In this document: positions 1 to 30,076 of the stretch, piece by piece | How positions within the stretch are numbered: the stretch's first letter is position 1 | Layout: each line of letters begins with the position of its first letter | Source of the DNA: a virus | Direction: 5' to 3' (one strand) | Length of the DNA stretch: 30,076 nucleotides | UHGV virus genome: UHGV-1385480 | Position numbers and translations under genes: made by a program | Notes under the pieces: generated by a model | Database searches by the model: none | What the model was told of the DNA's origin: nothing | What the model saw: the letters and a program-made list of their open reading frames with translations, nothing else

Positions 1-94
1 TTTTTGTCGCATGGTGCAAGTTAAATAGGCGAGTAATCTCCTGTTTAGGTTTGCCTAATATCATGTACCCACAATAACACGAGGGGGTACAACA

Positions 95-367
95 ATGAAC
101 ATCGGTAAAGCAATCATCAACTACGCAGCGCGTCGCAACATGGACATTACCTTGATTGGGGATGAGACCGTGGCGTTCTGGGAAGCGGATAACGATTGTG
201 AATGGATGTTCTCCTACATGATTGGTAATGATGGTTTCCTCCACTTTAAAGGCAATGTGTATCTGCCGCAGGATATTAAAGAAGAATTACCAGCGTGCAT
301 CGATACAGACAAGAAGCTGAAAGAAGTAATCAACTTTATCGCTAAAGAGTTTATCAGCAAGAAGTAA
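95..367 (+). CDS. hypothetical protein (90 aa)
   Basis: ATG at 95 preceded by SD-like GAGGGGGT; open frame to TAA 365-367; no family recognised by eye. Confidence 0.5.
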   Translation: MNIGKAIINYAARRNMDITLIGDETVAFWEADNDCEWMFSYMIGNDGFLHFKGNVYLPQDIKEELPACIDTDKKLKEVINFIAKEFISKK

Positions 368-377
368 TGTCTAATTT

Positions 378-396
378 GGCGGGTACTATTCCCGCC
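378..396 (+). promoter_or_regulatory. conserved RNA hairpin (copy 1 of paralogous intergenic element)
   Basis: GGCGGG-TACTATT-CCCGCC directly after the upstream stop; paralogous to the element at 819-837, with compensatory C/T and G/A changes in the stem; followed by TTTAAACGGA...ACA ATG. Confidence 0.4.
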
Positions 397-417
397 GATT
401 TAAACGGAATACAGACA

Positions 418-804
418 ATGTTCAATATTATGACTCGTAAATTTGGTGAGATGACTTTCGAGAAAGCTGGTGTTGCTCGTACCGAAGAAGAAGCAATGGC
501 CTTAGTTCTGGTAGCACTGAGATCATCAACTGAGATTATCGACGCTGAATATGTAGCCGCAGAAGGTGAGATTAACGAGATTAAAGCGGTGGCTAAGGAA
601 TTAGGTGTTAAAGGTTTCCGTAAGCTGAGACTATCCCGCGAGTCATATGTAATTGGTAAGCAAGGACAATACCTAGATGAGAATACCGTGATTATTCTAC
701 TGAATAAGATCACCCGCTACGGTTGGAAGATTGAGCAATATAAAACGTGTTTCGAATTATACGAAAAAGGTTTGCTGGATACTCTGACCATCGTTCGCGC
801 TTAA
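418..804 (+). CDS. hypothetical protein (128 aa from ATG 418; frame is open from ATG 367)
   Basis: The ORF track starts at 367 (TAATG overlap), but the first codons would be the conserved hairpin; by analogy with the copy-2 element the likelier start is ATG 418. Ends TAA 802-804. Confidence 0.4.
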   Translation: MFNIMTRKFGEMTFEKAGVARTEEEAMALVLVALRSSTEIIDAEYVAAEGEINEIKAVAKELGVKGFRKLRLSRESYVIGKQGQYLDENTVIILLNKITRYGWKIEQYKTCFELYEKGLLDTLTIVRA

Positions 805-818
805 TTAATTTCTAATTT

Positions 819-845
819 GGTGGGTGTAATTCCCACCGCTTTTTA
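819..845 (+). terminator. hairpin plus T-run (copy 2 of paralogous element), likely intrinsic terminator or attenuator
   Basis: GGTGGG-TGTAATT-CCCACC followed by GCTTTTT; sits immediately after the stop at 802-804. Confidence 0.5.
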
Positions 846-860
846 AATGGAGAATCAAAC

Positions 861-941
861 ATGTTAGCTTTTATCTCATTCGTGGGAGGTAGTCTCACAA
901 CCATGATTAGTCTTTCTTATATTGTCGTTAGTATGGGGTGA
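861..941 (+). CDS. candidate 26-aa hydrophobic peptide
   Basis: ATG 861 with GGAGAA SD 6 nt upstream; MLAFISFVGGSLTTMISLSYIVVSMG; below the ORF-track size cutoff. Confidence 0.2.
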   Translation: MLAFISFVGGSLTTMISLSYIVVSMG

Positions 942-944
942 GCA

Positions 945-1067
945 ATGAAACAATTTCATGATGGCATTTCATCTAAGACATTCAAGAAAGAATATTCGCT
1001 GTGTATTAACTGGATTGATTTGATTGGTGCGGTTGTGTTTGGGCTGATTATTAGCATTAACTTTTAA
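945..1067 (+). CDS. candidate 40-aa membrane peptide
   Basis: ATG 945 after GGGGTG; MKQFHDGISSKTFKKEYSLCINWIDLIGAVVFGLIISINF with a C-terminal hydrophobic helix; ends TAA 1065-1067. Confidence 0.2.
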   Translation: MKQFHDGISSKTFKKEYSLCINWIDLIGAVVFGLIISINF

Positions 1068-1112
1068 TGATATAAATATATCGTAATTCAAACAACAAGA
1101 GGAAATTCTACT

Positions 1113-1532
1113 ATGAAAAAGATTATCGCTGGTGTTGTTCTTGCTCTGGGTTTGGTTGGTGCTGCGAATGCTAATACCTATACCTATTATGTGTGCAATT
1201 CCTACTTCGAATATAAAGGAGATGATACACGCTACCTGAGTGATGGCGACCGTTATTATCATGCGCCGTCTGGCAAATACCGTGGTTTTATCGGTGTAAA
1301 GGTTCGAGTGAATGATGATAATAGTCAATTTGCTTTCAACGATCCGGTATTTGATAAAACAATCAAAAGCCCAAAACTGAAAGAAGATAAGAACGAGAAA
1401 GAAGAATATTATGGTTCCGAAGATGGTAAATCCTACATCAAATATCTGCATTCTGTAGATGGCGCGCCTATATTTGATGTTAAAAAAGGTGATACGTCTT
1501 ATTCCCTGATTAGCTGCCGTGAAATTCTTTAA
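1113..1532 (+). CDS. exported (Sec signal peptide) protein of unknown function, 139 aa
   Basis: N-terminus MKKIIAGVVLALGLVGAANA has an n-h-c signal peptide pattern with an AxA cleavage motif; no lipobox cysteine; AGAGGA SD upstream. Confidence 0.6.
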   Translation: MKKIIAGVVLALGLVGAANANTYTYYVCNSYFEYKGDDTRYLSDGDRYYHAPSGKYRGFIGVKVRVNDDNSQFAFNDPVFDKTIKSPKLKEDKNEKEEYYGSEDGKSYIKYLHSVDGAPIFDVKKGDTSYSLISCREIL

Positions 1533-1546
1533 TCTTTAATCACCTA

Positions 1547-1582
1547 GCCCCTATCGTTATAATACGCGGTAGGGGCGTTTTT
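1547..1582 (+). terminator. intrinsic terminator
   Basis: GC-rich stem GCCCCTATCG / CGGTAGGGGC with a 10-nt loop, followed by TTTTTGTTT; directly downstream of the stop at 1530-1532. Confidence 0.55.
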
Positions 1583-1595
1583 GTTTGGAAATGGT

Positions 1596-3275
1596 ATGAA
1601 AACTAAACTGTATTCGTATATTCGCTTCTCGTCTATGCGTCAGAATGATGGTTCGAGTTATGAACGACAAATCAGGATGGCTAGAGAGATTGCGGTAAAG
1701 TATGACCTTGAACTGGTAAATGATTATCAGGATCTGGGTGTATCTGCGTTTAAGGGTGCTAACTCCAAAACAGGGGCGCTATCTCGTTTCCTTGATGCAA
1801 TAGGTAGATCCGTTCCTGTTGGTAGCTGGCTATTCATCGAAAACTTGGACCGTTTATCCCGTGCCGATATTGTCAGTGCACAGGAGTTATTCCTTTCAAT
1901 CATCCGTAGGGGGATAACCATTGTTACTGGCATGGATAACAAGATCTACTCGCTTGATACTGTTACCGCTAACCCGATGGACCTGATGTTCTCCATCCTT
2001 TTATTCATCCGTGGTAATGAGGAAAGCCAGACTAAGCGCAATCGTACTAACTCAAGCGCACTGATTAAGATTAAAGCTCATCAAGAAAATCCACAAAATC
2101 CGGCTGTTGCAATCGAGGAAATTGGAAAGAATATGTGGTGGACTGATACCACATCTGGTTATGTGCTTCCTCATCCGGTCTTCTTCCCTATTGTTCAGGA
2201 AGTTGTGGAATTACGCAGGAATGGACGGTCAACCGCCGAGATACTGGATCACCTTAACGCGACATACACACCACCACCAGCCGCAAGTCACAAGAGGCAT
2301 TCAAACTGGTCACGGGCAATGATTGAAAGGTTGTTCCATACCCGCGCTTTGATTGGTATCAAGGAAATCTCTGTAGATGGCGTTAAGTATGAGTTAAAGG
2401 ATTATTATCCTCGTGTGCTAGATGACGCTGAGTTTTATCACCTTAAGAAAAGCATTGGTGTTAGAGCATGTAACTTTGGAGACAAAGAAGAAGCTAAACC
2501 TATTCCCTTGCTTAGTGGTGTTGGTCTATTGAAATGTGAACATTGCGGTTCCGCTATGGTTAAGGTGAAAGGAACAAACAGACGGCCTAACCAATATCGT
2601 TATTCATGCGATGCAATGCGCTCTAGTCGTATTGAATGTGTGCATACAAACTGGAGTTTTCGCGGCGACCAATTAGAGAAAGCTGTATTGCAATTGCTGG
2701 CTGATAAAATCTGGATTGCTGAAGATAAGGCTAATCCGGTTCCGGCTTTGAAAGTACAGATTGATGAAATATCACGCAAGATTGATAACCTGATTACCCT
2801 TTCTGCTATGACAGGAGCAACGAAGGAGCTAGCCGATCAGATTACTACCCTCAATAGCGAGCGTGAAACACTCTACAATCAACTTAAGATGGCAGAAGAG
2901 GAAATGTATTCTGTTGACTCTCAAGGCTGGGAGAAGCTCGCAGAATTTGATTTAGAAGATGTTTACAACGAGGATCGCATTAAGGTCCGGTTTAAGATTA
3001 AGCAAGCTCTAAAACGGATCGGGTGTAGCAGGATTGACAAGTACAAAAACTTGTTTGTACTGGAATACATCGATGGCAAGACCCAGAGAGTTGTAATAGA
3101 AAATTCAAGAGGACCGAGGAAAGGCCGGATCTTCGTTGATTTGAAGACTATCAATGATAGGCAGATTCTGGAGAGTAACGGGCTTGTTCTGCATCCATGT
3201 TTAGACATGCTGACAGATAAGAACTGGAAACCAGAAGAAGAAATACCAGGTCCATTACAAGAATTTGGAATTTAA
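1596..3275 (+). CDS. large serine recombinase (integrase/resolvase-invertase superfamily with C-terminal zinc-ribbon and coiled-coil region)
   Basis: N-terminal resolvase-type catalytic region (YIRFSSMRQ; ENLDRLSR); C-terminal Cys cluster CEHCG...YSCDAMRSSRIEC typical of the recombinase zinc beta-ribbon; about 560 aa. The ORF track starts at a TTG (1581); the first in-frame ATG is 1596. Confidence 0.85.
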   Translation: MKTKLYSYIRFSSMRQNDGSSYERQIRMAREIAVKYDLELVNDYQDLGVSAFKGANSKTGALSRFLDAIGRSVPVGSWLFIENLDRLSRADIVSAQELFLSIIRRGITIVTGMDNKIYSLDTVTANPMDLMFSILLFIRGNEESQTKRNRTNSSALIKIKAHQENPQNPAVAIEEIGKNMWWTDTTSGYVLPHPVFFPIVQEVVELRRNGRSTAEILDHLNATYTPPPAASHKRHSNWSRAMIERLFHTRALIGIKEISVDGVKYELKDYYPRVLDDAEFYHLKKSIGVRACNFGDKEEAKPIPLLSGVGLLKCEHCGSAMVKVKGTNRRPNQYRYSCDAMRSSRIECVHTNWSFRGDQLEKAVLQLLADKIWIAEDKANPVPALKVQIDEISRKIDNLITLSAMTGATKELADQITTLNSERETLYNQLKMAEEEMYSVDSQGWEKLAEFDLEDVYNEDRIKVRFKIKQALKRIGCSRIDKYKNLFVLEYIDGKTQRVVIENSRGPRKGRIFVDLKTINDRQILESNGLVLHPCLDMLTDKNWKPEEEIPGPLQEFGI

Positions 3276-3279
3276 GCTA

Positions 3280-3537
3280 ATGAAGATGATTAAGATTTTA
3301 GGTTTAATTTTATCTATGAATTCTTGCTTGGCATTGGCAACCGTAGACCAAGAAATGCGTAGACCGCTAACCTATAGAGAAGATGCTTTCATTGATGGAG
3401 CACATAAGACATTGAAATTGCTATGTCAAAAGACCACCAGTAATTACGATGAATACAGAAAATGTTATGAGGAATCACTAGACATTTATTCTGATGAGGT
3501 GAGAAAGATTTTCATAGAACAAGAAAATAAATCATAG
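3280..3537 (+). CDS. small exported protein (85 aa)
   Basis: MKMIKILGLILSMNSCLALATV hydrophobic N-terminus with an ALA cleavage motif; weak SD; the track start at 3265 is TTG; ends TAG 3535-3537. Confidence 0.4.
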   Translation: MKMIKILGLILSMNSCLALATVDQEMRRPLTYREDAFIDGAHKTLKLLCQKTTSNYDEYRKCYEESLDIYSDEVRKIFIEQENKS

Positions 3538-3573
3538 GCGGCCTAAATCGCCGTATAACGAACCAAACGCTTT

Positions 3574-3599
3574 AAGGGGTACATTTGTACCCCTTTTTA
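3574..3599 (+). terminator. intrinsic terminator of the plus-strand accessory arm
   Basis: AAGGGGTAC-ATTT-GTACCCCTT followed by TTTTTAA. Confidence 0.6.
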
Positions 3600-3780
3600 A
3601 TTTAATTGCGTTAGAGAGTCTATAATTGGCTTAAATCAAGCTCTAGGTCTTCCGGTTCTTTCATTACTTCAACCAGAGACGGATCTACTTCGTCAAAAAC
3701 GACTTTATCGTCTGCGGTATATTTGTCTATAATGAAAAAATGGTCAGAAATATAGCTAACGTCGCCAGCATATTCTAACA

Positions 3781-3807
3781 AAAAAGCGCCCACCAGAGGC
3801 GCTTTTG
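3781..3807. terminator. bidirectional intrinsic terminator at the end of the minus-strand lysis operon
   Basis: GCGCC-CACCAGA-GGCGC stem flanked by A5 on one side and T4GT4 on the other, giving a U-run in either orientation; starts just past the stop of the peptidase gene. Confidence 0.5.
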
Positions 3808-3809
3808 TT

Positions 3810-4163
3810 TTATCCATTCCACCGTGATTTTTTTGATCTGGAATCAATATGCGTAAAGGTTTTATATTTTCCTAAGCCGTATTGAGTAGGATATTTCCCA
3901 TCAAGATAAGCATGAACAATATCAGGCGAGACACCCTTGATAACAATGTCAGCCGCACGGCCTCGAACATGATAGCTATTGGTTGCGCCGCCAACATTCT
4001 TATTATGAGTCGGACAACGGTTCCCACTGTTAATAATTACTGGCTTCCCGAAGTGCTCTCGTACATCCTCAAGAATTACCAGTAATTCAGCGTCGATTGT
4101 ATCATAATCACATTTTCCACATTTACATTTAAATTCCTTGCGAGAAAAATGTTTGCTTAACAT
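3810..4163 (-). CDS. peptidoglycan peptidase, M15 (hedgehog/DD-peptidase fold) family; probable endolysin
   Basis: SGNRCPTHNKNVGGATNSYHVRGRAADI and C-terminal FTHID match the H / D / H zinc-ligand layout of M15-type cell-wall peptidases; AAGGGGGT SD. Confidence 0.6.
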   Translation of the reverse strand: MLSKHFSRKEFKCKCGKCDYDTIDAELLVILEDVREHFGKPVIINSGNRCPTHNKNVGGATNSYHVRGRAADIVIKGVSPDIVHAYLDGKYPTQYGLGKYKTFTHIDSRSKKSRWNG

Positions 4164-4172
4164 ATTACCCCC

Positions 4173-4520
4173 TTAGATCATTTCGAAGATATAACCAATA
4201 AAGCGCATACCCTTGATGTAATAAGGAGCAGTACCTACACACACCGCGCGTGCATCGCCCAGACAGTTAAAGCTATAAGGATTAACCACATCAACTTCTT
4301 GCCCTACACGAAAACGATATTTAGGACGTTTAGCCAATGTAGCGACACAAAACACGGTCCCTTTTTCATGATCGCGGATACATTCTTTATATTGTTTATG
4401 TTTAACTCTCTTCGCCTCAAAATCATAGGTCATTGATTCTGGGCTAATGCCATTAATAAAAATACCGGAAAGCTGATCGACCGGATAAGTAGGAAATTCA
4501 GTGAAAATATTTTTAGCCAT
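4173..4520 (-). CDS. hypothetical protein (115 aa)
   Basis: ATG with GGGGGT SD; ends TAA; no family recognised. Confidence 0.5.
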   Translation of the reverse strand: MAKNIFTEFPTYPVDQLSGIFINGISPESMTYDFEAKRVKHKQYKECIRDHEKGTVFCVATLAKRPKYRFRVGQEVDVVNPYSFNCLGDARAVCVGTAPYYIKGMRFIGYIFEMI

Positions 4521-4558
4521 GTTATACCCCCATAAGATTCTATGAGGGTATTTATGGA

Positions 4559-5242
4559 TTAAACGTATCTCATGCGCGATTTAATGTGCTTATTAATGTT
4601 CTTAAGCATCATTTCCTCGTTGCTTTCCCACGATCCTAGCGTCGAATAACGAGTAGAAATTTTATCCGACTTAACGGCAACAATTCGCTTACTCTGTTTC
4701 TGGATGCGTTTCTCTAAGCGACGTTTTGCCACCGCCGATCCATTCTTAGCGCGTTTGGTTCGGGATTTCTTAGGCTTGTACTTCTTCATGATAAAAGTCC
4801 CTTCCTTGTTCTCTACCTTGATGAAGTTGCCGTTTTCGATGTTACGCATCATCTTACCGCCTTTGATGGCCTTAATGTTCCCGTGGGAGTCTAAGACCTT
4901 ACCGTTGGCGATTGGCACTAGCTTATTGATTTTGCCGCCATCGAAATAGTGTTTCAGATAGTCATCCTGACTGCCGATCTTCTTGTCCTTATCCCTTGCG
5001 CCCTTGATGAAGATTTGGTGTCTGGTCCCTGATCGGTTCTTGTAGTTGGTATTACCTACAGCTTGCTGAGTCCAGCGAGTAGGTCTATCAACATTCTTGT
5101 TAATCTTCTTCTGTAGTGCACGAGCAGCAAAGATCGCCCCTTCCCCTATCGCCCTTTCGAATGTATCGGTTGCCTTTTCAGACCATTGCCGTAACGCTTT
5201 CTTAGTCCTTAGAGCGTTTCGTTTATTGGTACTGGTTGCCAT
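4559..5242 (-). CDS. highly basic Lys/Arg-rich protein (227 aa), unknown function
   Basis: ATG 5242 with GGGGGC SD; composition dominated by K/R (for example KKYKPKKSRTKRAKNGSAVAKRRLEKRIQKQSKR). Confidence 0.5.
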   Translation of the reverse strand: MATSTNKRNALRTKKALRQWSEKATDTFERAIGEGAIFAARALQKKINKNVDRPTRWTQQAVGNTNYKNRSGTRHQIFIKGARDKDKKIGSQDDYLKHYFDGGKINKLVPIANGKVLDSHGNIKAIKGGKMMRNIENGNFIKVENKEGTFIMKKYKPKKSRTKRAKNGSAVAKRRLEKRIQKQSKRIVAVKSDKISTRYSTLGSWESNEEMMLKNINKHIKSRMRYV

Positions 5243-5243
5243 G

Positions 5244-5414
5244 TTAGCCCCCTAATAACGAAAAGACCCCCGCCAGTGTCCTTAGCAATTGTTCATCCAC
5301 GGCCATAGCCGGGAGTTCAAGCCCAAAGGACGTAAGCAGAGGTCTAATTGCTACGTTATAAGTGAGGGCGATAATCAAGAGATAACCAAAATATTTCTTA
5401 AGTTTATTCTTCAT
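5244..5414 (-). CDS. candidate 56-aa single-pass membrane protein (holin/antiholin-like)
   Basis: ATG 5414 with AAAGGGGTG SD; MKNKLKKYFGYLLIIALTYNVAIRPLL... has one hydrophobic helix; stop TAA is 1 nt before the next start; below the ORF-track cutoff. Confidence 0.35.
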   Translation of the reverse strand: MKNKLKKYFGYLLIIALTYNVAIRPLLTSFGLELPAMAVDEQLLRTLAGVFSLLGG

Positions 5415-5432
5415 ATATTCACCCCTTTATTA

Positions 5433-5711
5433 TTATTTTTGTTTGAGTATGTCGAGAACTTGGTCAAATTTGGCGTCCATCGCAACCACTTTCTTCTCTA
5501 TACCGTGTAGTGTTTGTTCCATTTGGTAAACACGTTCAGCAATCTGAGTATGGTTATTCTGCATCGTCTCAAACTTCTGGTTTAACAATGCGTCGCTGGA
5601 TTCCAATTTCGACAATCTATTTTCAGTTGCTAATTGATTTCGGTGAAGTCTCCAAAGACCACCGCAAATTAAGGCGATAACACCGATACCGCCATATATA
5701 ATTTCAGTCAT
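5433..5711 (-). CDS. membrane protein with N-terminal transmembrane helix and coiled-coil C-terminus (holin or i-spanin-like)
   Basis: IIYGGIGVIALICGGLW hydrophobic segment followed by a heptad-like charged region; GGGGGC SD; no embedded lipoprotein ORF found. Confidence 0.4.
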   Translation of the reverse strand: MTEIIYGGIGVIALICGGLWRLHRNQLATENRLSKLESSDALLNQKFETMQNNHTQIAERVYQMEQTLHGIEKKVVAMDAKFDQVLDILKQK

Positions 5712-5750
5712 TACGCCCCCGATATTTTTATAATTTCATGGCAGAATTAT

Positions 5751-5796
5751 TTAGATAAAAATAATCCCGCCTAACTCAAAAGAATTAAGCGGGATT
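5751..5796 (-). terminator. intrinsic terminator after the central tail fibre gene
   Basis: On the minus strand AATCCCGC ... GCGGGATT (8-bp stem, large loop) followed by AUUUUUAUCU. Confidence 0.4.
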
Positions 5797-5815
5797 AATT
5801 ATTAAAATTAAATTT

Positions 5816-8800
5816 TTAAGAAACAGTAATACCCGTAGTGGCTTTTTTAGTTACCATTACAGTTAAATCACTGATCCATGTGCTAGGCGTCCAGTTGTTG
5901 ATTGCGCTTGATTGCACTTCAAAGGTCAAGGTCACAGCACCTTTACCCGCTGGCATATCAATAACACCTGAGTAAAGACCAGTATTACCGCCATACGCCC
6001 TATTATACAACTCTGACCCATTCTTACGAACAATCAGGCGACAGGTGTCGTAATAGGTATTATTGTTCGACCCTTCACGCGCTCGCAATCCACCAAAACT
6101 AATCGCCGGAATAACGATTTGACGATCGAACTTGTGATCATCTTCAACGCGAACGGTTACTGTACCTTGCGGATAGCCGCCATAACCATTATCAACGTTA
6201 ACATCACGGTGTGGGAACTTACGACCAATCACCTTAACGAAATCACCCTTAACCTGAGTAGCTTCAAGCATACCCTTAATAACACAGCTAGAGTTAATCG
6301 TGACGTTGTTCAGAGTACCAGAATCAGCCGTGATATTACCTTTAACGGTAGCGTTCATGAACGTAGCGGACCCGTTCTTGTTGATATGCCATCCGGTTGA
6401 TCCGTTCCAGTTGGAAGACTGGATATAGTTACCAATTTTGGCGTTATCAATTGCACCGTTTACGATCTTGGCGTTAGTGATTGCCCCGTCCTGAATCTTC
6501 GCGCTGTTAATTGCGGCATTGCCGATCTTGGCAGTAGTAATCGCCGCATCATTAATCTGGGCTGTACCAATTGCAGCATTACGAATCATCGCATTATCGA
6601 GATAAACCTTGTTACCTTCGATACCAAACGGACATACCCCCGATCCATTCTGTGGAGCTACCGCGATTTTATCAGCCGTAAAGATGATTCTTGTCGGTTC
6701 TGCCGGATCATTGGTTGCGCTCATATGAATACCAGCCACGCGACCATCTGCATTAACCGCCAGATTGTATTTGCTGTTAATGGTTCCTTTCAAAGCATCG
6801 ATTTTTACATCTGCTTCCTGATTCACACCAGCAATCTTGCCATCCATTTCTACCCGAACTTGATCAATCTTACTTGCGCTTGCTGCCTCACTGGTTGCAA
6901 TTGCTTGTTTCAGGGTTGTAGCGGAGGCGCTAACTTCTTTGGTGATATCGCCTTTCAGTTCAGCTTTAACCTGATCAATCTTAGTTGAACTTGCCTTATC
7001 ACCAGAAGCAATCAGACTCTTTAAGGTATCGGCTGAGGCTTGAACAGTTTTACCCGTCTCGGTAGTGATTTGCTTATGCATTGCATCAATTTTAGCATCG
7101 GCATTAGCGCCAGCTTGCTTAATAGCATCCGCGATAGTTTCATCTAAGCGATCTTGTAAACCGATCAGGTCTTCCAGTGCTTCTTTGTCCTGATCGTCCC
7201 AACTAATCGTAGACTTCATTTGCATGAAATACGGTTCAGACCAAACAGCATCATCCATACCGAAAATATCGTAGTGAGCACCACGGATATAATAATCACC
7301 GTCAGCAATATCAAAGGAAGTATGGCTAACACTATTCGTACTTACTGCCCTTGCATCTGAGAAAGTGTTGTCGGTTGCATACTGGATGATTGACCCTGCA
7401 TAGTCATGTTCTACGTCATCCGCCCAGCTAACAAACGCAGTATTAAAGCCACCACGCGCACTAAAACCTTTCATTGGCTTATGTTGTGGGTTGATAGCCA
7501 CTAAACGCGCTGGGGCGCTCTCTGAGTTGTTATAGCCCTTAGCTGATACTTCTACCGTAAGTTGACGCGAAAGGCCGTTAAACTGGTTCATATCAAGCGT
7601 ATAAGTCCATGATTCAGGATCGCGGGTACGGTACTGAATAGACTTACCAGCCTTGTTAGTCACCTTGATAATGTATGCTTCAAACAGGTCACTAAACTTG
7701 TTAGTTTCACCGTTGATCTCAACATCTAATTGTTGCTGATTTTCCCATTCGATAATCAGATCATTACCTTCGAAAGTTCCTGGCGTGCTACCCTGATTTT
7801 TGATTCGAATAACCGGAGTCGGCAATTCATAGGTAACAGTAGGATTCTGGTTAATCAGTTCTACCCAATCGGATCTCGCGATGATACCGAAAGCACAAAC
7901 TCGGTAATCGTAGGAACGATCTTTTGCCAGTGCATTGACACTGAAAATTTGCTGTGAAGTCTGTCCCAACTTAATCCAGTTAGGTGATCCGCTTACACGG
8001 TAATCAATCTGGAAGCCGTAGCGGTTAAAATCTTCTGGTGCATCCCATGTCAAAGTAACGTTTTTACCGTAAATCGTCTCGCCAGTTGCCTTAATTCTGA
8101 AATTAGTAGGCTTCTGTACTGTCATTGAATCCGGTAAACCACTTGGTCGGTTATCTGGGTTAGCCGCATAGTTCAGGTCAGTATAAACCTGAGAATTATA
8201 TTCTGTAGCGGTGATAGTCATCATCCCAGCAATACCAGAATCAATCGAGCGATCAATTGCAGTAATACGCCATAAGGAATTATTCAGCTTCAATTCATCA
8301 TAGGTTACGCTGATAACGTCCCAAACTTCGGCAGTGAATGCGTCAGTAGTCATAAAGCTGATAACCTGAGTGATACGAGATTTATTTCGCTCAATACTCG
8401 CAAGTTTATCAATCTGGGCTTTAGACTTAACAAAACGATATTCAATATCTTTAGCGATAATTCGACCATCTTGACGAATAGTAGCATCGTTTTCAGCATC
8501 AGCCGGATAACGTAGCATTTGCTCTGAATAGTCGATTGATGGTTCTTGATACATCGCGTTAATGGTATTGAAATAACCGTTAGTGCCACCTGTTTTCAGT
8601 GATACCTTACCCATCATGATATTGTCTTCATTGAAGGTATGCTTAACAATATCAGGAGCATCCAGTTTCAGCGTAATACGTCCAAAGGATTCGAACATCA
8701 CCCCGCCGAAAGTCTGCATAAGGCTAGTCAAGTTCTCTTTAAAGCTGGCGTTCGGATCACATGCACCGTTTGAATGCAAATCCATCTGGCGTACTTGCTT

Positions 8801-9592
8801 ACGTACTTTCAGGAATGAATCAACGTTGATGTTTTCAATTGGTACACTAAGACCATATTTTGTATTTGTCAGATAATGGAAAATCTGGTCCACGCCGTTA
8901 GTGCTAGCCTCAATAGCATTGGTTTCAAGGTTACGAATCTTTAACCCGCAAACGTCTACCGCTACCTGGCTATTTGGTTGGAGAATATCAACACCAGCAG
9001 CAAGAGATTTGTCATCACGACGCAACACAATACACATGGTCGCAATACCATTGCCTTTGTAGTTGTCGTTCCAGTCTGACCCTAAGTGACGTTTTGCCAG
9101 TGACAAAGCGGTGTTAGGATTCTTACCAGTGCGGAACTCAACCTCTAAAACTTTCCGGTATTCTTCTTTAATGTTGCCTTTGTCCAGTACACCATCACGG
9201 ATCGTCATGTTCTTACCAACAAGAACATTTTTGTTATCGATGAATAGTGCTTTGTAATGGTCGATTTCACCCTCTGCAATTGCGAAGATTTGCACTAACT
9301 TATTGTTTTCTTGCTTAGAAATTGCTTTGTAAACGCAGATTGCACCCGTGCGGGTAGTACCGAAAAGAACGGGTAATACTGTCTTCGGATCGTTTGATGT
9401 TCCTAGTGTCACCGCATTATCTGGGCTTTGTACTTTCGGTGTTTTTGGTGCGCCTACAGTGGAAGCGATCAAGGTCATTGCACCAGCAGCCATACCGATA
9501 GCGACTGCGGTCATAACAGAAAATGTTGCAGCAGCAGCCATCCCAGCAGACGCACCAGCAATAACCGCGCCTACCAATATTTCAAATCCCAT
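5816..9592 (-). CDS. central tail fibre / host specificity protein (lambda gpJ-like) with an N-terminal gpI-like segment fused in frame
   Basis: C-terminus ([11 protein letters not shown] ... [12 protein letters not shown] ... VMVTKK) resembles the recalled lambda gpJ C-terminus (HPFDRQIVVLP ... MPAGRGNVILTF ... VMVIKK); N-terminal ~90 aa (Gly/Ala-rich hydrophobic stretch, [14 protein letters not shown]) resembles the recalled C-terminal part of lambda gpI; ATG overlaps the upstream stop (TAATG). Confidence 0.85.
   Translation of the reverse strand: [1258 protein letters not shown]
6425..6600 (-). repeat. tandem ~21-nt (heptapeptide) repeats inside the central fibre gene
   Basis: Protein [48 protein letters not shown]; the DNA shows the matching periodic att-gc...atctt units. 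Confidence 0.5.
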
Positions 9593-10011
9593 TATTCACC
9601 CCCGAATCTATAAACTTGTTCATAGTCAATGTCTGAAACAGGAATGGTCATCCAGATACCATCTTCTTCAACGAGGCCATAACCGGAATAATGAGGAACT
9701 ACGGAATAATAATTACGGTTTCCTAATTTGTGGGCTGTGACCAGTAAGTCGCCGTCCTGTAAATCATCAGTGACTAATTTGAAATGTTTCTTAATTGGTT
9801 GAAGGATGTTTGAATATCCGCTTAATTCTTTGCAGATTTTCAAGCCTTCTTCTTTAGTTGAATATTTTTTATAAAGAGAATTATATAGGTCAGTACCAGC
9901 GAGAATATCGATGATCTTACATGCAATGAGATTGCAATCATTCTCGCCTTGAACGAACTCCTGACCTATTAAAGAATTGATGTAATCGGTGATAAGCCTA
10001 GTTTTTAGCAT
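9592..10011 (-). CDS. minor tail protein, NlpC/P60-like (gpK-like C-terminal domain only)
   Basis: Candidate catalytic Cys in ENDCNLIACK and downstream His residues; position between the L-like and I-J genes; start chosen at ATG 10011 (GGAGGT SD 7 nt upstream) rather than the track start 10167, which has no SD and overlaps the upstream gene. Confidence 0.45.
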   Translation of the reverse strand: MLKTRLITDYINSLIGQEFVQGENDCNLIACKIIDILAGTDLYNSLYKKYSTKEEGLKICKELSGYSNILQPIKKHFKLVTDDLQDGDLLVTAHKLGNRNYYSVVPHYSGYGLVEEDGIWMTIPVSDIDYEQVYRFGGE

Positions 10012-10057
10012 GTTGAATACCTCCATGCTGTTATTTACTAGGCTTAGGGAGAAGGGA

Positions 10058-10711
10058 TTATTTCTTCGATGAATGCCACTTGCTTTCGCTTTGCCACTTC
10101 CCGGCACGGGAGAAGAATAGATCGTTCTCGTTTCCAACATAGGATCGGTGGATACCATCGGAGGCATGACTACGAGCGTTTTTATCTAGAACTTCCCAGA
10201 TACTATTAAGCTGAAATTCTGATTCGTTTTTACACTCATCATCTTCATGTTCGATGTTAATACCGATGGAATCGACTACCCCACGGAAAACAGGGTAAGT
10301 AGTTTCAACCTTGCCCGTGTTGGGGTTAAGGAAAACCATCTCGATTTTCACATCAGATTTATCGAATTGCTTGTTTCGAATCAGGGTAATGTATTCTTCG
10401 CGAACGTTAGAAACAGTTACGTTGATCCCGTTGTTGTTGATCTCCTTCTCTTCGGTATTCGATGAGATTTGAAGAAAATCACCCGTTGCGAGATACGTAA
10501 ATCCGTTATAGTCCAGATCGAAATACCCATCTGTAAGCCGTAGAACGTCCCCTGACGCGGTTACTACTTCGATAATGTGAAACATCGATCCAGTAGAGAA
10601 AAGCTGCGGTAGAGTCAATCTAGACACATTCTGACCTGTCTGGTCGTTGTAGACCTCGATGAAGTCCAGATTAGTGCATAGTTTGCTGAATGATTCCTGA
10701 ATAGTTGCCAT
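10058..10711 (-). CDS. minor tail / tail tip protein (gpL-like by position)
   Basis: Start chosen at ATG 10711 (MATIQ..., GGAGAA SD, TAATG overlap with the upstream stop) rather than the longer track ORF; assignment is mainly by synteny. Confidence 0.4.
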   Translation of the reverse strand: MATIQESFSKLCTNLDFIEVYNDQTGQNVSRLTLPQLFSTGSMFHIIEVVTASGDVLRLTDGYFDLDYNGFTYLATGDFLQISSNTEEKEINNNGINVTVSNVREEYITLIRNKQFDKSDVKIEMVFLNPNTGKVETTYPVFRGVVDSIGINIEHEDDECKNESEFQLNSIWEVLDKNARSHASDGIHRSYVGNENDLFFSRAGKWQSESKWHSSKK

Positions 10712-11271
10712 TATACATTCTCCACTAATTCGAATTTCATCTTGCCAATCTGGGCGATCTTCCAATCGATATTTTCAGTTTTGAGAACAAATTCGCCTTC
10801 TACGTTCTGATACTTGATCACCTCACCAGCCAGGACGTTTTGACGCAAGTTAGGGAAGAGTTTCATTTCACCACCTGATTTCACGTCTTCGGTGATCGTG
10901 TAGATTTTCTTGTGGTTCTCAAACTGGATGATAGTTCCCGCTTTCAGTGTTCCGGTGAAGTTGGAGATTCTCACCTTACGCCCACCGCGAGCAGTACCAG
11001 CAGCAGCCGTAACCATCTGGCGTACATCACCTGTATATTTTGAAAAGTAAGACAGTGGCACACTAAAAGGACGACCAAAAAGGTGACGTGCTACAAATTC
11101 TTTTACTTCGTTAATATCCTGAGCCATGAAATTAGCTGTAAATTCTGCTTCATAAAAATGAATGCCAGTAAAGCGACGCTGGAACTTACCAGAAATAGAT
11201 TGCGCCTTGAAGAAAGGTTGTTTTGATTTAAGAGTAAAATCTGTGATTTTAATATTCTTGGATTTGAACAT
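10711..11271 (-). CDS. minor tail protein (distal tail / gpM-like by position)
   Basis: First gene after the tape measure; 186 aa; assignment by synteny only. Confidence 0.35.
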   Translation of the reverse strand: MFKSKNIKITDFTLKSKQPFFKAQSISGKFQRRFTGIHFYEAEFTANFMAQDINEVKEFVARHLFGRPFSVPLSYFSKYTGDVRQMVTAAAGTARGGRKVRISNFTGTLKAGTIIQFENHKKIYTITEDVKSGGEMKLFPNLRQNVLAGEVIKYQNVEGEFVLKTENIDWKIAQIGKMKFELVENV

Positions 11272-11273
11272 AG

Positions 11274-11319
11274 AAAAGCCCCCATAGTTTTATGATTATT
11301 TATGACTATGGGGGCTTTT
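11274..11319. terminator. bidirectional hairpin terminator between the tape measure gene and the next tail gene
   Basis: 10-bp stem GCCCCCATAG / CTATGGGGGC, 18-nt loop, AAAA and TTTT flanks; the next start codon is 5 nt beyond the stem, so the only SD-like bases (GGGGG) lie inside the stem. Confidence 0.5.
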
Positions 11320-11321
11320 AA

Positions 11322-13754
11322 TTACATCTTACGACGCTGTGCGTCTTCTACCGCCTGAGCAACTAACTTAGCGTGACGTTTGATAGCATCCATAACCATC
11401 TTGTCTGAGCTATTAACGTTGCCGTTAATGTTCAAAGGCGCATTAACTTCAATCGGCTGAGAGTTACCACCGCCTGATTTTTGAGCAGATAAGAAGTCTT
11501 TCAAATCACCGTTAGTACGCTGATCAACTACTCGTTCACCCTTATCAAGCAACCATGTACCCTCACGCGGGATGTTATCGATACCATCATGAGCCATACC
11601 GCTAACATTAGTAGACTTGATGTTTGCAATGTTCCCCATGTTCTGAGAAACAGCCAATGCAGCAGCAGCGATCTTTTGACCTGTGGTTACGTTGGTCGGA
11701 TCGTTCCATGCATCGGTAGCAGCCGTCCACATGTTCACCGTCGCTTGTCCAATTGAGAATGCTTTATGAGCATTGAAAGCCATCTGCATAGCTTTTGTGT
11801 TTTCCTGCCCGAAGAGAGTCATTGCAGCAGCAAAACCGCCGTACATATCATCAGCTATTGACTGACGAGCATCAGCATATTTCTTTTCAATTGCAGCCAT
11901 CCGTTTTTGATGGTTTTCATTGAGTTTTTCTAATGCTTCCATCCGTTTAGCCGGATCATTAATACCGTCAATCTTGAGTTTATCGGTCTTATAATCTTGT
12001 TCAGCATCCGATTTCTCTTTATCGATTGCATTAAATTTAGCAAACGGATTATTTGAGTCTTGATAATCATAACCACTAGTTAATTGATTGGTTTTATAAC
12101 CATCCATTCCCTGTAAAGAATTTTCAATCTGAGAATAGTTTTGCTCGGTATCGTTCACACGACGCATATATTCTTCGTAGGAGATAGCTTTACCATCAAG
12201 TAACCGTTTATGGCTTTCTAGCTCGTTGTCCCTGATTTGTTGCAATTGTGTTAAAGCATTCAGAGCATCAATCGGATCAGCACCCAACATCATTTTATAA
12301 ACGTTTTCAGTATTCTGATCGATTAGCGCCTGGCGTTTCGCGGCTGCGTCTTCCTGAGAGATTAAGCCCAGAGCTAACGCGTCGTTCACATCTTTTAAGC
12401 TGTTTTGCAACTGGCTATTTTGAGAAGTGATAGACGCTGCAACTTGCCCTTGCAATTTAACATCAAGTGCATTCAGTCGCTTGATTGCATCCTCGCGTGC
12501 TTTCTGTGCTTTTTCTGCGGCTTCCTTAGCCTTTTTAGCTGCCTCTTCCGCTTTCTTTTTGGCTTCTTCCTCGGCTTTCTTCTCGTTGCCAGACTTACCC
12601 AATGATTCTGGTCTTACTGGTTTATTTGGTATAGTCAAATCAGTGTTAGGATCTGCCTTGCGTGTCAGATGTTCACCTGCATCTACGACAATCAGAGCAC
12701 CACTTGAAGTTTTATAAGACCCACCAAAACGTTTCTTAAATCCTTCAACATCAAAGCCAGCAGTACGAGGATCGACACCAGCACCACGGATCGCGGCCTT
12801 TTCCCAATCTGCTAGATTATTCCAACGCTTTTCTTTATTGTACTTGTCAATAATCTTTTGAGCGTCTTTATGGTTGGCGTTAAGAATACCACCAGTTGCG
12901 GTCTTGCCTTCTTTATTCAGTCGATCTAATGCCCTGAATAGAGAACTCTTTTCCCAATCAATATTAAACCATTCAAATAACCAGTTTAAGCTATCAACCA
13001 AAGGACCAGTAATGGTCATGGCTGCGCCTTTCAGGTTATTTTCCAGCTTATTAATATTCTGAGAAAATTTATCATATTTTTTAGCGTTTTCTTCGGTGAC
13101 GTTAACAGATTGATTCTGAATAGCGATCATCGCCTCTTGAGCACTATTATATTTCTCAAGCTGGCTGGTCATATGGCTTGAATCACTGGCTAAAGATTCC
13201 ATCATGAACTTGATTTCAGCCATTGATTTTCCGGCTTTCTTCATGTCATAGAACACTTGGATCGCCGCTTTCATACCACCTTGCGGATCTGTCATGAAGT
13301 GAGCATAGTTTTCTAACTTAAGACCAACCGATTCTAAGTCATCAGCAATACCACCACCGTTAGCCCATGCATCACCCATCTTATCTAAGGTGTCTTTGTT
13401 GATATCACCGAATTTTTCAACTGTTAGGCCAGTACCAGAAAATTCCTTTTCTAGTCTTTGAAGGGATTCAATCGAGAGTCCGGTCGCCTTAGATACTTCT
13501 GAATACTGTTTAACGTATTCCGCACCAGCTTTAGCGGCTGCAACCACTGCGGTCGCAACTAAGCCGATACCACCAGCAGCCAAACCAGCAGAGCCAGCGA
13601 TCCCACGAAGAGATCCAGTCAAACCAGACAAGCCACCACCAAAATCAATACCACTTGCCTTTTCAGACAAACTATCGAGAAGGTCGGCGGCTTCACTGGT
13701 ACTTCTCCTTAGACCTTTATTATCCCCTTCTATTGTTACTATATGTTTTGTCAT
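11322..13754 (-). CDS. tail tape measure protein
   Basis: 810 aa; Gly/Ala-rich hydrophobic N-terminal region (GIAGSAGLAAGGIGLVATAVVAAAKAG) and long Ala/Lys/Glu-rich helical regions; sits between the chaperone pair and the distal tail proteins. Confidence 0.8.
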   Translation of the reverse strand: MTKHIVTIEGDNKGLRRSTSEAADLLDSLSEKASGIDFGGGLSGLTGSLRGIAGSAGLAAGGIGLVATAVVAAAKAGAEYVKQYSEVSKATGLSIESLQRLEKEFSGTGLTVEKFGDINKDTLDKMGDAWANGGGIADDLESVGLKLENYAHFMTDPQGGMKAAIQVFYDMKKAGKSMAEIKFMMESLASDSSHMTSQLEKYNSAQEAMIAIQNQSVNVTEENAKKYDKFSQNINKLENNLKGAAMTITGPLVDSLNWLFEWFNIDWEKSSLFRALDRLNKEGKTATGGILNANHKDAQKIIDKYNKEKRWNNLADWEKAAIRGAGVDPRTAGFDVEGFKKRFGGSYKTSSGALIVVDAGEHLTRKADPNTDLTIPNKPVRPESLGKSGNEKKAEEEAKKKAEEAAKKAKEAAEKAQKAREDAIKRLNALDVKLQGQVAASITSQNSQLQNSLKDVNDALALGLISQEDAAAKRQALIDQNTENVYKMMLGADPIDALNALTQLQQIRDNELESHKRLLDGKAISYEEYMRRVNDTEQNYSQIENSLQGMDGYKTNQLTSGYDYQDSNNPFAKFNAIDKEKSDAEQDYKTDKLKIDGINDPAKRMEALEKLNENHQKRMAAIEKKYADARQSIADDMYGGFAAAMTLFGQENTKAMQMAFNAHKAFSIGQATVNMWTAATDAWNDPTNVTTGQKIAAAALAVSQNMGNIANIKSTNVSGMAHDGIDNIPREGTWLLDKGERVVDQRTNGDLKDFLSAQKSGGGNSQPIEVNAPLNINGNVNSSDKMVMDAIKRHAKLVAQAVEDAQRRKM

Positions 13755-13862
13755 AAATTACCCCGTTTGTGCGCTTCTGAGTTTCTCAAGCAAAGATGGA
13801 TCGAACATGCTCAATGTTGCAGCTTTACGTTCTTCTTCTTTCTTGCGTGCAAGTTCTTCCAG

Positions 13863-14108
13863 TTATCCTTGAGTTTTAAAGAGTTTTTCTTCTCTAATTA
13901 ATTGGAATTGGCTAGGCTTGAGTTTCTTTGCAGTTTCACGAGTCATTCCTTGCGACGTCATATACATGGAATATTGCAACATCGCATTCTGCATATCATG
14001 AAACGCGGGGCTTTGTGGTTCTAAGTAGGTGTCGAAAATGTATAATTTCCAAAACAGAGTGATTGGCATATTATCCATTTCATCTTTACTAAGCCCCGAT
14101 CGCATCAT
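13863..14108 (-). CDS. tail assembly chaperone, T-like frame (probably expressed as a frameshift extension of the upstream chaperone)
   Basis: No SD before its ATG ATG; frame is -1 relative to the upstream ORF and is open from just inside that ORF's end; canonical G/GT position before the tape measure gene. Confidence 0.4.
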   Translation of the reverse strand: MMRSGLSKDEMDNMPITLFWKLYIFDTYLEPQSPAFHDMQNAMLQYSMYMTSQGMTRETAKKLKPSQFQLIREEKLFKTQG

Positions 14109-14137
14109 TTGCCGAAAATAGAAATTCAGAAGCGGGT

Positions 14138-14446
14138 TTACTTTACCTCGTTTTCAATTACTGCCGGATCTTGCATCAATGACGCTTGAGCAACCAAACC
14201 GATTAATTCACTGCGGACGTTAGTATACAGTGCCTTAACTTGTTCCATAGATTCAAATACCGGTTTACCGTCTTCATCTTCAATACAACGAAGAATCGAA
14301 CGTTCATCACGGTCTTCTTTATCAGTATTGAAAACATGTTCGTTAAATTCTTTTACTGACATAGGGCGAGCATAGAACGTGAATCCGCCGATGGTCAGAG
14401 ATTCACGTTTCGGAGAAAGAGCTTTCAGCATTTCATTAATATTCAT
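14138..14446 (-). CDS. tail assembly chaperone (gpG-like)
   Basis: 102 aa, acidic; AGAGGA SD; position immediately upstream of the T-frame ORF and the tape measure gene. Confidence 0.5.
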   Translation of the reverse strand: MNINEMLKALSPKRESLTIGGFTFYARPMSVKEFNEHVFNTDKEDRDERSILRCIEDEDGKPVFESMEQVKALYTNVRSELIGLVAQASLMQDPAVIENEVK

Positions 14447-14488
14447 TCTTGTTTCCTCTTAAGTTAATTCGATATGTTTATTTAGAAT

Positions 14489-14995
14489 TTAAGAGATTTT
14501 CAAAGTCTGCTTAGTGCCAGTCTTCTTAATGTTGGTAAGGAAAGCAGCCGGAGGATTGCTTAACCAATAGTAATGAAAACCACTTTGCATACTGTTATAA
14601 GGAACAGTGACAGCAGCACCACCCAAATTAACGGTTATATTCCCCGCTCTACCGTTCTGGAGATATACAGCCATAGTAGGAGTACCGCCATTGAATTGAC
14701 CAACGATAACGCCAACCAGACGCCCTACGCCCACGTTTTCGGGGTTCTCCATAGATCCTTTGCTTTGCATACCGGAAACAGGATAGTTTGAAGCAGTTAC
14801 ACCCCAGTTATTACCCAATGAAGTAGACCACGATGCAGTAGCTACAACCGTATCCATACCACGACCAGCCATTGCCGACATATTACGCGGAGCCGGAACT
14901 TTTAAAGCTGTTAATGCTTCTTTCATCCATCGCTTACCCGTCACCGATACAGCAGATGACCCGATCCAGCCAGGAACTTTAACGACATTTGCCAT
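14489..14995 (-). CDS. hypothetical structural protein (168 aa), Gly/Ala/Ser-rich
   Basis: ATG 14995 with GGAG SD immediately after the tube terminator; no family recognised. Confidence 0.45.
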   Translation of the reverse strand: MANVVKVPGWIGSSAVSVTGKRWMKEALTALKVPAPRNMSAMAGRGMDTVVATASWSTSLGNNWGVTASNYPVSGMQSKGSMENPENVGVGRLVGVIVGQFNGGTPTMAVYLQNGRAGNITVNLGGAAVTVPYNSMQSGFHYYWLSNPPAAFLTNIKKTGTKQTLKIS

Positions 14996-15009
14996 TTTGA
15001 TTACTCCAA

Positions 15010-15038
15010 TAAAAAAGCCCCACCATTAAGGCAGGGCT
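15010..15038 (-). terminator. intrinsic terminator (copy A) after the tail tube gene
   Basis: Minus-strand RNA AGCCCUGCC-UUAAU-GGUGGGGCU followed by UUUUUU; near-identical to the terminator at 20879-20906. Confidence 0.7.
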
Positions 15039-15043
15039 TAAAA

Positions 15044-15169
15044 TTAATTCTTAGCCTTGCGGCCTCGTTTTGCTGTGGCTTTCGCCGTAACTTCTTCTAC
15101 TTCTGGAATCACCACCGCTTCATGTTCCGGCAGTGGTTCCGGTTCTGGTAAAGGAAGTTCTTCGTTAGT
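15044..15169 (-). other. in-frame 41-codon extension downstream of the tail tube TGA (candidate readthrough product)
   Basis: Directly after TGA-A: TNEELPLPEPEPLPEHEAVVIPEVEEVTAKATAKRGRKAKN then TAA; no ATG or SD of its own; homologous to the extension after the capsid gene. Confidence 0.4.
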
Positions 15170-15643
15170 TCATCCGGCAGTGAAGATTTGCTGTTTCAGC
15201 GGAGCACCATCAACAGCAAAGGTAAACTCTTTCGTTACCACTTCTTCATCGCCACCGTTCATAGCAACTTTAGAAATAAAGCCGTTGAAAGCAGTGCGAA
15301 TACCAGTCTGTTTTCCGGCGTCAACATAGTATTCAACTTTGATTTGAATACGCGTACCGTCTTCGGCAGCCTTTATGAGCTTCTCATGTACCGCATCACC
15401 AGGAATGTAGTTAACGGTCAGAGTCAGATCAGGAACGTTCAGTTTACCTACCAGTTTACGGTTATACTGAGAAGAGAAGGATTTAACTTCTACAGTACCG
15501 CGCTCGATACCAGTTTCAGGAAAACCAGCACACTCTTTAATTTCTTCGTATGCTTCATCGGCAAGGTCGGTGTTAGTGGTATCGGCGTGATAGAACAGAC
15601 TTACCAGACCACCAGTAAAAATATCTTTGAATTGCTGAGACAT
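15170..15643 (-). CDS. major tail (tube) protein, putative
   Basis: 157 aa; AAGGGGT SD; followed by a strong terminator, as expected for an abundant structural protein; upstream of the chaperone pair and tape measure gene; ends in TGA rather than the TAA used by other minus-strand genes. Confidence 0.5.
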   Translation of the reverse strand: MSQQFKDIFTGGLVSLFYHADTTNTDLADEAYEEIKECAGFPETGIERGTVEVKSFSSQYNRKLVGKLNVPDLTLTVNYIPGDAVHEKLIKAAEDGTRIQIKVEYYVDAGKQTGIRTAFNGFISKVAMNGGDEEVVTKEFTFAVDGAPLKQQIFTAG

Positions 15644-15699
15644 AGAATTACCCCTTAATTAAAATTGTTATTACGGGGGAACTAGTCCCCCGACTTTTA

Positions 15700-18600
15700 T
15701 TATTTAGTTGCTTTCAGTTCGGCAATTTCTTTCTGTAATGCTTCGATCTGTGCTTTATATTTGGCGTCCATTTCCTGCATAGCCTTGATGATTAAAGCAT
15801 TGACAGCAGAGTTAGAAATAGTCTTGATTGCTTCTGGATTTTCTGGATCTTCGGTGGATTGAATACCTACTGCTTCCGGCAATACTTTTTCCAGATCCTG
15901 AGCAATAATACCTACTTCGCGTTTAATCACCGTGTCATCGGAAAGAGATTTAACTTTATCGTAGGTGTAGACTTTCAGTGAGTTTACTTTCTCTAATGCA
16001 CCGTCCTGTAATTCTTCCTTGTTAATCTTCAAACGGGAGTCAGAGCGAATGTAAACATCGTTAAAGCTACCGTTACGACCTGCGGTAAAGTCACCAGCAG
16101 CGTTAAAGTCAAAGTTAGTATCGTTAACATGCAGACGAACAAGAGCGTTACCGATAGTACCGCTAGGAACGTGTACACCCATTGCTGCAATGTGATATTT
16201 ACCCCAATGAGTAGCTTTCCAGATGTTATGAGCGGAATCGGTTGATTGAGGGCAATCAACTTGCAAGCCGGATGCACGATCGCGCCAACTAGACCAGCTA
16301 CCACCAGAAACGTTACCACGAATCAAACCTTTATCAGATCCGCCGACGCTACCAGATTCAAGATGAATCATCTTATCCGCAAGTTTCCACGTCTGGGCTT
16401 GTTTCTGACCACGGAAGCGAATAACACCAGCATCATCAGAATACATCAAACCTAGTTCTAATCCAGTTGGATCTCTAAACCAGATATGCTTATTACCAGT
16501 GCGACGAAATTCAATATCAGCACCGTTAAGCGTGATATTACCGCCAGTGTGAATTGCTTGAGGCTTAACAGTACCGTTGATGGCAAACTCAATTGCCGTA
16601 GTACCCGGACCGCCCGGACGTTGGGTATACCAATGCCAACCACTTTCATCACCACATTCTAATACTTGTTTACGACTATCGTTACCCCAAGCACGAATAT
16701 TAAAGCTGGATGTAGCTGTATTTTTACCCCAAGTAAACTTACCACCAACTTCAAGATCGCCTAAGAAGTTTGCTTTAAGAGCACCAGTACCCATCGCACG
16801 CTCTGTGCTAAAATGTCTACCTTGACTATCTTCTAGGTACAAAACGTTATCACGGGCATTATTACTATCACCCCAATGATTAAATCGAATATAATCACGA
16901 GATCCGCTTCTCCCAGCAGAGAAGGTTAAAAACCCTTTCTCGATATATGTATCGCCAGCAAATCGAGCAGCACGGCTATCTCTTTCGAGAACTAATGCGC
17001 CTTCGTTACCATCACCACCTAAAGTAACTTTACCGTTAGTCAAATCGTAAATGAATGGTCGGTTTCCGTTCCAACCACCAAATCTATCATTTTCGGCAGT
17101 AGACAACAGATAAACTTTACCACCATCATTTCGCCAGAATGCACCATACTTACCGTAAATCATACGGAATGCATCAGCGTTAGCGGAATAATATTGACCA
17201 TTGGTATATACAATTTTTGTTTTTCCTGTAGTCAAATTTACTTGTCCACTACCTTCCAAATCAAATGAGTTAGCACCAACATCATTACGCCACACAAAAC
17301 CATCACTAGTACCATCCGCATGACCGATATAACCACTACGTTGGTTTTTACCATCACGACGATCCCACCACGCCATATATGCAGCTTGACCAGTCTGGCG
17401 ATGTAAAGTCATCGCATTACCACTACCGTGCAATTCCATTTTACCAGTAATTACATATCCTTTATAATTACCCGGTATTGCACTATTAGAATCAATTCTA
17501 ATAACTTCTGTAGAATCTGTAGCACCGGTAGCAAGACGATATACAGCACCCTGAACGGTTTCATGCCAAACCATTTCGTTATAGTTGCTACGGAATTTAC
17601 GAATATATTTCCGTCCAGTACCTTTATCGTTACTCAAGTGAACAATGTCATAGCTGTTTTGTGTGTTATCATCAAAACTTAACACACCACGTTTATTTTC
17701 AGTATTAAAAAGAGTTACGTTGCGACCACCGATAACACCAACGGAAGGTTTAATTAACGTGGCTTCCGGCGTATCATAAACCGTCAAACTTACATAAACA
17801 GATTTCCCATATTCGACAATAACGTTATCGGTATAACGCTGATATTTCACGTAGATATCATAGTTATCACCGGAAGTATTGACAGCAAATACCTCAAAAT
17901 CTTTGTTTGTATTTCTACGGTATGCAATTACGTTAAGACCTTTAGGTCTATCGTTACCACTACGCAGAAGAATTTCTACTACGTCAACCTGATCATATGC
18001 CGTAACGTTGTAACCATTACCACCATGAATACGGAAAAACACACTACGCCCGTTTTGTGGAATTGTTGCGGTTGCCAATTTGAAATATGCAGATACGTTT
18101 TCGCTAGAATTGGGAACAGACATAACGACGTTTTTAACAAACATCTTATCAACTTCGGCTTTGGTGTATGCGCCAATCTCGCCAGGAGTCGGCTTATCAC
18201 CTTCGTGATACATCTTATAGCTAAAGTTCTTCTGTCCTTCTCTATCAAAACCATAGGTTTCAACACGAGATCCACCAGACGCATAACGGAAAGTAAATCC
18301 GCGACCGTGCGCTTTACCGGCAGAATGAGGAACATTAAGAGTTAGATCCATGAGTCCATCTTGACCATTGGTACGGAAAGCACCAAAGTAGTTAAGATCT
18401 CTCGCTGTCTGGTCTTCCAAATAGTTAGCTGTCTTGCTTAACAGATACCCACCATGCTTAGTATTGGTATTCTTCTTGATGTAAGCAGCATCGGCACTAC
18501 CTTCAATAGAATCAATTCGCTGGTTAGCTGCGGCAATTGCGGCATCGGCACTGGCCTTGTTATTTGCAACAGTTCTTTCAATGGCTGTCTTATTCGCAGA

Positions 18601-19230
18601 GACCGTACTAGTAAGATTGGTGATCTTCGTGTCCGCATCTTTCTTATTATCCGCTACCGTCTTTTCTATTGCTGATTTATTTGCTGCGACAGTATTCGTT
18701 AAGTTGGTAACGTTGGTATTCGTCTGATCAACTCGCGCATTAATATCTGTCTTGTTCTTGTTAATTGTCGCGTTGATAGTATCGCGGGTTGAAGTAATAG
18801 TCTGATTCAGTTCAGTCTTAGCAGCCGCCAGAGCGTTAGCCGCTTCGGTTTTATTGTTACCTACTGTGGTAGTCAAAGCATCAATTCGCTTGTTGGCTGC
18901 GGTATCGCCAGCAGTGATTGAAGCATTGAGAGTATCACGGGTAGAAGTGATAGTCTGATTAAGTTCAGCTTTAGCCGTAGCCAGATTATTAGCGGCTTCG
19001 GTTTTATTTGCTGAAATGACTTTATCTGTGTTGACCTTGTTGGTGTCTACTTTCGTATTCAGTTCAGCGTGTTTTTCTGGAGAAACACTAATTTGGACTA
19101 CGTTATTATTTTTATCTTTGGTGTAAATCACATGGTCCGCCAGTTGTAAGGCGATCTCGCCCTGTGATAATTGTTCCGGCGTTGGTTTTTTACCAGCCGT
19201 TTGTGTGCGTTTAAATTGGATCGACTGCAT
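15700..19230 (-). CDS. tail fibre protein with C-terminal intramolecular chaperone (peptidase S74-like) domain
   Basis: 1176 aa; N-terminal repeated Asn/Thr/Ala-rich segments; C-terminal ~114 aa starting SDSRLKINKEEL... ending in a coiled coil, matching the self-cleaving chaperone domain of endosialidase / L-shaped fibre proteins. Confidence 0.8.
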   Translation of the reverse strand: MQSIQFKRTQTAGKKPTPEQLSQGEIALQLADHVIYTKDKNNNVVQISVSPEKHAELNTKVDTNKVNTDKVISANKTEAANNLATAKAELNQTITSTRDTLNASITAGDTAANKRIDALTTTVGNNKTEAANALAAAKTELNQTITSTRDTINATINKNKTDINARVDQTNTNVTNLTNTVAANKSAIEKTVADNKKDADTKITNLTSTVSANKTAIERTVANNKASADAAIAAANQRIDSIEGSADAAYIKKNTNTKHGGYLLSKTANYLEDQTARDLNYFGAFRTNGQDGLMDLTLNVPHSAGKAHGRGFTFRYASGGSRVETYGFDREGQKNFSYKMYHEGDKPTPGEIGAYTKAEVDKMFVKNVVMSVPNSSENVSAYFKLATATIPQNGRSVFFRIHGGNGYNVTAYDQVDVVEILLRSGNDRPKGLNVIAYRRNTNKDFEVFAVNTSGDNYDIYVKYQRYTDNVIVEYGKSVYVSLTVYDTPEATLIKPSVGVIGGRNVTLFNTENKRGVLSFDDNTQNSYDIVHLSNDKGTGRKYIRKFRSNYNEMVWHETVQGAVYRLATGATDSTEVIRIDSNSAIPGNYKGYVITGKMELHGSGNAMTLHRQTGQAAYMAWWDRRDGKNQRSGYIGHADGTSDGFVWRNDVGANSFDLEGSGQVNLTTGKTKIVYTNGQYYSANADAFRMIYGKYGAFWRNDGGKVYLLSTAENDRFGGWNGNRPFIYDLTNGKVTLGGDGNEGALVLERDSRAARFAGDTYIEKGFLTFSAGRSGSRDYIRFNHWGDSNNARDNVLYLEDSQGRHFSTERAMGTGALKANFLGDLEVGGKFTWGKNTATSSFNIRAWGNDSRKQVLECGDESGWHWYTQRPGGPGTTAIEFAINGTVKPQAIHTGGNITLNGADIEFRRTGNKHIWFRDPTGLELGLMYSDDAGVIRFRGQKQAQTWKLADKMIHLESGSVGGSDKGLIRGNVSGGSWSSWRDRASGLQVDCPQSTDSAHNIWKATHWGKYHIAAMGVHVPSGTIGNALVRLHVNDTNFDFNAAGDFTAGRNGSFNDVYIRSDSRLKINKEELQDGALEKVNSLKVYTYDKVKSLSDDTVIKREVGIIAQDLEKVLPEAVGIQSTEDPENPEAIKTISNSAVNALIIKAMQEMDAKYKAQIEALQKEIAELKATK
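18540..19010 (-). repeat. imperfect tandem repeats in the tail fibre N-terminal shaft
   Basis: Protein repeats NKTEAAN(N/A)LA(T/A)AK(A/T)ELNQTITSTRDT and TNLT(N/S)TV(A/S)ANK(S/T)AIE(K/R)TVA; the underlying DNA blocks are visibly similar. Confidence 0.5.
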
Positions 19231-19309
19231 CGAATCACCTCACTATAAAACAGGAATAAGGGAGGCGTTAACCTCCCAGCGTTCATGTTTTATTTAGGTA
19301 GGAGAATCC

Positions 19310-20143
19310 TTAGTATTCGCCGAAATCGATCCGGTCAGTCTTAGCCACTGCGCCAATTTCGCTAGGTGTCGGTTTCTCATTGGTGGAATATACCTTGATC
19401 CATTCAGAGCGACCGTTTTCCTGAATATTTCGGACGCGTAAACGTGGTGCGCCAGAAGTATTACAGGTTAATTGCCATGCGCCATGCTCATTAGCTTGAA
19501 GGTGAATTAATGATGTGTCGGCTGAATATGGATTACCGCTAGCAGTTCCCTTGTAAGTTACGAAACGGTTTCCGGCTAAAGCATCACTATCAATCGGACC
19601 TGTGAATGGATGTACACCTGCACCTACGCCATAATCCCCGCGACGGAGAAGACGACCCTCCGTTGCAATACCGCGATCCAAAATCCCGCCATCTGGTTCA
19701 AGTTTAAATTCCAGTGTTACAGCTTTGTTATCACTACCACGGGTTTTGTGTGATGTGACGTAAGCATCATAGATGACATAGTAACCAGTGTTAGCAGCAC
19801 TATAGCCAGAGTTCACAACATAGAACATACGGAAGCGTAAAGGTGTTTTATCCTCTACCGCTTTCATCAACATTGCTTGATGTTCGTCATCCAGAACACG
19901 GTTTAACGTGAGTGTTGTCGGTTCCAGTCTACGATAACCAGCAAGTTTCCCCGTAGCGTCCTGATCGTACTCTTCCAGAGTTTCTATCTCTGTGGATTCG
20001 GTTAGCGTAGGAAATGCTGCAACGTTCTCGATGGAACTAAAGCTAGGATCGAAAAAGTCGACCTGATTGTCTATCTGGTTAGAGATCGACACTTCAACAT
20101 GTGACCCCGTGAAAATATCTAAGTTATCTTGTGTAATATTCAT
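19310..20143 (-). CDS. structural protein (277 aa), likely tail fibre-associated
   Basis: C-terminus contains EKPTPSEIGAVAKT, a motif shared with two sites in the adjacent tail fibre; AAGGGGT SD. Confidence 0.4.
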   Translation of the reverse strand: MNITQDNLDIFTGSHVEVSISNQIDNQVDFFDPSFSSIENVAAFPTLTESTEIETLEEYDQDATGKLAGYRRLEPTTLTLNRVLDDEHQAMLMKAVEDKTPLRFRMFYVVNSGYSAANTGYYVIYDAYVTSHKTRGSDNKAVTLEFKLEPDGGILDRGIATEGRLLRRGDYGVGAGVHPFTGPIDSDALAGNRFVTYKGTASGNPYSADTSLIHLQANEHGAWQLTCNTSGAPRLRVRNIQENGRSEWIKVYSTNEKPTPSEIGAVAKTDRIDFGEY

Positions 20144-20152
20144 TATTACCCC

Positions 20153-20575
20153 TTAAAAACGCGCTAGATAAGAAAATTTAAGGCTAAGTGTCCCAACGAT
20201 ACCCCCATCACTAGAATCATCGTCATAATCGGTATTAGAAGCTACTGGAGTGATATCTGAAATAGAGAAGCCCAAATCTTTAAAACGTGGATTATCCGGC
20301 TGAATCTGGATTATCTGGCAAATACCCTCATGAATTTTGGTTTCATGATTCTGAGAATACAACTGCATTTCGATAACGCATTCAGCTTGCATTGCATTAC
20401 CACCACGGACCCTATTGTAAGTCTCATTCATTCCGGTAATCCAACAAACCACGTCATCACTAAAGCCTTGCTGAGTTTGTTCTACGTTTAAAGCCAGACC
20501 TAAATCTTGTTCGATAATATCCTGCAAGGCGCGTTTGATTTTCAGTCTAGGCATATTATTAACGGTAGCGAGCAT
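20153..20575 (-). CDS. head-tail connector / head completion protein, putative (140 aa)
   Basis: Start chosen at ATG 20575 (AGGGGGT SD) rather than the track start 20656; position between the capsid and tail genes. Confidence 0.35.
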   Translation of the reverse strand: MLATVNNMPRLKIKRALQDIIEQDLGLALNVEQTQQGFSDDVVCWITGMNETYNRVRGGNAMQAECVIEMQLYSQNHETKIHEGICQIIQIQPDNPRFKDLGFSISDITPVASNTDYDDDSSDGGIVGTLSLKFSYLARF

Positions 20576-20849
20576 GTGTACCCCCTGCACGAGCAATAAA
20601 GCAATCAGAAGTATTATCACCATTGCGCTTAACGTATTGAACTTTGAAGCGTTCACCGTCTACAATGACAACATCACCCTGATTTAAGTCTCCCTCACGA
20701 CAAAATAGAAATTCTGATTCTGTAATTACCCCTTGTTCGTCGGTAGTGGTAATTTCATGATAAGCACGAATTGATTTACCACCTTCCACCGAAAATACAG
20801 GAGCACTTTTAAACATTCGATTTAATTGTGATTCTGATAATTTGAACAT
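20559..20849 (-). CDS. head-tail connector protein, putative (96 aa)
   Basis: ATG 20849 with AAGGGGGT SD just after the capsid terminator; position only. Confidence 0.35.
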   Translation of the reverse strand: MFKLSESQLNRMFKSAPVFSVEGGKSIRAYHEITTTDEQGVITESEFLFCREGDLNQGDVVIVDGERFKVQYVKRNGDNTSDCFIARAGGTHARYR

Positions 20850-20878
20850 AGTTACCCCCTTTATGGAGTATTTACATA

Positions 20879-20906
20879 CAAAAAAGCCCCACCGTTAGGC
20901 AGGGCT
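20879..20906 (-). terminator. intrinsic terminator (copy B) after the capsid gene
   Basis: Minus-strand RNA AGCCCUGCC-UAAC-GGUGGGGCU followed by UUUUUU. Confidence 0.7.
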
Positions 20907-20911
20907 AATTA

Positions 20912-21040
20912 TTATTCTTTAGTTTTACGCTGTTTTTTAGCTGTGGCTTTCGCCTTAACCGTCTGGGATTCTTCTTCCGGTTCAGGAATCAGATTTTCTT
21001 CCCCCAAATCGGGGGAAGGTTCAGATGGTTCTACAGGAGT
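20912..21040 (-). other. in-frame 42-codon extension downstream of the capsid TGA (candidate readthrough product)
   Basis: Directly after TGA-A: TPVEPSEPSPDLGEENLIPEPEEESQTVKAKATAKKQRKTKE then TAA; no independent start. Confidence 0.4.
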
Positions 21041-23053
21041 TCATTCAGCGGAGATGTGAAGAACTTTCAGAGCTTCCGGCTGTGCTACAACGTAGTCCAA
21101 ATCTACAAAGATACGAGGCACTACCGCACCACGATCACGGTATGTAGTTAGATCCATATCCAGTTCCAGACCGCCCCACTCACCGATAGTAATACCGGAG
21201 AAGTCACCCAGAACGATGTGGTCTGCCGGAATAACGCCAGAAGTAACTACTTCGTAACCAGCCAGTTTGCCGTTTTCGATGATATAACCGGAAACGCCGT
21301 TATCTTTCAGGGTAGATTCCAGTTCAGCAGCAGTTGCACCGCTCATCGCAAACTTGATCGCCTGAGCAGGAACGCCAGCGTCAGTCAGTGCTGCAATTTC
21401 TTTCAGGAAGTCTTTATAAGAGAAAGCAGCTTTCTTGGTAACGCGGCTAGCGTCTACCAGTTGCTTAACCAGACCAGCCGGACCACGAGCATTTTCTTTA
21501 TCAGACAGAATCAGTTGTTCCAGTTTGATCCGAACAGATTTGTTAATGTGATCGGTGATCAGGGTAGCGATGCCCGGAACGGTTTTCAGCGACTGACGGC
21601 TGATCGGGTTGCCACCAGCAAAAGTTTTCGGAGACAGTTTCACGTTCGAAAATTCCGCATGTGACTCGGGGGCAGCGCCATTTTCGTCAACGAATCCGAA
21701 AGCGTCAACGCTGGATTTAGTCATTTTTGGAATAGCGGTCGGAGAAGTCAAGCCACTATAAACAGTCACCCCGAGGCGGCCTAAAACACTCTGAGGCAAC
21801 AGCATTTCGATGTAGGATTCAGTCATCAGTTTTTCGTCAGTGATAGCAACCAGATTAGCTTTGGTGTTGCCATCAGCAGCAGCACGCATAGCAGCAGCCG
21901 GAACGAATACAGAGCCACCACGAGCAGCACGACCACGCTGCATAGTTGCAGTAGCAGCCATTGCGGAATATTCAGCTTCGTTAGCGCCGAGCACGTCGCC
22001 ATCTACCAGGGAGCGGATTACGTTATTAAGATCGAAAGTTTTTTCCATGATTTGTTCCTTATTAATTTGTTCGTTATTACGTTGAGCATTGGTAATGTTA
22101 TTTAGTGCCTTAGTGCGGAATGCTTCCGGCGTAATTTCTTTATTTGCCAATGCGCGTTTAAATTCTTCATCGTCTTCGTTAATATTTAACTCGCGTGCAA
22201 TTTCGCGAATTTCTAATTCGTCTTCTTCGGAACGTTCAGCCACTTCCTCGGTTTTTTCTTCTTCAACCGGAGCAGCTTCACGTTCTTCTTTTACTTCTTC
22301 TGTTTCCCGAACAGTTGAACTATCATCATCAACACTTTCAGGATGTTCAGCGTCTTTTCCGTCTTCGAGATTTTCATCTTCTTTATTCTCTTCAACTTGG
22401 CGCTCTTGAGTTTCTTCAACTTCCGGTTCTTTATTTTCTTCTACCGGAGTTTCTTCAACCTGAGCGGATTCTTGTTCTTCTTTGATTTCTTCAATTTGTT
22501 CTTTAGTCATATCGCGTTTAGCCTCCAAATTAACTGTGATAGTATTTAGAGAGCGATTTAAACCGACCGAATCGTCCGCCGGGACCGTAACAAAACTTAA
22601 TTCGAAAGGAACAAACTTAGTAACAATCAATTGTCCTTTGGCATAATCGATGTGATATTCTTTAATGTCATAACCGACAGAAATTTTTTCCATCGTACCT
22701 TCAATGACTTTATTACGAATATCATTAGCCAAAGTGCCATGCTTAGAGAATCTAACGGTCGCACGGCCTACTTTATCCGCATCGATTCGAGCGTTACAAA
22801 CGACACCTAAATGATTATCGAAATTATGATTAAACAGCAACGGAGCGTTATTATTCAGACGAGACAGATCAACCGCTTCCGGTGTATGTACCAGAATTTC
22901 ATCTAATACCACCATTTCTTGATTTTGCTCATCCCAGAATTGGCGCTGATAAGGCTGTTCACTGGAGAAAGCAATTTCAAATTCGTATTGATCGTTATGC
23001 CCTTCGTTAATAACTCCACCGTAACCGTTAAGTTCGCGGCGAAATTTAAGCAT
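21041..23053 (-). CDS. prohead protease - acidic scaffold-like linker - HK97-fold major capsid protein, single fused ORF
   Basis: N-terminal ~170 aa with LFNHN...LG and ELSFVTVPADDSVGL motifs typical of HK97-type prohead proteases; ~160 aa Glu-rich low-complexity middle; C-terminal 335 aa with capsid-like composition; ends in TGA. Confidence 0.75.
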   Translation of the reverse strand: MLKFRRELNGYGGVINEGHNDQYEFEIAFSSEQPYQRQFWDEQNQEMVVLDEILVHTPEAVDLSRLNNNAPLLFNHNFDNHLGVVCNARIDADKVGRATVRFSKHGTLANDIRNKVIEGTMEKISVGYDIKEYHIDYAKGQLIVTKFVPFELSFVTVPADDSVGLNRSLNTITVNLEAKRDMTKEQIEEIKEEQESAQVEETPVEENKEPEVEETQERQVEENKEDENLEDGKDAEHPESVDDDSSTVRETEEVKEEREAAPVEEEKTEEVAERSEEDELEIREIARELNINEDDEEFKRALANKEITPEAFRTKALNNITNAQRNNEQINKEQIMEKTFDLNNVIRSLVDGDVLGANEAEYSAMAATATMQRGRAARGGSVFVPAAAMRAAADGNTKANLVAITDEKLMTESYIEMLLPQSVLGRLGVTVYSGLTSPTAIPKMTKSSVDAFGFVDENGAAPESHAEFSNVKLSPKTFAGGNPISRQSLKTVPGIATLITDHINKSVRIKLEQLILSDKENARGPAGLVKQLVDASRVTKKAAFSYKDFLKEIAALTDAGVPAQAIKFAMSGATAAELESTLKDNGVSGYIIENGKLAGYEVVTSGVIPADHIVLGDFSGITIGEWGGLELDMDLTTYRDRGAVVPRIFVDLDYVVAQPEALKVLHISAE

Positions 23054-23099
23054 TTAATCACCTTTAATTAATTGGGGGCATTGCGCCCCCCGTTGGTTA

Positions 23100-24611
23100 T
23101 TAGGGATCGGCTGGGGAATTTTTTTCTTCACCCTCACCATCAACGATAATATTTAGTGCGCTCTTTTCGGCTTGAATCTCTGAGAATACTTTTTCAGGAT
23201 CGTCACCACGTTCTAATATAACGGCAGTACGTGATTTAAGTCCTTTATCAATTAAAGCAATCTCGGCGTTTACGTCTTTAATTGGATCGACGGATTCAAA
23301 ACGCGGACGAATAATAGTAGTGTTCTCGATAATATGCGGAATTGCCGTAATACGAATCGGAACAATACCACGCGCGGAATAATGGCGTAGATACGCTTCG
23401 AAAATTGGCAATACCACTGTTTCAATTAATTTGTTTTGCAGTGCTTTAACGCGCGTTCTTTGAAGTAATTCGCCGTAGCGTGCAGCGCTGTAATTTATTT
23501 GGCTAGTATCGCCAGTTAAGCCCTGATTGAACACGCCAAGACCCATTGCTATGCTAGTGAACATACCAGCGTTAAATGAATTGAAATCATCGCCGCTTTG
23601 CGTGGATTGAATACTCTTGATCGTTGCCCCTTCCGGCAATTCCTGAATAGTACCCGGCGCGAAATCGTGAATAACTTCCGGCGCTTGATATTGTTCATCA
23701 TCTTCACCAGTATCAAAATCGTCACCAGAATCTTTCGGACGCTCGATGAACGCCATGCTACTAGCTGAAATTCGTTTCTGGACCAGTACAGCTTCGCGGA
23801 ATGCGTCTTGATGTGCGATATCCTTAATCACTGGCAGGAAGTCAGTCACGCCACGCAGAGATTCAGCCGCAAGTGGTTGATAATAATGGCATACTTGCGA
23901 AGCATCTACGCGATAGTTATCACCTGTGTAAGTCTGAGTCAGTAGGTTGATTTTACGAAACCAAAATGCAACAGGGCGCATTGTGTTCACGTCATACTCC
24001 ACACCTTGATATATCGCACGTTCTTTGCTTACTTCACGGTTGAGCGTCCAGTCGCACTTATCAGCAGACAGGATAGAAACATTTAACTCATTGTTTTCTT
24101 TGGTTAAAACAATGAAGCACTCACCGCCCATTACGCGCTCACGTTCAGCCATTACCAGCAATTCACGGAAGTTAAAGCGACCGTTACGAGAGAAGCGTTT
24201 AGCATTCTGCGCCCACTTCCAGAAAGCATTCTCGATCTGCTTATTCAGTGCGCTATCAAGTTTGCCGTTTGATTTAACAACTGACGGCTTCGGATCTAGG
24301 CCAGTACCTACCACCATATCGGTTATGTATTGCGTGTAGCGACTGCCTACGGAAGTGTTTAAGGCCAGAGTACGACCCTGATCATAAAGGCGCTTACCGT
24401 TCGATTTGAGAGCCTTATTGAAGGTTCCTGTAATGGTATCTTGTTGAAGCTGTCCATCAATGCGATCACCGACCAAGCCCAAAGAACGCTTAGACAAATC
24501 TTTCTGGAATTTTTCTACTTGTTTGTCGATAAAGATTTTTTGTTGTTGCTGGCGGTGATTAGTTTTAACTGGAGTTTCTACCGCCTTATTGCGTCGAAAA
24601 AGATTAAACAT
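23100..24611 (-). CDS. portal protein, putative
   Basis: 503 aa between the W-like gene and the protease-capsid gene, the canonical portal slot in lambda-like head modules; AAGGGGT SD; no motif verified by eye. Confidence 0.65.
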   Translation of the reverse strand: MFNLFRRNKAVETPVKTNHRQQQQKIFIDKQVEKFQKDLSKRSLGLVGDRIDGQLQQDTITGTFNKALKSNGKRLYDQGRTLALNTSVGSRYTQYITDMVVGTGLDPKPSVVKSNGKLDSALNKQIENAFWKWAQNAKRFSRNGRFNFRELLVMAERERVMGGECFIVLTKENNELNVSILSADKCDWTLNREVSKERAIYQGVEYDVNTMRPVAFWFRKINLLTQTYTGDNYRVDASQVCHYYQPLAAESLRGVTDFLPVIKDIAHQDAFREAVLVQKRISASSMAFIERPKDSGDDFDTGEDDEQYQAPEVIHDFAPGTIQELPEGATIKSIQSTQSGDDFNSFNAGMFTSIAMGLGVFNQGLTGDTSQINYSAARYGELLQRTRVKALQNKLIETVVLPIFEAYLRHYSARGIVPIRITAIPHIIENTTIIRPRFESVDPIKDVNAEIALIDKGLKSRTAVILERGDDPEKVFSEIQAEKSALNIIVDGEGEEKNSPADP

Positions 24612-24621
24612 GATTTACCCC

Positions 24622-25116
24622 TTATCGCGTAAGACGTAATTTGATATTTTTAATCGGGCTAATTCCCTGTTTACGTCGTTCGGCTTGAATTACTTTAGAT
24701 AACTGACGTTCATAATCAGTCTTTAATTGCTGGAGAACACCTAATGACTCATAGGCGAAAGTATTCCCTTTCACGGTCATTTGAGATAATGCGGCTTCGT
24801 CCCCAGATAAACGGGCGAAAATAACTTGCTCGATTAAGGCGATAGTTTCCCGCAGATATTCTTTTTTGGATTGTTTGGCGAATACTGGTAAAACAGTTAA
24901 TTCCTGCATTGATACCAGTTCTTCTTCCAAAGTGGTTACGATGGTATATTTACCTTCGGCAAAATCTAAGGTTTTAATCTCGTGATTAGCCGGAGTGTCA
25001 TCAACCTGATAAATGATACCTTTACTATTTCCTACCTGAATTGTTACACCCTCTTCATTCGCCAGCGTGATTTTTTCACCTTTACGAATTACTAAGGGAA
25101 TTAGTTCTAAACTCAT
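24622..25116 (-). CDS. head-tail joining protein (gpW-like C-terminal region), putative
   Basis: 164 aa between the large terminase and portal genes; C-terminal region loosely resembles the recalled lambda gpW; AAGGGGT SD. Confidence 0.4.
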   Translation of the reverse strand: MSLELIPLVIRKGEKITLANEEGVTIQVGNSKGIIYQVDDTPANHEIKTLDFAEGKYTIVTTLEEELVSMQELTVLPVFAKQSKKEYLRETIALIEQVIFARLSGDEAALSQMTVKGNTFAYESLGVLQQLKTDYERQLSKVIQAERRKQGISPIKNIKLRLTR

Positions 25117-25188
25117 AATTACCCCTTATTTAATTGTTATTGGATTAACAATATTTAGGAGTAAGCCGCCCCGAAGGACGGCGAGTTA

Positions 25189-27093
25189 TTAGAACGATGT
25201 TACCCAGCTACGGCCTCTATTTGGGCGTCTGGCGATGTTTTGACGTTGCGGTCGTGTGATTGGCTTAGTTTCTTCGATTTGCTCGTCAGATTGCGTTTCA
25301 GGAGCTTTTACGGATTCTTCGACAACACGGTTTAAGCTGTCTTTCATTGCAATGAGTTTATCCCATGACATTTTTGAAAGGACGTAGCGAGAAGCCGCTG
25401 TAGCATACACGGCGCAGTCGAGCGCCTCGTTCCTAACGCCTGGGTTCTTTACCCATCTCACGCCAGTAGTAGTACGCTTGACAGATTCACTTAAAAGCTG
25501 ATCGAGATAATCATCAGGAACGGTGTCTGATATTTCTAAGCCAGTATGAGGATTATCTTTCAGGTTCCTAGCCAACATTTCACGAAATGCAGTTTTACCC
25601 ACGTTAACACCCAACATAAGCAATTCATGACCACCTGTGCGGGTAGGTTTAACCGGAATGATCGGAGCGTTACCAGCAGAACTACCTTTGATAGCGTGTA
25701 AGTTCTTCCACTTGCCGCAAATACGGTATCCAGCTTGAGTGAATCGACCGTTCGATGTATCAAGGAAGCTGGCGAGCATAGGAACACGATCACCCGATAC
25801 AGTAGTAAATTTGGTTTTATGGAAGTTGATTAATCTATCCCATACAGGGGATTCATATCGTTCACAGTTATGATCGTAAAAGCTGCGATGATCCAGAATA
25901 TAAATCTTATCCTTTGCCACGCCCATGATCGTAGTTTCTGCGCGATCTAATTGCTGGTCAGTACCCGCACACAAGAAAATCACGTCATCAGGGATATTCT
26001 CGATAGAAACATCTGTTTTGAGTTGTTCCAGTTCATTTGCTTCTACTGCCGTGTCCTGATCGTCGTATACCTTACCTAACACGGTGTTATAAAATGATTG
26101 TAAATCAAAGGATTGCCACGCATGACTAAAATCAACCACACAAGCGCGGATCGTGCTGAAAGGTGAATACAGACGACTGATCCAGAATCCTGCTACCTCA
26201 CTTTCACGGGTTGCTCTCCACTCGCCTTGCGCTACTGCCCTGATTCGTTCCCCTTCTGTCCATGATTGCTTACAGTGGGGGCAAATATAACGAGCAGTAT
26301 CAGGATCGGGTAAGTTCTTACCATCGATGTTACGCCATTCAAATTGAACGTTTTCCCACTCGATCACCTGGTGTCTACCGCAATGAGGACACGGAACAAA
26401 AAACATGCGCATATCGCTTGATAACCATTGCTGGTTAATGCTTCCCAGCTTACTGGTCGGGGTGCTGGATACGACTAATCGGCCTTCATCGCCAAAGGTA
26501 GTTAATCGGTTAGCAGCCAGTGCCACCGGATCACCTTCTTCTGAGGCTGTAGCAGCATCGATTTCGTCAAGCAATCCAACCTTTGCGGTCTTACCACGTA
26601 GGGTCGATGGACTGGTTAGCGATACCATGTACAGGAAGTGATTCGTTTTTAGCTGTAGCTGGTTATTGTTGTTAACCGCATTGCGATCATTCTTGTCTGT
26701 AACCACGTCTTTTAATGCATCACATGCTTCGATAGACGGTCGGATCTTACCAGCGAGATATTGAGACATTTCTTTAGCGGTTGATTGTCCGATAATCATA
26801 TTGCATGGATCGTTAGCCATCTGGTTAAACAGGATGCCGTTCAAGATGGTAGTCTTTCCGATCTGCGCACTGGTCATCAGAACATACTTTTTCTTGTTCT
26901 CAAGGAAAGGAGCATCAATCATACCTTTCTGGAATGACAGCAATTTAACTTTATCCCCAGCTTGAGGACCATCTACCAGCACCATATTAGCTTCGCACCA
27001 TTCAGAAGGAAGGAGTTTAGGCGGTGGCGTAATATATTTGGCTGCATTTCTGAGAATCTTTTTTAATTTGGCCTTATTAGAAATTAGTTTCAT
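25189..27093 (-). CDS. terminase large subunit, lambda GpA family
   Basis: 634 aa; motifs [56 protein letters not shown] and [15 protein letters not shown] line up with the recalled lambda gpA sequence. Confidence 0.9.
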
Positions 27094-27136
27094 GTAATTA
27101 CCCTCATTACGAAATATGAAGGTATTTATTAAATTG

Positions 27137-27164
27137 TTGATTTTTTGATAAATACGGGTATTAA
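27137..27164 (+). promoter_or_regulatory. candidate sigma70-type promoter for the divergent plus-strand unit
   Basis: TTGATT - 16 nt - TATTAA upstream of the AGGGGG SD and ATG 27181; read by eye only. Confidence 0.3.
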
Positions 27165-27180
27165 GATTTAAGGGGGTTGT

Positions 27181-27783
27181 ATGCTAATTAATCAGCAACA
27201 AAGAGATGAATTAGAATTAGCCTTGTCTTGTACCGATCATGAATATCGTTTGCCAGTAAAACATAAGCACTTAAGGACTGATTACACAACATCCGGTTTT
27301 AGCCGTGAGGAAGCGAAAGAGATTTTAATAGAATTTTACCGTGATAATGGTTATACAGACGTTCACAACTTCTTTAAGAAGCATAGAACATCACATACAG
27401 AGTTTCGGAGAGTCCGAGATTGGTTTGATTTTGATATCAAGCGTTATTATCGCATTGATGACGGTCCTATCTATAGGTTGCAGTGGAAGCCGATCCGAGA
27501 AGTGTTGAAACAGAAGAGATTGAATCACGCTATTACACGCTATCGTAACGTGGCTTTCAAGAAAGGCTATGGTGATACAAGGGAATTGTTTGTAGAACTC
27601 GCTAACGTGCGATATAGCCATTATTACAGGAATCCTAAAGGGTTCTTTGAAGTGCTTCGCAAGGTTGATATTAGTCGGGGTACATACTATTCACGGTTGA
27701 AGAAGTACGGGATTAAGGCAGAGTTCTTTATGTCGGTTGACGATGGAGAACTTTTTCCGATAAAATGTAAGTCCTCTAAATAA
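27181..27783 (+). CDS. hypothetical basic protein (200 aa)
   Basis: ATG with AAGGGGGT SD; Arg/Tyr/Lys-rich; no family recognised. Confidence 0.5.
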
Positions 27784-27818
27784 AGGTGAACATTCACTTT
27801 AATTTGGAGAAAATGACT

Positions 27819-28043
27819 ATGACTACTAAAGCTACTCGCGGTCGCCCTGCCCGTTTTAATCGTGAACAACTGGCAGCGATTGTAAAAGCGTACTATCAAG
27901 CGCCGAAAGGTAAAGCCGAAAAAGAACAAGTATTGAGCGAACACGGTATTTCAATTGCTCAATTCTACAAATCACTCCATAAAGTTGATTTGAAATTCTT
28001 TGTTCAGGTTGACGGTGAAATGGTAGAAGCAACAGGAATTTGA
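27819..28043 (+). CDS. small putative DNA-binding protein (74 aa)
   Basis: GGAGAA SD 7 nt before ATG 27819; TKATRGRPARFNREQLAAIVKAYYQ...GISIAQFYKSL looks like a helix-turn-helix segment; ends TGA followed by T. Confidence 0.4.
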   Translation: MTTKATRGRPARFNREQLAAIVKAYYQAPKGKAEKEQVLSEHGISIAQFYKSLHKVDLKFFVQVDGEMVEATGI

Positions 28044-28050
28044 TTCTCTA

Positions 28051-28079
28051 GGCCAATCCTTCGGGGTTGGCCTTTTTTT
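28051..28079 (+). terminator. intrinsic terminator of the plus-strand unit
   Basis: GGCCAATCC-TTCG-GGGTTGGCC (9-bp stem, UUCG tetraloop) followed by TTTTTTT. Confidence 0.7.
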
Positions 28080-28093
28080 ATACCTACAGATAT

Positions 28094-28118
28094 AAAAAAG
28101 CCCCTGAATTTCAGGGGC
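28094..28118 (-). terminator. intrinsic terminator after the Rha-family gene
   Basis: Palindrome GCCCCTGAA-T-TTCAGGGGC with a U-run on the minus-strand transcript; 8 nt beyond the stop at 28127-28129. Confidence 0.6.
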
Positions 28119-28126
28119 AAAAATTA

Positions 28127-28942
28127 TTACAGTCCGAAGTGTTCTAGCGATCCAACATTCTGACGGAGACGTTCAGCCGCTTTATTTTGAATCAGAATAG
28201 TGTTGTTCGGCTTAGGAAGATTCAGAGTTGCTTTTTGTTCTTCTTCCAGAACACCCAATTCAACCAGCACCGGAAGCACATCAACAGTAAAAGAAAGTTG
28301 ATAATGAGCGTTCATGCTGCAAAACGGTAAAGCGGAATCATTAGCAACATACCCACACGGCTTGTTATTTTCATCATAGACGCGCTCAATATATCCGGCA
28401 GTACGTAAGGCCGTCAGTGCTTCTTTAACCTTCGTAGCGCCCTTTTTAGCACCTAACAAACGCGTCATTGAATGGCTATCTACGGATTTGCGATGATGTA
28501 GAGTAATCAGTTGCTTGTTCTCGCGAGTTTTCTTTAACGCCAGTTCGATCCAATCGGTTTCTTCAAAGTCTGCATACGGGTTAACAGCTAAACGTTCCTG
28601 ACGCAGTTTTTCATTTTCTTCTCTCAGTCGTTTCCATTCCTGAATAACAACCATTCGACGCTTAACATCGTAACCAGTGACAAGAGTCAGCGTAAGTTCT
28701 TCGTCAAGGTGATATTCGGTTTGTTCGCGTCCATATTGGTCAAAAAAGATGCGTCCAAATTTGGACTCATCTAATTCAAGAGAAGTAAGCATAGTTTTAA
28801 TATCACGTTTAACATGCTTATGTTCTTTTCCGGTAAATTCAGCGATCTGACGAGAAGACATGGTCAGCGGTTTGGTGTTATCAACAACCAGAGACACAGA
28901 AGCAGTTTTAACAGCAGTATTCATAGTAGTAACAGTATTCAT
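28127..28942 (-). CDS. phage regulatory protein, Rha family (antirepressor-like)
   Basis: N-terminal LTMSSRQIAEFTGKEHKHVKRDIKTML matches the conserved Rha N-terminal domain signature; AAGGGGGA SD. Confidence 0.8.
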   Translation of the reverse strand: MNTVTTMNTAVKTASVSLVVDNTKPLTMSSRQIAEFTGKEHKHVKRDIKTMLTSLELDESKFGRIFFDQYGREQTEYHLDEELTLTLVTGYDVKRRMVVIQEWKRLREENEKLRQERLAVNPYADFEETDWIELALKKTRENKQLITLHHRKSVDSHSMTRLLGAKKGATKVKEALTALRTAGYIERVYDENNKPCGYVANDSALPFCSMNAHYQLSFTVDVLPVLVELGVLEEEQKATLNLPKPNNTILIQNKAAERLRQNVGSLEHFGL

Positions 28943-29031
28943 AGTAAAATCCCCCTTAAACGGTTTAGTGATGATCCTCCTAGTTCCGGCATCACTACCG
29001 GAACAATTTTATTTATAAAGAAATTTTTATC

Positions 29032-29178
29032 TCATTTAGATTCAGCAATCGCGCGAGCAATTTCTTCTTGAATGCGACGCTGGCGTTCATGGAAGTCAAC
29101 CATTGAGAAATTCAGGTTTGGGGTCCACGGTTTGCGGTTCGGGTTTTTACGTCCATCAATTTTCTTGGTAGTGTTCAT
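29032..29178 (-). CDS. candidate 48-aa basic protein, first ORF of an early transcript
   Basis: ATG 29178 with AGAGGA SD 8 nt upstream; MNTTKKIDGRKNPNRKPWTPNLNFSMVDFHERQRRIQEEIARAIAESK; below the track cutoff. Confidence 0.35.
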   Translation of the reverse strand: MNTTKKIDGRKNPNRKPWTPNLNFSMVDFHERQRRIQEEIARAIAESK

Positions 29179-29236
29179 AATTAACATCCTCTTTACAAAT
29201 CTAGGTCAAATAGGTTCAAAGATGTCAAGTGCGATA

Positions 29237-29265
29237 ATCATAAAAAAGTCATAAATTTTTGTCAA
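29237..29265 (-). promoter_or_regulatory. candidate strong sigma70 promoter (minus strand) within a TTGAC-repeat region
   Basis: On the minus strand TTGACA - 17 nt - TATGAT; several further TTGAC/GTCAA copies lie between 29203 and 29296. Confidence 0.45.
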
Positions 29266-29300
29266 TACCCCTTGACAAGACGCCAAAGGGTTGACCTAAC

Positions 29301-29768
29301 TTACAGCATATCTAAGCCTTCATCGTAACCGTAGAAGCCATTCTGAGAAGAGAAACAGATTGGAGCGTAGTCTTCGTCTTCTTCGTCTTGTTCATCTTGT
29401 TCTGGGGCTTCCTGAGCGGTTTCTTTGCCGTAGTTAAACATTGCTTCATCCAGTTCATAGACAGTAACGAAGCTACCCAGATCAATGTCACCGGAACGGA
29501 CTTGAAACGGCAGATCATCACGGACAATAATTGCTGGTATATCCTGGTACTTTAAGCGTTCTTCATCGGTGAAGCAGTTAACAACGATGGTCGGCTTCTT
29601 ATTACGGCAAAACGCATACCATGCACTAGAGAAATGGGATTCATCAGAATTGAAAAGGATGTTATAACCACGTTCACGGAACATCTTCATTAACTTGTCA
29701 TTGTGGAAGCTATCAGCATCAAAACCTAACAGGATGAAAGGAGTAGTGGTAGTCATTTTATGGTTCAT
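29301..29768 (-). CDS. hypothetical protein with strongly acidic C-terminal tail (155 aa)
   Basis: ATG 29768 with AGAGGA SD; C-terminus EAPEQDEQDEEDEDYAPI...YGYDEGLDML. Confidence 0.5.
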   Translation of the reverse strand: MNHKMTTTTPFILLGFDADSFHNDKLMKMFRERGYNILFNSDESHFSSAWYAFCRNKKPTIVVNCFTDEERLKYQDIPAIIVRDDLPFQVRSGDIDLGSFVTVYELDEAMFNYGKETAQEAPEQDEQDEEDEDYAPICFSSQNGFYGYDEGLDML

Positions 29769-30076
29769 AGTGGAAATCCTCTAAAAGAAAGTGAATCAAT
29801 CTAATATTATTTATAAAGAGAAAATTCTTGTTATTATGAAAGGTGATTGTATTCAGTCGGGCAAAGCCCTCCTTCATGATTTGATTAAATCATCATCAAA
29901 ACGAAGAAGTATCTTTAGAATATAAGAATCTTTCTTTTGGAGAAATAATAATCAGGAAGCAATTTAGCAACCGAAGGTTGCAATCCCGAAGGGATACCAA
30001 TACCTTTCTAGAAAGTGATTGATACTCACTTCGTTCGTTTACTAGAATCAGTTAGTAACTAGTATTAAATCCCTTT

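Follow-up and report, generated by a model that had tools for sequence, protein, structure and literature searches.

Towards one end of a 30,076-nucleotide stretch of the virus genome UHGV-1385480 (the whole of which is called the window here), a gene for a putative site-specific recombinase faces the lysis and tail genes of a phage structural arm. The locus raises the question of whether this gene encodes the enzyme which inserts the phage into its host chromosome and, if so, where the attachment sites are and what determines the target. The original prediction was of a large serine recombinase bracketed by two exported proteins. Its three ORFs were recovered at 1113-1532, 1581-3275 and 3265-3537, all on the plus strand. 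The convergent transcription it described was also found, as the minus strand carries the M15 endolysin gene (3810-4163), the tail-tip gene (5816-9592) and the ORFs of the lysis region. The features of the region are given in Table 1. We are highly confident of the reading developed below from sequence comparison, namely that the gene at 1596-3275 encodes the integrase of a ~35-kb temperate siphovirus-type prophage of E. coli and Shigella, that attP and an attB within hicB would be exchanged at a TT dinucleotide, and that the target is set by the recombinase domain (RD) and zinc ribbon (ZD) of the enzyme.

Table 1. Features at the integrase end of the window (nucleotide positions, or residues where indicated)
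Feature	Position	Strand	Details
Host DNA, hicB 3' fragment	1-52	-	C-terminal, HTH-encoding part, through crossover TT; attL B arm
attL	29-74	+	B arm, TT at 51-52, P' arm GCCTAATATCATGTACCCACAA at 53-74; from three-way attL/attR/attB comparisons
First phage gene after attL	95-367	+	90 aa, phrog_6147
145-aa ORF	367-804	+	phrog_14908
Terminator-like hairpin	818-838		After 145-aa ORF; hairpin scan
Cargo gene	1113-1532	+	139-aa predicted exported protein; signal peptide, two invariant Cys, predicted small beta-barrel
Intrinsic terminator	1547-1586	+	11-bp stem (1547-1576), then T run
Large serine integrase	1596-3275	+	559 aa; ORF 1581-3275, gene-caller start ATG 1596
Integrase, catalytic NTD	residues 1-136
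Integrase, helix E	residues 139-164
Integrase, RD	residues ~180-291
Integrase, ZD	residues 312-372
Integrase, coiled coil	residues 382-437
Integrase, extra C-terminal alpha/beta domain	residues 460-540
85-aa ORF	3280-3537	+	ORF 3265-3537, likelier start ATG 3280; signal-peptide-like N-terminus
Terminator-like hairpin	3574-3595	+	Closes plus-strand block at convergent lysis genes

The 559-aa protein was found to score above the Pfam gathering thresholds for PF00239 Resolvase (2.1e-14), PF07508 Recombinase (1.5e-7) and PF13408 Zn_ribbon_recom (1.6e-9) and to match PHROG 95 'integrase' (2.9e-58). In an alignment of 61 sequences the catalytic residues Y8, R10, Q16, D85, R86 and R89 and the zinc-ribbon cysteines C314, C317, C338 and C348 are invariant, and S12, within the catalytic motif YIRFSSMRQ, is at least 90% conserved. 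These results bear out the resolvase motifs and cysteine cluster noted earlier, and the profile searches suggested as a check did not place the protein with the small invertases. Its nearest relatives in the family, at 58% identity or more, all bear the generic title 'recombinase family protein' and come from Escherichia, Shigella, Salmonella and Edwardsiella. The gene is under purifying selection (dN/dS 0.04-0.37). The NTD, helix E, RD, ZD and coiled coil are all visible in an AlphaFold2 model (pLDDT 83), in which the coiled-coil motif corresponds to two predicted helices that follow the ZD (382-406 and 410-437). The top structural matches of this model were full-length serine integrases (9dxd/9dxh, PhiC31 9rah, LI integrase 4kis and Bxb1 9iu8), with full-length alignments, E values from 1e-16 to 1e-6 and a probability of 1.00, while a sequence search of the PDB gave one match only, to an N-terminal domain (E 5e-4). 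Having a resolvase-type NTD, an RD with a four-Cys ZD and a predicted coiled coil, the product is by its sequence a genuine large serine integrase, by which catalysis would be carried out.

The same order of NTD, helix E, RD and zinc ribbon with embedded coiled coil is found in the integrases of PhiC31, Bxb1, Listeria A118/LI and TP901-1 Int, although the PhiC31/Bxb1/LI-type enzymes share only 12-16% identity with the present protein in structural alignments. It differs from PhiC31, Bxb1, A118 and TP901-1 Int in possessing the extra C-terminal domain, in its enterobacterial host and in the distance of its attP. Weak NCBIfam matches were obtained to XisF of the fdxN-element (3e-13, residues 197-459, 49.5 bits against a cut-off of 375) and to CcrB of SCCmec (1e-3, 17.9 bits against a cut-off of 900); as both scores are far under the curated cut-offs, the protein belongs to neither equivalog. 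A small Hin/Gin/Pin-type invertase (~190 aa with a C-terminal HTH) was also considered and was ruled out by the length of 559 aa, the RD/ZD and the presence of inverted repeats at chance level only.

The comparison with host genomes proposed in the original prediction revealed abundant integrated copies, from which the attL and attR junctions could be defined. An E. coli prophage of ~35 kb lies inside hicB, and the window represents its left end. Positions 1-52 match K-12 hicB as far as the TT at all bases but one. In CP024134 the prophage splits hicB into two fragments, RefSeq annotates a partial hicB at the host end of the window, and the 559-aa protein is the sole recombinase annotated within the prophage, IS elements aside. 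In the index of the assembly collection, 671 blocks contain exactly this protein, and ydcR-ydcSTUV adjoins the integrase in all 10 of the places examined (identical copies in E. coli and Shigella assemblies). Of the 5426 complete E. coli genomes, 3659 match some part of window 1-4000, and only 23 match at least 80% of it; judging from the hicB annotation of the matches listed, the remaining genomes probably match the host hicB end only. Two metagenome scaffolds of phage size (35.8 and 37.5 kb) begin in hicB and so represent integrated copies. The description of the structural arm as lambda-like applies only in a loose sense: the prophage has a gpJ-type tail-tip C-terminus and a gpA-type terminase, but no close isolated relative was found in the GenBank phage records, where window 1-6000 produced a single 42-nt megablast match; the best identity of the capsid protein to isolated phages is 43%. 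Rfam searches of the window and of the right-hand arm of the prophage detected no RNA families.

When attL, attR and intact hicB are compared, they can be aligned as far as a short core and from there onwards. The attP reconstructed in this way reads ...GTTGACTACATTCGGG-TT-GCCTAATATCATGTACCCACAA..., an imperfect dyad of ~46 bp, and the attB in hicB reads ...CCTGTTTAGGT-TT-GCCAATTCGCC...; the attP junction can be written as ...ACATTCGGG-TT-GCC[A/T]AATAT.... The extent of the core is defined by a lysogen in ycdX, AP027634 (attL GGGA-TT-GCC, attR CGGG-TT-TCC, attB GGGA-TT-TCC), in which only the TT is common to all three sites. Identity to attB likewise ends right after the TT in hicB lysogens with the P' arm CCCTAATAT, and the boundary is the same at five hicB attR sites. 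The P' arm occurs once in the window, with 0 occurrences expected by chance, and the P arm stands out as a conserved stretch of ~30 bp amid DNA that cannot otherwise be aligned. An aberrant P arm was observed at the attR of CP028733. Around the TT, 13-14 of 22 positions are symmetric in attP and 7 of 22 in attB; among the half-sites CC is present at +2/+3 in 8/8, A at +5 in 7/8 and A at +6 in 6/8. Phage large serine integrases similarly use an imperfect-dyad attP of ~46 bp and a less symmetric attB, with a non-palindromic central dinucleotide and no further required identity. From these products we infer a serine integrase reaction with a 2-bp (TT) crossover and no long shared core. The enzyme would recombine the ~46-bp attP with attB inside hicB by exchange at the central TT, leaving attL in the window and attR ~35 kb away, past the window end.

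This attL lies outside the coordinates of the original prediction, which had offered two other places for the attachment site. The first, 1533-1595, proved to hold an intrinsic terminator instead, and the second, 3600-3780, falls within a minus-strand ORF (3620-3847) with the hairpin at 3574-3595 nearby. The actual site lies ~1.5 kb before the start of the integrase gene and is separated from it by three ORFs, a distance greater than in many serine-integrase phages. An attP which is not adjacent to the recombinase gene could indicate that the recombinase is an accessory invertase or resolvase, or a YbcK-like passenger, and that something else integrates into hicB. Lambdoid YbcK-type genes are indeed among the nearest named phage proteins (~30% identity), and PHROG 125 'DNA invertase' is a secondary match (2.4e-11). 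YbcK-bearing lambdoid phages possess a separate tyrosine integrase. The nearest annotated phage proteins, YbcK (DLP12, lambdoid) and the serine recombinases of the Burkholderia phages Bcep176 (gp53), Bcep22 and JC1 (27-31% identity over 81-84% of the length), are far too distant for function to be transferred. In the present prophage, however, the annotation contains neither another integrase nor a transposase, the protein with its RD, ZD and coiled coil does not have the layout of a 190-aa invertase, no inverted-repeat pair above chance was found in the window to bound an invertible segment, the junctions share 2 bp only and so fit serine rather than tyrosine integrases, and the target gene co-varies with the DNA-binding segment of the recombinase (see below). 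An accessory role is for these reasons very improbable.

The genes on either side of the integrase were found to be highly variable. In relatives, 81-aa, 345-aa CapR-like and 137-aa ORFs take the place of the ORF at 1113, while GIY-YIG, UvsW and UvsY, Phage_Inh_N and others take the place of the ORF at 3280; an ORF of similar size to that at 95-367 (judged by size) occupies its position in most relatives examined. Hairpins resembling terminators are more frequent than expected in the scan (8 against 3.0, including 818-838, 1547-1576 and 3574-3595), whereas the promoter scan gave nothing convincing (8 against 12.2 expected). The variable flanks fit a cargo hot spot, in which the short plus-strand genes beside the integrase would occupy terminator-bounded slots. 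Both neighbours had been described as Sec-exported, and the prediction is strong for the upstream protein. In a crude home-made test, used in place of a trained predictor, its N-terminus (MKKIIAGVVLALGLVGAANA/N) has the form of a classic Sec signal peptide (12-mer hydropathy 2.98, ANA/N site), and this N-terminus and two invariant cysteines are kept in six homologues. The model has a low-confidence N-terminus followed by a confident barrel. The 139-aa protein is a conserved, predicted beta-barrel with predicted export. By the same home-made test the signal of the downstream ORF is weaker (hydropathy 1.92, ALA/T site). This ORF is an ORFan with one matching protein cluster among 5.8 billion, so that its status as a gene gains no support from conservation.

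The high variability of the flanks, together with the position of the block on the strand opposite to the structural genes, might suggest that the recombinase and the small genes form a separate mobile element inserted into the phage, the recombinase thus being itself cargo. A mobile insertion had been allowed for in the original prediction, but throughout the lineage the location of the gene is constant: each relative that was inspected, whether from E. coli or from Salmonella (the latter at 69-73% identity), carries it between the endolysin and the left end of the prophage. In addition, the recombination sites are the prophage ends themselves, no internal att-like repeat surrounds the block, and the G+C content of 1-4000 (0.38-0.44) is like that of the remainder of the window. 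We consider a separate element to be scarcely credible. The integration module with variable cargo in a temperate element is upheld, given the split hicB, the 2-bp junctions, the variable flanks and the lack of any other annotated integrase.

A sister lineage with a near-identical enzyme was found to split ycdX rather than hicB. Overall identity between the enzymes of the hicB and ycdX types is 92%, and their attP sites are nearly the same, whereas their attB sites differ. All 20 fixed differences between them are within residues 203-349, and the RD/ZD exists as two alleles of ~81% identity. In mosaic fashion, the integrase gene pairs one of two alleles of the catalytic domain (N1 and N2) with one of two RD/ZD alleles, and all four combinations occur in nature: N1 with hicB-type, N2 with hicB-type (beside ydcR/ydcS), N1 with ycdX-type and N2 with ycdX-type. 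In this natural comparison the target gene tracks the RD/ZD allele and not the catalytic-domain allele; genomic context was used to verify the target of four proteins (P0007, P0012, P0033 and that of the window), while 48 'hicB-type' cluster representatives were assigned by sequence. The Salmonella relatives at 69-73% identity are also in ycdX. Among the relatives examined, ycdX is the site of those from Salmonella and of several from E. coli. The RD/ZD segment very probably sets the choice of attB, in that phages which are otherwise near-identical, and whose attP is almost the same, enter ycdX when they carry the sister allele. As an explanation for the change in specificity, adaptive point mutation was rejected on account of the high dS of the RD/ZD (0.41-0.50, compared with 0.04-0.08 in the shared NTD) and its dN/dS of 0.22-0.24, values which point to old alleles exchanged by recombination and not to recent positive selection.

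Whether the module is still active was also considered. A defective, immobile prophage, in which the recombinase once inserted into hicB and excision and transfer have since been lost, would leave the module as a fossil. Such a history would agree with the absence of an attP junction from every collection searched: two degenerate attP-junction patterns gave 0 matches in six scans for an excised or circular form (viral, metagenome and genome contig collections). In IMG/VR, 27 related loci were identified, of which those anchored at contig ends begin either in host DNA or at a gene boundary and lack the P' arm, so that none of them shows attP; the entries are prophages trimmed at gene boundaries. 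It would also agree with the lack of an isolated relative in the GenBank phage records, with the IS1 or IS421 insertions or large deletions of several copies (only about 5.6 kb separates the two prophage ends in OY856299), and with the absence of recognisable repressor or replication genes in the prophage, owing to which some or all copies could be defective. Against this, the recombinase is encoded by an intact ORF on which purifying selection acts, and the structural, lysis and packaging ORFs are uninterrupted in the window copy. The element is carried by unrelated E. coli (human, pig, cattle and chicken isolates; O6:H16 and O55:H7) and by Shigella while hicB is empty in most genomes, which argues for repeated recent integrations, and the mosaic exchange of modules between lineages implies ongoing recombination between phages. 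We therefore regard a fossil as unlikely and prefer a temperate prophage with a working integrase. The directionality of its reaction and the control thereof, like any effect on the hicAB system, are matters that we infer; no candidate directionality factor was identified in the prophage.

The system is of an ordinary kind and does not change how serine integrases are thought to work. Prophage insertion into a coding gene is familiar from A118-type phages in comK and from the skin element in sigK. SPbeta in spsM is likewise a gene-splitting serine-integrase prophage (PMC5499854). As in SPbeta (SprA/spsM), A118-type/comK and skin/sigK, integration here leaves a coding gene in two fragments, from which precise excision would restore hicB or ycdX. 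The present target differs in being a regulator domain of a toxin-antitoxin system and not a sporulation or competence gene, and, unlike for elements of the spsM/comK/sigK type, no evidence of developmentally or stress-regulated excision was found for this prophage. The searchable literature yielded no account of prophages integrating into hicB or ycdX, and the integrase sequence is absent from the supplements (possibly incomplete) of the Durrant et al. catalogue of large serine recombinases.

The attB, attL/attR, reconstructed attP and crossover dinucleotide are hereby defined for an uncharacterised integrase clade of E. coli, Shigella and Salmonella. The hicB/ycdX pair amounts to a natural specificity-swap experiment, in which the 20 fixed RD/ZD differences form a short, testable list of candidate specificity determinants for the retargeting of serine integrases. 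Truncation of the DNA-binding domain of an antitoxin by the insertion also provides a testable link from lysogeny to toxin-antitoxin regulation. Insertion into hicB strips HicB of its C-terminal HTH domain, while the HicA-neutralising N-terminal domain stays, now ending ...ARRIGNPNVVNPK-stop. As a combined and tentative reading, to which we give rather less than even weight, retargeting may have occurred by exchange of the RD/ZD cassette alone with attP almost unchanged, and insertion into hicB may lead to deregulated HicAB. If this is true, the insertion removes the HTH domain for operator binding and dimerisation and keeps the toxin-neutralising domain, and the deregulated HicAB could represent lysogenic conversion or prophage addiction, reversible by precise excision.

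All three open reading frames (ORFs) named in the original prediction were found in the window (see table). The central one encodes a 559-aa protein which, in a profile search, exceeded the thresholds of the Pfam models Resolvase, Recombinase and Zn_ribbon_recom and matched the PHROG 'integrase' family (2.9e-58). It is encoded on the plus strand and is convergent with the minus-strand M15 endolysin and gpJ-type tail-tip genes, as well as with further lysis-region ORFs. On the basis of these ORFs, domains and convergent layout, the earlier observation of a resolvase-type, zinc-ribbon recombinase facing the lysis and tail genes is confirmed. In an alignment of 61 homologues with identities down to 27%, the catalytic-motif residues Y8, R10, Q16, D85, R86 and R89 are invariant, as are the zinc ligands C314, C317, C338 and C348, with S12 being conserved in at least 90%. 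The solved structures closest to the AlphaFold2 model (mean pLDDT 83) are the full-length serine integrases 9dxd/9dxh, PhiC31 (9rah), LI integrase (4kis) and Bxb1 (9iu8). Judged on all defining features that can be examined in a sequence, each of which it possesses, the protein is a large serine integrase in mechanism and structure. It falls in an enterobacterial clade that has no name; the annotated phage proteins nearest to it (YbcK-type and Bcep176 gp53) share ~30% identity, and its NCBIfam matches to XisF and CcrB are far under threshold.

Features of the integrase region, attachment sites and modeled protein domains (nucleotide positions are those of the window; residues are those of the 559-aa protein)
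Feature	Position	Strand	Remark
Upstream ORF	1113-1532	+	139 aa
Integrase ORF	1581-3275	+	559 aa; ATG at 1596 used by gene callers of public records
Downstream ORF	3265-3537	+	85 aa; ATG at 3280 is the more plausible start
M15 endolysin	3810-4163	-	convergent with integrase
gpJ-type tail-tip gene	5816-9592	-	convergent with integrase
Terminator-like hairpins bounding units	818-838, 1547-1576, 3574-3595		
attB (hicB)			...CTCCTGTTTAGGT-TT-GCCAATTCGCCTGG...; K-12 hicB
attL	roughly 29-74		...TTTAGGT-TT-GCCTAATATCATGTACCCACAA...; crossover TT at 51-52
attR			...GGGTTGACTACATTCGGG-TT-GCCAATTCGCC...; CP024134
Catalytic domain	residues 1-136		AlphaFold2 model
Helix E	residues 139-164		AlphaFold2 model
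Recombinase domain	residues ~180-291		AlphaFold2 model
Zinc ribbon	residues 312-372		AlphaFold2 model
Two long helices, coiled-coil position	residues 382-437		AlphaFold2 model
Additional alpha/beta domain	residues 460-540		AlphaFold2 model

Many assemblies of E. coli and Shigella encode the identical 559-aa protein (671 index blocks), and ydcR-ydcSTUV-patD lies ~1.7 kb from the integrase in all 10 places examined. In the complete genome CP024134 the prophage is flanked by two annotated hicB fragments, one of 117 nt adjoining ydcR and one of 309 nt adjoining hicA. The integrase is the sole annotated recombinase in the ~38 kb between them, IS transposases aside. The tail region of this interval carries insertions of IS1 (IS1A) and IS421 as well as a homing-endonuclease-type NUMOD3 gene (11894-12591, 13467-14237 and 20293-21405 of L011, the CP024134 prophage locus), all three of which are missing from the window. 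Position 1 of the window is inside the hicB 3' fragment, and the window therefore begins in host DNA. No close isolated relative was found in the GenBank phage set, where megablast of window positions 1-6000 gave a single 42-nt match and the capsid protein had at most 43% identity to any entry. The term 'lambda-like' used previously thus holds only as a loose description, for which the gpJ-type tail-tip gene speaks. Elsewhere in the window, a terminator-like hairpin with its adjoining 3' coding end is present in two copies 5.9 kb apart (15012-15091 and 20880-20959, 71% identical), and the long tail-fibre gene contains a 92-nt direct repeat (18764-19008, 82% identical, spacing 153).

The comparison with host genomes that had been proposed for finding attL/attR was productive, as both junctions were recovered from CP024134 and aligned with intact K-12 hicB (sites are given in window orientation). 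The core seems to be 7 bp in CP024134 because the phage P' arm there chances to match attB for five bases further; lysogens with P' arms starting CCCTAATAT diverge from attB directly after TT. The switch from phage to host DNA occurs at one same point in five of five independent attR sites. For AP027634, a lysogen in ycdX with both junctions in one genome, attL is GGGA-TT-GCC, attR is CGGG-TT-TCC and attB is GGGA-TT-TCC, so only the dinucleotide TT is common to all three; at the sequence level this is the cleanest case for a 2-bp crossover. A 2-bp non-palindromic crossover without longer identity is produced by serine, not tyrosine, integrases. In the reconstructed attP, an imperfect dyad, symmetry about TT extends to 13-14 of 22 positions, compared with 7 of 22 in each attB. 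Among half-sites, CC is found at +2/+3 in all eight, A at +5 in seven and A at +6 in six. The P arm stands out as a ~30-bp conserved island, the DNA surrounding it being unalignable between the hicB and ycdX lineages, and the P' arm occurs only once in the window. An aberrant P arm was seen at the attR of one hicB lysogen, NZ_CP028733.1 (about 450-510 of locus L056), reading ...GGGGTTTACAACATTTAGGT-TT-GCC rather than the usual ...GGGTTGACTACATTCGGG-TT-GCC. This arm has one extra base, and its inner 8 nt are identical to the host B arm; it could stem from gene conversion, an imprecise event or a variant attP. No description of hicB or ycdX as a prophage attachment site was found in the literature searched.

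The crossover falls within the HicB codons ...R-I-G-K..., and in the lysogen the hicB frame runs on into phage DNA as ...ARRIGNPNVVNPK before a stop codon, with ~35 residues being lost. According to a review (PMC11594946, citing Manav et al., 2019), the N-terminal domain of E. coli HicB neutralises HicA and its C-terminal HTH domain binds DNA and dimerises. A lysogen would be expected to keep toxin neutralisation and lose autoregulation. In the attL variant of the window, the P' arm provides an in-frame ATG (MILGKPKQEITRLFNLHHATK...) from which the frame leads directly into the severed hicB HTH fragment (2-64, minus strand); this ATG is missing from the CP024134 variant (GCCAAATATTATG) and is therefore probably a coincidence.

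The integrase gene is bordered by two variable slots. The slot that separates the integrase from the left-end genes is occupied in the window by the 139-aa gene, and in relatives by an 81-aa gene, a 137-aa gene or a 345-aa CapR-like gene. In the slot that separates it from the endolysin, the window has the 85-aa ORF plus a small ORF on the minus strand, with relatives having a GIY-YIG/CapR-like gene, a 185-aa gene, a UvsW-type helicase plus UvsY, or a Phage_Inh_N protein. The GIY-YIG/CapR-like, 185-aa, UvsW-type helicase and UvsY genes form a block, absent from the window, in many relatives (loci L016, 9056-12445; L017, 5755-9310; L018-L020; L022-L023). For the 85-aa ORF, the signal-like N-terminus is weaker than that of the 139-aa protein and one protein-database cluster was matched; it may or may not be a real gene. 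A promoter scan gave nothing informative. The loop of the 1547-1576 terminator contains a perfect TATAAT (1558-1563) 33 nt ahead of the integrase start codon; it may be an integrase promoter that overlaps the terminator, and was left uncalled by the scan because its -35 is poor. The last gene before attR encodes an LprI-family ('lysozyme inhibitor') protein with a signal peptide (L011 39615-40394), and predicted exported proteins thus adjoin both prophage ends.

Individual prophage copies may be fossils, as some show clear decay, the excised form was not found in viral, metagenome or genome collections, and no repressor or replication genes were recognisable in the prophage. However, as a general explanation this is opposed by an intact integrase gene under constraint, a wide but sparse distribution across unrelated strains, empty sites in most genomes and ongoing mosaicism among lineages. 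In the right arm (L011 33000-40650; window ~27100 to end), repressor, replication and excision genes were all unrecognisable. This arm encodes a Rha-type regulator and an acidic protein of 331 aa, has a TerS-like gene located ~6 kb from TerL along with small uncharacterised ORFs, and includes a 1.25-kb unannotated gap (L011 35176-36421) that had no Rfam match. No directionality factor was identified. In NZ_OY856299.1 (2514229-2519800), only ~5.6 kb separates the left end (equivalent to window 1-3532) from right-end sequence, this copy being a heavily deleted remnant which retains the integrase and both ends.

The window protein has 92% identity to the integrase of the ycdX lineage, with the differences clustered at residues 195-350, and the gene is mosaic across the family. 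Two catalytic-domain alleles (N1 and N2, 82% identical) and two alleles of segment 190-355 (hicB-type and ycdX-type, ~81% identical) were identified, and all four combinations exist. The target was predicted from segment 190-355 before genomic context was checked. By context, N1 with the hicB-type segment is in hicB and N2 with the hicB-type segment (P0033) is beside ydcR/ydcS, i.e., at the hicB site; both N1 and N2 (P0049) with the ycdX-type segment are in ycdX. Salmonella relatives of 69-73% identity are likewise inserted in ycdX. Between 48 hicB-type and four ycdX-type representatives there are 20 fixed differences. The recombinase domain holds 12 of these, the zinc-ribbon core seven and the linker one, whereas the catalytic domain, coiled coil and C-terminal domain have none. 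Differing alleles have dS values of 0.41-0.50 (recombinase domain/zinc ribbon) and 1.3-2.0 (N1 vs. N2); shared alleles have 0.03-0.08 in the catalytic and recombinase/zinc-ribbon segments, but 0.30 between two N2-type copies. As dS is high just where alleles differ and dN/dS is low throughout the integrase (0.04-0.37), old alleles have been recombined under purifying selection; the same values give no indication of recent adaptive change behind the pattern. The hicB and ycdX attB sites have a modest likeness, with the same base at 19 of 44 flanking positions (binomial P ~0.01), mainly in the inner 10 bp. The attP is nearly identical for both enzyme types, and the P' arm of the window is identical to that of AP027634. 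The most interesting feature is the natural hicB/ycdX specificity pair with one common attP.

Follow-up and report, generated by a model that had tools for sequence, protein, structure and literature searches.

How is a phage tail gene translated when its reading frame opens inside the end of its neighbour and carries no start signals of its own? The question is raised by a G-like tail assembly chaperone ORF and a T-like ORF in the -1 frame relative to it, both on the minus strand of UHGV virus genome UHGV-1385480, of which a stretch of 30,076 nucleotides was analysed (hereafter the window). An initial annotation proposed that ribosomes slip back by one nucleotide on the last sense codon of G, stimulated by the adjoining stop codon, and so produce a G-T fusion. 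Our analysis argues with good confidence for a recoding site of a lambda-type tail assembly chaperone pair in a siphovirus-like E. coli prophage, with a predicted GT fusion; the -1 shift itself is likewise well supported as a prediction, whereas the stimulatory role of the adjacent stop is plausible but unproven, the arguments on its two sides being about equal in weight.

The G and T reading frames and their neighbourhood

Read directly on the minus strand, G ends with GTA (14146-14144), AAG (14143-14141) and TAA (14140-14138), i.e., with the codons GUA AAG UAA that the initial annotation had given. The 102-aa G is the product of standard decoding, and its Shine-Dalgarno sequence is strong (aagaggaaacaagaATG). 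Profile searches agree, in part with scores below the curated cutoffs, with the chaperone identities originally assigned to the two products. G matches phrog_344 "tail assembly chaperone" (E 2.3e-7) and, under the curated cutoff, Pfam Phage_TAC_13 (E 1.8e-4; 22.3 vs 28.8 bits). The window-type T sequence matches Pfam PF06223 (Phage_tail_T, minor tail protein T) weakly, at 20.7 bits against a cutoff of 25.9, and nine of 20 T-family members match the same profile at E<=0.01, the best at E 1.5e-6. PF06223 is also precomputed for two T homologues, and the source name of one homologue is "phage tail assembly protein T". No PHROG matches the -1-frame product, and no useful match to the T profile came from PDB sequences. 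By these profile matches, the downstream frame is a putative remote relative of lambda T.

The T frame overlaps the end of G by 16 nt (5 codons) and opens at 14153, directly after a -1-frame TGA, as had been claimed; the first residues of the open -1 frame are KRGK-VNPLLNFYFRQMM.... Because this TGA closes the T frame upstream, a productive shift is confined to the 16-nt overlap. The earliest ATG, GTG or TTG of the T frame is an ATG that lies 33 nt past the slip site and 30 nt past the G stop, and the 20 nt before it (tgaatttctattttcggcaa) hold no GGAG/GAGG/AGGA-type Shine-Dalgarno sequence, in agreement with the initial reading of T as an ORF without one. The coordinates of these features are collected in Table 1, together with the junctions found in relatives.

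Table 1. Features of the G-T locus in the window and G-T junction architectures in related loci.
Feature	Position	Strand	Remarks
Tail tube protein gene	15170..15643	minus	phrog_158, E 7.5e-22; Pfam Phage_TTP_11
gp38-like adhesin gene	14489-14995	minus	between tube and G; Pfam Gp38_N
G-like tail assembly chaperone ORF	14138..14446	minus	102 aa and UAA stop; from the ORF list
-1-frame TGA	14154..14156	minus	closes the T frame upstream
Conserved block GTAAAGTAAAC	14136..14146	minus	GUA, slip AAG, UAA and the first bases of the T-frame codons GUA AAC
A_AAG, proposed -1 slip tetramer	14141..14144	minus	AAG (14143-14141) overlaps AAA (14144-14142)
Zero-frame UAA stop	14138..14140	minus	directly 3' of the slip codon; candidate pause element ("shifty stop")
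T-frame coding sequence after the shift	13866..14141	minus	92 codons, VNPLL...KTQG; from translation
T-frame codons before the first possible start	14109..14141	minus	11 codons; readable only after a frameshift
First T-frame ATG	14106..14108	minus	no Shine-Dalgarno; used as T start by gene callers
Premature T-frame TAA	13863..13865	minus	this window only; CAAGGATAA vs AAAGAAGAA in the 99.3%-identical L033
Orphaned T C-terminus	13758..13862	minus	34 codons (LEELARKKEEERKAATLSMFDPSLLEKLRSAQTG, 13862-13761) and the ancestral T stop; ends 3 nt before the tape-measure start codon
Tape measure protein gene	11322..13754	minus	810 aa; phrog_13674, E 2.4e-64; directly downstream of T
GUA_AAG_UAA			window and most relatives, to ~40% T identity; E. 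coli, Salmonella, Providencia, Pantoea-like locus
GUA_AAG_UAG	L015, ~3298-3312		3-nt insertion: GTA AAG TAG TAA ACC
GUA_AAG_UGA			L093; UGA in place of UAA, synonymous in the T frame
GCA_AAG_UAA			L082; Val-to-Ala, by the sole Ala codon preserving the A
CUA_AAG_UAA			Serratia
GAA_AAG_UAA			L097, L098, L102, L103
GAA_AAG_AAC/AAA/CCC_stop			L076, L078, L099, L100, L101; stop one codon later
GUA_AAG_AAA_ACC_CGC_UCU_UGA			Edwardsiella
GUA_AAG_GCA or GAA, plus 10 codons			L079, L096
U_UUA_AAG			DCP80; canonical heptamer
A_AAA_AAG			L083; canonical heptamer
A_AAA_AAG_UAA			L095; canonical heptamer

Homologues of G fall into 31 clusters, almost every one of 102 aa. None of them contains an in-frame GT fusion ORF, and the G search yielded no protein of 200 aa or more; a query with an artificial full-length GT fusion gave no match at E<=1e-5, though G and T clusters are in the database, and is uninformative. 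A slippage annotation or a GT product is absent from all database records examined. In RefSeq, G is called "cytochrome" or hypothetical and T is a separate hypothetical protein (PGAP). The "cytochrome" label, found in RefSeq/NCBI on G of E. coli, Salmonella, Proteus and Edwardsiella (WP_112037349.1 and at least 20 clusters), looks like a propagated misannotation. One G variant in nr (P0104, E. coli, 96 aa) ends in ...ENEVKCKPASEFLFSANDAIGA; the stop after the slip Lys is gone and +1-frame sequence is read on, with a junction indel presumably behind the lost stop.

The genes are arranged as tube - G - T - tape measure, with the G-T pair between the tube and tape-measure genes. The gp38-like insertion of the window is absent from L034, and in relatives of that sort the order runs without interruption. 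The remaining window is a prophage structural module with terminase, portal, head, fibre and distal tail genes. The prophage family is found in 51 of 5426 complete E. coli genomes (~1%; best identity 99.3%), in Salmonella, Serratia, Edwardsiella, Providencia, Klebsiella and Enterobacter, and the element also occurs in ~40 IMG/VR proviral contigs. No close phage relative emerged: when the phage collection was searched by megablast with the G-T region, nothing matched, the phage relative DCP80 being found by tblastn only. A T-profile scan of genome contigs returned no confirmed locus. Two further features of the module were observed. The 1176-aa fibre protein (15700-19230, minus strand) has ~2.7 kb with 77-83% DNA identity to gp37 of RB49-like T-even phages (Krischvirus), and with the gp38-like adhesin gene it forms a myovirus fibre module inside a siphovirus-type prophage. 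Just upstream of the fibre gene, a 277-aa protein (19310-20143, minus strand), whose N-terminal half matches the tail tube PHROG of the 157-aa tube protein, represents another paralogue of the tube protein, extended at its C-terminus.

The proposed slip site in the window and in relatives

Slippage of the canonical tandem type (dnaX or IS3-IS911) calls for a heptamer X_XXY_YYZ together with a hairpin or pseudoknot 5-9 nt downstream and/or a Shine-Dalgarno-like element 10-14 nt upstream; at the window junction, both the heptamer and the accompanying structure or Shine-Dalgarno-like element are missing. The four in-frame heptamers of the 16-nt overlap (T_GAA_AAC, A_AAC_GAG, C_GAG_GTA and G_GTA_AAG) were checked and none fits X_XXY_YYZ, just as the initial annotation had stated. 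The shift was therein assigned to A_AAG, on which Lys-tRNA re-pairs from AAG to AAA at the stop. As a motif, AAAGTAA is found in seven copies in the window against 7.0 expected, i.e., at chance frequency, so that the significance of the site lies in its position and conservation and not in a motif count; the 11-mer GTAAAGTAAAC occurs once against 0.02 expected. In a 6-sequence alignment all 11 columns of this block are invariant. In a 9-sequence alignment (52-80% nt identity), where 172 of 712 columns are invariant (24%), no invariant run is longer than TAAAG, which shares the first place, and a single column of TAAAG-N-AAA varies. The initial annotation had pointed to relatives as a check on AAAGTAA at the G end, and there it is kept down to ~40% T identity.

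We compared junctions from E. coli variants, Salmonella, Providencia, Serratia, Edwardsiella, Enterobacter, Klebsiella, a Pantoea-like contig, phage DCP80 and metagenomes. T lies in the -1 frame in all ~15 architectures examined except L071-L073, with G/T overlaps of 10, 16, 19, 22, 25, 28, 31, 34, 40, 46, 49, 55 and 109 nt; relatives lacking the overlap arrangement had been named as evidence against the proposal, and on this count the comparison did not refute it. The A_AAG is the sole sequence element common to all these architectures. The L015, L093 and L082 variants, which differ from the window in the stop or in the codon before AAG, all retain A_AAG, a stop and the -1 relationship. In the T-frame protein alignment, DCP80 included, no gap is found from the residue right after the slip Lys onwards (K-VNPLLNFYFRQMMRSGL in the window, K-VNWAKRFKYAQMMRRGL and K-ADWVKRFRYRLILRGL in relatives). 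Because A_AAG is the only element present in all architectures and the T alignment begins just after its Lys, we place the slip there; and since canonical heptamers of relatives stand at the same aligned position, the window site is positionally homologous to them. Those parts of the initial proposal that are open to sequence comparison, the position of the slip included, therefore stand, while stop stimulation is only plausible, the stop not being adjacent in all lineages.

Other ways into the T frame were considered and rejected. An alternative slip site at A_AAC (GAA_AAC, 14152-14148) is shared by neither L034 nor L031, and A_AAC falls outside the group of efficient tetramers. Transcriptional slippage was discarded on account of the short A run (3 nt), and a +1 shift because the frame that it enters stays open for just 17 codons and T is not encoded there.

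In L071 (1474-1530), and also in L072 and L073 (38-40% T identity), T lies in frame 0 right after the G stop, which is preceded by an A8 run (GAA AAA AAA TAA GAG CGA...), and neither a -1 nor a +1 shift reaches it. Translation of T in these loci would need UAA readthrough or an own start (TTG or ATG) without a Shine-Dalgarno sequence.

Proposed mechanism and competing readings

In the proposed mechanism, the majority of ribosomes would terminate at UAA and release the 102-aa G. In a minority, tRNA-Lys(UUU), after reading AAG as the final sense codon, would re-pair with the overlapping AAA one nucleotide upstream. GUA AAC CCG... would then be read in the T frame, giving a G-T fusion ...IENEVK-VNPLLNF..., across whose slip site the translation matches the junction peptide ...IENEVK-VNPLL... 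predicted at the outset. The stop in the A site would give peptidyl-tRNA-Lys time to re-pair before GUA (Val) is read. That the shift takes place with Lys-tRNA in the P site, while the adjacent stop awaits release factor, is a step for which we see an even chance, and the efficiency may lie in the low-percent range. The roles of the two products are presumed from the analogy with lambda gpG/gpGT: coating of the tape measure protein by G and by the G portion of GT, and recruitment of the tail tube protein by the T portion.

A single tRNA-Lys reads both AAA and AAG in E. coli (PMC5009743), and A_AAG is by far the most -1-prone tetramer in this bacterium; in reporters, A_AAG alone gives ~0.15% shifting vs a background of 0.11%, and with a pseudoknot up to 5.6% (PMC4066793). 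Possible stimulators were looked for at the window site. In single folds, shuffled versions of the downstream RNA fold better than the sequence itself (z +2.0 and +1.7); the consensus fold has -2.4 kcal/mol and no covariation; and over eight lineages, with z from -1.4 to +1.7 (up to +1.6 in the seven other than the window), no RNA structure was found. Nor was a conserved upstream Shine-Dalgarno-like stimulator found; a GAGG that abuts the window slip site is not conserved in relatives, and its spacing is wrong for a -1 shift.

The one recurring neighbour of the slip site is a stop codon, and UAA, UAG and UGA all occur there. It is adjacent or one codon off in ~9 of the ~14 -1-frame architectures and 4-11 codons off in five. 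Since several relatives keep A_AAG with the stop one or 4-11 codons later, an adjacent stop is frequent and not obligatory. A rule by which the adjacent stop occurs only where the heptamer is absent is broken by L095 (A_AAA_AAG_UAA). We tentatively suggest, at somewhat less than an even chance, that the stop beside a bare A_AAG is a selected, stimulator-free -1 "shifty stop", which would stand in for the heptamer's P-site half as well as for an RNA structure.

It is conceivable, if rather unlikely, that the stop plays no part and that Lys-tRNA slips in the A site or during translocation on an NNA_AAG hexamer of the IS1222/cdd type, with the GT product unchanged and the end of G at this spot a mere coincidence. 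Such a reading draws on the loci where A_AAG is kept with no adjacent stop, i.e., L075/L065 (GUA_AAG_AAA), L079 and L096 (11 more codons), DCP80 and L083, as well as on the other lineages with the stop one codon later. It also agrees with the literature, where hexanucleotide NNA_AAG shifting is documented, with natural use by IS1222 and presence in B. subtilis cdd (PMC5009743), and where slow A-sites weigh more in +1 than in -1 shifts (Atkins 2016 review, PMC5009743). However, 26 of the 31 G clusters terminate exactly at the slip Lys as their last residue, all three stop codons being used there, and no other stimulator was found. Moreover, the codon before AAG varies (GUA, GCA, CUA, GAA, UUA and AAA) and in most cases has no re-pairing available in the -1 frame, a sign of slippage by tRNA-Lys alone; with GUA, GCA, CUA and GAA ahead of AAG, a lone P-site tRNA fits better than a two-tRNA event.

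A second reading of similar, rather low probability concerns this copy alone: the prophage of this genome may be decaying, with T broken and nothing functional now dependent on the shift. It arises from a detail beyond the initial annotation, a TAA in the T frame of the window (13865-13863) that takes off the last 35 T residues. The T of the window ends KTQG, with LEEL... stranded beyond the stop, where every relative reads KTKEELEEL..., with a sense codon there and ~35 more codons to near the tape measure start. Around the TAA, three substitutions within 9 nt distinguish the window from the 99.3%-identical prophage of E. coli strain MEI003 (NZ_CP071263). The variant is unique among all T sequences seen: none of 86 T clusters has it, and the exact 24-mer is absent from the viral contigs. 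Because of the premature TAA, the predicted fusion is 194 aa long and not 229, and GT may be impaired in this copy. Against decay, neither the slip site nor G nor the remaining 92 T codons show any damage, all being the same or almost the same as in relatives, and the rest of the structural ORFs of the window are long and without interruption. In any case, a relic would bear on present function only and does not contradict the frameshift mechanism.

It is far less probable that no fusion is made and that T has its own initiation at the 14108 ATG, e.g., through termination-reinitiation. In favour of this reading, the ATG lies 30 nt past the G stop; PGAP and other pipelines call T as its own gene, and no fused GT protein is present in the database records searched. 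Yet the ATG has no Shine-Dalgarno sequence, and the 11 codons ahead of it evolve as T-frame coding sequence. Among 12 unique sequences of the pre-ATG 33 nt, the variable columns number 4, 3 and 10 by T-frame codon position (10 of 17 at position 3), a pattern that indicates purifying selection on T-frame codons with no start codon of their own. Furthermore, DCP80 and the Klebsiella locus L078 have no Met where the window has its ATG, and the peptide ahead of their first Met is conserved. Since these two loci lack that Met, independent initiation of T cannot account for the pre-ATG conservation, and it also leaves unexplained the strict -1 relationship and the invariant A_AAG over ~15 architectures. 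Finally, that AAAGTAA at the G end is a chance motif with no recoding role, as its exactly chance frequency in the window would allow, can be set aside as extremely improbable and is contradicted already by the comparative series, in which the motif keeps its homologous place among changing flanking codons in lineages with as little as 34-40% T identity, the Val-to-Ala variant employs GCA, and canonical heptamers occupy the same spot in relatives.

Comparison with known frameshift systems

The programmed -1 frameshift that yields gpG and gpGT of lambda is well characterized (Levin, Hendrix & Casjens 1993; Xu, Hendrix & Duda 2004, 2013, 2014; summarised in PMC5009743). As in lambda, two ORFs of the window lie between the tube and tape measure genes, the second in the -1 frame, overlapping the first and without own start signals; the slip codon AAG is read by tRNA-Lys, and short and long products with a common N-terminus are predicted. 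The lambda slip site is a canonical heptamer, G_GGA_AAG, several codons before the G stop, whereas the window has only the A_AAG half, preceded by a GUA that re-pairs poorly and followed immediately by the stop. Sequence similarity of lambda G and T to the window proteins is marginal. Systems of the lambda type are characterised by production of G and GT at a fixed low ratio, with both required for tail assembly.

The closest annotated phage relative is Escherichia phage DCP80 (PQ671644), with homologous G, T and tape measure proteins (30-36% identity) and T in the -1 frame. Its slip Lys and the following T residues align with the window (K-ADWVKRFRY vs K-VNWAKRFKY in the relative L031). Unlike the window, DCP80 has a canonical U_UUA_AAG, and its G runs 11 codons past it. 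In the record, G and T are two hypothetical proteins and slippage is not annotated, so that the U_UUA_AAG G-T site (L001, PQ671644.1; 6318-6324) is unannotated. Although the 141-kb DCP80 record is assigned to Straboviridae/Tevenvirinae, its tube-G-T-tape measure module is of the siphovirus type.

Single-tRNA -1 slippage on A_AAG or NNA_AAG was reportedly described by Licznar in 2003. The window site resembles the minimal sites of IS1222 (G_CGA_AAG) and B. subtilis cdd (A_CGA_AAG), at which only tRNA-Lys re-pairs cognately (Sharma 2014, PMC4066793), and the host here likewise has a single tRNA-Lys(UUU), as for slippage of the IS1222 type. However, IS1222 and cdd depend on an upstream Shine-Dalgarno-like sequence and/or downstream structure; neither is conserved at the window site, where the stop is the only recurring neighbour.

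"Shifty stop" frameshifting is said to go back to Weiss et al. in 1987. The window site shares with such cases, e.g., prfB (CUU_UGA), pheL (UUC_CCC_UGA, PMC3082878) and antizyme, a shift-prone codon as the last sense codon. In slippage of this kind, efficiency is governed by the stop codon and the level of release factor. The well-studied natural shifty stops shift +1, whereas the window site would shift -1, and prfB also needs a closely spaced Shine-Dalgarno sequence. A -1 precedent is pea enation mosaic virus (G_GAU_UUU_UGG_UAG; PMC5009743, PMC4737148), in which efficiency depends on a nearby zero-frame stop, required 3 nt past the site (PMC5009743), an arrangement comparable to that of the GAA_AAG_NNN_stop relatives; unlike the window, this eukaryotic RNA virus has a heptamer of canonical type followed by hairpins.

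As to annotation, databases call T from arbitrary internal ATGs and lack the GT product; frameshift predictors based on heptamers or structure would miss the window site. For mechanism, the natural variants around one invariant A_AAG suit a test of stop-stimulated -1 slippage without RNA structure, a matter that the literature handles mainly for +1 shifts. The series holds heptamers with the stop far or adjacent and tetramers with the stop adjacent, one codon away or with none nearby; if the shifty-stop reading is true, it could measure directly what a stop contributes to -1, and not +1, frameshifting in E. coli. Collectively, the comparison indicates that the site is an unannotated member of the well-known G/GT frameshift class, predicted to work with a minimal slip site in place of a heptamer and structure.

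Follow-up and report, generated by a model that had tools for sequence, protein, structure and literature searches.

A candidate UGA-readthrough cassette behind the major capsid and tail tube genes of an Escherichia coli prophage

We find a compact sequence module, a candidate portable recoding cassette, twice in one prophage, where one copy follows the major tail tube gene and the other the major capsid gene. Both begin with a UGA stop followed by A, and a 10-nt spacer, an extended RNA stem-loop and a mini-hairpin with a GNRA tetraloop come next. The frame of the upstream gene stays open across these elements for 28 to 45 codons, depending on the haplotype, up to a UAA that adjoins an intrinsic terminator. 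The cassette has a conserved anatomy, a coding signature in the frame of the upstream gene, and an RNA structure with covarying base pairs. Programmed readthrough of the UGA, which would yield minor, C-terminally extended capsid and tube subunits, is the probable explanation of this pattern on the comparative sequence evidence.

The prophage sequence is the 30,076-nucleotide virus genome UHGV-1385480 (hereafter, the window). Both genes and all parts of their cassettes lie on its minus strand. The tail tube gene (15173..15643) encodes a 157-aa protein that matches PHROG 158, “major tail protein” (E = 7.5e-22), and reaches the Pfam family Phage_TTP_11 at a score just below the cut-off (E = 1.8e-6; 28.1 bits versus 28.4). 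An AlphaFold2 model of the protein (pLDDT 74) resembles the lambda tail tube (8k36_A; E = 2.6e-7, 147 columns), and Foldseek ranks lambda tail tube structures highest for this model (E = 2.6e-7 to 1e-6, 147 to 149 columns). The gene order fits this assignment, with the tail assembly chaperone and tape measure genes directly downstream. A search of the chaperone gene for a canonical X XXY YYZ slippery site was negative.

The tube gene ends in TGA (15170..15172), the proposed readthrough site, and the next base is A (15169). An earlier note on this DNA, made from the letters alone, had described this ending and called its context leaky; the literature on the +4A effect bears this out (PMC5289835), since UGA leaks more than the other stops in E. 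coli, where tRNA-Trp misreads it, above all before A (PMC5289835, PMC10570021). As the note had also stated, 41 in-frame codons (TNEELPLPEPEPLPEHEAVVIPEVEEVTAKATAKRGRKAKN; 15047..15169) lead from the TGA to a TAA (15044..15046). They encode an acidic Pro/Glu-rich linker and a basic tip (TAKATAKRGRKAKN). The description of this peptide as a positively charged tag applies to the tip only: the extension is acidic overall (9 Glu versus 6 Lys/Arg) and basic only in its last 14 residues. A strong intrinsic terminator (15015..15039; a 10-bp stem with 6 G-C pairs and a T-run) does follow, although its hairpin begins 4 nt past the TAA and not 5 nt, as had been thought. The extension had further been said to hold neither a start codon nor a Shine-Dalgarno sequence. 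It does contain two in-frame GTG codons (15115..15110; codons 19 and 20), and no Shine-Dalgarno-like sequence is found upstream of them.

In a single sequence, an open frame behind the tube stop is not unusual, since 6 of the 28 genes in the window have an in-frame open stretch of at least 41 codons past their stop. The TGA at the end of the tube gene is itself unusual, because 25 of the 28 genes stop at TAA and only three at TGA. Within the structural module, the capsid and tube genes are the only ones that end in TGA. The third TGA-ended gene of the window (ORF 969..1451) is followed by unrelated sequence and has no family match, and we place it outside this system.

The major head gene (21044..23053) encodes a 670-aa protease-capsid fusion that matches PHROG 617, “major head protein” (E = 2.7e-92), and also PHROG 4523, “major head and protease protein”. 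Its leaky-type stop (TGA; 21041..21043) is followed by ACT, and the frame continues for 42 codons (TPVEPSEPSPDLGEENLIPEPEEESQTVKAKATAKKQRKTKE; 20915..21040) that are homologous to the tube extension. This capsid extension ends in …VKAKATAKKQRKTKE and is closed by tandem stops, TAA TAA (20909..20914), after which comes an intrinsic terminator (20885..20906) near-identical to that of the tube cassette. The block GCGAAAGCCACAGC(A/T)AAA is common to both copies. Read across the two stops (X marks the UGA position), the sequences are …QQIFTAG-X-TNEELPLPEPEPLPEHE… and …VLHISAE-X-TPVEPSEPSPDLGEE…. Neither this homologous TGA-ACT cassette nor the conserved RNA structure 10 nt past the UGA, described below, figured in the earlier note.

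The tube cassette is conserved among relatives far beyond chance. TGA-ACT is kept in 45 of 45 extension-bearing tube loci, which cover 40 distinct tube sequences, and stays fixed while the codon before it varies (GGA, GCT, GGT, TCT). Behind the capsid gene, TGA-A(C/A)T is kept in all 37 loci (the window and 36 relatives). In contrast, the 25 tube relatives that lack an extension all stop at TAA or TAA TAA, and the terminator follows directly, at a distance of 6 to 12 nt. Extensions comprise 36, 39, 40 or 41 codons after the tube gene and 28, 33, 42, 43, 44 or 45 codons after the capsid gene, and every length class is in frame. Relatives with an out-of-frame extension, which the earlier note had named as refuting its reading, were not found among the 45 extension-bearing tube loci. 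Of the six frames, only the continuation of the upstream gene is open in 22 of 22 tube and 18 of 18 capsid haplotypes, which represent about five or six independent sequence classes, so that effective sample sizes are smaller than such counts suggest. The +1 and +2 frames hold stops in all haplotypes.

We also find that the cassette behaves as a unit. It follows the tube gene with or without a downstream gp38 gene (L045, L051 and L053), and it is present after the capsid gene in phages whose tube gene has none (for example L070 and L028, which lie on one contig). It even occurs behind a capsid that is only 37% identical, where the similarity begins at the TGA. Many relatives have no tube extension; thus, this extension is not essential. 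Among 5,426 complete E. coli genomes, 54 (about 1%) carry the cassette, and the NCBI PGAP annotation leaves both extension stretches empty. Of the carrier strains, E. coli H2 (NZ_CP028733) matches the capsid cassette at 100% identity and PI7 (NZ_CP074033) the tube region at 96%. Searches of 50,697 phage records (megablast and tblastn) found no close relative of the tube, the best match being phage DCP80 at 44% identity; T4-like phages matched in the fibre gene alone. The tube alignment also had no match when one genome per species was scanned.

The polymorphisms of the tube extension (22 haplotypes) carry the signature of a coding sequence. In the frame of the tube gene, 28 are synonymous, 27 are non-synonymous and none affects a stop, while the same polymorphisms read in the shifted sense frames give 9, 39 and 7 or 13, 33 and 9, respectively. 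This represents a significant synonymous excess (28 of 55 versus an expected 25%; binomial test, P = 3e-5), which is already visible before the internal GTG, over the first 18 codons (13 synonymous versus 9 non-synonymous). The capsid extension by itself has a weak excess (17 of 49). The antisense frame that shares wobble positions with the sense frame has a similar synonymous fraction (25 of 55), because those positions coincide; it is set aside solely on account of the stops that some haplotypes carry in it. An antisense ORF at 15057..15329 (+) was rejected as a gene: it is a shadow frame, and each antisense frame has stops in several haplotypes. A dN/dS-type comparison, which had also been advised, gives a pN/pS of 0.30 to 0.45 for the tube extension (pN 0.03 to 0.07), a ratio that is confounded because pS is lower in the extension (0.10 to 0.16) than in the tube gene (0.31 to 0.33), so that RNA-level constraint or gene conversion contributes to the conservation.

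The composition of the extensions is likewise kept: an acidic Pro/Glu-rich linker, the motif (T/K)AKATAK, and a Lys/Arg-rich tip that is maintained through different codons (KRGRKAKN, KRGRKSRK, KKQRKTKE and KKVGRPPKAK). The extension peptide has no match among 5.8 billion proteins, and no Pfam domain was found in the extensions, which are low-complexity sequences of 28 to 45 residues. The AT-hook family (PF02178) does not match the window tips KRGRKAKN and KKQRKTKE. Some relatives’ capsid extensions, with the tip KKVGRPPKAK, score 14.2 to 14.7 bits (E = 0.03 to 0.04) against a cut-off of 17.4 bits, and we treat this possible AT-hook likeness as a lead only. A 198-aa “fused” homologue (P0002) seemed to be a natural variant with a sense codon in place of the stop. 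At the DNA level the position reads TGA, and we dropped the homologue as evidence because its W comes from a gene call with genetic code 4.

Both cassettes share an RNA structure whose position relative to the stop is fixed. Exactly 10 nt separate the UGA from the start of the helix, and 2 nt separate the end of the helix from the mini-hairpin. In the tube cassette, the spacer (ACUAACGAAG; 15160..15169) is followed by an extended stem-loop (15089..15159), which the centroid fold closes with the helix AACUUC/GAAGUU, and by the mini-hairpin GGC-GAAA-GCC (15077..15086). In the capsid cassette, folding and covariation define the corresponding stem-loop (20957..21030), again 10 nt past the UGA, and the mini-hairpin GGC-GAAA-GCC (20945..20954). 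The spacer measures 10 nt in all 40 tube and capsid haplotypes.

Minimum free energy folds of single tube extensions looked inconsistent from one haplotype to the next, and the pairing became visible only once the sequences were anchored to the UGA and the mini-hairpin. In this register, 89.7% of cells are paired, compared with 27 to 47% in slid registers, and changes on both sides occur in 7 of 12 pairs. None of 500 shuffles matched the observed pairing or covariation score. The anchored helix of the tube cassette is paired in 86% of cells, with compensatory changes at six of its nine pairs across the tube and capsid cassettes. The mini-hairpin is paired in 100% of cells among 30 distinct sequences, two of which have a compensatory C-G to A-U change (GGAGAAAUCC). 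The fold of the capsid cassette is exceptionally stable (−42.4 kcal/mol; z = −4.82; 0 of 200 shuffles as stable), and that of the tube cassette has a z-score of −2.1. Three recombinant tube haplotypes (L016, L064 and L062) have two mismatches in the closing helix. The apical parts differ among the sequence classes and include a GAAA tetraloop on an 11-bp stem, multi-branched domains and a GAUUU loop. Rfam searches with both cassettes returned no significant family.

From these features we infer the occurrence and rate of readthrough, the inserted amino acid, a stimulatory RNA and the function of the tail. Most ribosomes would stop at the UGA and release the normal subunit. A minority would decode the UGA with a near-cognate tRNA, most likely Trp-tRNA, and move on to the UAA, so that the capsid or tube subunit would gain a C-terminal extension. 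How often this happens is plausibly set by the RNA structure that begins 10 nt downstream. Readthrough at the tube UGA had been the central idea of the earlier note, and the invariant stop, the kept frame and the synonymous excess favor it. The window contains no tRNA gene, and ARAGORN called no UGA-reading tRNA in the scanned partial loci of relatives. Its 91-nt tRNA-Gln/Glu calls there are probably false positives, because they are on the other strand, have no equivalent in the window and do not have an anticodon that reads UGA. Termination at UGA is efficient in natural E. coli strains; thus, the extended form could be very rare.

The C-termini of the capsid and tube proteins are both expected to point outward, so that each virion would present the same flexible tail on a few of its subunits. 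We suggest that this tail probably serves weak electrostatic adhesion or the docking of a shared partner. Exposure on the tail surface, which the earlier note had thought plausible, is backed by analogy with lambda gpV, whose tube-domain fold spans the whole tube protein. Because the tube model matches gpV over its whole length, its C-terminus would lie where the gpV linker to the external domain begins. We know of no established mechanism in bacteria for structure-stimulated readthrough by ordinary tRNAs. Only tentatively, and as a proposal that is rather doubtful in its full form, we suggest that the cassette is a self-contained, transferable readthrough module whose RNA structure actively stimulates the decoding of UGA by ordinary tRNAs on bacterial ribosomes.

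The alternative that survives best, though we consider it unlikely, is that the UGA is an ordinary stop and that two highly expressed genes have each received a copy of a structured, non-coding 3' UTR element with an incidental open frame, for instance an mRNA stabilizer, a processing site or an accessory to the terminator. Such an element would explain why the RNA structure is conserved with compensatory changes, why the capsid copy has so low a folding energy (z = −4.8), why the mini-hairpin is the best-conserved nucleotide block, and why the cassette always adjoins a terminator. It is also consistent with synonymous sites that are more conserved in the extension than in the tube gene, and with the weak synonymous excess of the capsid extension. 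However, an incidental frame is difficult to reconcile with ten length classes that all differ by multiples of three, with a single frame out of six that is open throughout the 40 haplotypes, or with the absence of stop-creating polymorphisms in that frame (compared with 7 to 9 in the shifted sense frames). The synonymous excess of the tube extension (P = 3e-5) points the same way, as does the 3' tail, which lies outside the helices and varies in nucleotide sequence yet always encodes a Lys/Arg-rich tip. Furthermore, TGA has drifted to TAA in 0 of 82 loci, though TAA ends 25 of the 28 window genes and is the stop of all extension-less relatives.

Less likely again is that readthrough occurs for regulation and that the peptide is secondary. 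Ribosomes that reach the UAA, 4 to 8 nt from the terminator stem, would disturb the terminator hairpin or mRNA decay, and the readthrough rate would thus set downstream transcription. Both cassettes do stand where expression must drop from a major subunit to minor proteins, and the distal stop always adjoins a terminator, of either of two types. The stops of extension-less relatives are also close to a terminator (6 to 12 nt). A regulatory spacer would nevertheless have no need of a conserved amino acid composition, whereas the extensions conserve peptide features (a basic tip through different codons, TAKATAK, and a pN/pS below 1).

Two further alternatives seem to us very unlikely. A separate, unfused small peptide could be made from the internal GTG, from another start or by re-initiation after the UGA. 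All tube haplotypes keep at least one in-frame GTG, as at 15115..15110 in the window, and the long capsid class has an in-frame TTG. No in-frame start is common to all classes, however: the short capsid class has TCG or TTA in place of TTG and GCG in place of GTG, and the tube GTG codons have no Shine-Dalgarno-like sequence before them. In addition, conservation starts right at the TGA, and the frame and the synonymous excess (13 versus 9) are kept in the 18 codons that precede the GTG. Equally improbable is a decaying relic, in which a longer ancestral tube or capsid gene gained a nonsense mutation and left a remnant without meaningful expression. Tails fused without a stop are indeed seen in an Edwardsiella tube (175 aa; a short C-terminal tail ending …NVIPEAVAAKEK), in Salmonella tubes (…GSRK or …GRK) and in distant capsids (…PAEAPAEAKAGK). 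But a relic would need the same “mutation” at the junction in three different genes, and would have to persist over 40 haplotypes (tube pS about 0.3) with no frameshifts, in-frame stops or loss. Least probable of all, to the point of being hardly credible, is selenocysteine insertion with the hairpin in the role of a bacterial SECIS element: there is an in-frame UGA, and the helix begins at the 11th nucleotide after it in all 40 haplotypes, the spacing reported for the minimal E. coli SECIS, but the apical regions are unrelated between classes, so that there is no conserved SelB-binding loop, and no Rfam family is significant.

By analogy, programmed UGA readthrough at these cassettes is a variant of known recoding, as represented by the Qβ A1 protein and by frameshift-extended capsid and tail proteins. 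To our knowledge, bacteria and their DNA phages offer very few well-documented cases of programmed stop-codon readthrough, Qβ A1 being the textbook one, and wherever tailed phages are known to make two forms of a capsid or tail protein, they do so by frameshifting. Qβ is a single-stranded RNA phage, and the A1 extension is a folded domain of nearly 200 residues. As in Qβ, low-frequency readthrough by a normal host tRNA is proposed here at the UGA that ends a major virion subunit gene, with a C-terminally extended minor virion form as the predicted product; both hosts are E. coli. In Qβ, about 5% of coat gene translation reads through the UGA, and the A1 extension is required for infectious particles (PMC7026636). 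In contrast, the host of our cassettes is a double-stranded DNA prophage, the extensions are 28 to 45 low-complexity residues, one cassette is used on two genes with a conserved RNA structure 10 nt downstream of the stop, and the tube extension is dispensable in many relatives.

Extended capsid and tail proteins produced by frameshifting are known from several phages (PMC5009743, PMC6316719). In the Listeria phages PSA, A118 and A500, the capsid (Cps) and tail (Tsh) genes are both recoded (PMC5009743), as the window cassettes would be. SPP1 tails contain gp17.1 and gp17.1* in a 3:1 ratio, and the phage can do without the extension (PMC6316719). These systems, together with Lactobacillus phage A2 and T3/T7 gp10B, make two forms of a protein through recoding at the 3' end of its gene, and the longer form is a minority on the virion surface; we propose the same here. 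They use +1 or −1 shift sites, whereas the window extensions are in the zero frame behind a stop and thus need no shift site. Their extensions are folded Ig-like or FN3 domains of roughly 50 to 90 residues, whereas those in the window are short linkers with no domain match. The window tube also resembles lambda gpV in its tube-domain fold over the whole 157 aa and in an accessory C-terminal appendage, despite a sequence identity of about 14 to 16%. Every gpV subunit carries a fused Ig-like domain; unlike that domain, the window appendage lies behind a stop codon and is unstructured.

The closest parallel in layout comes from eukaryotic RNA viruses. Firth et al. are said to have described, in 2011, extended 3' stem-loops that stimulate readthrough in alphaviruses, a coltivirus and others, reportedly at a UGA in a weak context, with a spacer of about 8 to 10 nt and a long, phylogenetically conserved stem-loop. 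The window cassettes have the same order of UGA, spacer and stem-loop. The viral signals act on eukaryotic ribosomes and eRF1, whereas the window cassettes are bacterial and their stimulatory role is putative.

If programmed readthrough does occur, the cassette would extend the set of recoding signals for bacterial ribosomes by one that brings its own RNA structure and serves both major virion proteins. Its presence in about 1% of complete E. coli genomes makes it easy to obtain. Should the more tentative proposal of a transferable, RNA-stimulated module also hold, the structure-stimulated readthrough signals known from eukaryotic RNA viruses would have their first counterpart in bacteria. The module would then stand behind at least three structural genes, from two unrelated-looking capsid lineages and the tail tube, and head and tail would show the same polycationic tip, AT-hook-like in some variants, at a set stoichiometry. 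These results suggest that virion protein isoforms escape genome annotation, and they raise the question of what role a shared tail, with an acidic linker and a basic tip, may play on the head as well as the tail of a virion.

We find that the gene at 15173-15643 is a genuine tail tube gene, because its 157-aa product matches PHROG 158 'major tail protein' (E 7.5e-22) and Pfam Phage_TTP_11 (E 1.8e-6), and its AlphaFold2 model (pLDDT 74) matches lambda tail-tube structures over its full length (8k36_A, E 2.6e-7). The ORF runs on the minus strand from 15643 to 15173. As the earlier note described, it stops at TGA (15172..15170) followed by A, and its frame stays open for 41 further codons (TNEELPLPEPEPLPEHEAVVIPEVEEVTAKATAKRGRKAKN) up to a TAA at 15046..15044. 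An intrinsic terminator hairpin (15039..15015; 10-bp stem and T-run) directly follows, as that note had stated, at a distance of 4 nt rather than 5. The extension contains no Shine-Dalgarno sequence, also as claimed, but it does contain two in-frame GTG codons (15115..15110), contrary to the claim that start codons were absent. The supposed positive charge is confined to a basic tip; the extension as a whole is net acidic. Between the fibre and tube genes, just 5' of the ribosome-binding site that serves the tube gene, is a G+C-rich hairpin (CGGGGGAACTAGTCCCCCG; 15674-15692).

The element, a ~35-kb prophage, resides in E. coli chromosomes; all genes relevant here are on the minus strand. Terminase, portal, protease-capsid fusion, and connector genes come first, followed by a 277-aa tube paralogue, a T4 gp37-like fibre gene, the tube gene, and a gp38-like adhesin gene, and finally by genes for the tail assembly chaperone, the 810-aa tape measure, and the tail tip. 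The paralogue (19310-20143), just upstream of the long fibre gene, is 30% identical to the tube over its N-terminal 163 aa (E 8e-17), with no family match for its extra C-terminal ~115 aa; the protein possibly forms a specialised tube-like ring or attaches the fibre. The 1176-aa fibre protein (15700-19230) has Gp34_trimer and Peptidase_S74 domains, and its gene shares 75-81% DNA identity with gp37 of RB49-like phages. The gp38-like gene (14489-14995) is inserted between the tube and chaperone genes, and T4-type fibre genes sit within a lambda-like siphovirus tail module. In the chaperone region (13863-14446), the gene for the 102-aa chaperone is followed by a -1 frame ORF that opens ~4 codons upstream of the chaperone stop, the usual G/GT arrangement; a search for a canonical X XXY YYZ slippery heptamer gave none. 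Among the phage records searched, no cultured phage is closely related.

For a single sequence, the open tube extension is no more than chance: at least 41 open codons follow the stop in 6 of the 28 window genes, and an open frame alone is unremarkable. The TGA stop is unusual, though, and a stop-codon census of these genes (TAA 25, TGA 3) revealed what the earlier note did not contain. Within the structural module, only the genes for the virion's two main components, capsid and tube, end in TGA, each with the same cassette of UGA-A, structured RNA, extension, stop, and terminator. The major head gene (670 aa; 21044-23053, minus strand; PHROG 617, E 2.7e-92) is followed at 20885-21043 by TGA-ACT, 42 in-frame codons (TPVEPSEPSPDLGEENLIPEPEEESQTVKAKATAKKQRKTKE), TAA TAA, and a terminator (20906..20885) nearly identical to that of the tube. 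The extensions themselves are homologous: in each, an acidic Pro/Glu linker, an (I/V)IPE motif, and (T/K)AKATAK precede a Lys/Arg tip, and the cassettes have the nucleotide block GCGAAAGCCACAGC(A/T)AAA in common. The third TGA ends a 160-aa minus-strand ORF without a family match (969-1451), with TGA-A and 30 in-frame codons after it; as a third cassette copy it was rejected, its 3' sequence being unrelated. The phage family is present in 54 of 5,426 complete E. coli genomes, 47 of which have the capsid cassette region at ≥80% coverage and 20 the tube cassette region.

Tube loci with the extension were gathered from IMG/VR, metagenomes, and RefSeq E. coli chromosomes (n = 45; 40 distinct tube sequences, 84-100% identical as protein, and 22 extension haplotypes). 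All 45 have TGA-ACT, while the preceding codon varies (GGA, GCT, GGT, or TCT). Extension lengths are 36, 39, 40, or 41 codons, and therefore all indels are multiples of three; no related genome has the extension out of frame (45/45 in frame). Among the six frames, the tube-continuing frame alone is open in all 22 haplotypes, and no antisense frame is open in every one. Polymorphisms in the two alignable classes comprise 28 synonymous, 27 non-synonymous, and 0 stop-affecting changes in this frame, against 9/39/7 and 13/33/9 in the shifted sense frames (binomial P = 3e-5 for the synonymous excess against 25% synonymous). One antisense frame gives a similar synonymous fraction because its wobble positions coincide with those of the sense frame. 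Summed over pairs, pS and pN are 0.325 and 0.054 in the tube gene and 0.155 and 0.069 in the extension (0.10 and 0.03 in its main class). In terms of the dN/dS check that the earlier note had proposed, pN/pS is 0.30-0.45, and conservation of the extension thus greatly exceeds that of neutral sites. The PGAP (NCBI) annotation contains nothing for the tube extension stretch. A 198-aa database protein reading tube-Trp-extension (P0002; ENA ERZ27280761, locus L002) was rejected as a sense variant: its DNA has TGA, and it is therefore an artefact of a genetic code 4 gene call. Such entries can mimic sense-codon variants.

The capsid cassette behaves similarly. The capsid stop never departs from TGA-A(C/A)T, either in the window or in 32 IMG/VR relatives (C-terminus 85-99% identical; 18 haplotypes), and the extension, of 28, 42, 43, 44, or 45 codons, is in frame every time. 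The capsid-continuing frame is the only one open in all 18 haplotypes. The synonymous excess is weak here (17/49); the GRPP motif of some haplotypes has three synonymous changes versus one replacement. Four RefSeq genomes match the capsid cassette pattern. In one of them (L158; NZ_CM177021.1, E. coli RMDEC332, 805-915), the cassette follows a capsid only 37% identical to that of the window, and its 33-codon extension ends KRGRKPKE before TGA TAA. Its nucleotide similarity to the window sets in at the stop codon, which places a mosaic junction exactly at the UGA. Some phages have the capsid cassette without the tube cassette, for example on the one contig that holds loci L070 and L028.

We compared 25 extension-less tube genes (44-74% identical; E. 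coli, Salmonella, Edwardsiella, Hafniaceae, and phage DCP80). In all 25, the stop is TAA or TAA TAA immediately 5' of a terminator, followed by the chaperone gene. Thus TGA occurs with the extension and TAA without it, with zero exceptions, although few evolutionary events may underlie this association. Capsids 44-46% identical likewise have TAA stops, some with short fused tails (e.g., …PAEAPAEAKAGK), and some distant tubes have short fused C-terminal tails with no intervening stop and basic ends (…GSRK, …GRK, …NVIPEAVAAKEK). Three relatives (L045, L051, and L053) lack the gp38 gene and have a different terminator, but keep the extension, which therefore goes with the tube gene rather than with the gp38 insertion. 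The DCP80 record (PQ671644.1; locus L001, 5989-9655) is 141 kb, filed under Straboviridae/Tevenvirinae, and annotated only as 'hypothetical protein'. Its lambda-like tube homologue (44% identity) ends TAA TGA without an extension and has two small ORFs and then an 805-aa ORF downstream, which is siphovirus-type tail synteny.

Both cassettes fold more stably than shuffled sequences (capsid: z = -4.82, 0/200 shuffles equally stable; tube: z = -2.10, 7/200). A helix search anchored 5' on the UGA and 3' on the block ACGGCGAAAGCC found a 5' arm that begins exactly 10 nt past the UGA in 40/40 haplotypes, and a 3' arm that stops 2 nt short of a GGC-GAAA-GCC mini-hairpin, enclosing a domain of 36 to 84 nt. 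The helix sequence is class-specific with pairing retained: AACUUC/GAAGUU, AACAACC/GGUUGUU, AACC-UCUG/CAGA-GGUU, and AAUUGCCGGAA/UUCCGGUAGUU, the last with a compensated variant (AAUCGCC…/…GGUGAUU). Among 30 distinct sequences, which represent only ~5-6 independent classes and whose Glu-rich and Pro/Leu-rich codons are partly self-complementary, 89.7% of helix cells are paired, versus 27-47% when the partner is slid 1-3 columns. Two-sided changes occur in 7/12 helix pairs, and the covariation score is 0.350 versus 0.138 in shuffles, 0/500 of which reach the observed values. In the mini-hairpin, two sequences replace a C-G pair by a compensatory A-U pair, and three recombinant tube haplotypes have two helix mismatches each. 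No Rfam family matched the cassettes, and a 21-nt core pattern is confined within IMG/VR to this phage family, at 1-2 copies per genome. On these comparative grounds, we show protein-level constraint on the cassette, with RNA covariation. We also show that a fixed layout (UGA-A, 10-nt spacer, extended stem-loop, GNRA hairpin, basic-tail coding sequence, UAA, and terminator) recurs as one conserved unit after three different genes, with the upstream reading frame kept.

UGA readthrough is the probable route by which both extensions would be made, and these comparative patterns support it well. Its purpose might be regulatory, since ribosomes that pass the UGA would reach a stop adjoining the terminator; this fits the cassette anatomy. 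A purely non-coding RNA element would account for the structure, but not for the fact that ten length classes all stay in frame, that only one frame is open throughout, that synonymous changes are in excess, or that the basic tip is conserved. Independent initiation is disfavoured: no start codon is kept across classes, and constraint starts at the UGA. The 18 codons 5' of the internal GTG already have 13 synonymous versus 9 non-synonymous changes, which argues for translation entry at the UGA rather than at an internal start. The apical loops of the different classes bear no relation to one another, which makes decoding as selenocysteine unlikely. Persistence behind three genes and across 40 haplotypes is incompatible with the cassette being a decaying relic. 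Neither the window nor the scanned partial loci of relatives yielded a suppressor tRNA. ARAGORN called a 91-nt 'tRNA-Gln(ttg)' or 'tRNA-Glu(ttc)' in IMG/VR relatives (L112, L119, L128, L129, L133, L146, and L149), ~550 nt from the capsid cassette and on the opposite strand where checked; these calls are probably false positives and have no counterpart in the window.

Under readthrough, most ribosomes would terminate at the UGA and a minority would decode it, most likely with Trp-tRNA, yielding capsid and tube subunits longer by 29-46 residues. How often this happens may be tuned by the RNA structure, whose closest analogues are the 3' stem-loops at readthrough sites of eukaryotic viruses, reportedly described by Firth et al. 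in 2011, a paper that PMC5009743 cites. In E. coli, Trp-tRNA rivals RF2 at UGA, notably before A (PMC10570021; PMC5289835). The cassette is functionally similar to Qβ A1, made by ~5% UGA readthrough of the coat gene (PMC7026636). It also resembles the longer versions of the main capsid and tail proteins that other phages make by frameshifting: SPP1 gp17.1* (+1 shift, 3:1 ratio, non-essential extension; PMC6316719), the products of Listeria PSA/A118/A500, in which the capsid and tail genes are both recoded, and the cases of Lactobacillus A2 and T3/T7 (PMC5009743). It falls outside that class because its extension is in the zero frame and has no folded domain. We found no report in the open-access literature of stop-codon readthrough in a tailed-phage tail tube or capsid gene.

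In lambda gpV, a linker leads from the tube domain to an external domain, and the modelled tube C-terminus corresponds to the start of that linker. C-terminal extensions of HK97-fold capsids, such as T7 gp10B, are displayed externally. By analogy, both tails should therefore face outward. Assuming 1-5% readthrough, ~180 tube subunits (as the 810-aa tape measure implies), and a T = 7 capsid of ~415 subunits, we roughly estimate that each virion would bear anything from a handful of tails to a few tens. Some capsid variants end KKVGRPPKAK, a sub-threshold AT-hook match (E 0.03). Our best guess is that the tails would provide weak electrostatic adhesion to polyanionic surfaces, or dock a common partner.

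Follow-up and report, generated by a model that had tools for sequence, protein, structure and literature searches.

The window analysed here, a 30,076-nucleotide stretch of the UHGV virus genome UHGV-1385480, represents the late region of a prophage, a temperate siphophage of E. coli, as judged from the serine integrase, endolysin and anti-repressor genes that it contains and from the matching gene arrangement found on the chromosome in 22 of 5426 complete E. coli genomes. All relevant genes lie on the minus strand (Table 1). The major capsid protein (MCP) is assigned to PHROG 617 (major head protein, 2.7e-92) and contains the Pfam domains Peptidase_S78 and Phage_capsid; it is an HK97-fold protein whose closest solved relative is the capsid of roseophage R4C (8gta). 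The tail tube protein (TTP) is assigned to PHROG 158 (major tail protein, 7.5e-22) and scores 28.1 bits against Pfam TTP_11, slightly under the 28.4-bit threshold. Nucleotide searches for near and distant relatives found no counterpart of the capsid or tube region in the INPHARED phage set, where the fibre gene alone finds matches, in RB49-like T-even phages. By protein search, the closest capsid is 43% identical (DCP80 record).

Both the MCP and TTP reading frames end in TGA followed by ACT, and both remain open for a further 42 (MCP) or 41 (TTP) codons, up to a TAA placed 4-5 nt ahead of a terminator hairpin. The in-frame continuations behind TGA-ACT (41 and 42 codons) are TNEELPLPEPEPLPEHEAVVIPEVEEVTAKATAKRGRKAKN and TPVEPSEPSPDLGEENLIPEPEEESQTVKAKATAKKQRKTKE. 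A preliminary description of this DNA had proposed that the two extensions and their terminators form one duplicated block, and the alignments bear this out: 15011-15091 and 20880-20959 match in blastn at 77.8% over 81 nt with one gap (E=7e-13), a repeat search reports the shared block as an 80-nt direct repeat (family D4), and a gapped alignment of the two cassettes needs just one 9-nt and one 12-nt gap in the coding part. The identical 15-mer on which that description relied, GCTGTGGCTTTCGCC, occurs exactly twice, at the plus-strand positions it had given (15072-15086 and 20940-20954), while 0 of 100 shuffles contained any match. The terminator-like sites of both cassettes are among the best on the minus strand of the region and have identical 9-bp stems with differing loops. 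As predicted from sequence, the stem of the MCP cassette (20906-20885) has 9 pairs, 6 of them GC, and that of the TTP cassette (15039-15015) has 10 pairs, again with 6 GC; TTTTTT follows in both.

Across the window's extensions, the other two frames hold 2-6 stops. Both extensions continue in frame 0, and a frameshift extension within the window was rejected on this ground. An open frame of ~42 codons is also found in 11-15% of dinucleotide shuffles, so the window's open frames alone are no proof of coding; the significance of the locus rests on the duplication and on comparative data, not on the open reading frames themselves. TAA closes 25 of the 30 open reading frames taken as genes in the window, and no genes of the minus-strand structural module other than MCP and TTP stop with TGA.

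Table 1. Genes and cassette features of the window; positions are those of the whole stretch.
Feature	Position	Strand	Evidence
Lambda-type large terminase gene	25189-27093	-	
Portal gene	23100-24611	-	
Prohead protease / major capsid protein fusion gene (MCP, 670 aa), TGA at 21041-21043	21041..23053	-	
gpW-like head-tail protein, 167-aa protein and 277-aa tube-protein paralogue, in this order between the MCP and fibre genes		-	
Fibre gene (1176 aa), after the 277-aa tube-protein paralogue		-	
Tail tube protein gene (TTP, 157 aa), TGA at 15170-15172	15170..15643	-	
gp38-type adhesin, tail assembly chaperone, tape measure and distal tail proteins including a gpJ-like tip protein, after the TTP gene		-	
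Putative leaky stop TGA-A, end of MCP gene	21040..21043	-	TGA-A in 39/39 distinct MCP contexts with extension
Linker of MCP extension, acidic, Pro/Glu/Ser-rich, 28 codons, TPVEPSEPSPDLGEENLIPEPEEESQTV	20957..21040	-	translation
GC-rich hairpin within MCP linker, CCUUCCCCC-GAUU-UGGGGGAAG	20998..21019	-	predicted fold
Tip of MCP extension, basic, Lys/Arg/Ala, KAKATAKKQRKTKE, contains shared 15-mer	20915..20956	-	translation, 15-mer match
Tandem TAA TAA closing MCP extension, directly ahead of terminator stem	20909..20914	-	
Intrinsic terminator of MCP cassette, AGCCCTGCC-TAAC-GGTGGGGCT + T-run	20875..20906	-	terminator scan
Putative leaky stop TGA-A, end of TTP gene	15169..15172	-	TGA-A in 25/25 distinct TTP contexts with extension
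Linker of TTP extension, acidic, Pro/Glu, 27 codons, TNEELPLPEPEPLPEHEAVVIPEVEEV	15089..15169	-	translation
Tip of TTP extension, basic, TAKATAKRGRKAKN, contains shared 15-mer	15047..15088	-	translation, 15-mer match
TAA closing TTP extension, 4 nt ahead of terminator stem	15044..15046	-	
Intrinsic terminator of TTP cassette, AAGCCCTGCC-TTAAT-GGTGGGGCTT + T-run	15005..15039	-	terminator scan

The basic tip of the TTP extension is the core of the stretch 15044-15086 that the preliminary description had named.

The cassette is widespread among relatives. Approximately 130 related loci were gathered from IMG/VR, metagenomes, Logan/NCBI assemblies and complete genomes; a contig scan of genomes yielded one locus, from Buttiauxella. 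Wherever a tube or capsid gene is followed by an extension, the stop is TGA-A (64 of 64 distinct 260-nt contexts, representing 129 loci), and TGA-A is found in none of the 45 distinct contexts without an in-frame extension. MCP homologues of the latter kind stop at TAA (16 contexts), the exception being an Edwardsiella capsid gene with TGA-T, and TTP genes without an extension end in TAA in 29/29 distinct contexts. A conserved 18-mer of the cassette lies in frame behind such a TGA in all 55 of its occurrences in the retrieved IMG/VR loci.

Extension lengths vary by whole codons: 28, 33, 42, 43, 44 or 45 codons after MCP and 36, 39, 40 or 41 after TTP, all in frame. At least eight indels separate the variants between the two stops, and all are multiples of three (54, 27, 9, 9, 6, 6, 3 and 3 nt); the 54-nt and 27-nt deletions in relatives change the length of the MCP linker by whole codons only. 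Indels right after the second stop, in the terminator hairpin loop and the T-run, measure 1-2 nt. This contrast between the two sides of the second stop is the strongest argument from sequence that ribosomes read the stretch in frame. The charge pattern is likewise kept: across 35 of 35 distinct variant peptides the linker carries -4 to -9 and the tip +4 to +7, and within the tip Lys/Arg swaps and synonymous changes of Lys/Arg codons leave the pattern intact. The block behaves as more than terminator-proximal RNA, judging from the in-frame indels, the link to TGA-A and the occurrence with other terminators described below. The comparison thus went against both grounds on which the preliminary description would have been refuted, absence of the cassette from all relatives and conservation as RNA only.

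Substitutions are only weakly coding-like, with a pooled pN/pS of 0.45 for TTP and 0.73 for MCP and no third-position excess; because this signal is weak, the argument for coding rests on the indels, the stop-codon association and the charge pattern. A 20-nt core, GTTACGGCGAAAGCCACAGC, is almost invariant, synonymous sites included, which fits either frequent gene conversion between the copies or an extra constraint at the nucleotide (RNA/DNA) level.

Among the natural variants collected, there is no version in which a sense codon fuses the extension to its gene. A tube query against a set of 5.8 billion proteins returned a single fused match, P0001 (198 aa), whose DNA has TGA and whose gene call evidently used a code in which TGA means Trp. 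The capsid C-terminus, used as a query against the same set in what is an insensitive search, returned two partial proteins. That none of the variants has replaced the stop by a sense codon suggests selection against full occupancy. At the same time, many relatives have no extension on one or both genes, so the extension is, on this sequence evidence, apparently dispensable.

The preliminary description had further suggested that the module is portable, and the wider sample agrees. The cassette stands on three gene backgrounds: the usual MCP (type A), a second capsid type (type B) that is 38% identical to it (loci L010, L025, L026 and L091), and TTP. At the type-B capsid loci similarity starts essentially at the TGA, and relatives with a 58-60% identical tube gene have the capsid copy and lack the tube copy. 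A short capsid variant begins NNEELPEE, resembling the TNEELPEPEP of the tube copy; the type-B capsid tip KRGRKPKE uses the codons of the tube copy; and one capsid copy has the terminator loop of the tube copy. By their sequences, the head and tail copies are mosaics that exchange segments. The proposed composition of the module, a leaky stop, a linker, a basic tag and a terminator, needs one correction. The terminator usually travels with the cassette and is not an obligatory part of it, judging from two loci (L111 and L113) in which the coding part is joined to other, unrelated terminators, bringing the terminators seen to three different ones.

Structure prediction suggests that the extension is disordered. 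In the AlphaFold model of TTP the core has pLDDT values of 80-94, whereas residues 159-165 and 169-198 of the extension fall below 50. A Foldseek search places the core closest to the tube domain of lambda gpV (7t2e/8k36, probability 1.0, E ~5e-7, ~143 columns), and a search of PDB sequences with the tube-protein profile gave no matches. In gpV, the tube domain is followed by an outward-facing Ig-like domain. The extension starts where that domain starts, so by analogy with the modelled fold the tag should project outward, away from the tube. The C-terminus of an HK97-fold capsid protein is expected to be external, judging from display on T7 10B, and by the same kind of analogy the MCP extension is assumed to be exposed on the capsid. 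A decoration domain of the Ig-like, FN3 or BIG2 type, a folded beta-sandwich of ~80-100 residues, was rejected: the extensions are 28-45 residues long, match no Pfam domain and have a pLDDT below 50 nearly throughout. The tips resemble AT-hook or histone-H1-like tails insofar as all are rich in Lys, Arg and Ala and the KKVGRPPKAK of some relatives has a GRP core flanked by Lys. They differ in that the tips of the window, KKQRKTKE and KRGRKAKN, do not match the AT-hook profile (PF02178), and KKVGRPPKAK reaches 13.2-14.2 bits, below the 17.4-bit cut-off.

The likely explanation of this pattern is low-level readthrough of UGA-A that gives minor, extended head and tail subunits, whose translation we infer from the comparative data. 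At the UGA-A behind MCP and TTP most ribosomes would terminate, and a small fraction, probably ~1% or a few percent, would insert Trp by means of near-cognate tRNA-Trp and continue. The products would be minor isoforms of MCP and TTP, ~4.5 kDa longer, in which a flexible acidic Pro/Glu spacer leads to a Lys/Arg/Ala tip with a net charge between +4 and +7. If Trp is inserted, the predicted junctions read ...HISAE-W-TPVEPSEPS... and ...IFTAG-W-TNEELPLPEP..., and expected junction peptides include VLHISAEWTPVEPSEPSPDLGEENLIPEPEEESQTVK and QQIFTAGWTNEELPLPEPEPLPEHEAVVIPEVEEVTAK. Phages of this type typically have ~400 capsid and ~200 tube subunits. A leak of ~1% would tag a few subunits on each structure, and a single virion would then display a few copies of a common charged tag on both head and tail. 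Its role is a matter of speculation; the tag may adhere weakly, through its charge, to polyanions (LPS, capsule, DNA or mucus, for example).

Among the stop codons of E. coli, UGA leaks most and is decoded mainly as Trp (PMC11126739), and misreading by tRNA-Trp is strongest where A comes next (PMC5289835). Neither alignment nor fold prediction found a readthrough-stimulating structure conserved across the variants, so readthrough would sit at the basal UGA-A level. Since only UGA and the following A are conserved (the next bases read ACTCCT, ACTAAC, AATAAC or ACTTTC) and UGA is leaky in E. coli, a basal, context-dependent rate on the order of a percent is the expectation. In wild strains with efficient RF2, it would be lower still. 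The linker hairpins were considered as stimulators and rejected: they are variant-specific and start 22-28 nt past the UGA, and that of the MCP linker occurs neither in the 28-codon variant nor in the TTP copy.

Several other explanations bear on the same observations. The peptide might be irrelevant and selection might act on RNA or regulation, either through a conserved terminator-proximal element (a 3'-UTR-derived sRNA, or a site for a protein or an RNase) or through readthrough ribosomes that come to within 4-5 nt of the hairpin before they stop, thereby melting the terminator and allowing some transcripts or ribosomes to reach downstream genes. Such a role would suit the near invariance of the 20-nt core and of the terminator stems, synonymous sites included, a compensatory-looking double change in GGC-GAAA-GCC (GGC/GCC to GGA/TCC, compatible with a tiny GNRA hairpin), the pN/pS of 0.45-0.73, the better-than-shuffled folding of both 3' regions (z = -3.6 and -4.3) and the constant position of the second stop a few nt from the hairpin; ribosome transit would likewise account for the kept frame. 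We nevertheless regard it as unlikely. No Rfam family reaches its gathering threshold anywhere in the window, the linker hairpins differ between variants, and the coding part also occurs with the unrelated terminators of L111 and L113. Moreover, the design of acidic linker and basic tip is kept despite nucleotide changes, including two-change Lys/Arg replacements, and an RNA-only role leaves unexplained why, in relatives, similar tails are a constitutive part of the protein and form its true C-terminus.

That the extensions are neutral, either nonsense-truncated remnants of longer C-termini whose frame has not yet decayed or by-products of a spacer travelling with the terminator, appears highly improbable: TGA-A is retained in 64 distinct contexts on three gene backgrounds with neither reversion to a sense codon nor a switch to TAA, and the indels (at least eight) are all in frame, unlike those in the adjacent non-coding bases. 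This remains so even though many relatives can do without the extension, substitutions are only weakly constrained by purifying selection and shuffled sequence reaches a comparable open frame in the 11-15% of cases given above. An independent small peptide, made by internal initiation or reinitiation, or else dedicated decoding of the UGA (selenocysteine, a phage suppressor tRNA or a host with TGA=Trp) has only a very slight chance of being correct. GTG, TTG and CTG codons do occur in some linkers and both stops of the window lie in an ATGA overlap, but neither a start codon nor a Shine-Dalgarno sequence is conserved across the variants, and the overlap is lost in those ending GGT/GCT/GAG/GAC-TGA. 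Selenocysteine insertion was rejected because no conserved stem-loop (SECIS) lies beside the UGA and the short variants lack the hairpins altogether. The window contains no tRNA, and the 91-nt ARAGORN calls in relatives run antisense inside a coding gene with inconsistent anticodons, which marks them as false positives rather than suppressor tRNAs. The hosts, finally, are E. coli chromosomes with the standard code.

Similar tails are reached by other routes in distant relatives, where each lineage is represented by one or a few sequences and the evidence is suggestive only. Where a terminator directly follows the capsid stop, the protein itself is rich in Ala and Lys at its end, for example ...EASKAK in Salmonella and, in further relatives, ...AEAKAGK, ...KAALKASA and ...AKSKA. 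Where the spacer measures at least 60 nt, a Lys/Arg-rich ORF in the -1 frame spans it exactly, behind the heptamers A_AAA_AAG (L121), A_AAA_AAA (L046) or G_GUA_AAG (L104, an Edwardsiella capsid gene). The -1-frame peptide of L104, VIPTGREEVSVKSGRKPKTDN, can be recognised as a homologue of the tag in E. coli, and G_GUA_AAG and A_AAA_AAG are also found at the G/GT frameshift sites of the tail chaperones in these genomes. Extensions that follow a slippery site and lie in the +1 or -1 frame were seen in distant relatives only (L104, L121, L046 and L007/L051). As for tube genes, that of Edwardsiella has ...VIPEAVAAKEK fused directly in frame, and in that of Buttiauxella a canonical G_GGA_AAC heptamer is accompanied by a GC hairpin and a -1 ORF of 40 codons. 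These sequences suggest that a charged tail at the C-terminus of these proteins is important in the wider family.

Readthrough of UGA in E. coli shifts with temperature, nutrients and pH (PMC11126739). A broader and tentative proposal, which we think possible though doubtful, is that one portable disordered tag is displayed on head and tail via any available recoding device and that host physiology dials its density and the stickiness of the virion. The tag would be an acidic spacer with an AT-hook-like basic tip, reached by UGA-A readthrough in the E. coli clade and by -1 frameshifting or constitutive fusion in others. As readthrough varies with these conditions, the state of the host at lysis would set tag density, and virions differing in stickiness to LPS, capsule, DNA or mucus would have a dial on adsorption, aggregation or environmental retention.

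Low-level UGA-A readthrough, the reading preferred here, has its nearest mechanistic precedent in Qbeta A1, which arises when host tRNA-Trp reads through the leaky UGA of the coat protein (PMC8880383; PMC5289835). The likeness extends to an in-frame extension of the major capsid protein behind UGA, present in few copies per virion in an E. coli host, with the readthrough being inferred in our case. Qbeta differs in being a single-stranded RNA phage with no sequence relation to the cassette. A1 is an essential protein there, and the part added to it folds into a large domain. The cassette, in comparison, encodes 28-45 disordered residues that are apparently dispensable and stands on head and tail genes of a double-stranded DNA siphophage.

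Tailed phages offer the closest functional parallels. The Listeria phages PSA, A118 and A500 make longer Cps and Tsh isoforms by programmed frameshifting (PMC5009743), so that, as proposed here, both the major capsid and the major tail protein are extended by recoding at the 3' end of the gene. They differ in that frameshifting, +1 or -1, takes the place of readthrough and occurs at CCC_UGA or a pseudoknot, and their Cps and Tsh extensions are not described as copies of one module, unlike the cassette. In T7 and T3, a -1 frameshift extends 10A to 10B, a minor HK97-fold form that is co-assembled, and the head and tail proteins of Lactobacillus phage A2 behave likewise (PMC5009743). Here too the mechanism is frameshifting and the extensions are unrelated in sequence, that of T3 being Ig-like; distant relatives of the prophage nevertheless appear to use this T7-type route, with -1 Lys-rich ORFs behind A_AAA_AAG or G_GUA_AAG. 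In SPP1, gp17.1* carries a recoded C-terminal piece outside the tube, made at a set ratio of 3:1, and is non-essential (PMC6316719). As in SPP1 and lambda gpV, the extra C-terminal piece of TTP begins where the tube domain ends. The additions of SPP1 and lambda are folded FN3 or Ig domains of ~90 residues, whereas the cassette encodes a short, disordered, charged peptide behind UGA; SPP1 moreover uses a +1 shift, and the gpV domain is constitutive. Ig-like domains also move between phage structural genes and are reached in whichever frame they land (PMC5009743), and in concept they come nearest to a C-terminal module that is both portable and recoded.

Searches of the literature, with a coverage that leaves out most subscription journals, found no report of stop-codon readthrough in the capsid or tube genes of tailed phages. 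The suggestion in the preliminary description that no such feature type has been described is thus too broad with respect to function, given the extensions of Qbeta A1, T7/T3, PSA/A118 and SPP1, and seems to hold for this particular form. What is apparently new is the use of readthrough rather than frameshifting in a tailed double-stranded DNA phage, a short, disordered, charged peptide as the added part, and one cassette serving head and tail.

Gene callers and PGAP leave the 120-130 nt of the extension unannotated, and isoforms of this kind are systematically missed as a consequence; P0001 was fused by accident under a TGA=Trp code. Sequenced E. coli lysogens, such as PI7 (NZ_CP074033.1, prophage at ~759-777 kb) and 24AR0357 (NZ_CP195351.1), allow a direct test of the system, which would offer a ready-made site for low-copy display on both capsid and tail in this host. 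If confirmed, it would be a case of natural UGA readthrough making structural protein isoforms in a tailed double-stranded DNA phage, where the paradigm for readthrough has so far been the RNA phage Qbeta and tailed phages have been known for frameshifts. It would also mean that a recoding signal, a linker and a tip, usually with a terminator, are mobile as one cassette between unrelated virion genes, and that related phages swap readthrough, frameshifting and plain fusion to the same end.

In distant relatives of the E. coli prophage family, the spacer that runs from the stop codon of the major capsid gene to the terminator is filled exactly by a Lys/Arg-rich ORF in the -1 frame. These ORFs are preceded by in-phase G_GUA_AAG, A_AAA_AAG, A_AAA_AAA or A_AAG sites, and in Edwardsiella the encoded peptide, VIPTGREEVSVKSGRKPKTDN, shows homology to the tag of the E. 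coli phages, the acidic linker and basic tip encoded in frame after the TGA-A stop. The slippery sites, the exact span of the ORFs and the homology of the Edwardsiella peptide together suggest that a -1 frameshift resembling that of T7 10B, the frameshift extension of capsid protein 10A, replaces readthrough in the capsid genes of these relatives, whereas extension in the E. coli clade would proceed by readthrough.

The tail tube gene of Buttiauxella relatives ends in TCG GGA AAC CCG TAA, which places a canonical -1 heptamer, G_GGA_AAC, in phase, with a hairpin (CCCCTCCGGGAACGGGGGGG) downstream. The corresponding -1 ORF spans 40 codons (PPGTGGNPDPDYVATEPPTDEIDLPDVDLDDIINGAGT) and has a terminator at its end, so an acidic extension of this tube protein is probably made by frameshifting. 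Within the window, the tail assembly chaperone gene ends in GAG GTA AAG TAA, and past this stop the -1 frame is open for 92 codons, with a weak Pfam match to Phage_tail_T. We read this arrangement as the usual G/GT frameshift, predicted to occur on an unusual heptamer, G_GUA_AAG, which is conserved among E. coli and Salmonella relatives.

Coordinates of the features discussed (L-numbers denote related loci collected for comparison)
Feature	Source	Position	Detail
Capsid gene with -1-frame ORF	L104, L105, L042 (Edwardsiella)	L104:2787 (capsid stop)
Capsid gene with -1-frame ORF	L121, L046, L045, L099	L121:3170; L046:5021; L045:5238; L099:7787
Capsid gene with -1-frame ORF	L048, L049, L120
Tube gene stop, Buttiauxella	L007 and L051	10478
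Chaperone gene end; -1 frame	window, minus strand	14138-14150; 13863-14146
Capsid-copy linker hairpin	window	20998-21019	CCUUCCCCC-GAUU-UGGGGGAAG
Tube-copy linker hairpin	window	~15102-15140	GGAACCACUGCCGG...CGGUGGUGAUUCC
Invariant cassette core	window, minus strand	15074-15084; 20942-20952	GGCGAAAGCC
Protein P0001	L001 (ERZ27280761 contig k141_243218)		198 aa
Escherichia phage DCP80	L099 (PQ671644.1)	1-16786
ARAGORN 91-nt calls	L003	5194-5284	also L009, L016, L017, L020, L022, L024, L041 and others
Tube-protein paralogue (N-terminal half)	window	19310-20143	277 aa, PHROG 158
Fibre gene	window	15700-19230	1176 aa
gp38-type adhesin gene	window	14489-14995
Tip-gene tandem units	window	6434-6553	gpJ-like gene
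Fibre-gene repeat	window	18764-19008

The linkers of the capsid and tube copies of the E. coli cassette each contain a stable hairpin; the two are unrelated in sequence, and both are missing from shorter extension variants. The invariant core includes a 3-bp GNRA mini-hairpin, GGC-GAAA-GCC, which in one tube-gene lineage (L002-L004) reads GGA-GAAA-TCC. This double change keeps the pairing and alters two amino acids (TAKATAK to TEKSTAK), offering the sole hint of constraint at the RNA level.

The database protein P0001 resembles the tube protein fused to its extension through a Trp residue, but TGA stands at that position in the underlying DNA. The gene caller had evidently used a genetic code in which TGA means Trp, and the entry is both a useful accident and an annotation artefact of the protein collection. 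The 141-kb DCP80 record is classed among the T-even phages (Tevenvirinae, Gaprivervirus). It opens with a module of terminase, portal and protease-capsid that shares 43% identity with the siphophage family of the window; chimeric assembly or mislabelling of the record may account for this. Past its capsid TAA lies a small ORF, MSLGAEALDAAPVKKSKSASG, which includes an A7 run. In relatives, ARAGORN places a putative 91-nt tRNA antisense within the gene (140 aa) found downstream of the gpW-like gene; its assignment varies among Gln, Glu and Lys from locus to locus, and the window has no such call. Given their inconsistent anticodons and unusual length, these are probably false positives.

With the head-tail joining genes on one side and the fibre gene on the other, a further gene encodes a protein whose N-terminal half is a paralogue of the tube protein (~30% identity) and whose C-terminal part of ~120 aa has no family match. 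Its candidate roles are those of a collar, a fibre anchor and a second tube-like ring. Repeats are found in the gpJ-like tip gene (three 30-nt tandem units) and the fibre gene (92 nt, 82% identity, 153-nt spacing), and probably correspond to repeating structural elements in fibrous domains. Over ~2.6 kb, the fibre DNA is 77-89% identical to gp37, which in RB49-like T-even phages (Krischvirus) encodes the distal part of the long tail fibre. The tube gene of this lineage, together with its cassette, lies between the fibre gene and a gene for a gp38-type adhesin. From these matches, it looks as though a temperate siphophage has acquired a T-even receptor-binding module horizontally.

What the first reader, a model, noticed from the sequence alone, without database searches (positions are those of the whole stretch)
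20879..21043. Major capsid gene carries the same TGA-A readthrough extension
The protease-scaffold-capsid ORF also ends in TGA followed by A. A 42-codon in-frame extension follows (TPVEPSEPSPDLGEENLIPEPEEESQTVKAKATAKKQRKTKE), then TAA and a terminator. Every other minus-strand gene I checked in this window ends in TAA; only the capsid and tube genes use TGA. The arrangement parallels coat-protein readthrough in RNA phages and the frameshifted minor capsid forms of some dsDNA phages.
Basis: partly seen in the sequence, partly recalled or inferred. Interest (0 to 1): 0.85.

Follow-up and report, generated by a model that had tools for sequence, protein, structure and literature searches.

The report
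Leaky-stop tail on prophage capsid protein
An E. coli prophage ends its capsid gene, and also its tail-tube gene, with a weak TGA stop followed by a conserved in-frame 28-45 codon tail, which most likely gives a few percent of these virion proteins a flexible acidic stalk tipped with a basic peptide; this way of making a minor capsid form was not found described for tailed DNA phages.

Summary
The 670-aa protease-scaffold-capsid ORF (21044-23053, minus strand) ends ...HISAE TGA-A. It is followed by 42 open in-frame codons, TAA TAA and a strong terminator. One open frame of this length is not significant on its own (p about 0.1).

Comparison with relatives makes the case. Every extension-bearing copy examined (window, isolate prophages, metagenomes) keeps TGA-A. 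The frame is open in every haplotype, while both other frames are closed. All indels inside the extension are multiples of 3, whereas those in the terminator loop are 1-2 nt. The tail keeps an acidic, proline-rich linker (net -4 to -9) and a basic tip (net +5 to +6), even though its sequence is replaced between variants.

The same cassette follows the tail-tube gene and a second capsid lineage that is only 38% identical. Alleles without an extension end in TAA.

A structured RNA begins 10 nt after the UGA in all three cassette classes, and UGAACU is also the Qbeta readthrough hexanucleotide.

Best reading: programmed UGA readthrough that makes minor, C-terminally extended capsid and tube proteins. 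There is no protein-level evidence, and the function of the tail is unknown. It is a new variant of a known kind.

The parts
21044..23053 (-). Prohead protease - scaffold - HK97-type major capsid fusion ORF (670 aa), ending ...LKVLHISAE
   Evidence: Pfam Peptidase_S78 at 40-162, Phage_capsid at 414-666. The closest solved sequence is major capsid protein 8gta.
21040..21043 (-). Leaky stop tetranucleotide TGA-A. The hexanucleotide is TGAACT, the same as at the Qbeta coat readthrough site.
   Evidence: It is invariant in 34 capsid loci (window, isolate prophages and E. coli CE0007a), in 4 second-lineage loci, 4 more loci and 13 metagenome hits where the stop codon was left unspecified in the search pattern. 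The Qbeta context comes from PMC13517186.
20960..21040 (-). First 27 codons of the extension: an acidic, proline-rich linker, TPVEPSEPSPDLGEENLIPEPEEESQT (net charge -9, 22% Pro)
   Evidence: Length variants differ only by multiples of 3 nt.
20915..20959 (-). Last 15 codons of the extension: a basic tail, VKAKATAKKQRKTKE (net +6). Relatives carry alternative tails (KKERKTKAK, KKVGRPPKAK, KRGRKPKE), all with net +5 to +6.
   Evidence: The GRP-containing variants give a sub-threshold Pfam AT_hook match.
20957..21030 (-). Predicted structured RNA domain. Its closing helix, AACC/GGUU, starts at +14 from the U of the UGA (a 10-nt spacer). It contains the 8-bp hairpin CUUCCCCC-GAUUU-GGGGGAAG (21018-20998).
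   Evidence: z = -3.0 to -4.5 against dinucleotide shuffles. A helix starts at the same +14 position in the short capsid cassette and in the tube cassette.
20940..20959 (-). Nearly invariant 20-nt core GTTA(C/A)GGCGAAAGCCACAGC, shared by the capsid and tube cassettes. It contains the mini-hairpin GGC-GAAA-GCC (20954-20945).
   Evidence: (only two copies in the window).
20909..20914 (-). Tandem in-frame stops TAA TAA that end the extension
   Evidence: Tandem TAA TAA also ends six ordinary genes of this operon.
20880..20906 (-). Intrinsic terminator AGCCCTGCC-TAAC-GGTGGGGCT plus a T-run
15173..15643 (-). Tail tube protein ORF (157 aa), ending ...IFTAG
   Evidence: weak Pfam match to the lambda-like tail tube family; phrog_158 major tail protein. 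The AF2 model matches the lambda gpV tube domain.
15044..15172 (-). Paralogous cassette after the tube gene: TGA-A (15172-15169), then a 41-codon extension TNEELPLPEPEPLPEHEAVVIPEVEEVTAKATAKRGRKAKN (15169-15047), then TAA (15046-15044) and a second in-frame TAA one codon later (15040-15038). The structured domain lies at 15159-15089.
   Evidence: TGA-A in 39 of 39 tube loci.
15009..15039 (-). Near-identical intrinsic terminator after the tube cassette

Best explanation
The 3' end of the capsid gene carries a programmed-readthrough cassette.

Most ribosomes terminate at UGA and make the normal capsid protein. A minority decode UGA, by inference with Trp-tRNA(Trp), which competes with RF2. These ribosomes continue for 42 codons and stop at TAA TAA just before the terminator. 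The fraction is probably a few percent, by analogy with E. coli reporters and with Qbeta.

The product is a capsid subunit with an intrinsically disordered C-terminal appendage: an acidic, proline-rich stalk of about 27 residues tipped by a basic peptide of about 15 residues (net +6). A paralogous cassette does the same for the tail tube protein. A virion would therefore carry roughly 10-20 extended capsid subunits and 5-10 extended tube subunits, if the capsid is T=7 and the tube has about 180 copies. These copy numbers are inferred, not measured.

The leak is probably set by the +4 A (context UGAACU) and possibly raised by a structured RNA that starts 10 nt after the stop.

By analogy with T7 10B and with the C-terminal Ig-like domain of lambda gpV, both tails should lie on the outside of the particle. 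The most likely role is weak electrostatic binding to a polyanion such as LPS or capsule, DNA or mucus. That functional step is speculative.

Shown here: the anatomy, its conservation, maintenance of the reading frame, the strict link between TGA and the extension, the predicted disorder of the tail, and the lambda-like tube fold. Inferred: actual readthrough and its level, the inserted amino acid, the role of the RNA structure, surface exposure, and function.
For: 1. TGA-A is invariant in every extension-bearing copy: 34 capsid and 39 tube loci, 4 loci of a capsid lineage only 38% identical, 4 further loci, and 13 of 13 metagenome hits found with the stop codon left unspecified. The flanking sense codons do vary.

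2. Alleles without an extension end in TAA. Tube alleles at 73% and 58% identity in the same prophage family end TAA TAA plus a terminator. All 16 loci examined from the clade of capsids about 40% identical end in TAA. The other late genes of the window end in TAA, with one TAG.

3. Frame 0 is open in 19 of 19 capsid and 15 of 15 tube haplotypes. Frames 1 and 2 are closed in all of them.

4. In a nucleotide-only alignment, indels within the extension are 48, 3, 6 and 3 nt (capsid) and 6 and 9 nt (tube). L161 lacks a further 9 codons. Indels in the adjacent terminator loop are 1 and 2 nt.

5. The protein architecture is conserved across replaced sequences. The linker has net charge -4 to -9 and 15-28% Pro, and the tail has net +5 to +6, in all 9 variants.

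6. The extension ends in tandem in-frame stops.

7. Relatives encode short basic C-terminal tails constitutively. Capsid examples are ...GTPAEAKAAKQ and ...GEAEAGETRKAK. Tube examples are ...ARK and ...GRK, and Edwardsiella has ...VIPEAVAAKEK.

8. Context and expected level: Qbeta uses UGAACU at 3-5% readthrough (PMC13517186). E. coli K-12 UGA readthrough is about 2-4%, through Trp-tRNATrp competing with RF2 (PMC10570021).

9. RNA: a helix starts at +14 in all three cassette classes, and folds are more stable than shuffles (z = -3.0 to -5.1). There are a few compensatory pairs.

10. The AF2 model of the tube readthrough product has a confident core, with residues 159-198 below pLDDT 50 and without secondary structure. 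The core matches the lambda gpV tube domain, so the extension starts where the external Ig-like domain of gpV is attached.
Against: There is no direct evidence that the extended protein exists.

Selection on the amino acids is weak. pN/pS is 0.75 in the capsid extension and 0.39 in the tube extension, against 0.27 and 0.13 in the last 100 codons of the ORFs. The 20-nt core is conserved even at synonymous sites, which suggests that RNA-level constraints also act.

The cassettes are homologous and recombine, so the many TGA observations amount to few independent origins.

The tube extension is missing from some alleles, so it is dispensable.

One open frame of this length has about 10% probability by chance.

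Natural E. coli isolates are thought to terminate at UGA more efficiently than K-12 (from memory, not checked here). The readthrough level could therefore be well under 1%.

Covariation support for the RNA structure is modest. The inner tube helix is only 87.5% paired, and the both-sided changes trace back to very few events.
Confidence: 0.72

Rival explanations
1. The 126 nt are an untranslated, structured 3' UTR. It could be an mRNA-stabilising element, an RNase processing site or a 3'UTR-derived small RNA ending at the terminator. It would be shared by the two most highly expressed late genes. On this view the open frame and the TGA are incidental.
For: Folds are significantly more stable than shuffles. 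Three hairpins have GNRA tetraloops, and a 20-nt core is invariant at synonymous positions in both paralogs. Some compensatory changes alter amino acids, for example in L033. pN/pS is high. A strong terminator follows immediately.
Against: This reading does not explain several observations. Every indel inside the region is a multiple of 3, while those in the terminator loop are not. Only frame 0 is open, in all 34 haplotypes. The acidic-then-basic charge pattern survives replacement of the sequence. TGA co-occurs strictly with the region, and TAA with its absence. Tandem stops close the frame. There is no Rfam match and no antisense target in the window. An RNA structure is also compatible with readthrough, and is expected for stimulated readthrough.
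Confidence: 0.14
2. Readthrough occurs, but the peptide is irrelevant. What is selected is the passage of a set fraction of ribosomes up to the stop, which lies 2-5 nt before the terminator stem. This would tune terminator efficiency or mRNA stability, and so the ratio of capsid or tube protein to the products of downstream genes.
For: The extension stop lies 2-5 nt from the terminator stem in all variants. Amino-acid constraint is weak. Both cassettes sit on the two best minus-strand terminator-like sites in the 10-kb stretch scanned.
Against: Tube alleles without an extension also place their primary stop next to a terminator, so this geometry is generic in this phage. The conserved charge architecture and the constant +5 to +6 tail would be unnecessary. 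Relatives carry constitutive basic tails.
Confidence: 0.08
3. UGA encodes selenocysteine, directed by a SECIS-like hairpin downstream.
For: A hairpin lies 10 nt after the UGA, and E. coli has the Sec machinery (established knowledge).
Against: The hairpin loops differ between cassette classes (GAUUU, GAAA, and a 10-nt loop) and lack a conserved SelB-binding apical loop. There is no Rfam hit. Selenocysteine has no plausible role in a disordered tail.
Confidence: 0.01
4. The extension is a separate small gene translated from its own start codon, or the open frame is a chance feature of an intergenic region.
For: One open frame of this length has p about 0.1. In-frame TTG and GTG codons exist inside some variants.
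Against: No conserved start codon or Shine-Dalgarno sequence is shared by the three cassette classes; this was judged by eye from the sequences. Conservation of frame with the upstream ORF across a swap to a capsid lineage only 38% identical and the comparative evidence above exclude chance.
Confidence: 0.03

Closest known systems
Qbeta (Fiersviridae) A1 readthrough protein
   Same: The coat gene ends in a leaky UGA with the same hexanucleotide, UGAACU. A few percent of ribosomes (3-5% in E. coli) read through, giving a C-terminally extended minor coat protein that is built into the virion (PMC13517186).
   Different: Qbeta is an ssRNA phage whose extension is a folded domain of about 196 aa required for infection (from memory). 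Here the phage is a tailed dsDNA prophage and the extension is a predicted disordered tail of 28-45 aa. The cassette is duplicated on the tube gene and followed by a terminator. Incorporation into the virion and essentiality are untested.
Frameshift-derived long forms of major capsid and major tail proteins: T7 10A/10B, T3, Lactobacillus A2, and Listeria A118/A500/PSA (Cps and Tsh)
   Same: Recoding at the 3' end of the gene yields a minor, C-terminally extended structural protein. In the Listeria phages both the capsid gene and the major tail gene are recoded, as here (PMC5009743).
   Different: Those cases use -1 or +1 frameshifting at slippery sites, and several add Ig-like domains. Here the extension is in frame behind a UGA, has no slippery site, and is not a folded domain. 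The same cassette is shared by the two genes.
Ig-like or FN3 accessory domains on phage structural proteins, such as the C-terminal domain of lambda gpV
   Same: The extension is attached at the C-terminus of a lambda-like tube domain (Foldseek match to gpV) and of an HK97-fold capsid protein. These are the positions where dispensable, surface-exposed accessory domains sit (established knowledge).
   Different: gpV carries its domain on every subunit and the domain is folded. Here only a minority of subunits would carry a short disordered polyampholyte.
UGA readthrough stimulated by an extended 3' stem-loop (alphaviruses VEEV and SINV, Colorado tick fever virus)
   Same: A UGA is followed by a structured element that begins +12 to +16 from the stop (PMC13517186). 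Here a helix begins at +14 in all three cassette classes.
   Different: Those are eukaryotic ribosomes and UGA-C contexts. No RNA-structure-stimulated readthrough (other than SECIS) was found described for bacteria in the searches made. A stimulatory role here is untested.
AT-hook / HMGA-type basic DNA-binding motif
   Same: Some tails read KKVGRPPKAK or KKAGRPPKAKE, a GRP core flanked by Lys. An acidic stretch lies next to the basic part, as in HMGA and CarD (from memory).
   Different: The Pfam AT_hook score is below threshold (14.2-14.7 bits against 17.4). The window's own tail (KKQRKTKE) has no GRP core.

Membership tests
Programmed stop-codon readthrough (Qbeta A1 type) | Leaky stop codon (UGA) in a favourable 3' context | tested here: met
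   TGA-A is present in every extension-bearing copy examined. UGAACU is identical to the Qbeta site.
Programmed stop-codon readthrough (Qbeta A1 type) | Downstream in-frame ORF maintained by selection | tested here: met
   Frame 0 is open in all haplotypes and the other frames are closed. All indels are multiples of 3. The charge pattern is conserved. pN/pS is only weakly below 1.
Programmed stop-codon readthrough (Qbeta A1 type) | Extended protein made at a set low ratio and incorporated into virions | not testable with these tools
   Needs mass spectrometry, Western blotting or ribosome profiling of an induced lysogen.
Recoding-derived long forms of dsDNA-phage capsid and tail proteins (T7 10B, A2, Listeria PSA/A118) | Alternative C-terminally extended product encoded at the 3' end of the major capsid and/or major tail gene | tested here: met
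   Both the capsid and the tube genes carry the cassette. This holds at the coding-potential level only.
Recoding-derived long forms of dsDNA-phage capsid and tail proteins (T7 10B, A2, Listeria PSA/A118) | Ribosomal frameshift at a slippery sequence into the -1 or +1 frame | tested here: not met
   The extension is in frame 0, and frames 1 and 2 are closed. It works like this family but by a different recoding event.
Structure-stimulated readthrough (alphavirus/coltivirus type) | Stable RNA structure starting about 8-16 nt after the stop and conserved in relatives | tested here: inconclusive
   A helix starts at +14 in three cassette classes, with z = -3.0 to -5.1. Covariation is limited to 2-3 pairs per class, and the inner tube helix is imperfect.
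Structure-stimulated readthrough (alphavirus/coltivirus type) | Structure required for efficient readthrough | not testable with these tools
   Needs reporter assays with stem-disrupting and compensatory mutants.
AT-hook DNA-binding motif (PF02178) | Match to the family profile above the curated threshold | tested here: not met
   E = 0.027-0.039 and 14.2-14.7 bits against a cutoff of 17.4, and only for the GRPP tail variants. The window's own tail gives no hit.
Bacterial SECIS / selenocysteine insertion | Conserved SelB-binding apical stem-loop downstream of UGA | tested here: not met
   The loops differ between classes, and no Rfam family reaches its threshold.
Stop-codon reassignment (TGA as a sense codon, code 4-like phage) | In-frame TGA codons inside many genes, often with a suppressor tRNA | tested here: not met
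   Long ORFs are intact under table 11. TGA occurs only at these two gene ends. No tRNA gene is present in the window.
HK97-fold major capsid protein fused to an S78 prohead protease | Peptidase_S78 and Phage_capsid domains in one ORF | tested here: met
   Homologues are annotated as major capsid protein.
Lambda-like tail tube protein | Tube fold comparable to the gpV N-terminal domain | tested here: met
   The AF2 core is confident. The best Foldseek hits are lambda gpV structures 7t2e, 8k36 and others, with probability 1.00. phrog_158 also matches.

The most novel reading that the evidence does not exclude
The element is a mobile 'readthrough cassette': UGAACU, a 10-nt spacer, a variable stem-loop, the GGC-GAAA-GCC core, a basic-tail coding segment, tandem stops and a terminator. 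It has been copied between the capsid and tube genes and moved onto an unrelated capsid allele. Its RNA structure actively raises UGA readthrough on bacterial ribosomes. That would be the first cis-RNA-stimulated readthrough in bacteria outside selenocysteine insertion. It would set the dose of an AT-hook-like, polyanion-binding peptide displayed on the head and tail of the virion.
Probability: 0.3. Interest if true: 0.85.

Novelty: new variant of a known kind. Interest (0 to 1): 0.7.

Why it matters
Minor, recoded forms of capsid and tail proteins are known in a handful of tailed phages, always through frameshifting. Coat-protein readthrough is the textbook case in RNA phages. This locus would join the two: UGA readthrough in a tailed dsDNA prophage, on both the capsid and the tube genes, using a shared and exchangeable cassette.

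The prophage is present in about 1% of complete E. coli genomes (55 of 5,426). The extension is not annotated in the RefSeq record examined, and no capsid homologue found in the protein database is long enough to include it.

If the RNA structure proves stimulatory, it would give an experimentally easy E. coli system for structure-dependent readthrough.

It also shows that gene-end annotation can miss real virion components. In addition, the tail offers a natural site for low-copy peptide display.

Tried and rejected
- Megablast and blastn of the capsid region or of the cassette against 50,697 phage records found nothing. The nearest cultured phage, DCP80, is only 43-44% identical and has no in-frame extension.
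- The first genome-contig scan found nothing. The second found only a Mangrovibacter relative at 32% identity that ends in TAA.
- Searches for a third copy of the cassette in the window found none. The cassette core searched across viral contigs gave, outside this prophage family, only chance matches.
- I looked for natural variants with a sense codon in place of the TGA. The only 'fused' protein, P0121, is a gene call that read TGA as sense; its DNA has TGA. No fused capsid was found (a search of limited sensitivity).
- A suppressor tRNA, a known RNA family and SECIS were all negative.
- pN/pS gave only weak support for coding, and the single-sequence open-frame test is not significant.
- AT-hook membership is below threshold.
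- Four literature searches and four papers searched for key terms gave no report of readthrough in a dsDNA phage capsid or tail gene. The library does not cover most subscription journals.
Full report
**1. The observation**

On the minus strand, the 670-aa ORF at 21041-23053 combines a Peptidase_S78 prohead protease domain (residues 40-162) with a Phage_capsid domain (414-666). Then come TAA TAA (20914-20909) and a 9-bp GC-rich hairpin with a T-run (20906-20880).

Among the plausible genes of the late operon, all others end in TAA, except one that ends in TAG. Six of them end in tandem TAA TAA. The tail tube gene (15170-15643) ends TGA-A in the same way. It has a 41-codon in-frame extension, a TAA, a second in-frame TAA one codon later, and a near-identical terminator.

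On its own, however, an open frame of this length after a stop has a probability of about 0.10 (0.15 for the tube) in dinucleotide shuffles.

**2. Where the window comes from**

The window is an E. coli/Shigella prophage. Fifty-five of 5,426 complete E. coli genomes carry the capsid region at 80-96% identity. In strain CE0007a the prophage sits next to a hicB gene that RefSeq marks as truncated. RefSeq annotates the capsid up to the TGA and leaves the next 190 nt empty.

No record among 50,697 phage genomes resembles it at the DNA level. The best protein match is 43% identical (Escherichia phage DCP80).

**3. Comparative evidence that the extension is translated**

I collected relatives from viral contigs, metagenomes and assemblies.

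(a) *The stop codon.* In 34 of 34 capsid loci and 39 of 39 tube loci the stop is TGA followed by A. The same holds in 13 of 13 metagenome hits retrieved with a pattern that left the stop codon unspecified. Meanwhile the last sense codons vary (HISAE, LHISE, KIGEE, QIGAE, HISAD and others).

(b) *The reading frame.* Frame 0 is free of stops in all 19 capsid and 15 tube haplotypes. Frames 1 and 2 contain stops in every one.

(c) *Indels.* In a nucleotide-only MAFFT alignment, the indels inside the extension are 48, 3, 6 and 3 nt (capsid) and 6 and 9 nt (tube). L161 lacks a further 9 codons. The indels in the terminator loop just downstream are 1 and 2 nt. This internal control is what coding sequence predicts and what an untranslated RNA does not.

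(d) *Architecture.* The peptide keeps its architecture while its sequence is replaced. Linkers of 11-27 residues have net charge -4 to -9 and 15-28% proline. Tails of 15-18 residues have net +5 to +6. The tail endings are interchangeable: KKQRKTKE, KKERKTKAK, KKVGRPPKAK, KKAGRPPKAKE, KRGRKAKN, KRSRKAKD and KRGRKPKE.

(e) *A second capsid lineage.* A capsid lineage only 38% identical to the window's, found in the same prophage family, carries the same TGA-A cassette in frame.

(f) *TGA tracks the extension.* Tube alleles at 73% and 58% identity have no extension. They end TAA TAA directly before a different terminator, while the capsid gene in the same genomes keeps TGA-A plus the extension. 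Capsids of the clade about 40% identical all end in TAA.

(g) *Constitutive tails in relatives.* Some of those capsids end constitutively in short Ala/Lys-rich tails such as ...GTPAEAKAAKQ...GTPAEAPAEAKAGK and ...GEAEAGETRKAK. Many Salmonella and Providencia tube homologues end in ...ARK or ...GRK, and the Edwardsiella homologue ends in ...VIPEAVAAKEK. A basic C-terminal tip is thus a recurrent protein feature of both families.

*Weak points.* pN/pS is 0.75 in the capsid extension and 0.39 in the tube extension, against 0.27 and 0.13 in the last 100 codons of the ORFs. The cassettes are homologous and recombine, so the number of independent origins is small.

**4. RNA features**

The capsid and tube cassettes share a nearly invariant 20-nt core, GTTA(C/A)GGCGAAAGCCACAGC. 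It is conserved even at synonymous positions and contains a GGC-GAAA-GCC mini-hairpin.

In all three cassette classes (capsid long, capsid short, tube) a helix starts at position +14, counting the U of the UGA as +1. This leaves a 10-nt spacer. The helix closes just before the core, although the enclosed sequences differ. The short class, for example, has an 11-bp hairpin with a GAAA loop. The folds are more stable than dinucleotide shuffles, with z = -3.0 to -5.1.

Covariation is limited but present. The tube has pairs 17-81 and 18-80 changing from UA to AU. The short capsid class has pair 17-36 changing from UA to CG, and a tail hairpin changing from UA to CG. Paired cells are 92% and 99% against 16-50% for slid controls. 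The inner tube helix is imperfect at 87.5% paired.

The spacing resembles the extended stem-loops that stimulate UGA readthrough in alphaviruses and coltiviruses, which begin at +12 to +16 (PMC13517186). I regard a stimulatory role as plausible but unproven. The same structures are also the main support for the rival reading of a structured 3' UTR.

**5. Mechanism**

The hexanucleotide UGAACU is the one at the Qbeta coat readthrough site, which is read through at 3-5% in E. coli. E. coli K-12 reads UGA through at about 2% at 37 C and about 4% at 25 C, by competition between Trp-tRNATrp and RF2 (PMC10570021).

The window has no suppressor tRNA, no Rfam family hit and no sign of code reassignment. 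The hairpin loops are not conserved, as a SECIS would require.

The most economical mechanism is therefore near-cognate decoding of UGA by tRNATrp. This would give ...HISAE-W-TPVEPSE... at a few percent of capsid subunits, and the equivalent product for the tube.

**6. Where the tail would sit, and what it might do**

An AlphaFold2 model of the tube readthrough product used the sequence of P0121, a metagenome gene call that happened to read the TGA as Trp. The model has a confident tube core. Residues 159-198 have pLDDT below 50 and no secondary structure.

The core matches the lambda gpV tube domain (7t2e, 8k36 and others). The extension therefore begins where gpV carries its external Ig-like domain.

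For HK97-fold capsid proteins the C-terminus is external in T7 10B, P22 and encapsulins. This is established knowledge and was not tested here.

The tail is a disordered polyampholyte. The GRP-containing variants give only a sub-threshold AT_hook match.

My best guess is a low-copy, surface-displayed electrostatic adhesion peptide that binds LPS or capsule, DNA or mucus. It would be functionally analogous to the accessory Ig-like domains that other phages add by frameshifting (PMC5009743). Confidence in this functional step is low, about 0.3.

**7. Comparison with what is known**

Frameshift-derived long forms of the major capsid protein (T3/T7, A2, A118, A500, PSA) and of the major tail protein (A118, A500, PSA) are established. 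So is coat readthrough in Qbeta.

I found no report of stop-codon readthrough in a capsid or tail gene of a tailed dsDNA phage. The caveat is that the searchable library is incomplete.

The locus works like those systems but fails the defining feature of the frameshift family, since it has no slippery site or frame change. It differs from Qbeta in virus type, in the nature of the extension and in its duplication on two genes. I therefore classify it as a new variant of a known kind.

**8. Verdict**

Confidence is about 0.72 that the extension is translated by selected readthrough. The main rival is an untranslated structured 3' UTR (about 0.14).

Interest is 0.7. The case is well supported, easy to test in E. 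coli, and would extend programmed readthrough to tailed phages. It may also provide a bacterial example of structure-assisted readthrough.

Noticed in passing
L154, L155, L158, L171 (viral contigs) and L001 7760-7890 (Escherichia phage DCP80): These capsid genes, about 40% identical to the window's, end in TAA. Their -1 frame stays open past the stop for 13-40 codons and ends in a basic tail just before the terminator (for example ...SLRKAKAKAETAE, ...PAKVKKPRALKVK, ...APVKKSKSASG). Each has an in-phase -1 slippery motif a few codons before the stop (A_AAA_AAG, A_AAA_AAA, A_AAG or A_AAA). Several have a strong hairpin just after it, with a compensatory difference between L154 and L158. These are candidate programmed -1 frameshifts that would make the same kind of tail.
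   Followed up: partly
L200-L203, tube genes at 9001-9471: Alternative tube alleles (73% and 58% identical) in the same prophage family lack the extension. They end TAA TAA followed by a different terminator, while the capsid gene in the same genomes keeps the TGA-A cassette. The tube tail is therefore dispensable and allele-specific.
   Followed up: yes
window 13863-13865 (minus strand): An in-frame TAA interrupts the ORF downstream of the tail-assembly-chaperone gene, giving ...FKTQG*LEELARKKEEERKAATLSMFDPSLLEKLRSAQTG. The homologous ORF in E. coli CE0007a is uninterrupted (...FKTKEELEEIARKK...). This is either a nonsense mutation, which might make this copy of the prophage tail-defective, or a sequencing error. 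A TAA-C context is not a likely readthrough site.
   Followed up: partly
window 14489-19230: The gene order is unusual. The tube gene (15170-15643) sits between a T4 gp37-like long tail fibre gene (15700-19230, 1176 aa, phrog_1699) and a gp38-like adhesin gene (14489-14995, Pfam Gp38_N).
   Followed up: no
window 19310-20143: A 277-aa protein also matches the major-tail-protein family phrog_158 over its first 154 residues. It is a second, longer tube-like paralogue upstream of the fibre gene, possibly a specialised ring or a fibre attachment site.
   Followed up: no
L199 41-637 (ENA metagenome contig), protein P0121: A public metagenome gene call fused the tube ORF and its extension into one 198-aa protein by reading the TGA as Trp. 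The DNA has TGA. This is an example of gene callers switching genetic code on short contigs.
   Followed up: yes
L001 (PQ671644.1, Escherichia phage DCP80): The record is classified as Straboviridae/Tevenvirinae and is 141 kb long. Its first 17 kb nevertheless encode a siphophage-like module: terminase, portal, protease-capsid fusion and a lambda-like tube. This suggests a misclassified or chimeric record.
   Followed up: no
Proteins P0131-P0152 (tube homologues from Salmonella, Providencia and Edwardsiella): Many end constitutively in short tails of 5-7 residues finishing in ARK, GRK, SRK or RSK. The Edwardsiella tarda homologue (175 aa) ends ...TYHMNVIPEAVAAKEK, which resembles the VIPE...AKATAK part of the readthrough tail.
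   Followed up: partly
L057 7534-7842 (E. coli CE0007a): In this genome the prophage lies next to a hicB antitoxin gene that RefSeq annotates as truncated, which suggests integration into hicB. A large serine recombinase lies at the other end (window 1581-3275).
   Followed up: no

Follow-up and report, generated by a model that had tools for sequence, protein, structure and literature searches.

Fused protease–scaffold–capsid genes are usually read as placing a protease on every capsid subunit, which leaves the question of how a T=7 prohead could accommodate ~15 MDa of additional protein and later be rid of it. We considered this question for one such gene in the window, by which we mean the whole 30,076-nucleotide stretch of viral DNA (UHGV-1385480) that was analyzed.

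Protease, acidic linker and capsid protein are fused in a single ORF

The gene is an ORF of 670 codons on the minus strand (21041–23053, stop codon at 21041–21043) that begins with ATG and encodes a 74.1 kDa protein in which a protease, an acidic linker, a delta-like helical region and a capsid protein are fused. The annotated start at 23053 is preceded by the Shine–Dalgarno (SD) sequence AAGGTGAT (23057–23064, minus strand), which has a dG of -10.8 kcal/mol against a 13-nt anti-SD. A terminator-like hairpin followed by a T-run (20885–20906, minus strand) is located ~135 nt 3' of the ORF, and no separate capsid gene was found besides this one.

Residues 21–167 (22553–22993) were assigned as a Peptidase S78 (HK97-type) prohead protease domain based on Pfam (PF04586, residues 40–162, 41.6 bits against a cut-off of 21), invariant residues and an AF2 model with pLDDT values of 80–93 over the domain. 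Conserved residues include H76, in an LLFNH motif, and S125, in an ISVGY motif, which along with E151 are unchanged across an alignment of 20 diverse homologues; a catalytic role for these residues is putative, by analogy with HK97 gp4. The C protease of phage lambda is instead of the S49/ClpP-like type. Residues 183–271 (22241–22507) form an acidic low-complexity linker, as judged from composition (Asp and Glu make up 44% of residues 183–290) and from AF2 (pLDDT <50 at residues 194–271). The linker differs in length and sequence between aligned relatives and had no match in PHROG or NCBIfam. The HK97-fold capsid protein proper (~28.7 kDa) occupies residues 401–670 (21044–21853), based on Pfam (PF05065 Phage_capsid, residues 414–666, 88.5 bits against a cut-off of 24.2), TIGR01554, a sequence match to PDB 8GTA (E = 3.7e-25) and Foldseek, whose best matches, with a probability of 1.00, were the capsids of 8GTA, RcGTA, D3 and HK97 (1OHG, 3E8K and 8FQK among the HK97 matches). 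The Pfam domains and linker composition agree with the initial annotation, which had placed these three functions in one 670-codon frame.

The ORF belongs to a temperate, siphophage-like prophage of E. coli/Shigella, in which it serves as the head-assembly gene; E. coli CE0007a (NZ_CP119011) is one example of a lysogen. It is uninterrupted in ~140 relatives, and the fused frame is also present in 217 E. coli/Shigella protein clusters. When the ORF was searched with megablast against a phage collection there were no matches, so relatives are detectable at the protein level only; a search for homologous proteins with a diverse profile brought up nothing beyond the near-identical E. coli family and did not widen the diversity.

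The mature capsid protein probably begins near residue 400

Between the linker and the capsid protein lies a putative delta-like (scaffold-like) propeptide. Its N-terminal half is a conserved helical region, residues 272–335 (22049–22240, minus strand), with AF2 helices at 276–288, 296–303 and 309–338 (pLDDT 72–87) and the alignment consensus ER..EI...G.S.E.FR, and stand-alone homologues of 410–440 aa open with this region. The C-terminal half is a conserved block, residues 336–400 (21854–22048, minus strand), with AF2 helices at 342–351, 357–372 and 386–393 followed by a low-confidence break at 400–411; in the mature shell this half has probably been removed or is disordered. The AF2 model was built from the 20-sequence diverse alignment, which was required because a shallow E. 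coli alignment gave a useless model (mean pLDDT 31.7).

Since many homologue alignments open at residues 336–339, a conserved C-terminal module begins at 336. To that extent the earlier placement of an in-frame ATG, that of M336, exactly at the start of the capsid-like region was correct, but the HK97 fold itself extends only from ~400. Window residue 411 aligned with residue 11 of the 8GTA chain and with position 121 of TIGR01554, and the R4C capsid chain in 8GTA opens at the equivalent of ~residue 401, through either cleavage or disorder. We rejected M336 as the mature N-terminus because 8GTA, TIGR01554 and AF2 all point to ~residue 400, near which the mature protein probably starts (expected N-terminus at about residues 394–401). 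M336 is at the end of the predicted helix 309–338, inside the delta-like region rather than at a disordered boundary, and a product initiated there would therefore be without half of the putative scaffolding domain.

A candidate ribosome-binding site precedes M336

Direct reading of the minus strand confirmed the reported in-frame ATG at 22048 with AAGGAA (22060–22055) 6 nt upstream. The complete candidate site comprises TAAGGAA (22061–22055), a 6-nt spacer and the ATG of M336 (22048–22046), in the context AAT AAG GAA CAA ATC ATG, and would constitute a second ribosome-binding site in the same frame. The predicted product is 335 aa and 35.4 kDa, opens with MEKTFDL and, in its (f)Met form, would have the N-terminal peptide (f)MEKTFDLNNVIR. 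With a dG of -6.2 the SD of M336 is weaker than that of the annotated start and falls in the weakest quartile of the real starts of the prophage (median -8.1). The M336 ribosome-binding region is predicted to be accessible, with a P(unpaired) of 0.077 (96th percentile); the corresponding value for the annotated start region is 0.0058.

Considered in the window sequence alone, the site is unexceptional. SD-like 5-mers are not generally avoided in the ORF (9 versus 8.8 expected), such a 5-mer stands before 2 of the 12 internal ATGs, and these two SD–ATG pairs are compatible with chance. We also rejected an internal promoter of the kind used for HSV UL26.5: sigma-70-like matches were at chance level (4 versus 4.6 expected), with none found just upstream of 22048.

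The M336 site is conserved in enterobacterial relatives

In a survey of relatives, an in-frame ATG with an SD-like motif just 5' of the capsid block was present in all 76 distinct ORFs that were ≥30% identical, every one of them from enterobacterial prophage clades. Within the E. coli family, K332 (AAG) and M336 were unchanged in 217/217 protein clusters and in 31 distinct DNA sequences, and the intervening residues 333–335 were variable (EQI, DSK, ESK, EKN or ESI). Synonymous diversity inside this clade is uninformative, as 46% of its codons are nucleotide-invariant. A second clade (Leclercia, Rouxiella, Phytobacter, Mangrovibacter and others), 30–38% identical to the window protein, has at the same place AAG GA[TAC], 7–13 nt of variable sequence and ATG. 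The Lys codon of the site is always AAG; elsewhere in these ORFs the AAA:AAG ratio is 444:122. All 12 remaining K-[DE] pairs in the window ORF use AAA, which is only suggestive given that SD-like 5-mers are not avoided there. In most lineages the motif is encoded by K-E or K-D, and in others by K-G or T-V: AAA GGA (K-G) in L086 and L161, AAA GGT GAT in L163 and ACG GTG ATT in L083. Among the 8–21 internal ATGs of each ORF, the M336-type site ranks first or second.

Synonymous shuffling served as the null for nine lineages whose synonymous sites are saturated, with an SD defined by a dG ≤ -5. An SD was present in 9/9 of these lineages versus 2.45 expected (P for all nine = 5.5e-6), although the lineages were defined only after the pattern had been seen and the Fisher combination of the per-lineage p-values was much weaker, at 0.018. 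Predicted accessibility of the site exceeded the median in all nine. On these comparisons, the pairing of ATG and SD at M336 is beyond chance across the relatives and appears to be under selection.

The conservation has to be weighed against the reading that no internal initiation occurs, and that only the 74-kDa polyprotein is made, with a protease on each subunit and autoproteolysis after assembly. The [IV]-K-[DE] and Met could then reflect a constraint at the protein level, a K-[DE]...M motif in the delta-like helix (e.g., for packing or recognition) to which the AAG would be incidental; the location of M336 within a helix predicted by AF2 is in keeping with this, as is the modest Fisher-combined value. 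Supporting the same reading are the distant relatives. An ATG within 20 codons was absent in 49/61 more distant ORFs in the survey, the site is absent from marine clades with the fusion, and in L162 no SD accompanies the Met. Neither Jilinvirus ep3 nor roseophage R4C has an ATG with an SD 5' of the capsid block, and R4C, with the same fusion, has a solved T=7 capsid; the site is accordingly not required by the fusion design. However, AAGGA and ATG persist even though the spacer between them varies in both length and sequence, a peptide motif does not account for an SD built from K-E, K-D, K-G or T-V depending on the lineage, and the SD recurs in every saturated lineage. With the further point that the same junction is a real gene start in a split relative, described below, we regard the polyprotein-only reading as rather unlikely.

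A split relative has a gene start at the same junction

The split relative is a metagenome contig (SRR14039946_64995; L159) in which a gene for an S78 protease and acidic linker ends in TAA and is followed by AAGGAG, 8 nt and the ATG of a capsid gene, so that stop and SD overlap (TAAGGAG). At the same position the window reads ATAAGGAA. The capsid protein of L159 (P0248) is 345 aa and opens 12 residues before the conserved capsid block. The two loci share the S78 protease, the acidic linker and a capsid-gene ribosome-binding site, or its candidate, at one junction, but L159 has two genes separated by TAA, a Pro/Glu-rich linker without the conserved helical region and a capsid protein with only ~31% identity to that of the window.

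This arrangement also lends some weight to a further alternative, in which the ORF arose from two genes, protease–linker and capsid, through loss of the stop codon, leaving the SD-like motif and ATG behind as a decaying remnant, since L159 demonstrates that such a split order is real. An unselected remnant would, however, have been erased, because synonymous sites are saturated among the lineages. A variant in which the SD-like motif is a translational pause between domains gives no reason for conserving an in-frame ATG at ribosome-binding spacing. Relic and pause are, in our judgment, very improbable.

The earlier proposal that internal initiation at M336 supplies capsid protein alone is thus strengthened, though not proven, by the conservation of the site, the codon changes within its motif, the all-lineages P value and the L159 junction.

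A second candidate start follows the protease domain

The initial annotation missed another candidate start, M182, whose motif, GGAGG, is the stronger one. It lies directly after the protease domain and consists of GGAGG (22526–22522), an 11-nt spacer and ATG (22510–22508, minus strand). If made, its product would be 489 aa and 53.4 kDa and comprise linker and capsid.

It is conceivable that M182 is the functionally important internal start, producing a 53-kDa protein of linker, delta-like region and capsid, and that M336 is minor or silent. Its SD is the strongest internal one in the ORF (dG -9.3), its combined shuffle p is 0.0025, and its product would retain the whole delta-like domain and lack only the protease, which would make it the exact counterpart of lambda Nu3 or HSV UL26.5. 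An ATG with an SD after the protease is also found in the DCP80 clade (AAGGA, built from three different codon registers), in ep3 (GAGGA and 7 nt) and in L161. Against this, the 11-nt spacing is long, the motif is GGGGG instead of GGAGG in 29/217 clusters, no Met is present at this position in the second enterobacterial clade, and the mosaic E. coli variants L156 and L157 have lost the M182 site but kept M336 and its SD. We therefore consider it improbable that M182 is the main start; a start at M182 is compatible with one at M336, as the two are not mutually exclusive.

Comparison with known systems

The nesting of protease and scaffold genes is well established, with examples in lambda C/Nu3 (Shaw & Murialdo 1980, via PMC8508860), HSV-1 UL26/UL26.5 and the archaeal virus HFTV1 gp17/gp17.5 (bioRxiv 10.64898/2026.09.13.751334). 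All three resemble the window in having a long ORF that opens with a head protease, and in each an in-frame internal start gives a protease-free protein with the same C-terminus, protease-bearing copies being the minority among those that co-assemble. In all three the short product is a scaffold and the capsid gene is separate, whereas the shared C-terminus in the window is the capsid protein, and the short form, experimentally demonstrated in those systems, is one that we infer for the window.

Protease–(scaffold)–capsid fusions are likewise known from actinophage clusters EE, AN, AM/AU and EL (PMC7302621, PMC5513430), Rhodobacter RcC phages (PMC8601537), R4C (PDB 8GTA) and ep3, and the architecture is already catalogued in NCBIfam NF045541, PHROG 4523 and 617 and phage papers. 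The window has the same domain order as these fusions, in one ORF right after a lambda-family portal gene. PHROG 617 matched both halves of the window protein (E = 1e-37 and 4e-47). NF045541 ("prohead protease/major capsid protein fusion protein") matched residues 22–340 only, at 126.2 bits against a cut-off of 525, so the protein is outside this family while sharing its architecture. No internal start in a protease–capsid fusion was found in a literature search whose coverage was incomplete and is not proof of absence. HK97 gp4/gp5 has in common with the window an S78 protease, the HK97 fold and an N-terminal helical propeptide before the N-arm, which is probably removed, but its protease gene is separate and the protease is recruited non-covalently, rather than joined covalently via a ~90-aa acidic linker. 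In architecture, the M336 product would resemble the stand-alone capsid genes of related phages.

A proposed nested-gene mechanism

On balance we favor, with some confidence, the reading that a nested in-frame gene produces a 35-kDa protease-free capsid precursor that co-assembles with the full polyprotein. Initiation at the annotated start would give the 74-kDa polyprotein of protease (~21–167), linker (~183–271), delta-like propeptide (272–~400) and capsid (~401–670), and initiation at 22048 would give the 335-aa precursor, which keeps the C-terminal half of the propeptide and is without the protease and linker. The two products may co-assemble in some ratio through their common shell-forming part, the full-length copies carrying a covalently attached protease into the prohead, where the short copies would dilute it and reduce the packed internal mass. 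Cleavage by the protease near residue 400 would follow assembly, with degradation or exit of the N-terminal parts. The additional start at M182 may contribute the 53-kDa linker–capsid product. More speculatively, and with a good deal of doubt, M1, M182 and M336 could form a three-tier module selected across enterobacterial prophage clades that yields protease–linker–capsid, linker–capsid and capsid precursor in set ratios; if so, protease, scaffold-like and shell functions would all come from one gene, their stoichiometry built into its design.

There are consequences for annotation and proteomics too: a species of 35 kDa from these prophages would not necessarily be a cleavage product. The change of K332 from AAG to AAA is synonymous and would offer a clean route to altered stoichiometry with the long protein unchanged. 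If the internal start is indeed selected, then the enterobacterial members at least would use the solution of lambda and the herpesviruses, translating a form that lacks the protease within one frame, and the nested-gene strategy would serve not only scaffolds but also the capsid protein.

Architecture of the fusion protein

The initial annotation had placed three functions in a single frame, and these do lie in one ATG-initiated ORF of 670 aa (21041..23053) on the minus strand, a detail that the annotation had not given. Two Pfam domains were identified above their curated cut-offs, Peptidase_S78 (HK97-type prohead protease) at residues 40-162 and Phage_capsid at residues 414-666, and between the protease and capsid domains Asp and Glu account for 44% of residues 183-290. 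An AF2 model of the protein, built from a diverse alignment of 20 sequences (mean pLDDT 74.8), comprises a confident, beta-rich protease domain (residues 21-167), a disordered segment (194-271), a first group of helices (276-288, 296-303 and 309-338), a second group (342-351, 357-372 and 386-393), a low-confidence break (400-411) and a confident capsid fold (412-670), best matched in the PDB by the capsids of roseophage R4C (8GTA), RcGTA, D3 and HK97. In sequence alignments, window residue 411 pairs with residue 11 of 8GTA and with position 121 of TIGR01554, and the deposited 268-aa R4C chain begins at residue 362 of the 629-aa R4C precursor. Several lines of evidence thus agree in predicting that the mature capsid protein starts near residue 400 and, given this placement, residues 272 to about 400 would behave like the HK97 delta domain.

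The window protein scores far under the cut-off of NCBIfam NF045541 ('prohead protease/major capsid protein fusion protein') and so, although built to the same design, falls into another sequence family. PHROG 4523 bears the name 'major head and protease protein', both halves of the window protein match PHROG 617, and a 'protease-scaffold-capsid fusion' has been reported for small actinophages (PMC7302621, PMC5513430) and Rhodobacter phages (PMC8601537). When residues 291-670 were searched against 1.84 billion representative proteins, the best 150 matches were mostly fusions of 560-760 aa.

Distribution and gene neighbourhood

The window belongs to an E. coli and Shigella prophage of about 35 kb. 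The fusion gene is present in 53 of 5,426 complete E. coli genomes (85-96% DNA identity) and the protein in more than 200 clusters at 88-98% identity. In NZ_CP119011, where PGAP labels the gene 'phage major capsid family protein', it is flanked by a lambda-family portal gene and head-completion genes, and the prophage is bounded by a large serine recombinase. Among sequenced phages no DNA-level match to the ORF was found. The nearest phage record at the protein level is DCP80 (43%), followed at 27-31% identity by ep3/ECO1230-10-like jilinviruses, phiHAP-1, Rhodobacter RcCronus, roseophage R4C and the Xanthomonas FoX phages, and in all of these the homologue is a single ORF of about 600 aa. The record of Escherichia phage DCP80 (L001, PQ671644.1) is 141 kb in length and classed as a T4-like Gaprivervirus; its left end (1-16 kb) carries a siphophage-type terminase-portal-fusion capsid module, and two phages may have been joined artificially in its assembly.

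The portal stop codon and the fusion-gene start are 46 nt apart, and most of this gap is taken up by a GC-rich inverted repeat (23073-23092; GGGGGCATTGCGCCCCC) that may affect coupling or mRNA stability. About 135 nt past the capsid ORF there is a strong terminator-like hairpin (20885-20906, minus strand; 9-bp stem, T-run), with an unannotated 31-aa TTG ORF (20912-21007, minus strand; MGEENLIPEPEEESQTVKAKATAKKQRKTKE) between the two; in NZ_CP119011, PGAP annotates nothing in the 190-nt gap after the capsid gene. A gene for a 1176-aa 'tail fiber domain-containing protein' (15700-19230, minus strand) is found between the head-completion and tail tube genes, which is unusual for a fibre gene.

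Two E. coli variants, L156 (NZ_AP042682) and L157 (NZ_CP122876), are mosaics of the window prophage that share its linker and capsid part but carry another protease allele; the recombination breakpoint falls close to residue 184. In both, an additional gene of 340 aa separates the portal gene from the capsid gene, and the head-tail genes of L156 include one for a GIY-YIG nuclease. Decayed copies were noted in L158 (NZ_CP195866), L003 (NZ_CP124819) and L036; in one, an IS1 insertion has produced separate 'protease' and 'capsid' pseudogenes, another has lost its capsid end through an IS3-associated truncation, and the third, an IMG/VR copy, is frameshifted. A 349-aa stand-alone capsid homologue (P0189, Logan ERR4592246) follows Phage_rep_O and DUF6475 genes, and neither a portal nor a protease was found near it on the contig; its locus more closely resembles a satellite or a capsid-forming island than the head module of a phage.

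Candidate internal starts

An in-frame ATG with AAGGAA 6 nt upstream, the second claim of the initial annotation, was likewise confirmed: the ATG at 22048-22046 is M336 (MEKTFDL...), and the mRNA before it reads AAT AAG GAA CAA ATC ATG, that is, AAGGAA and then exactly six bases. The proposal that the capsid region begins here stood in part, as M336 opens a block conserved among capsid proteins (336 to about 400) but lies in the middle of the delta-like region, at the end of a helix predicted by AF2. In the search with residues 291-670, homologue alignments often begin at residues 336-339, and stand-alone homologues of 345-349 aa start 10-20 residues ahead of the block.

In the window alone, the combination of ATG and SD at M336 is not more than chance, and it is the comparative evidence that is decisive. 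The ORF has nine SD-like 5-mers versus 8.8 expected from synonymous shuffling, and such a 5-mer precedes 2 of the 12 internal ATGs at RBS distance, those of M182 and M336. The pairing energy of the M336 SD (dG -6.2) is weaker than that of most real starts of the prophage (median -8.1) and of the fusion gene's own start (-10.8). The predicted accessibility of its RBS in the window is unusually high (P(unpaired) = 0.077, 96th percentile), the prediction for the annotated start being 0.0058.

Among close relatives, K332 (always AAG) and M336 are unchanged in 31 distinct DNA sequences and 217 protein clusters, while residues 333-335 vary (EQI, DSK, ESK, EKN, ESI). A second enterobacterial clade, 30-38% identical (Leclercia, Rouxiella, Phytobacter, Mangrovibacter, Escherichia sp. 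and many IMG/VR contigs), has AAG GA[T/A/C], 7-13 nt and then ATG at this place, with the spacer coding for variable residues (DDK, DDKK, EDIK, DNEN, DDNNI, EEIQ and others). The Lys codon at the site is AAG without exception; elsewhere in these ORFs AAA:AAG is 444:122. Further relatives have an ATG 6-16 codons ahead of the block, with an SD-like motif built from AAA GGA (K-G) in L086 and L161, AAA GGT GAT in L163 (the SD type of the gene's true start), ACG GTG ATT in L083 and AAG GAA in DCP80.

For nine lineages at ≤60% identity, synonymous sites were saturated, based on the same-codon fraction matching the expectation from codon usage. Every one of the nine carries an SD at least as strong as -5 kcal/mol, against 2.45 expected from synonymous shuffling (P for all nine = 5.5e-6), although the per-lineage p-values combined by Fisher's method give a more modest 0.018. 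Predicted accessibility of the internal RBS exceeds the median in 9/9 of these lineages, and the M336-equivalent site ranks first or second among the 8-21 internal ATGs of each ORF. In a survey of 135 distinct ORFs, split at 30% identity to the window, an ATG with an SD-like motif was present in all 76 ORFs at or above this value; below it, 49 of 61 had no ATG within 20 codons and the remainder mostly lacked an SD. R4C, ep3, the marine clades and L162 manage without a site of this type. In the split relative L159, a metagenome contig, a gene for the protease C-terminus and acidic linker ends in TAA; GGAG comes next, and 8 nt beyond it a capsid gene of 345 aa starts with ATG, 12 residues ahead of the block (junction cgcgaaTAAGGAGattcaaacATG).

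M182 lies directly after the protease domain (GGAGG, 11 nt, ATG at 22510; dG -9.3). In the DCP80 clade a conserved post-protease Met follows AAGGA in three codon registers (AAG GAA, A AGG AAA, AA AGG A), ep3 has GAGGA, 7 nt and ATG, and in L161 the post-protease and M336-type sites are the two best internal SDs. This support is offset by the lack of a Met at this place in the second enterobacterial clade, by the mosaic variants, which are without M182 and keep M336 with its SD, and by the motif reading GGGGG in 29 of 217 clusters. M182 is thus a plausible candidate, kept less consistently.

Proposed expression and assembly of the capsid protein

The comparative support for M336 is good, and we consider it somewhat probable that it initiates translation in vivo. 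We infer a model in which late mRNA translated from 23053 would yield a 74-kDa polyprotein, initiation at 22048 would yield a 35.4-kDa capsid precursor without protease or linker, and the 22510 start could add a 53.4-kDa form. With the shell-forming domain common to every form, they would co-assemble on the portal, the full-length copies carrying the protease inside covalently. Cleavage near residue 400 would then remove the N-terminal parts, so that the remaining shell protein would be about 29 kDa in mass. As a caution for this model, the predicted M336 product is missing the N-terminal half of the delta-like domain.

The same nested-gene logic is found in lambda C/Nu3, HSV-1 UL26/UL26.5 and HFTV1 gp17/gp17.5 (PMC8508860; bioRxiv 10.64898/2026.09.13.751334), but in the window ORF, unlike these systems, the shared C-terminus is the capsid protein itself. 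No mention of an internal RBS in such fusions was found in the literature, within the incomplete coverage of our search. The fusion design is already known, and the finding here is the candidate in-frame start nested within a protease-scaffold-capsid fusion.
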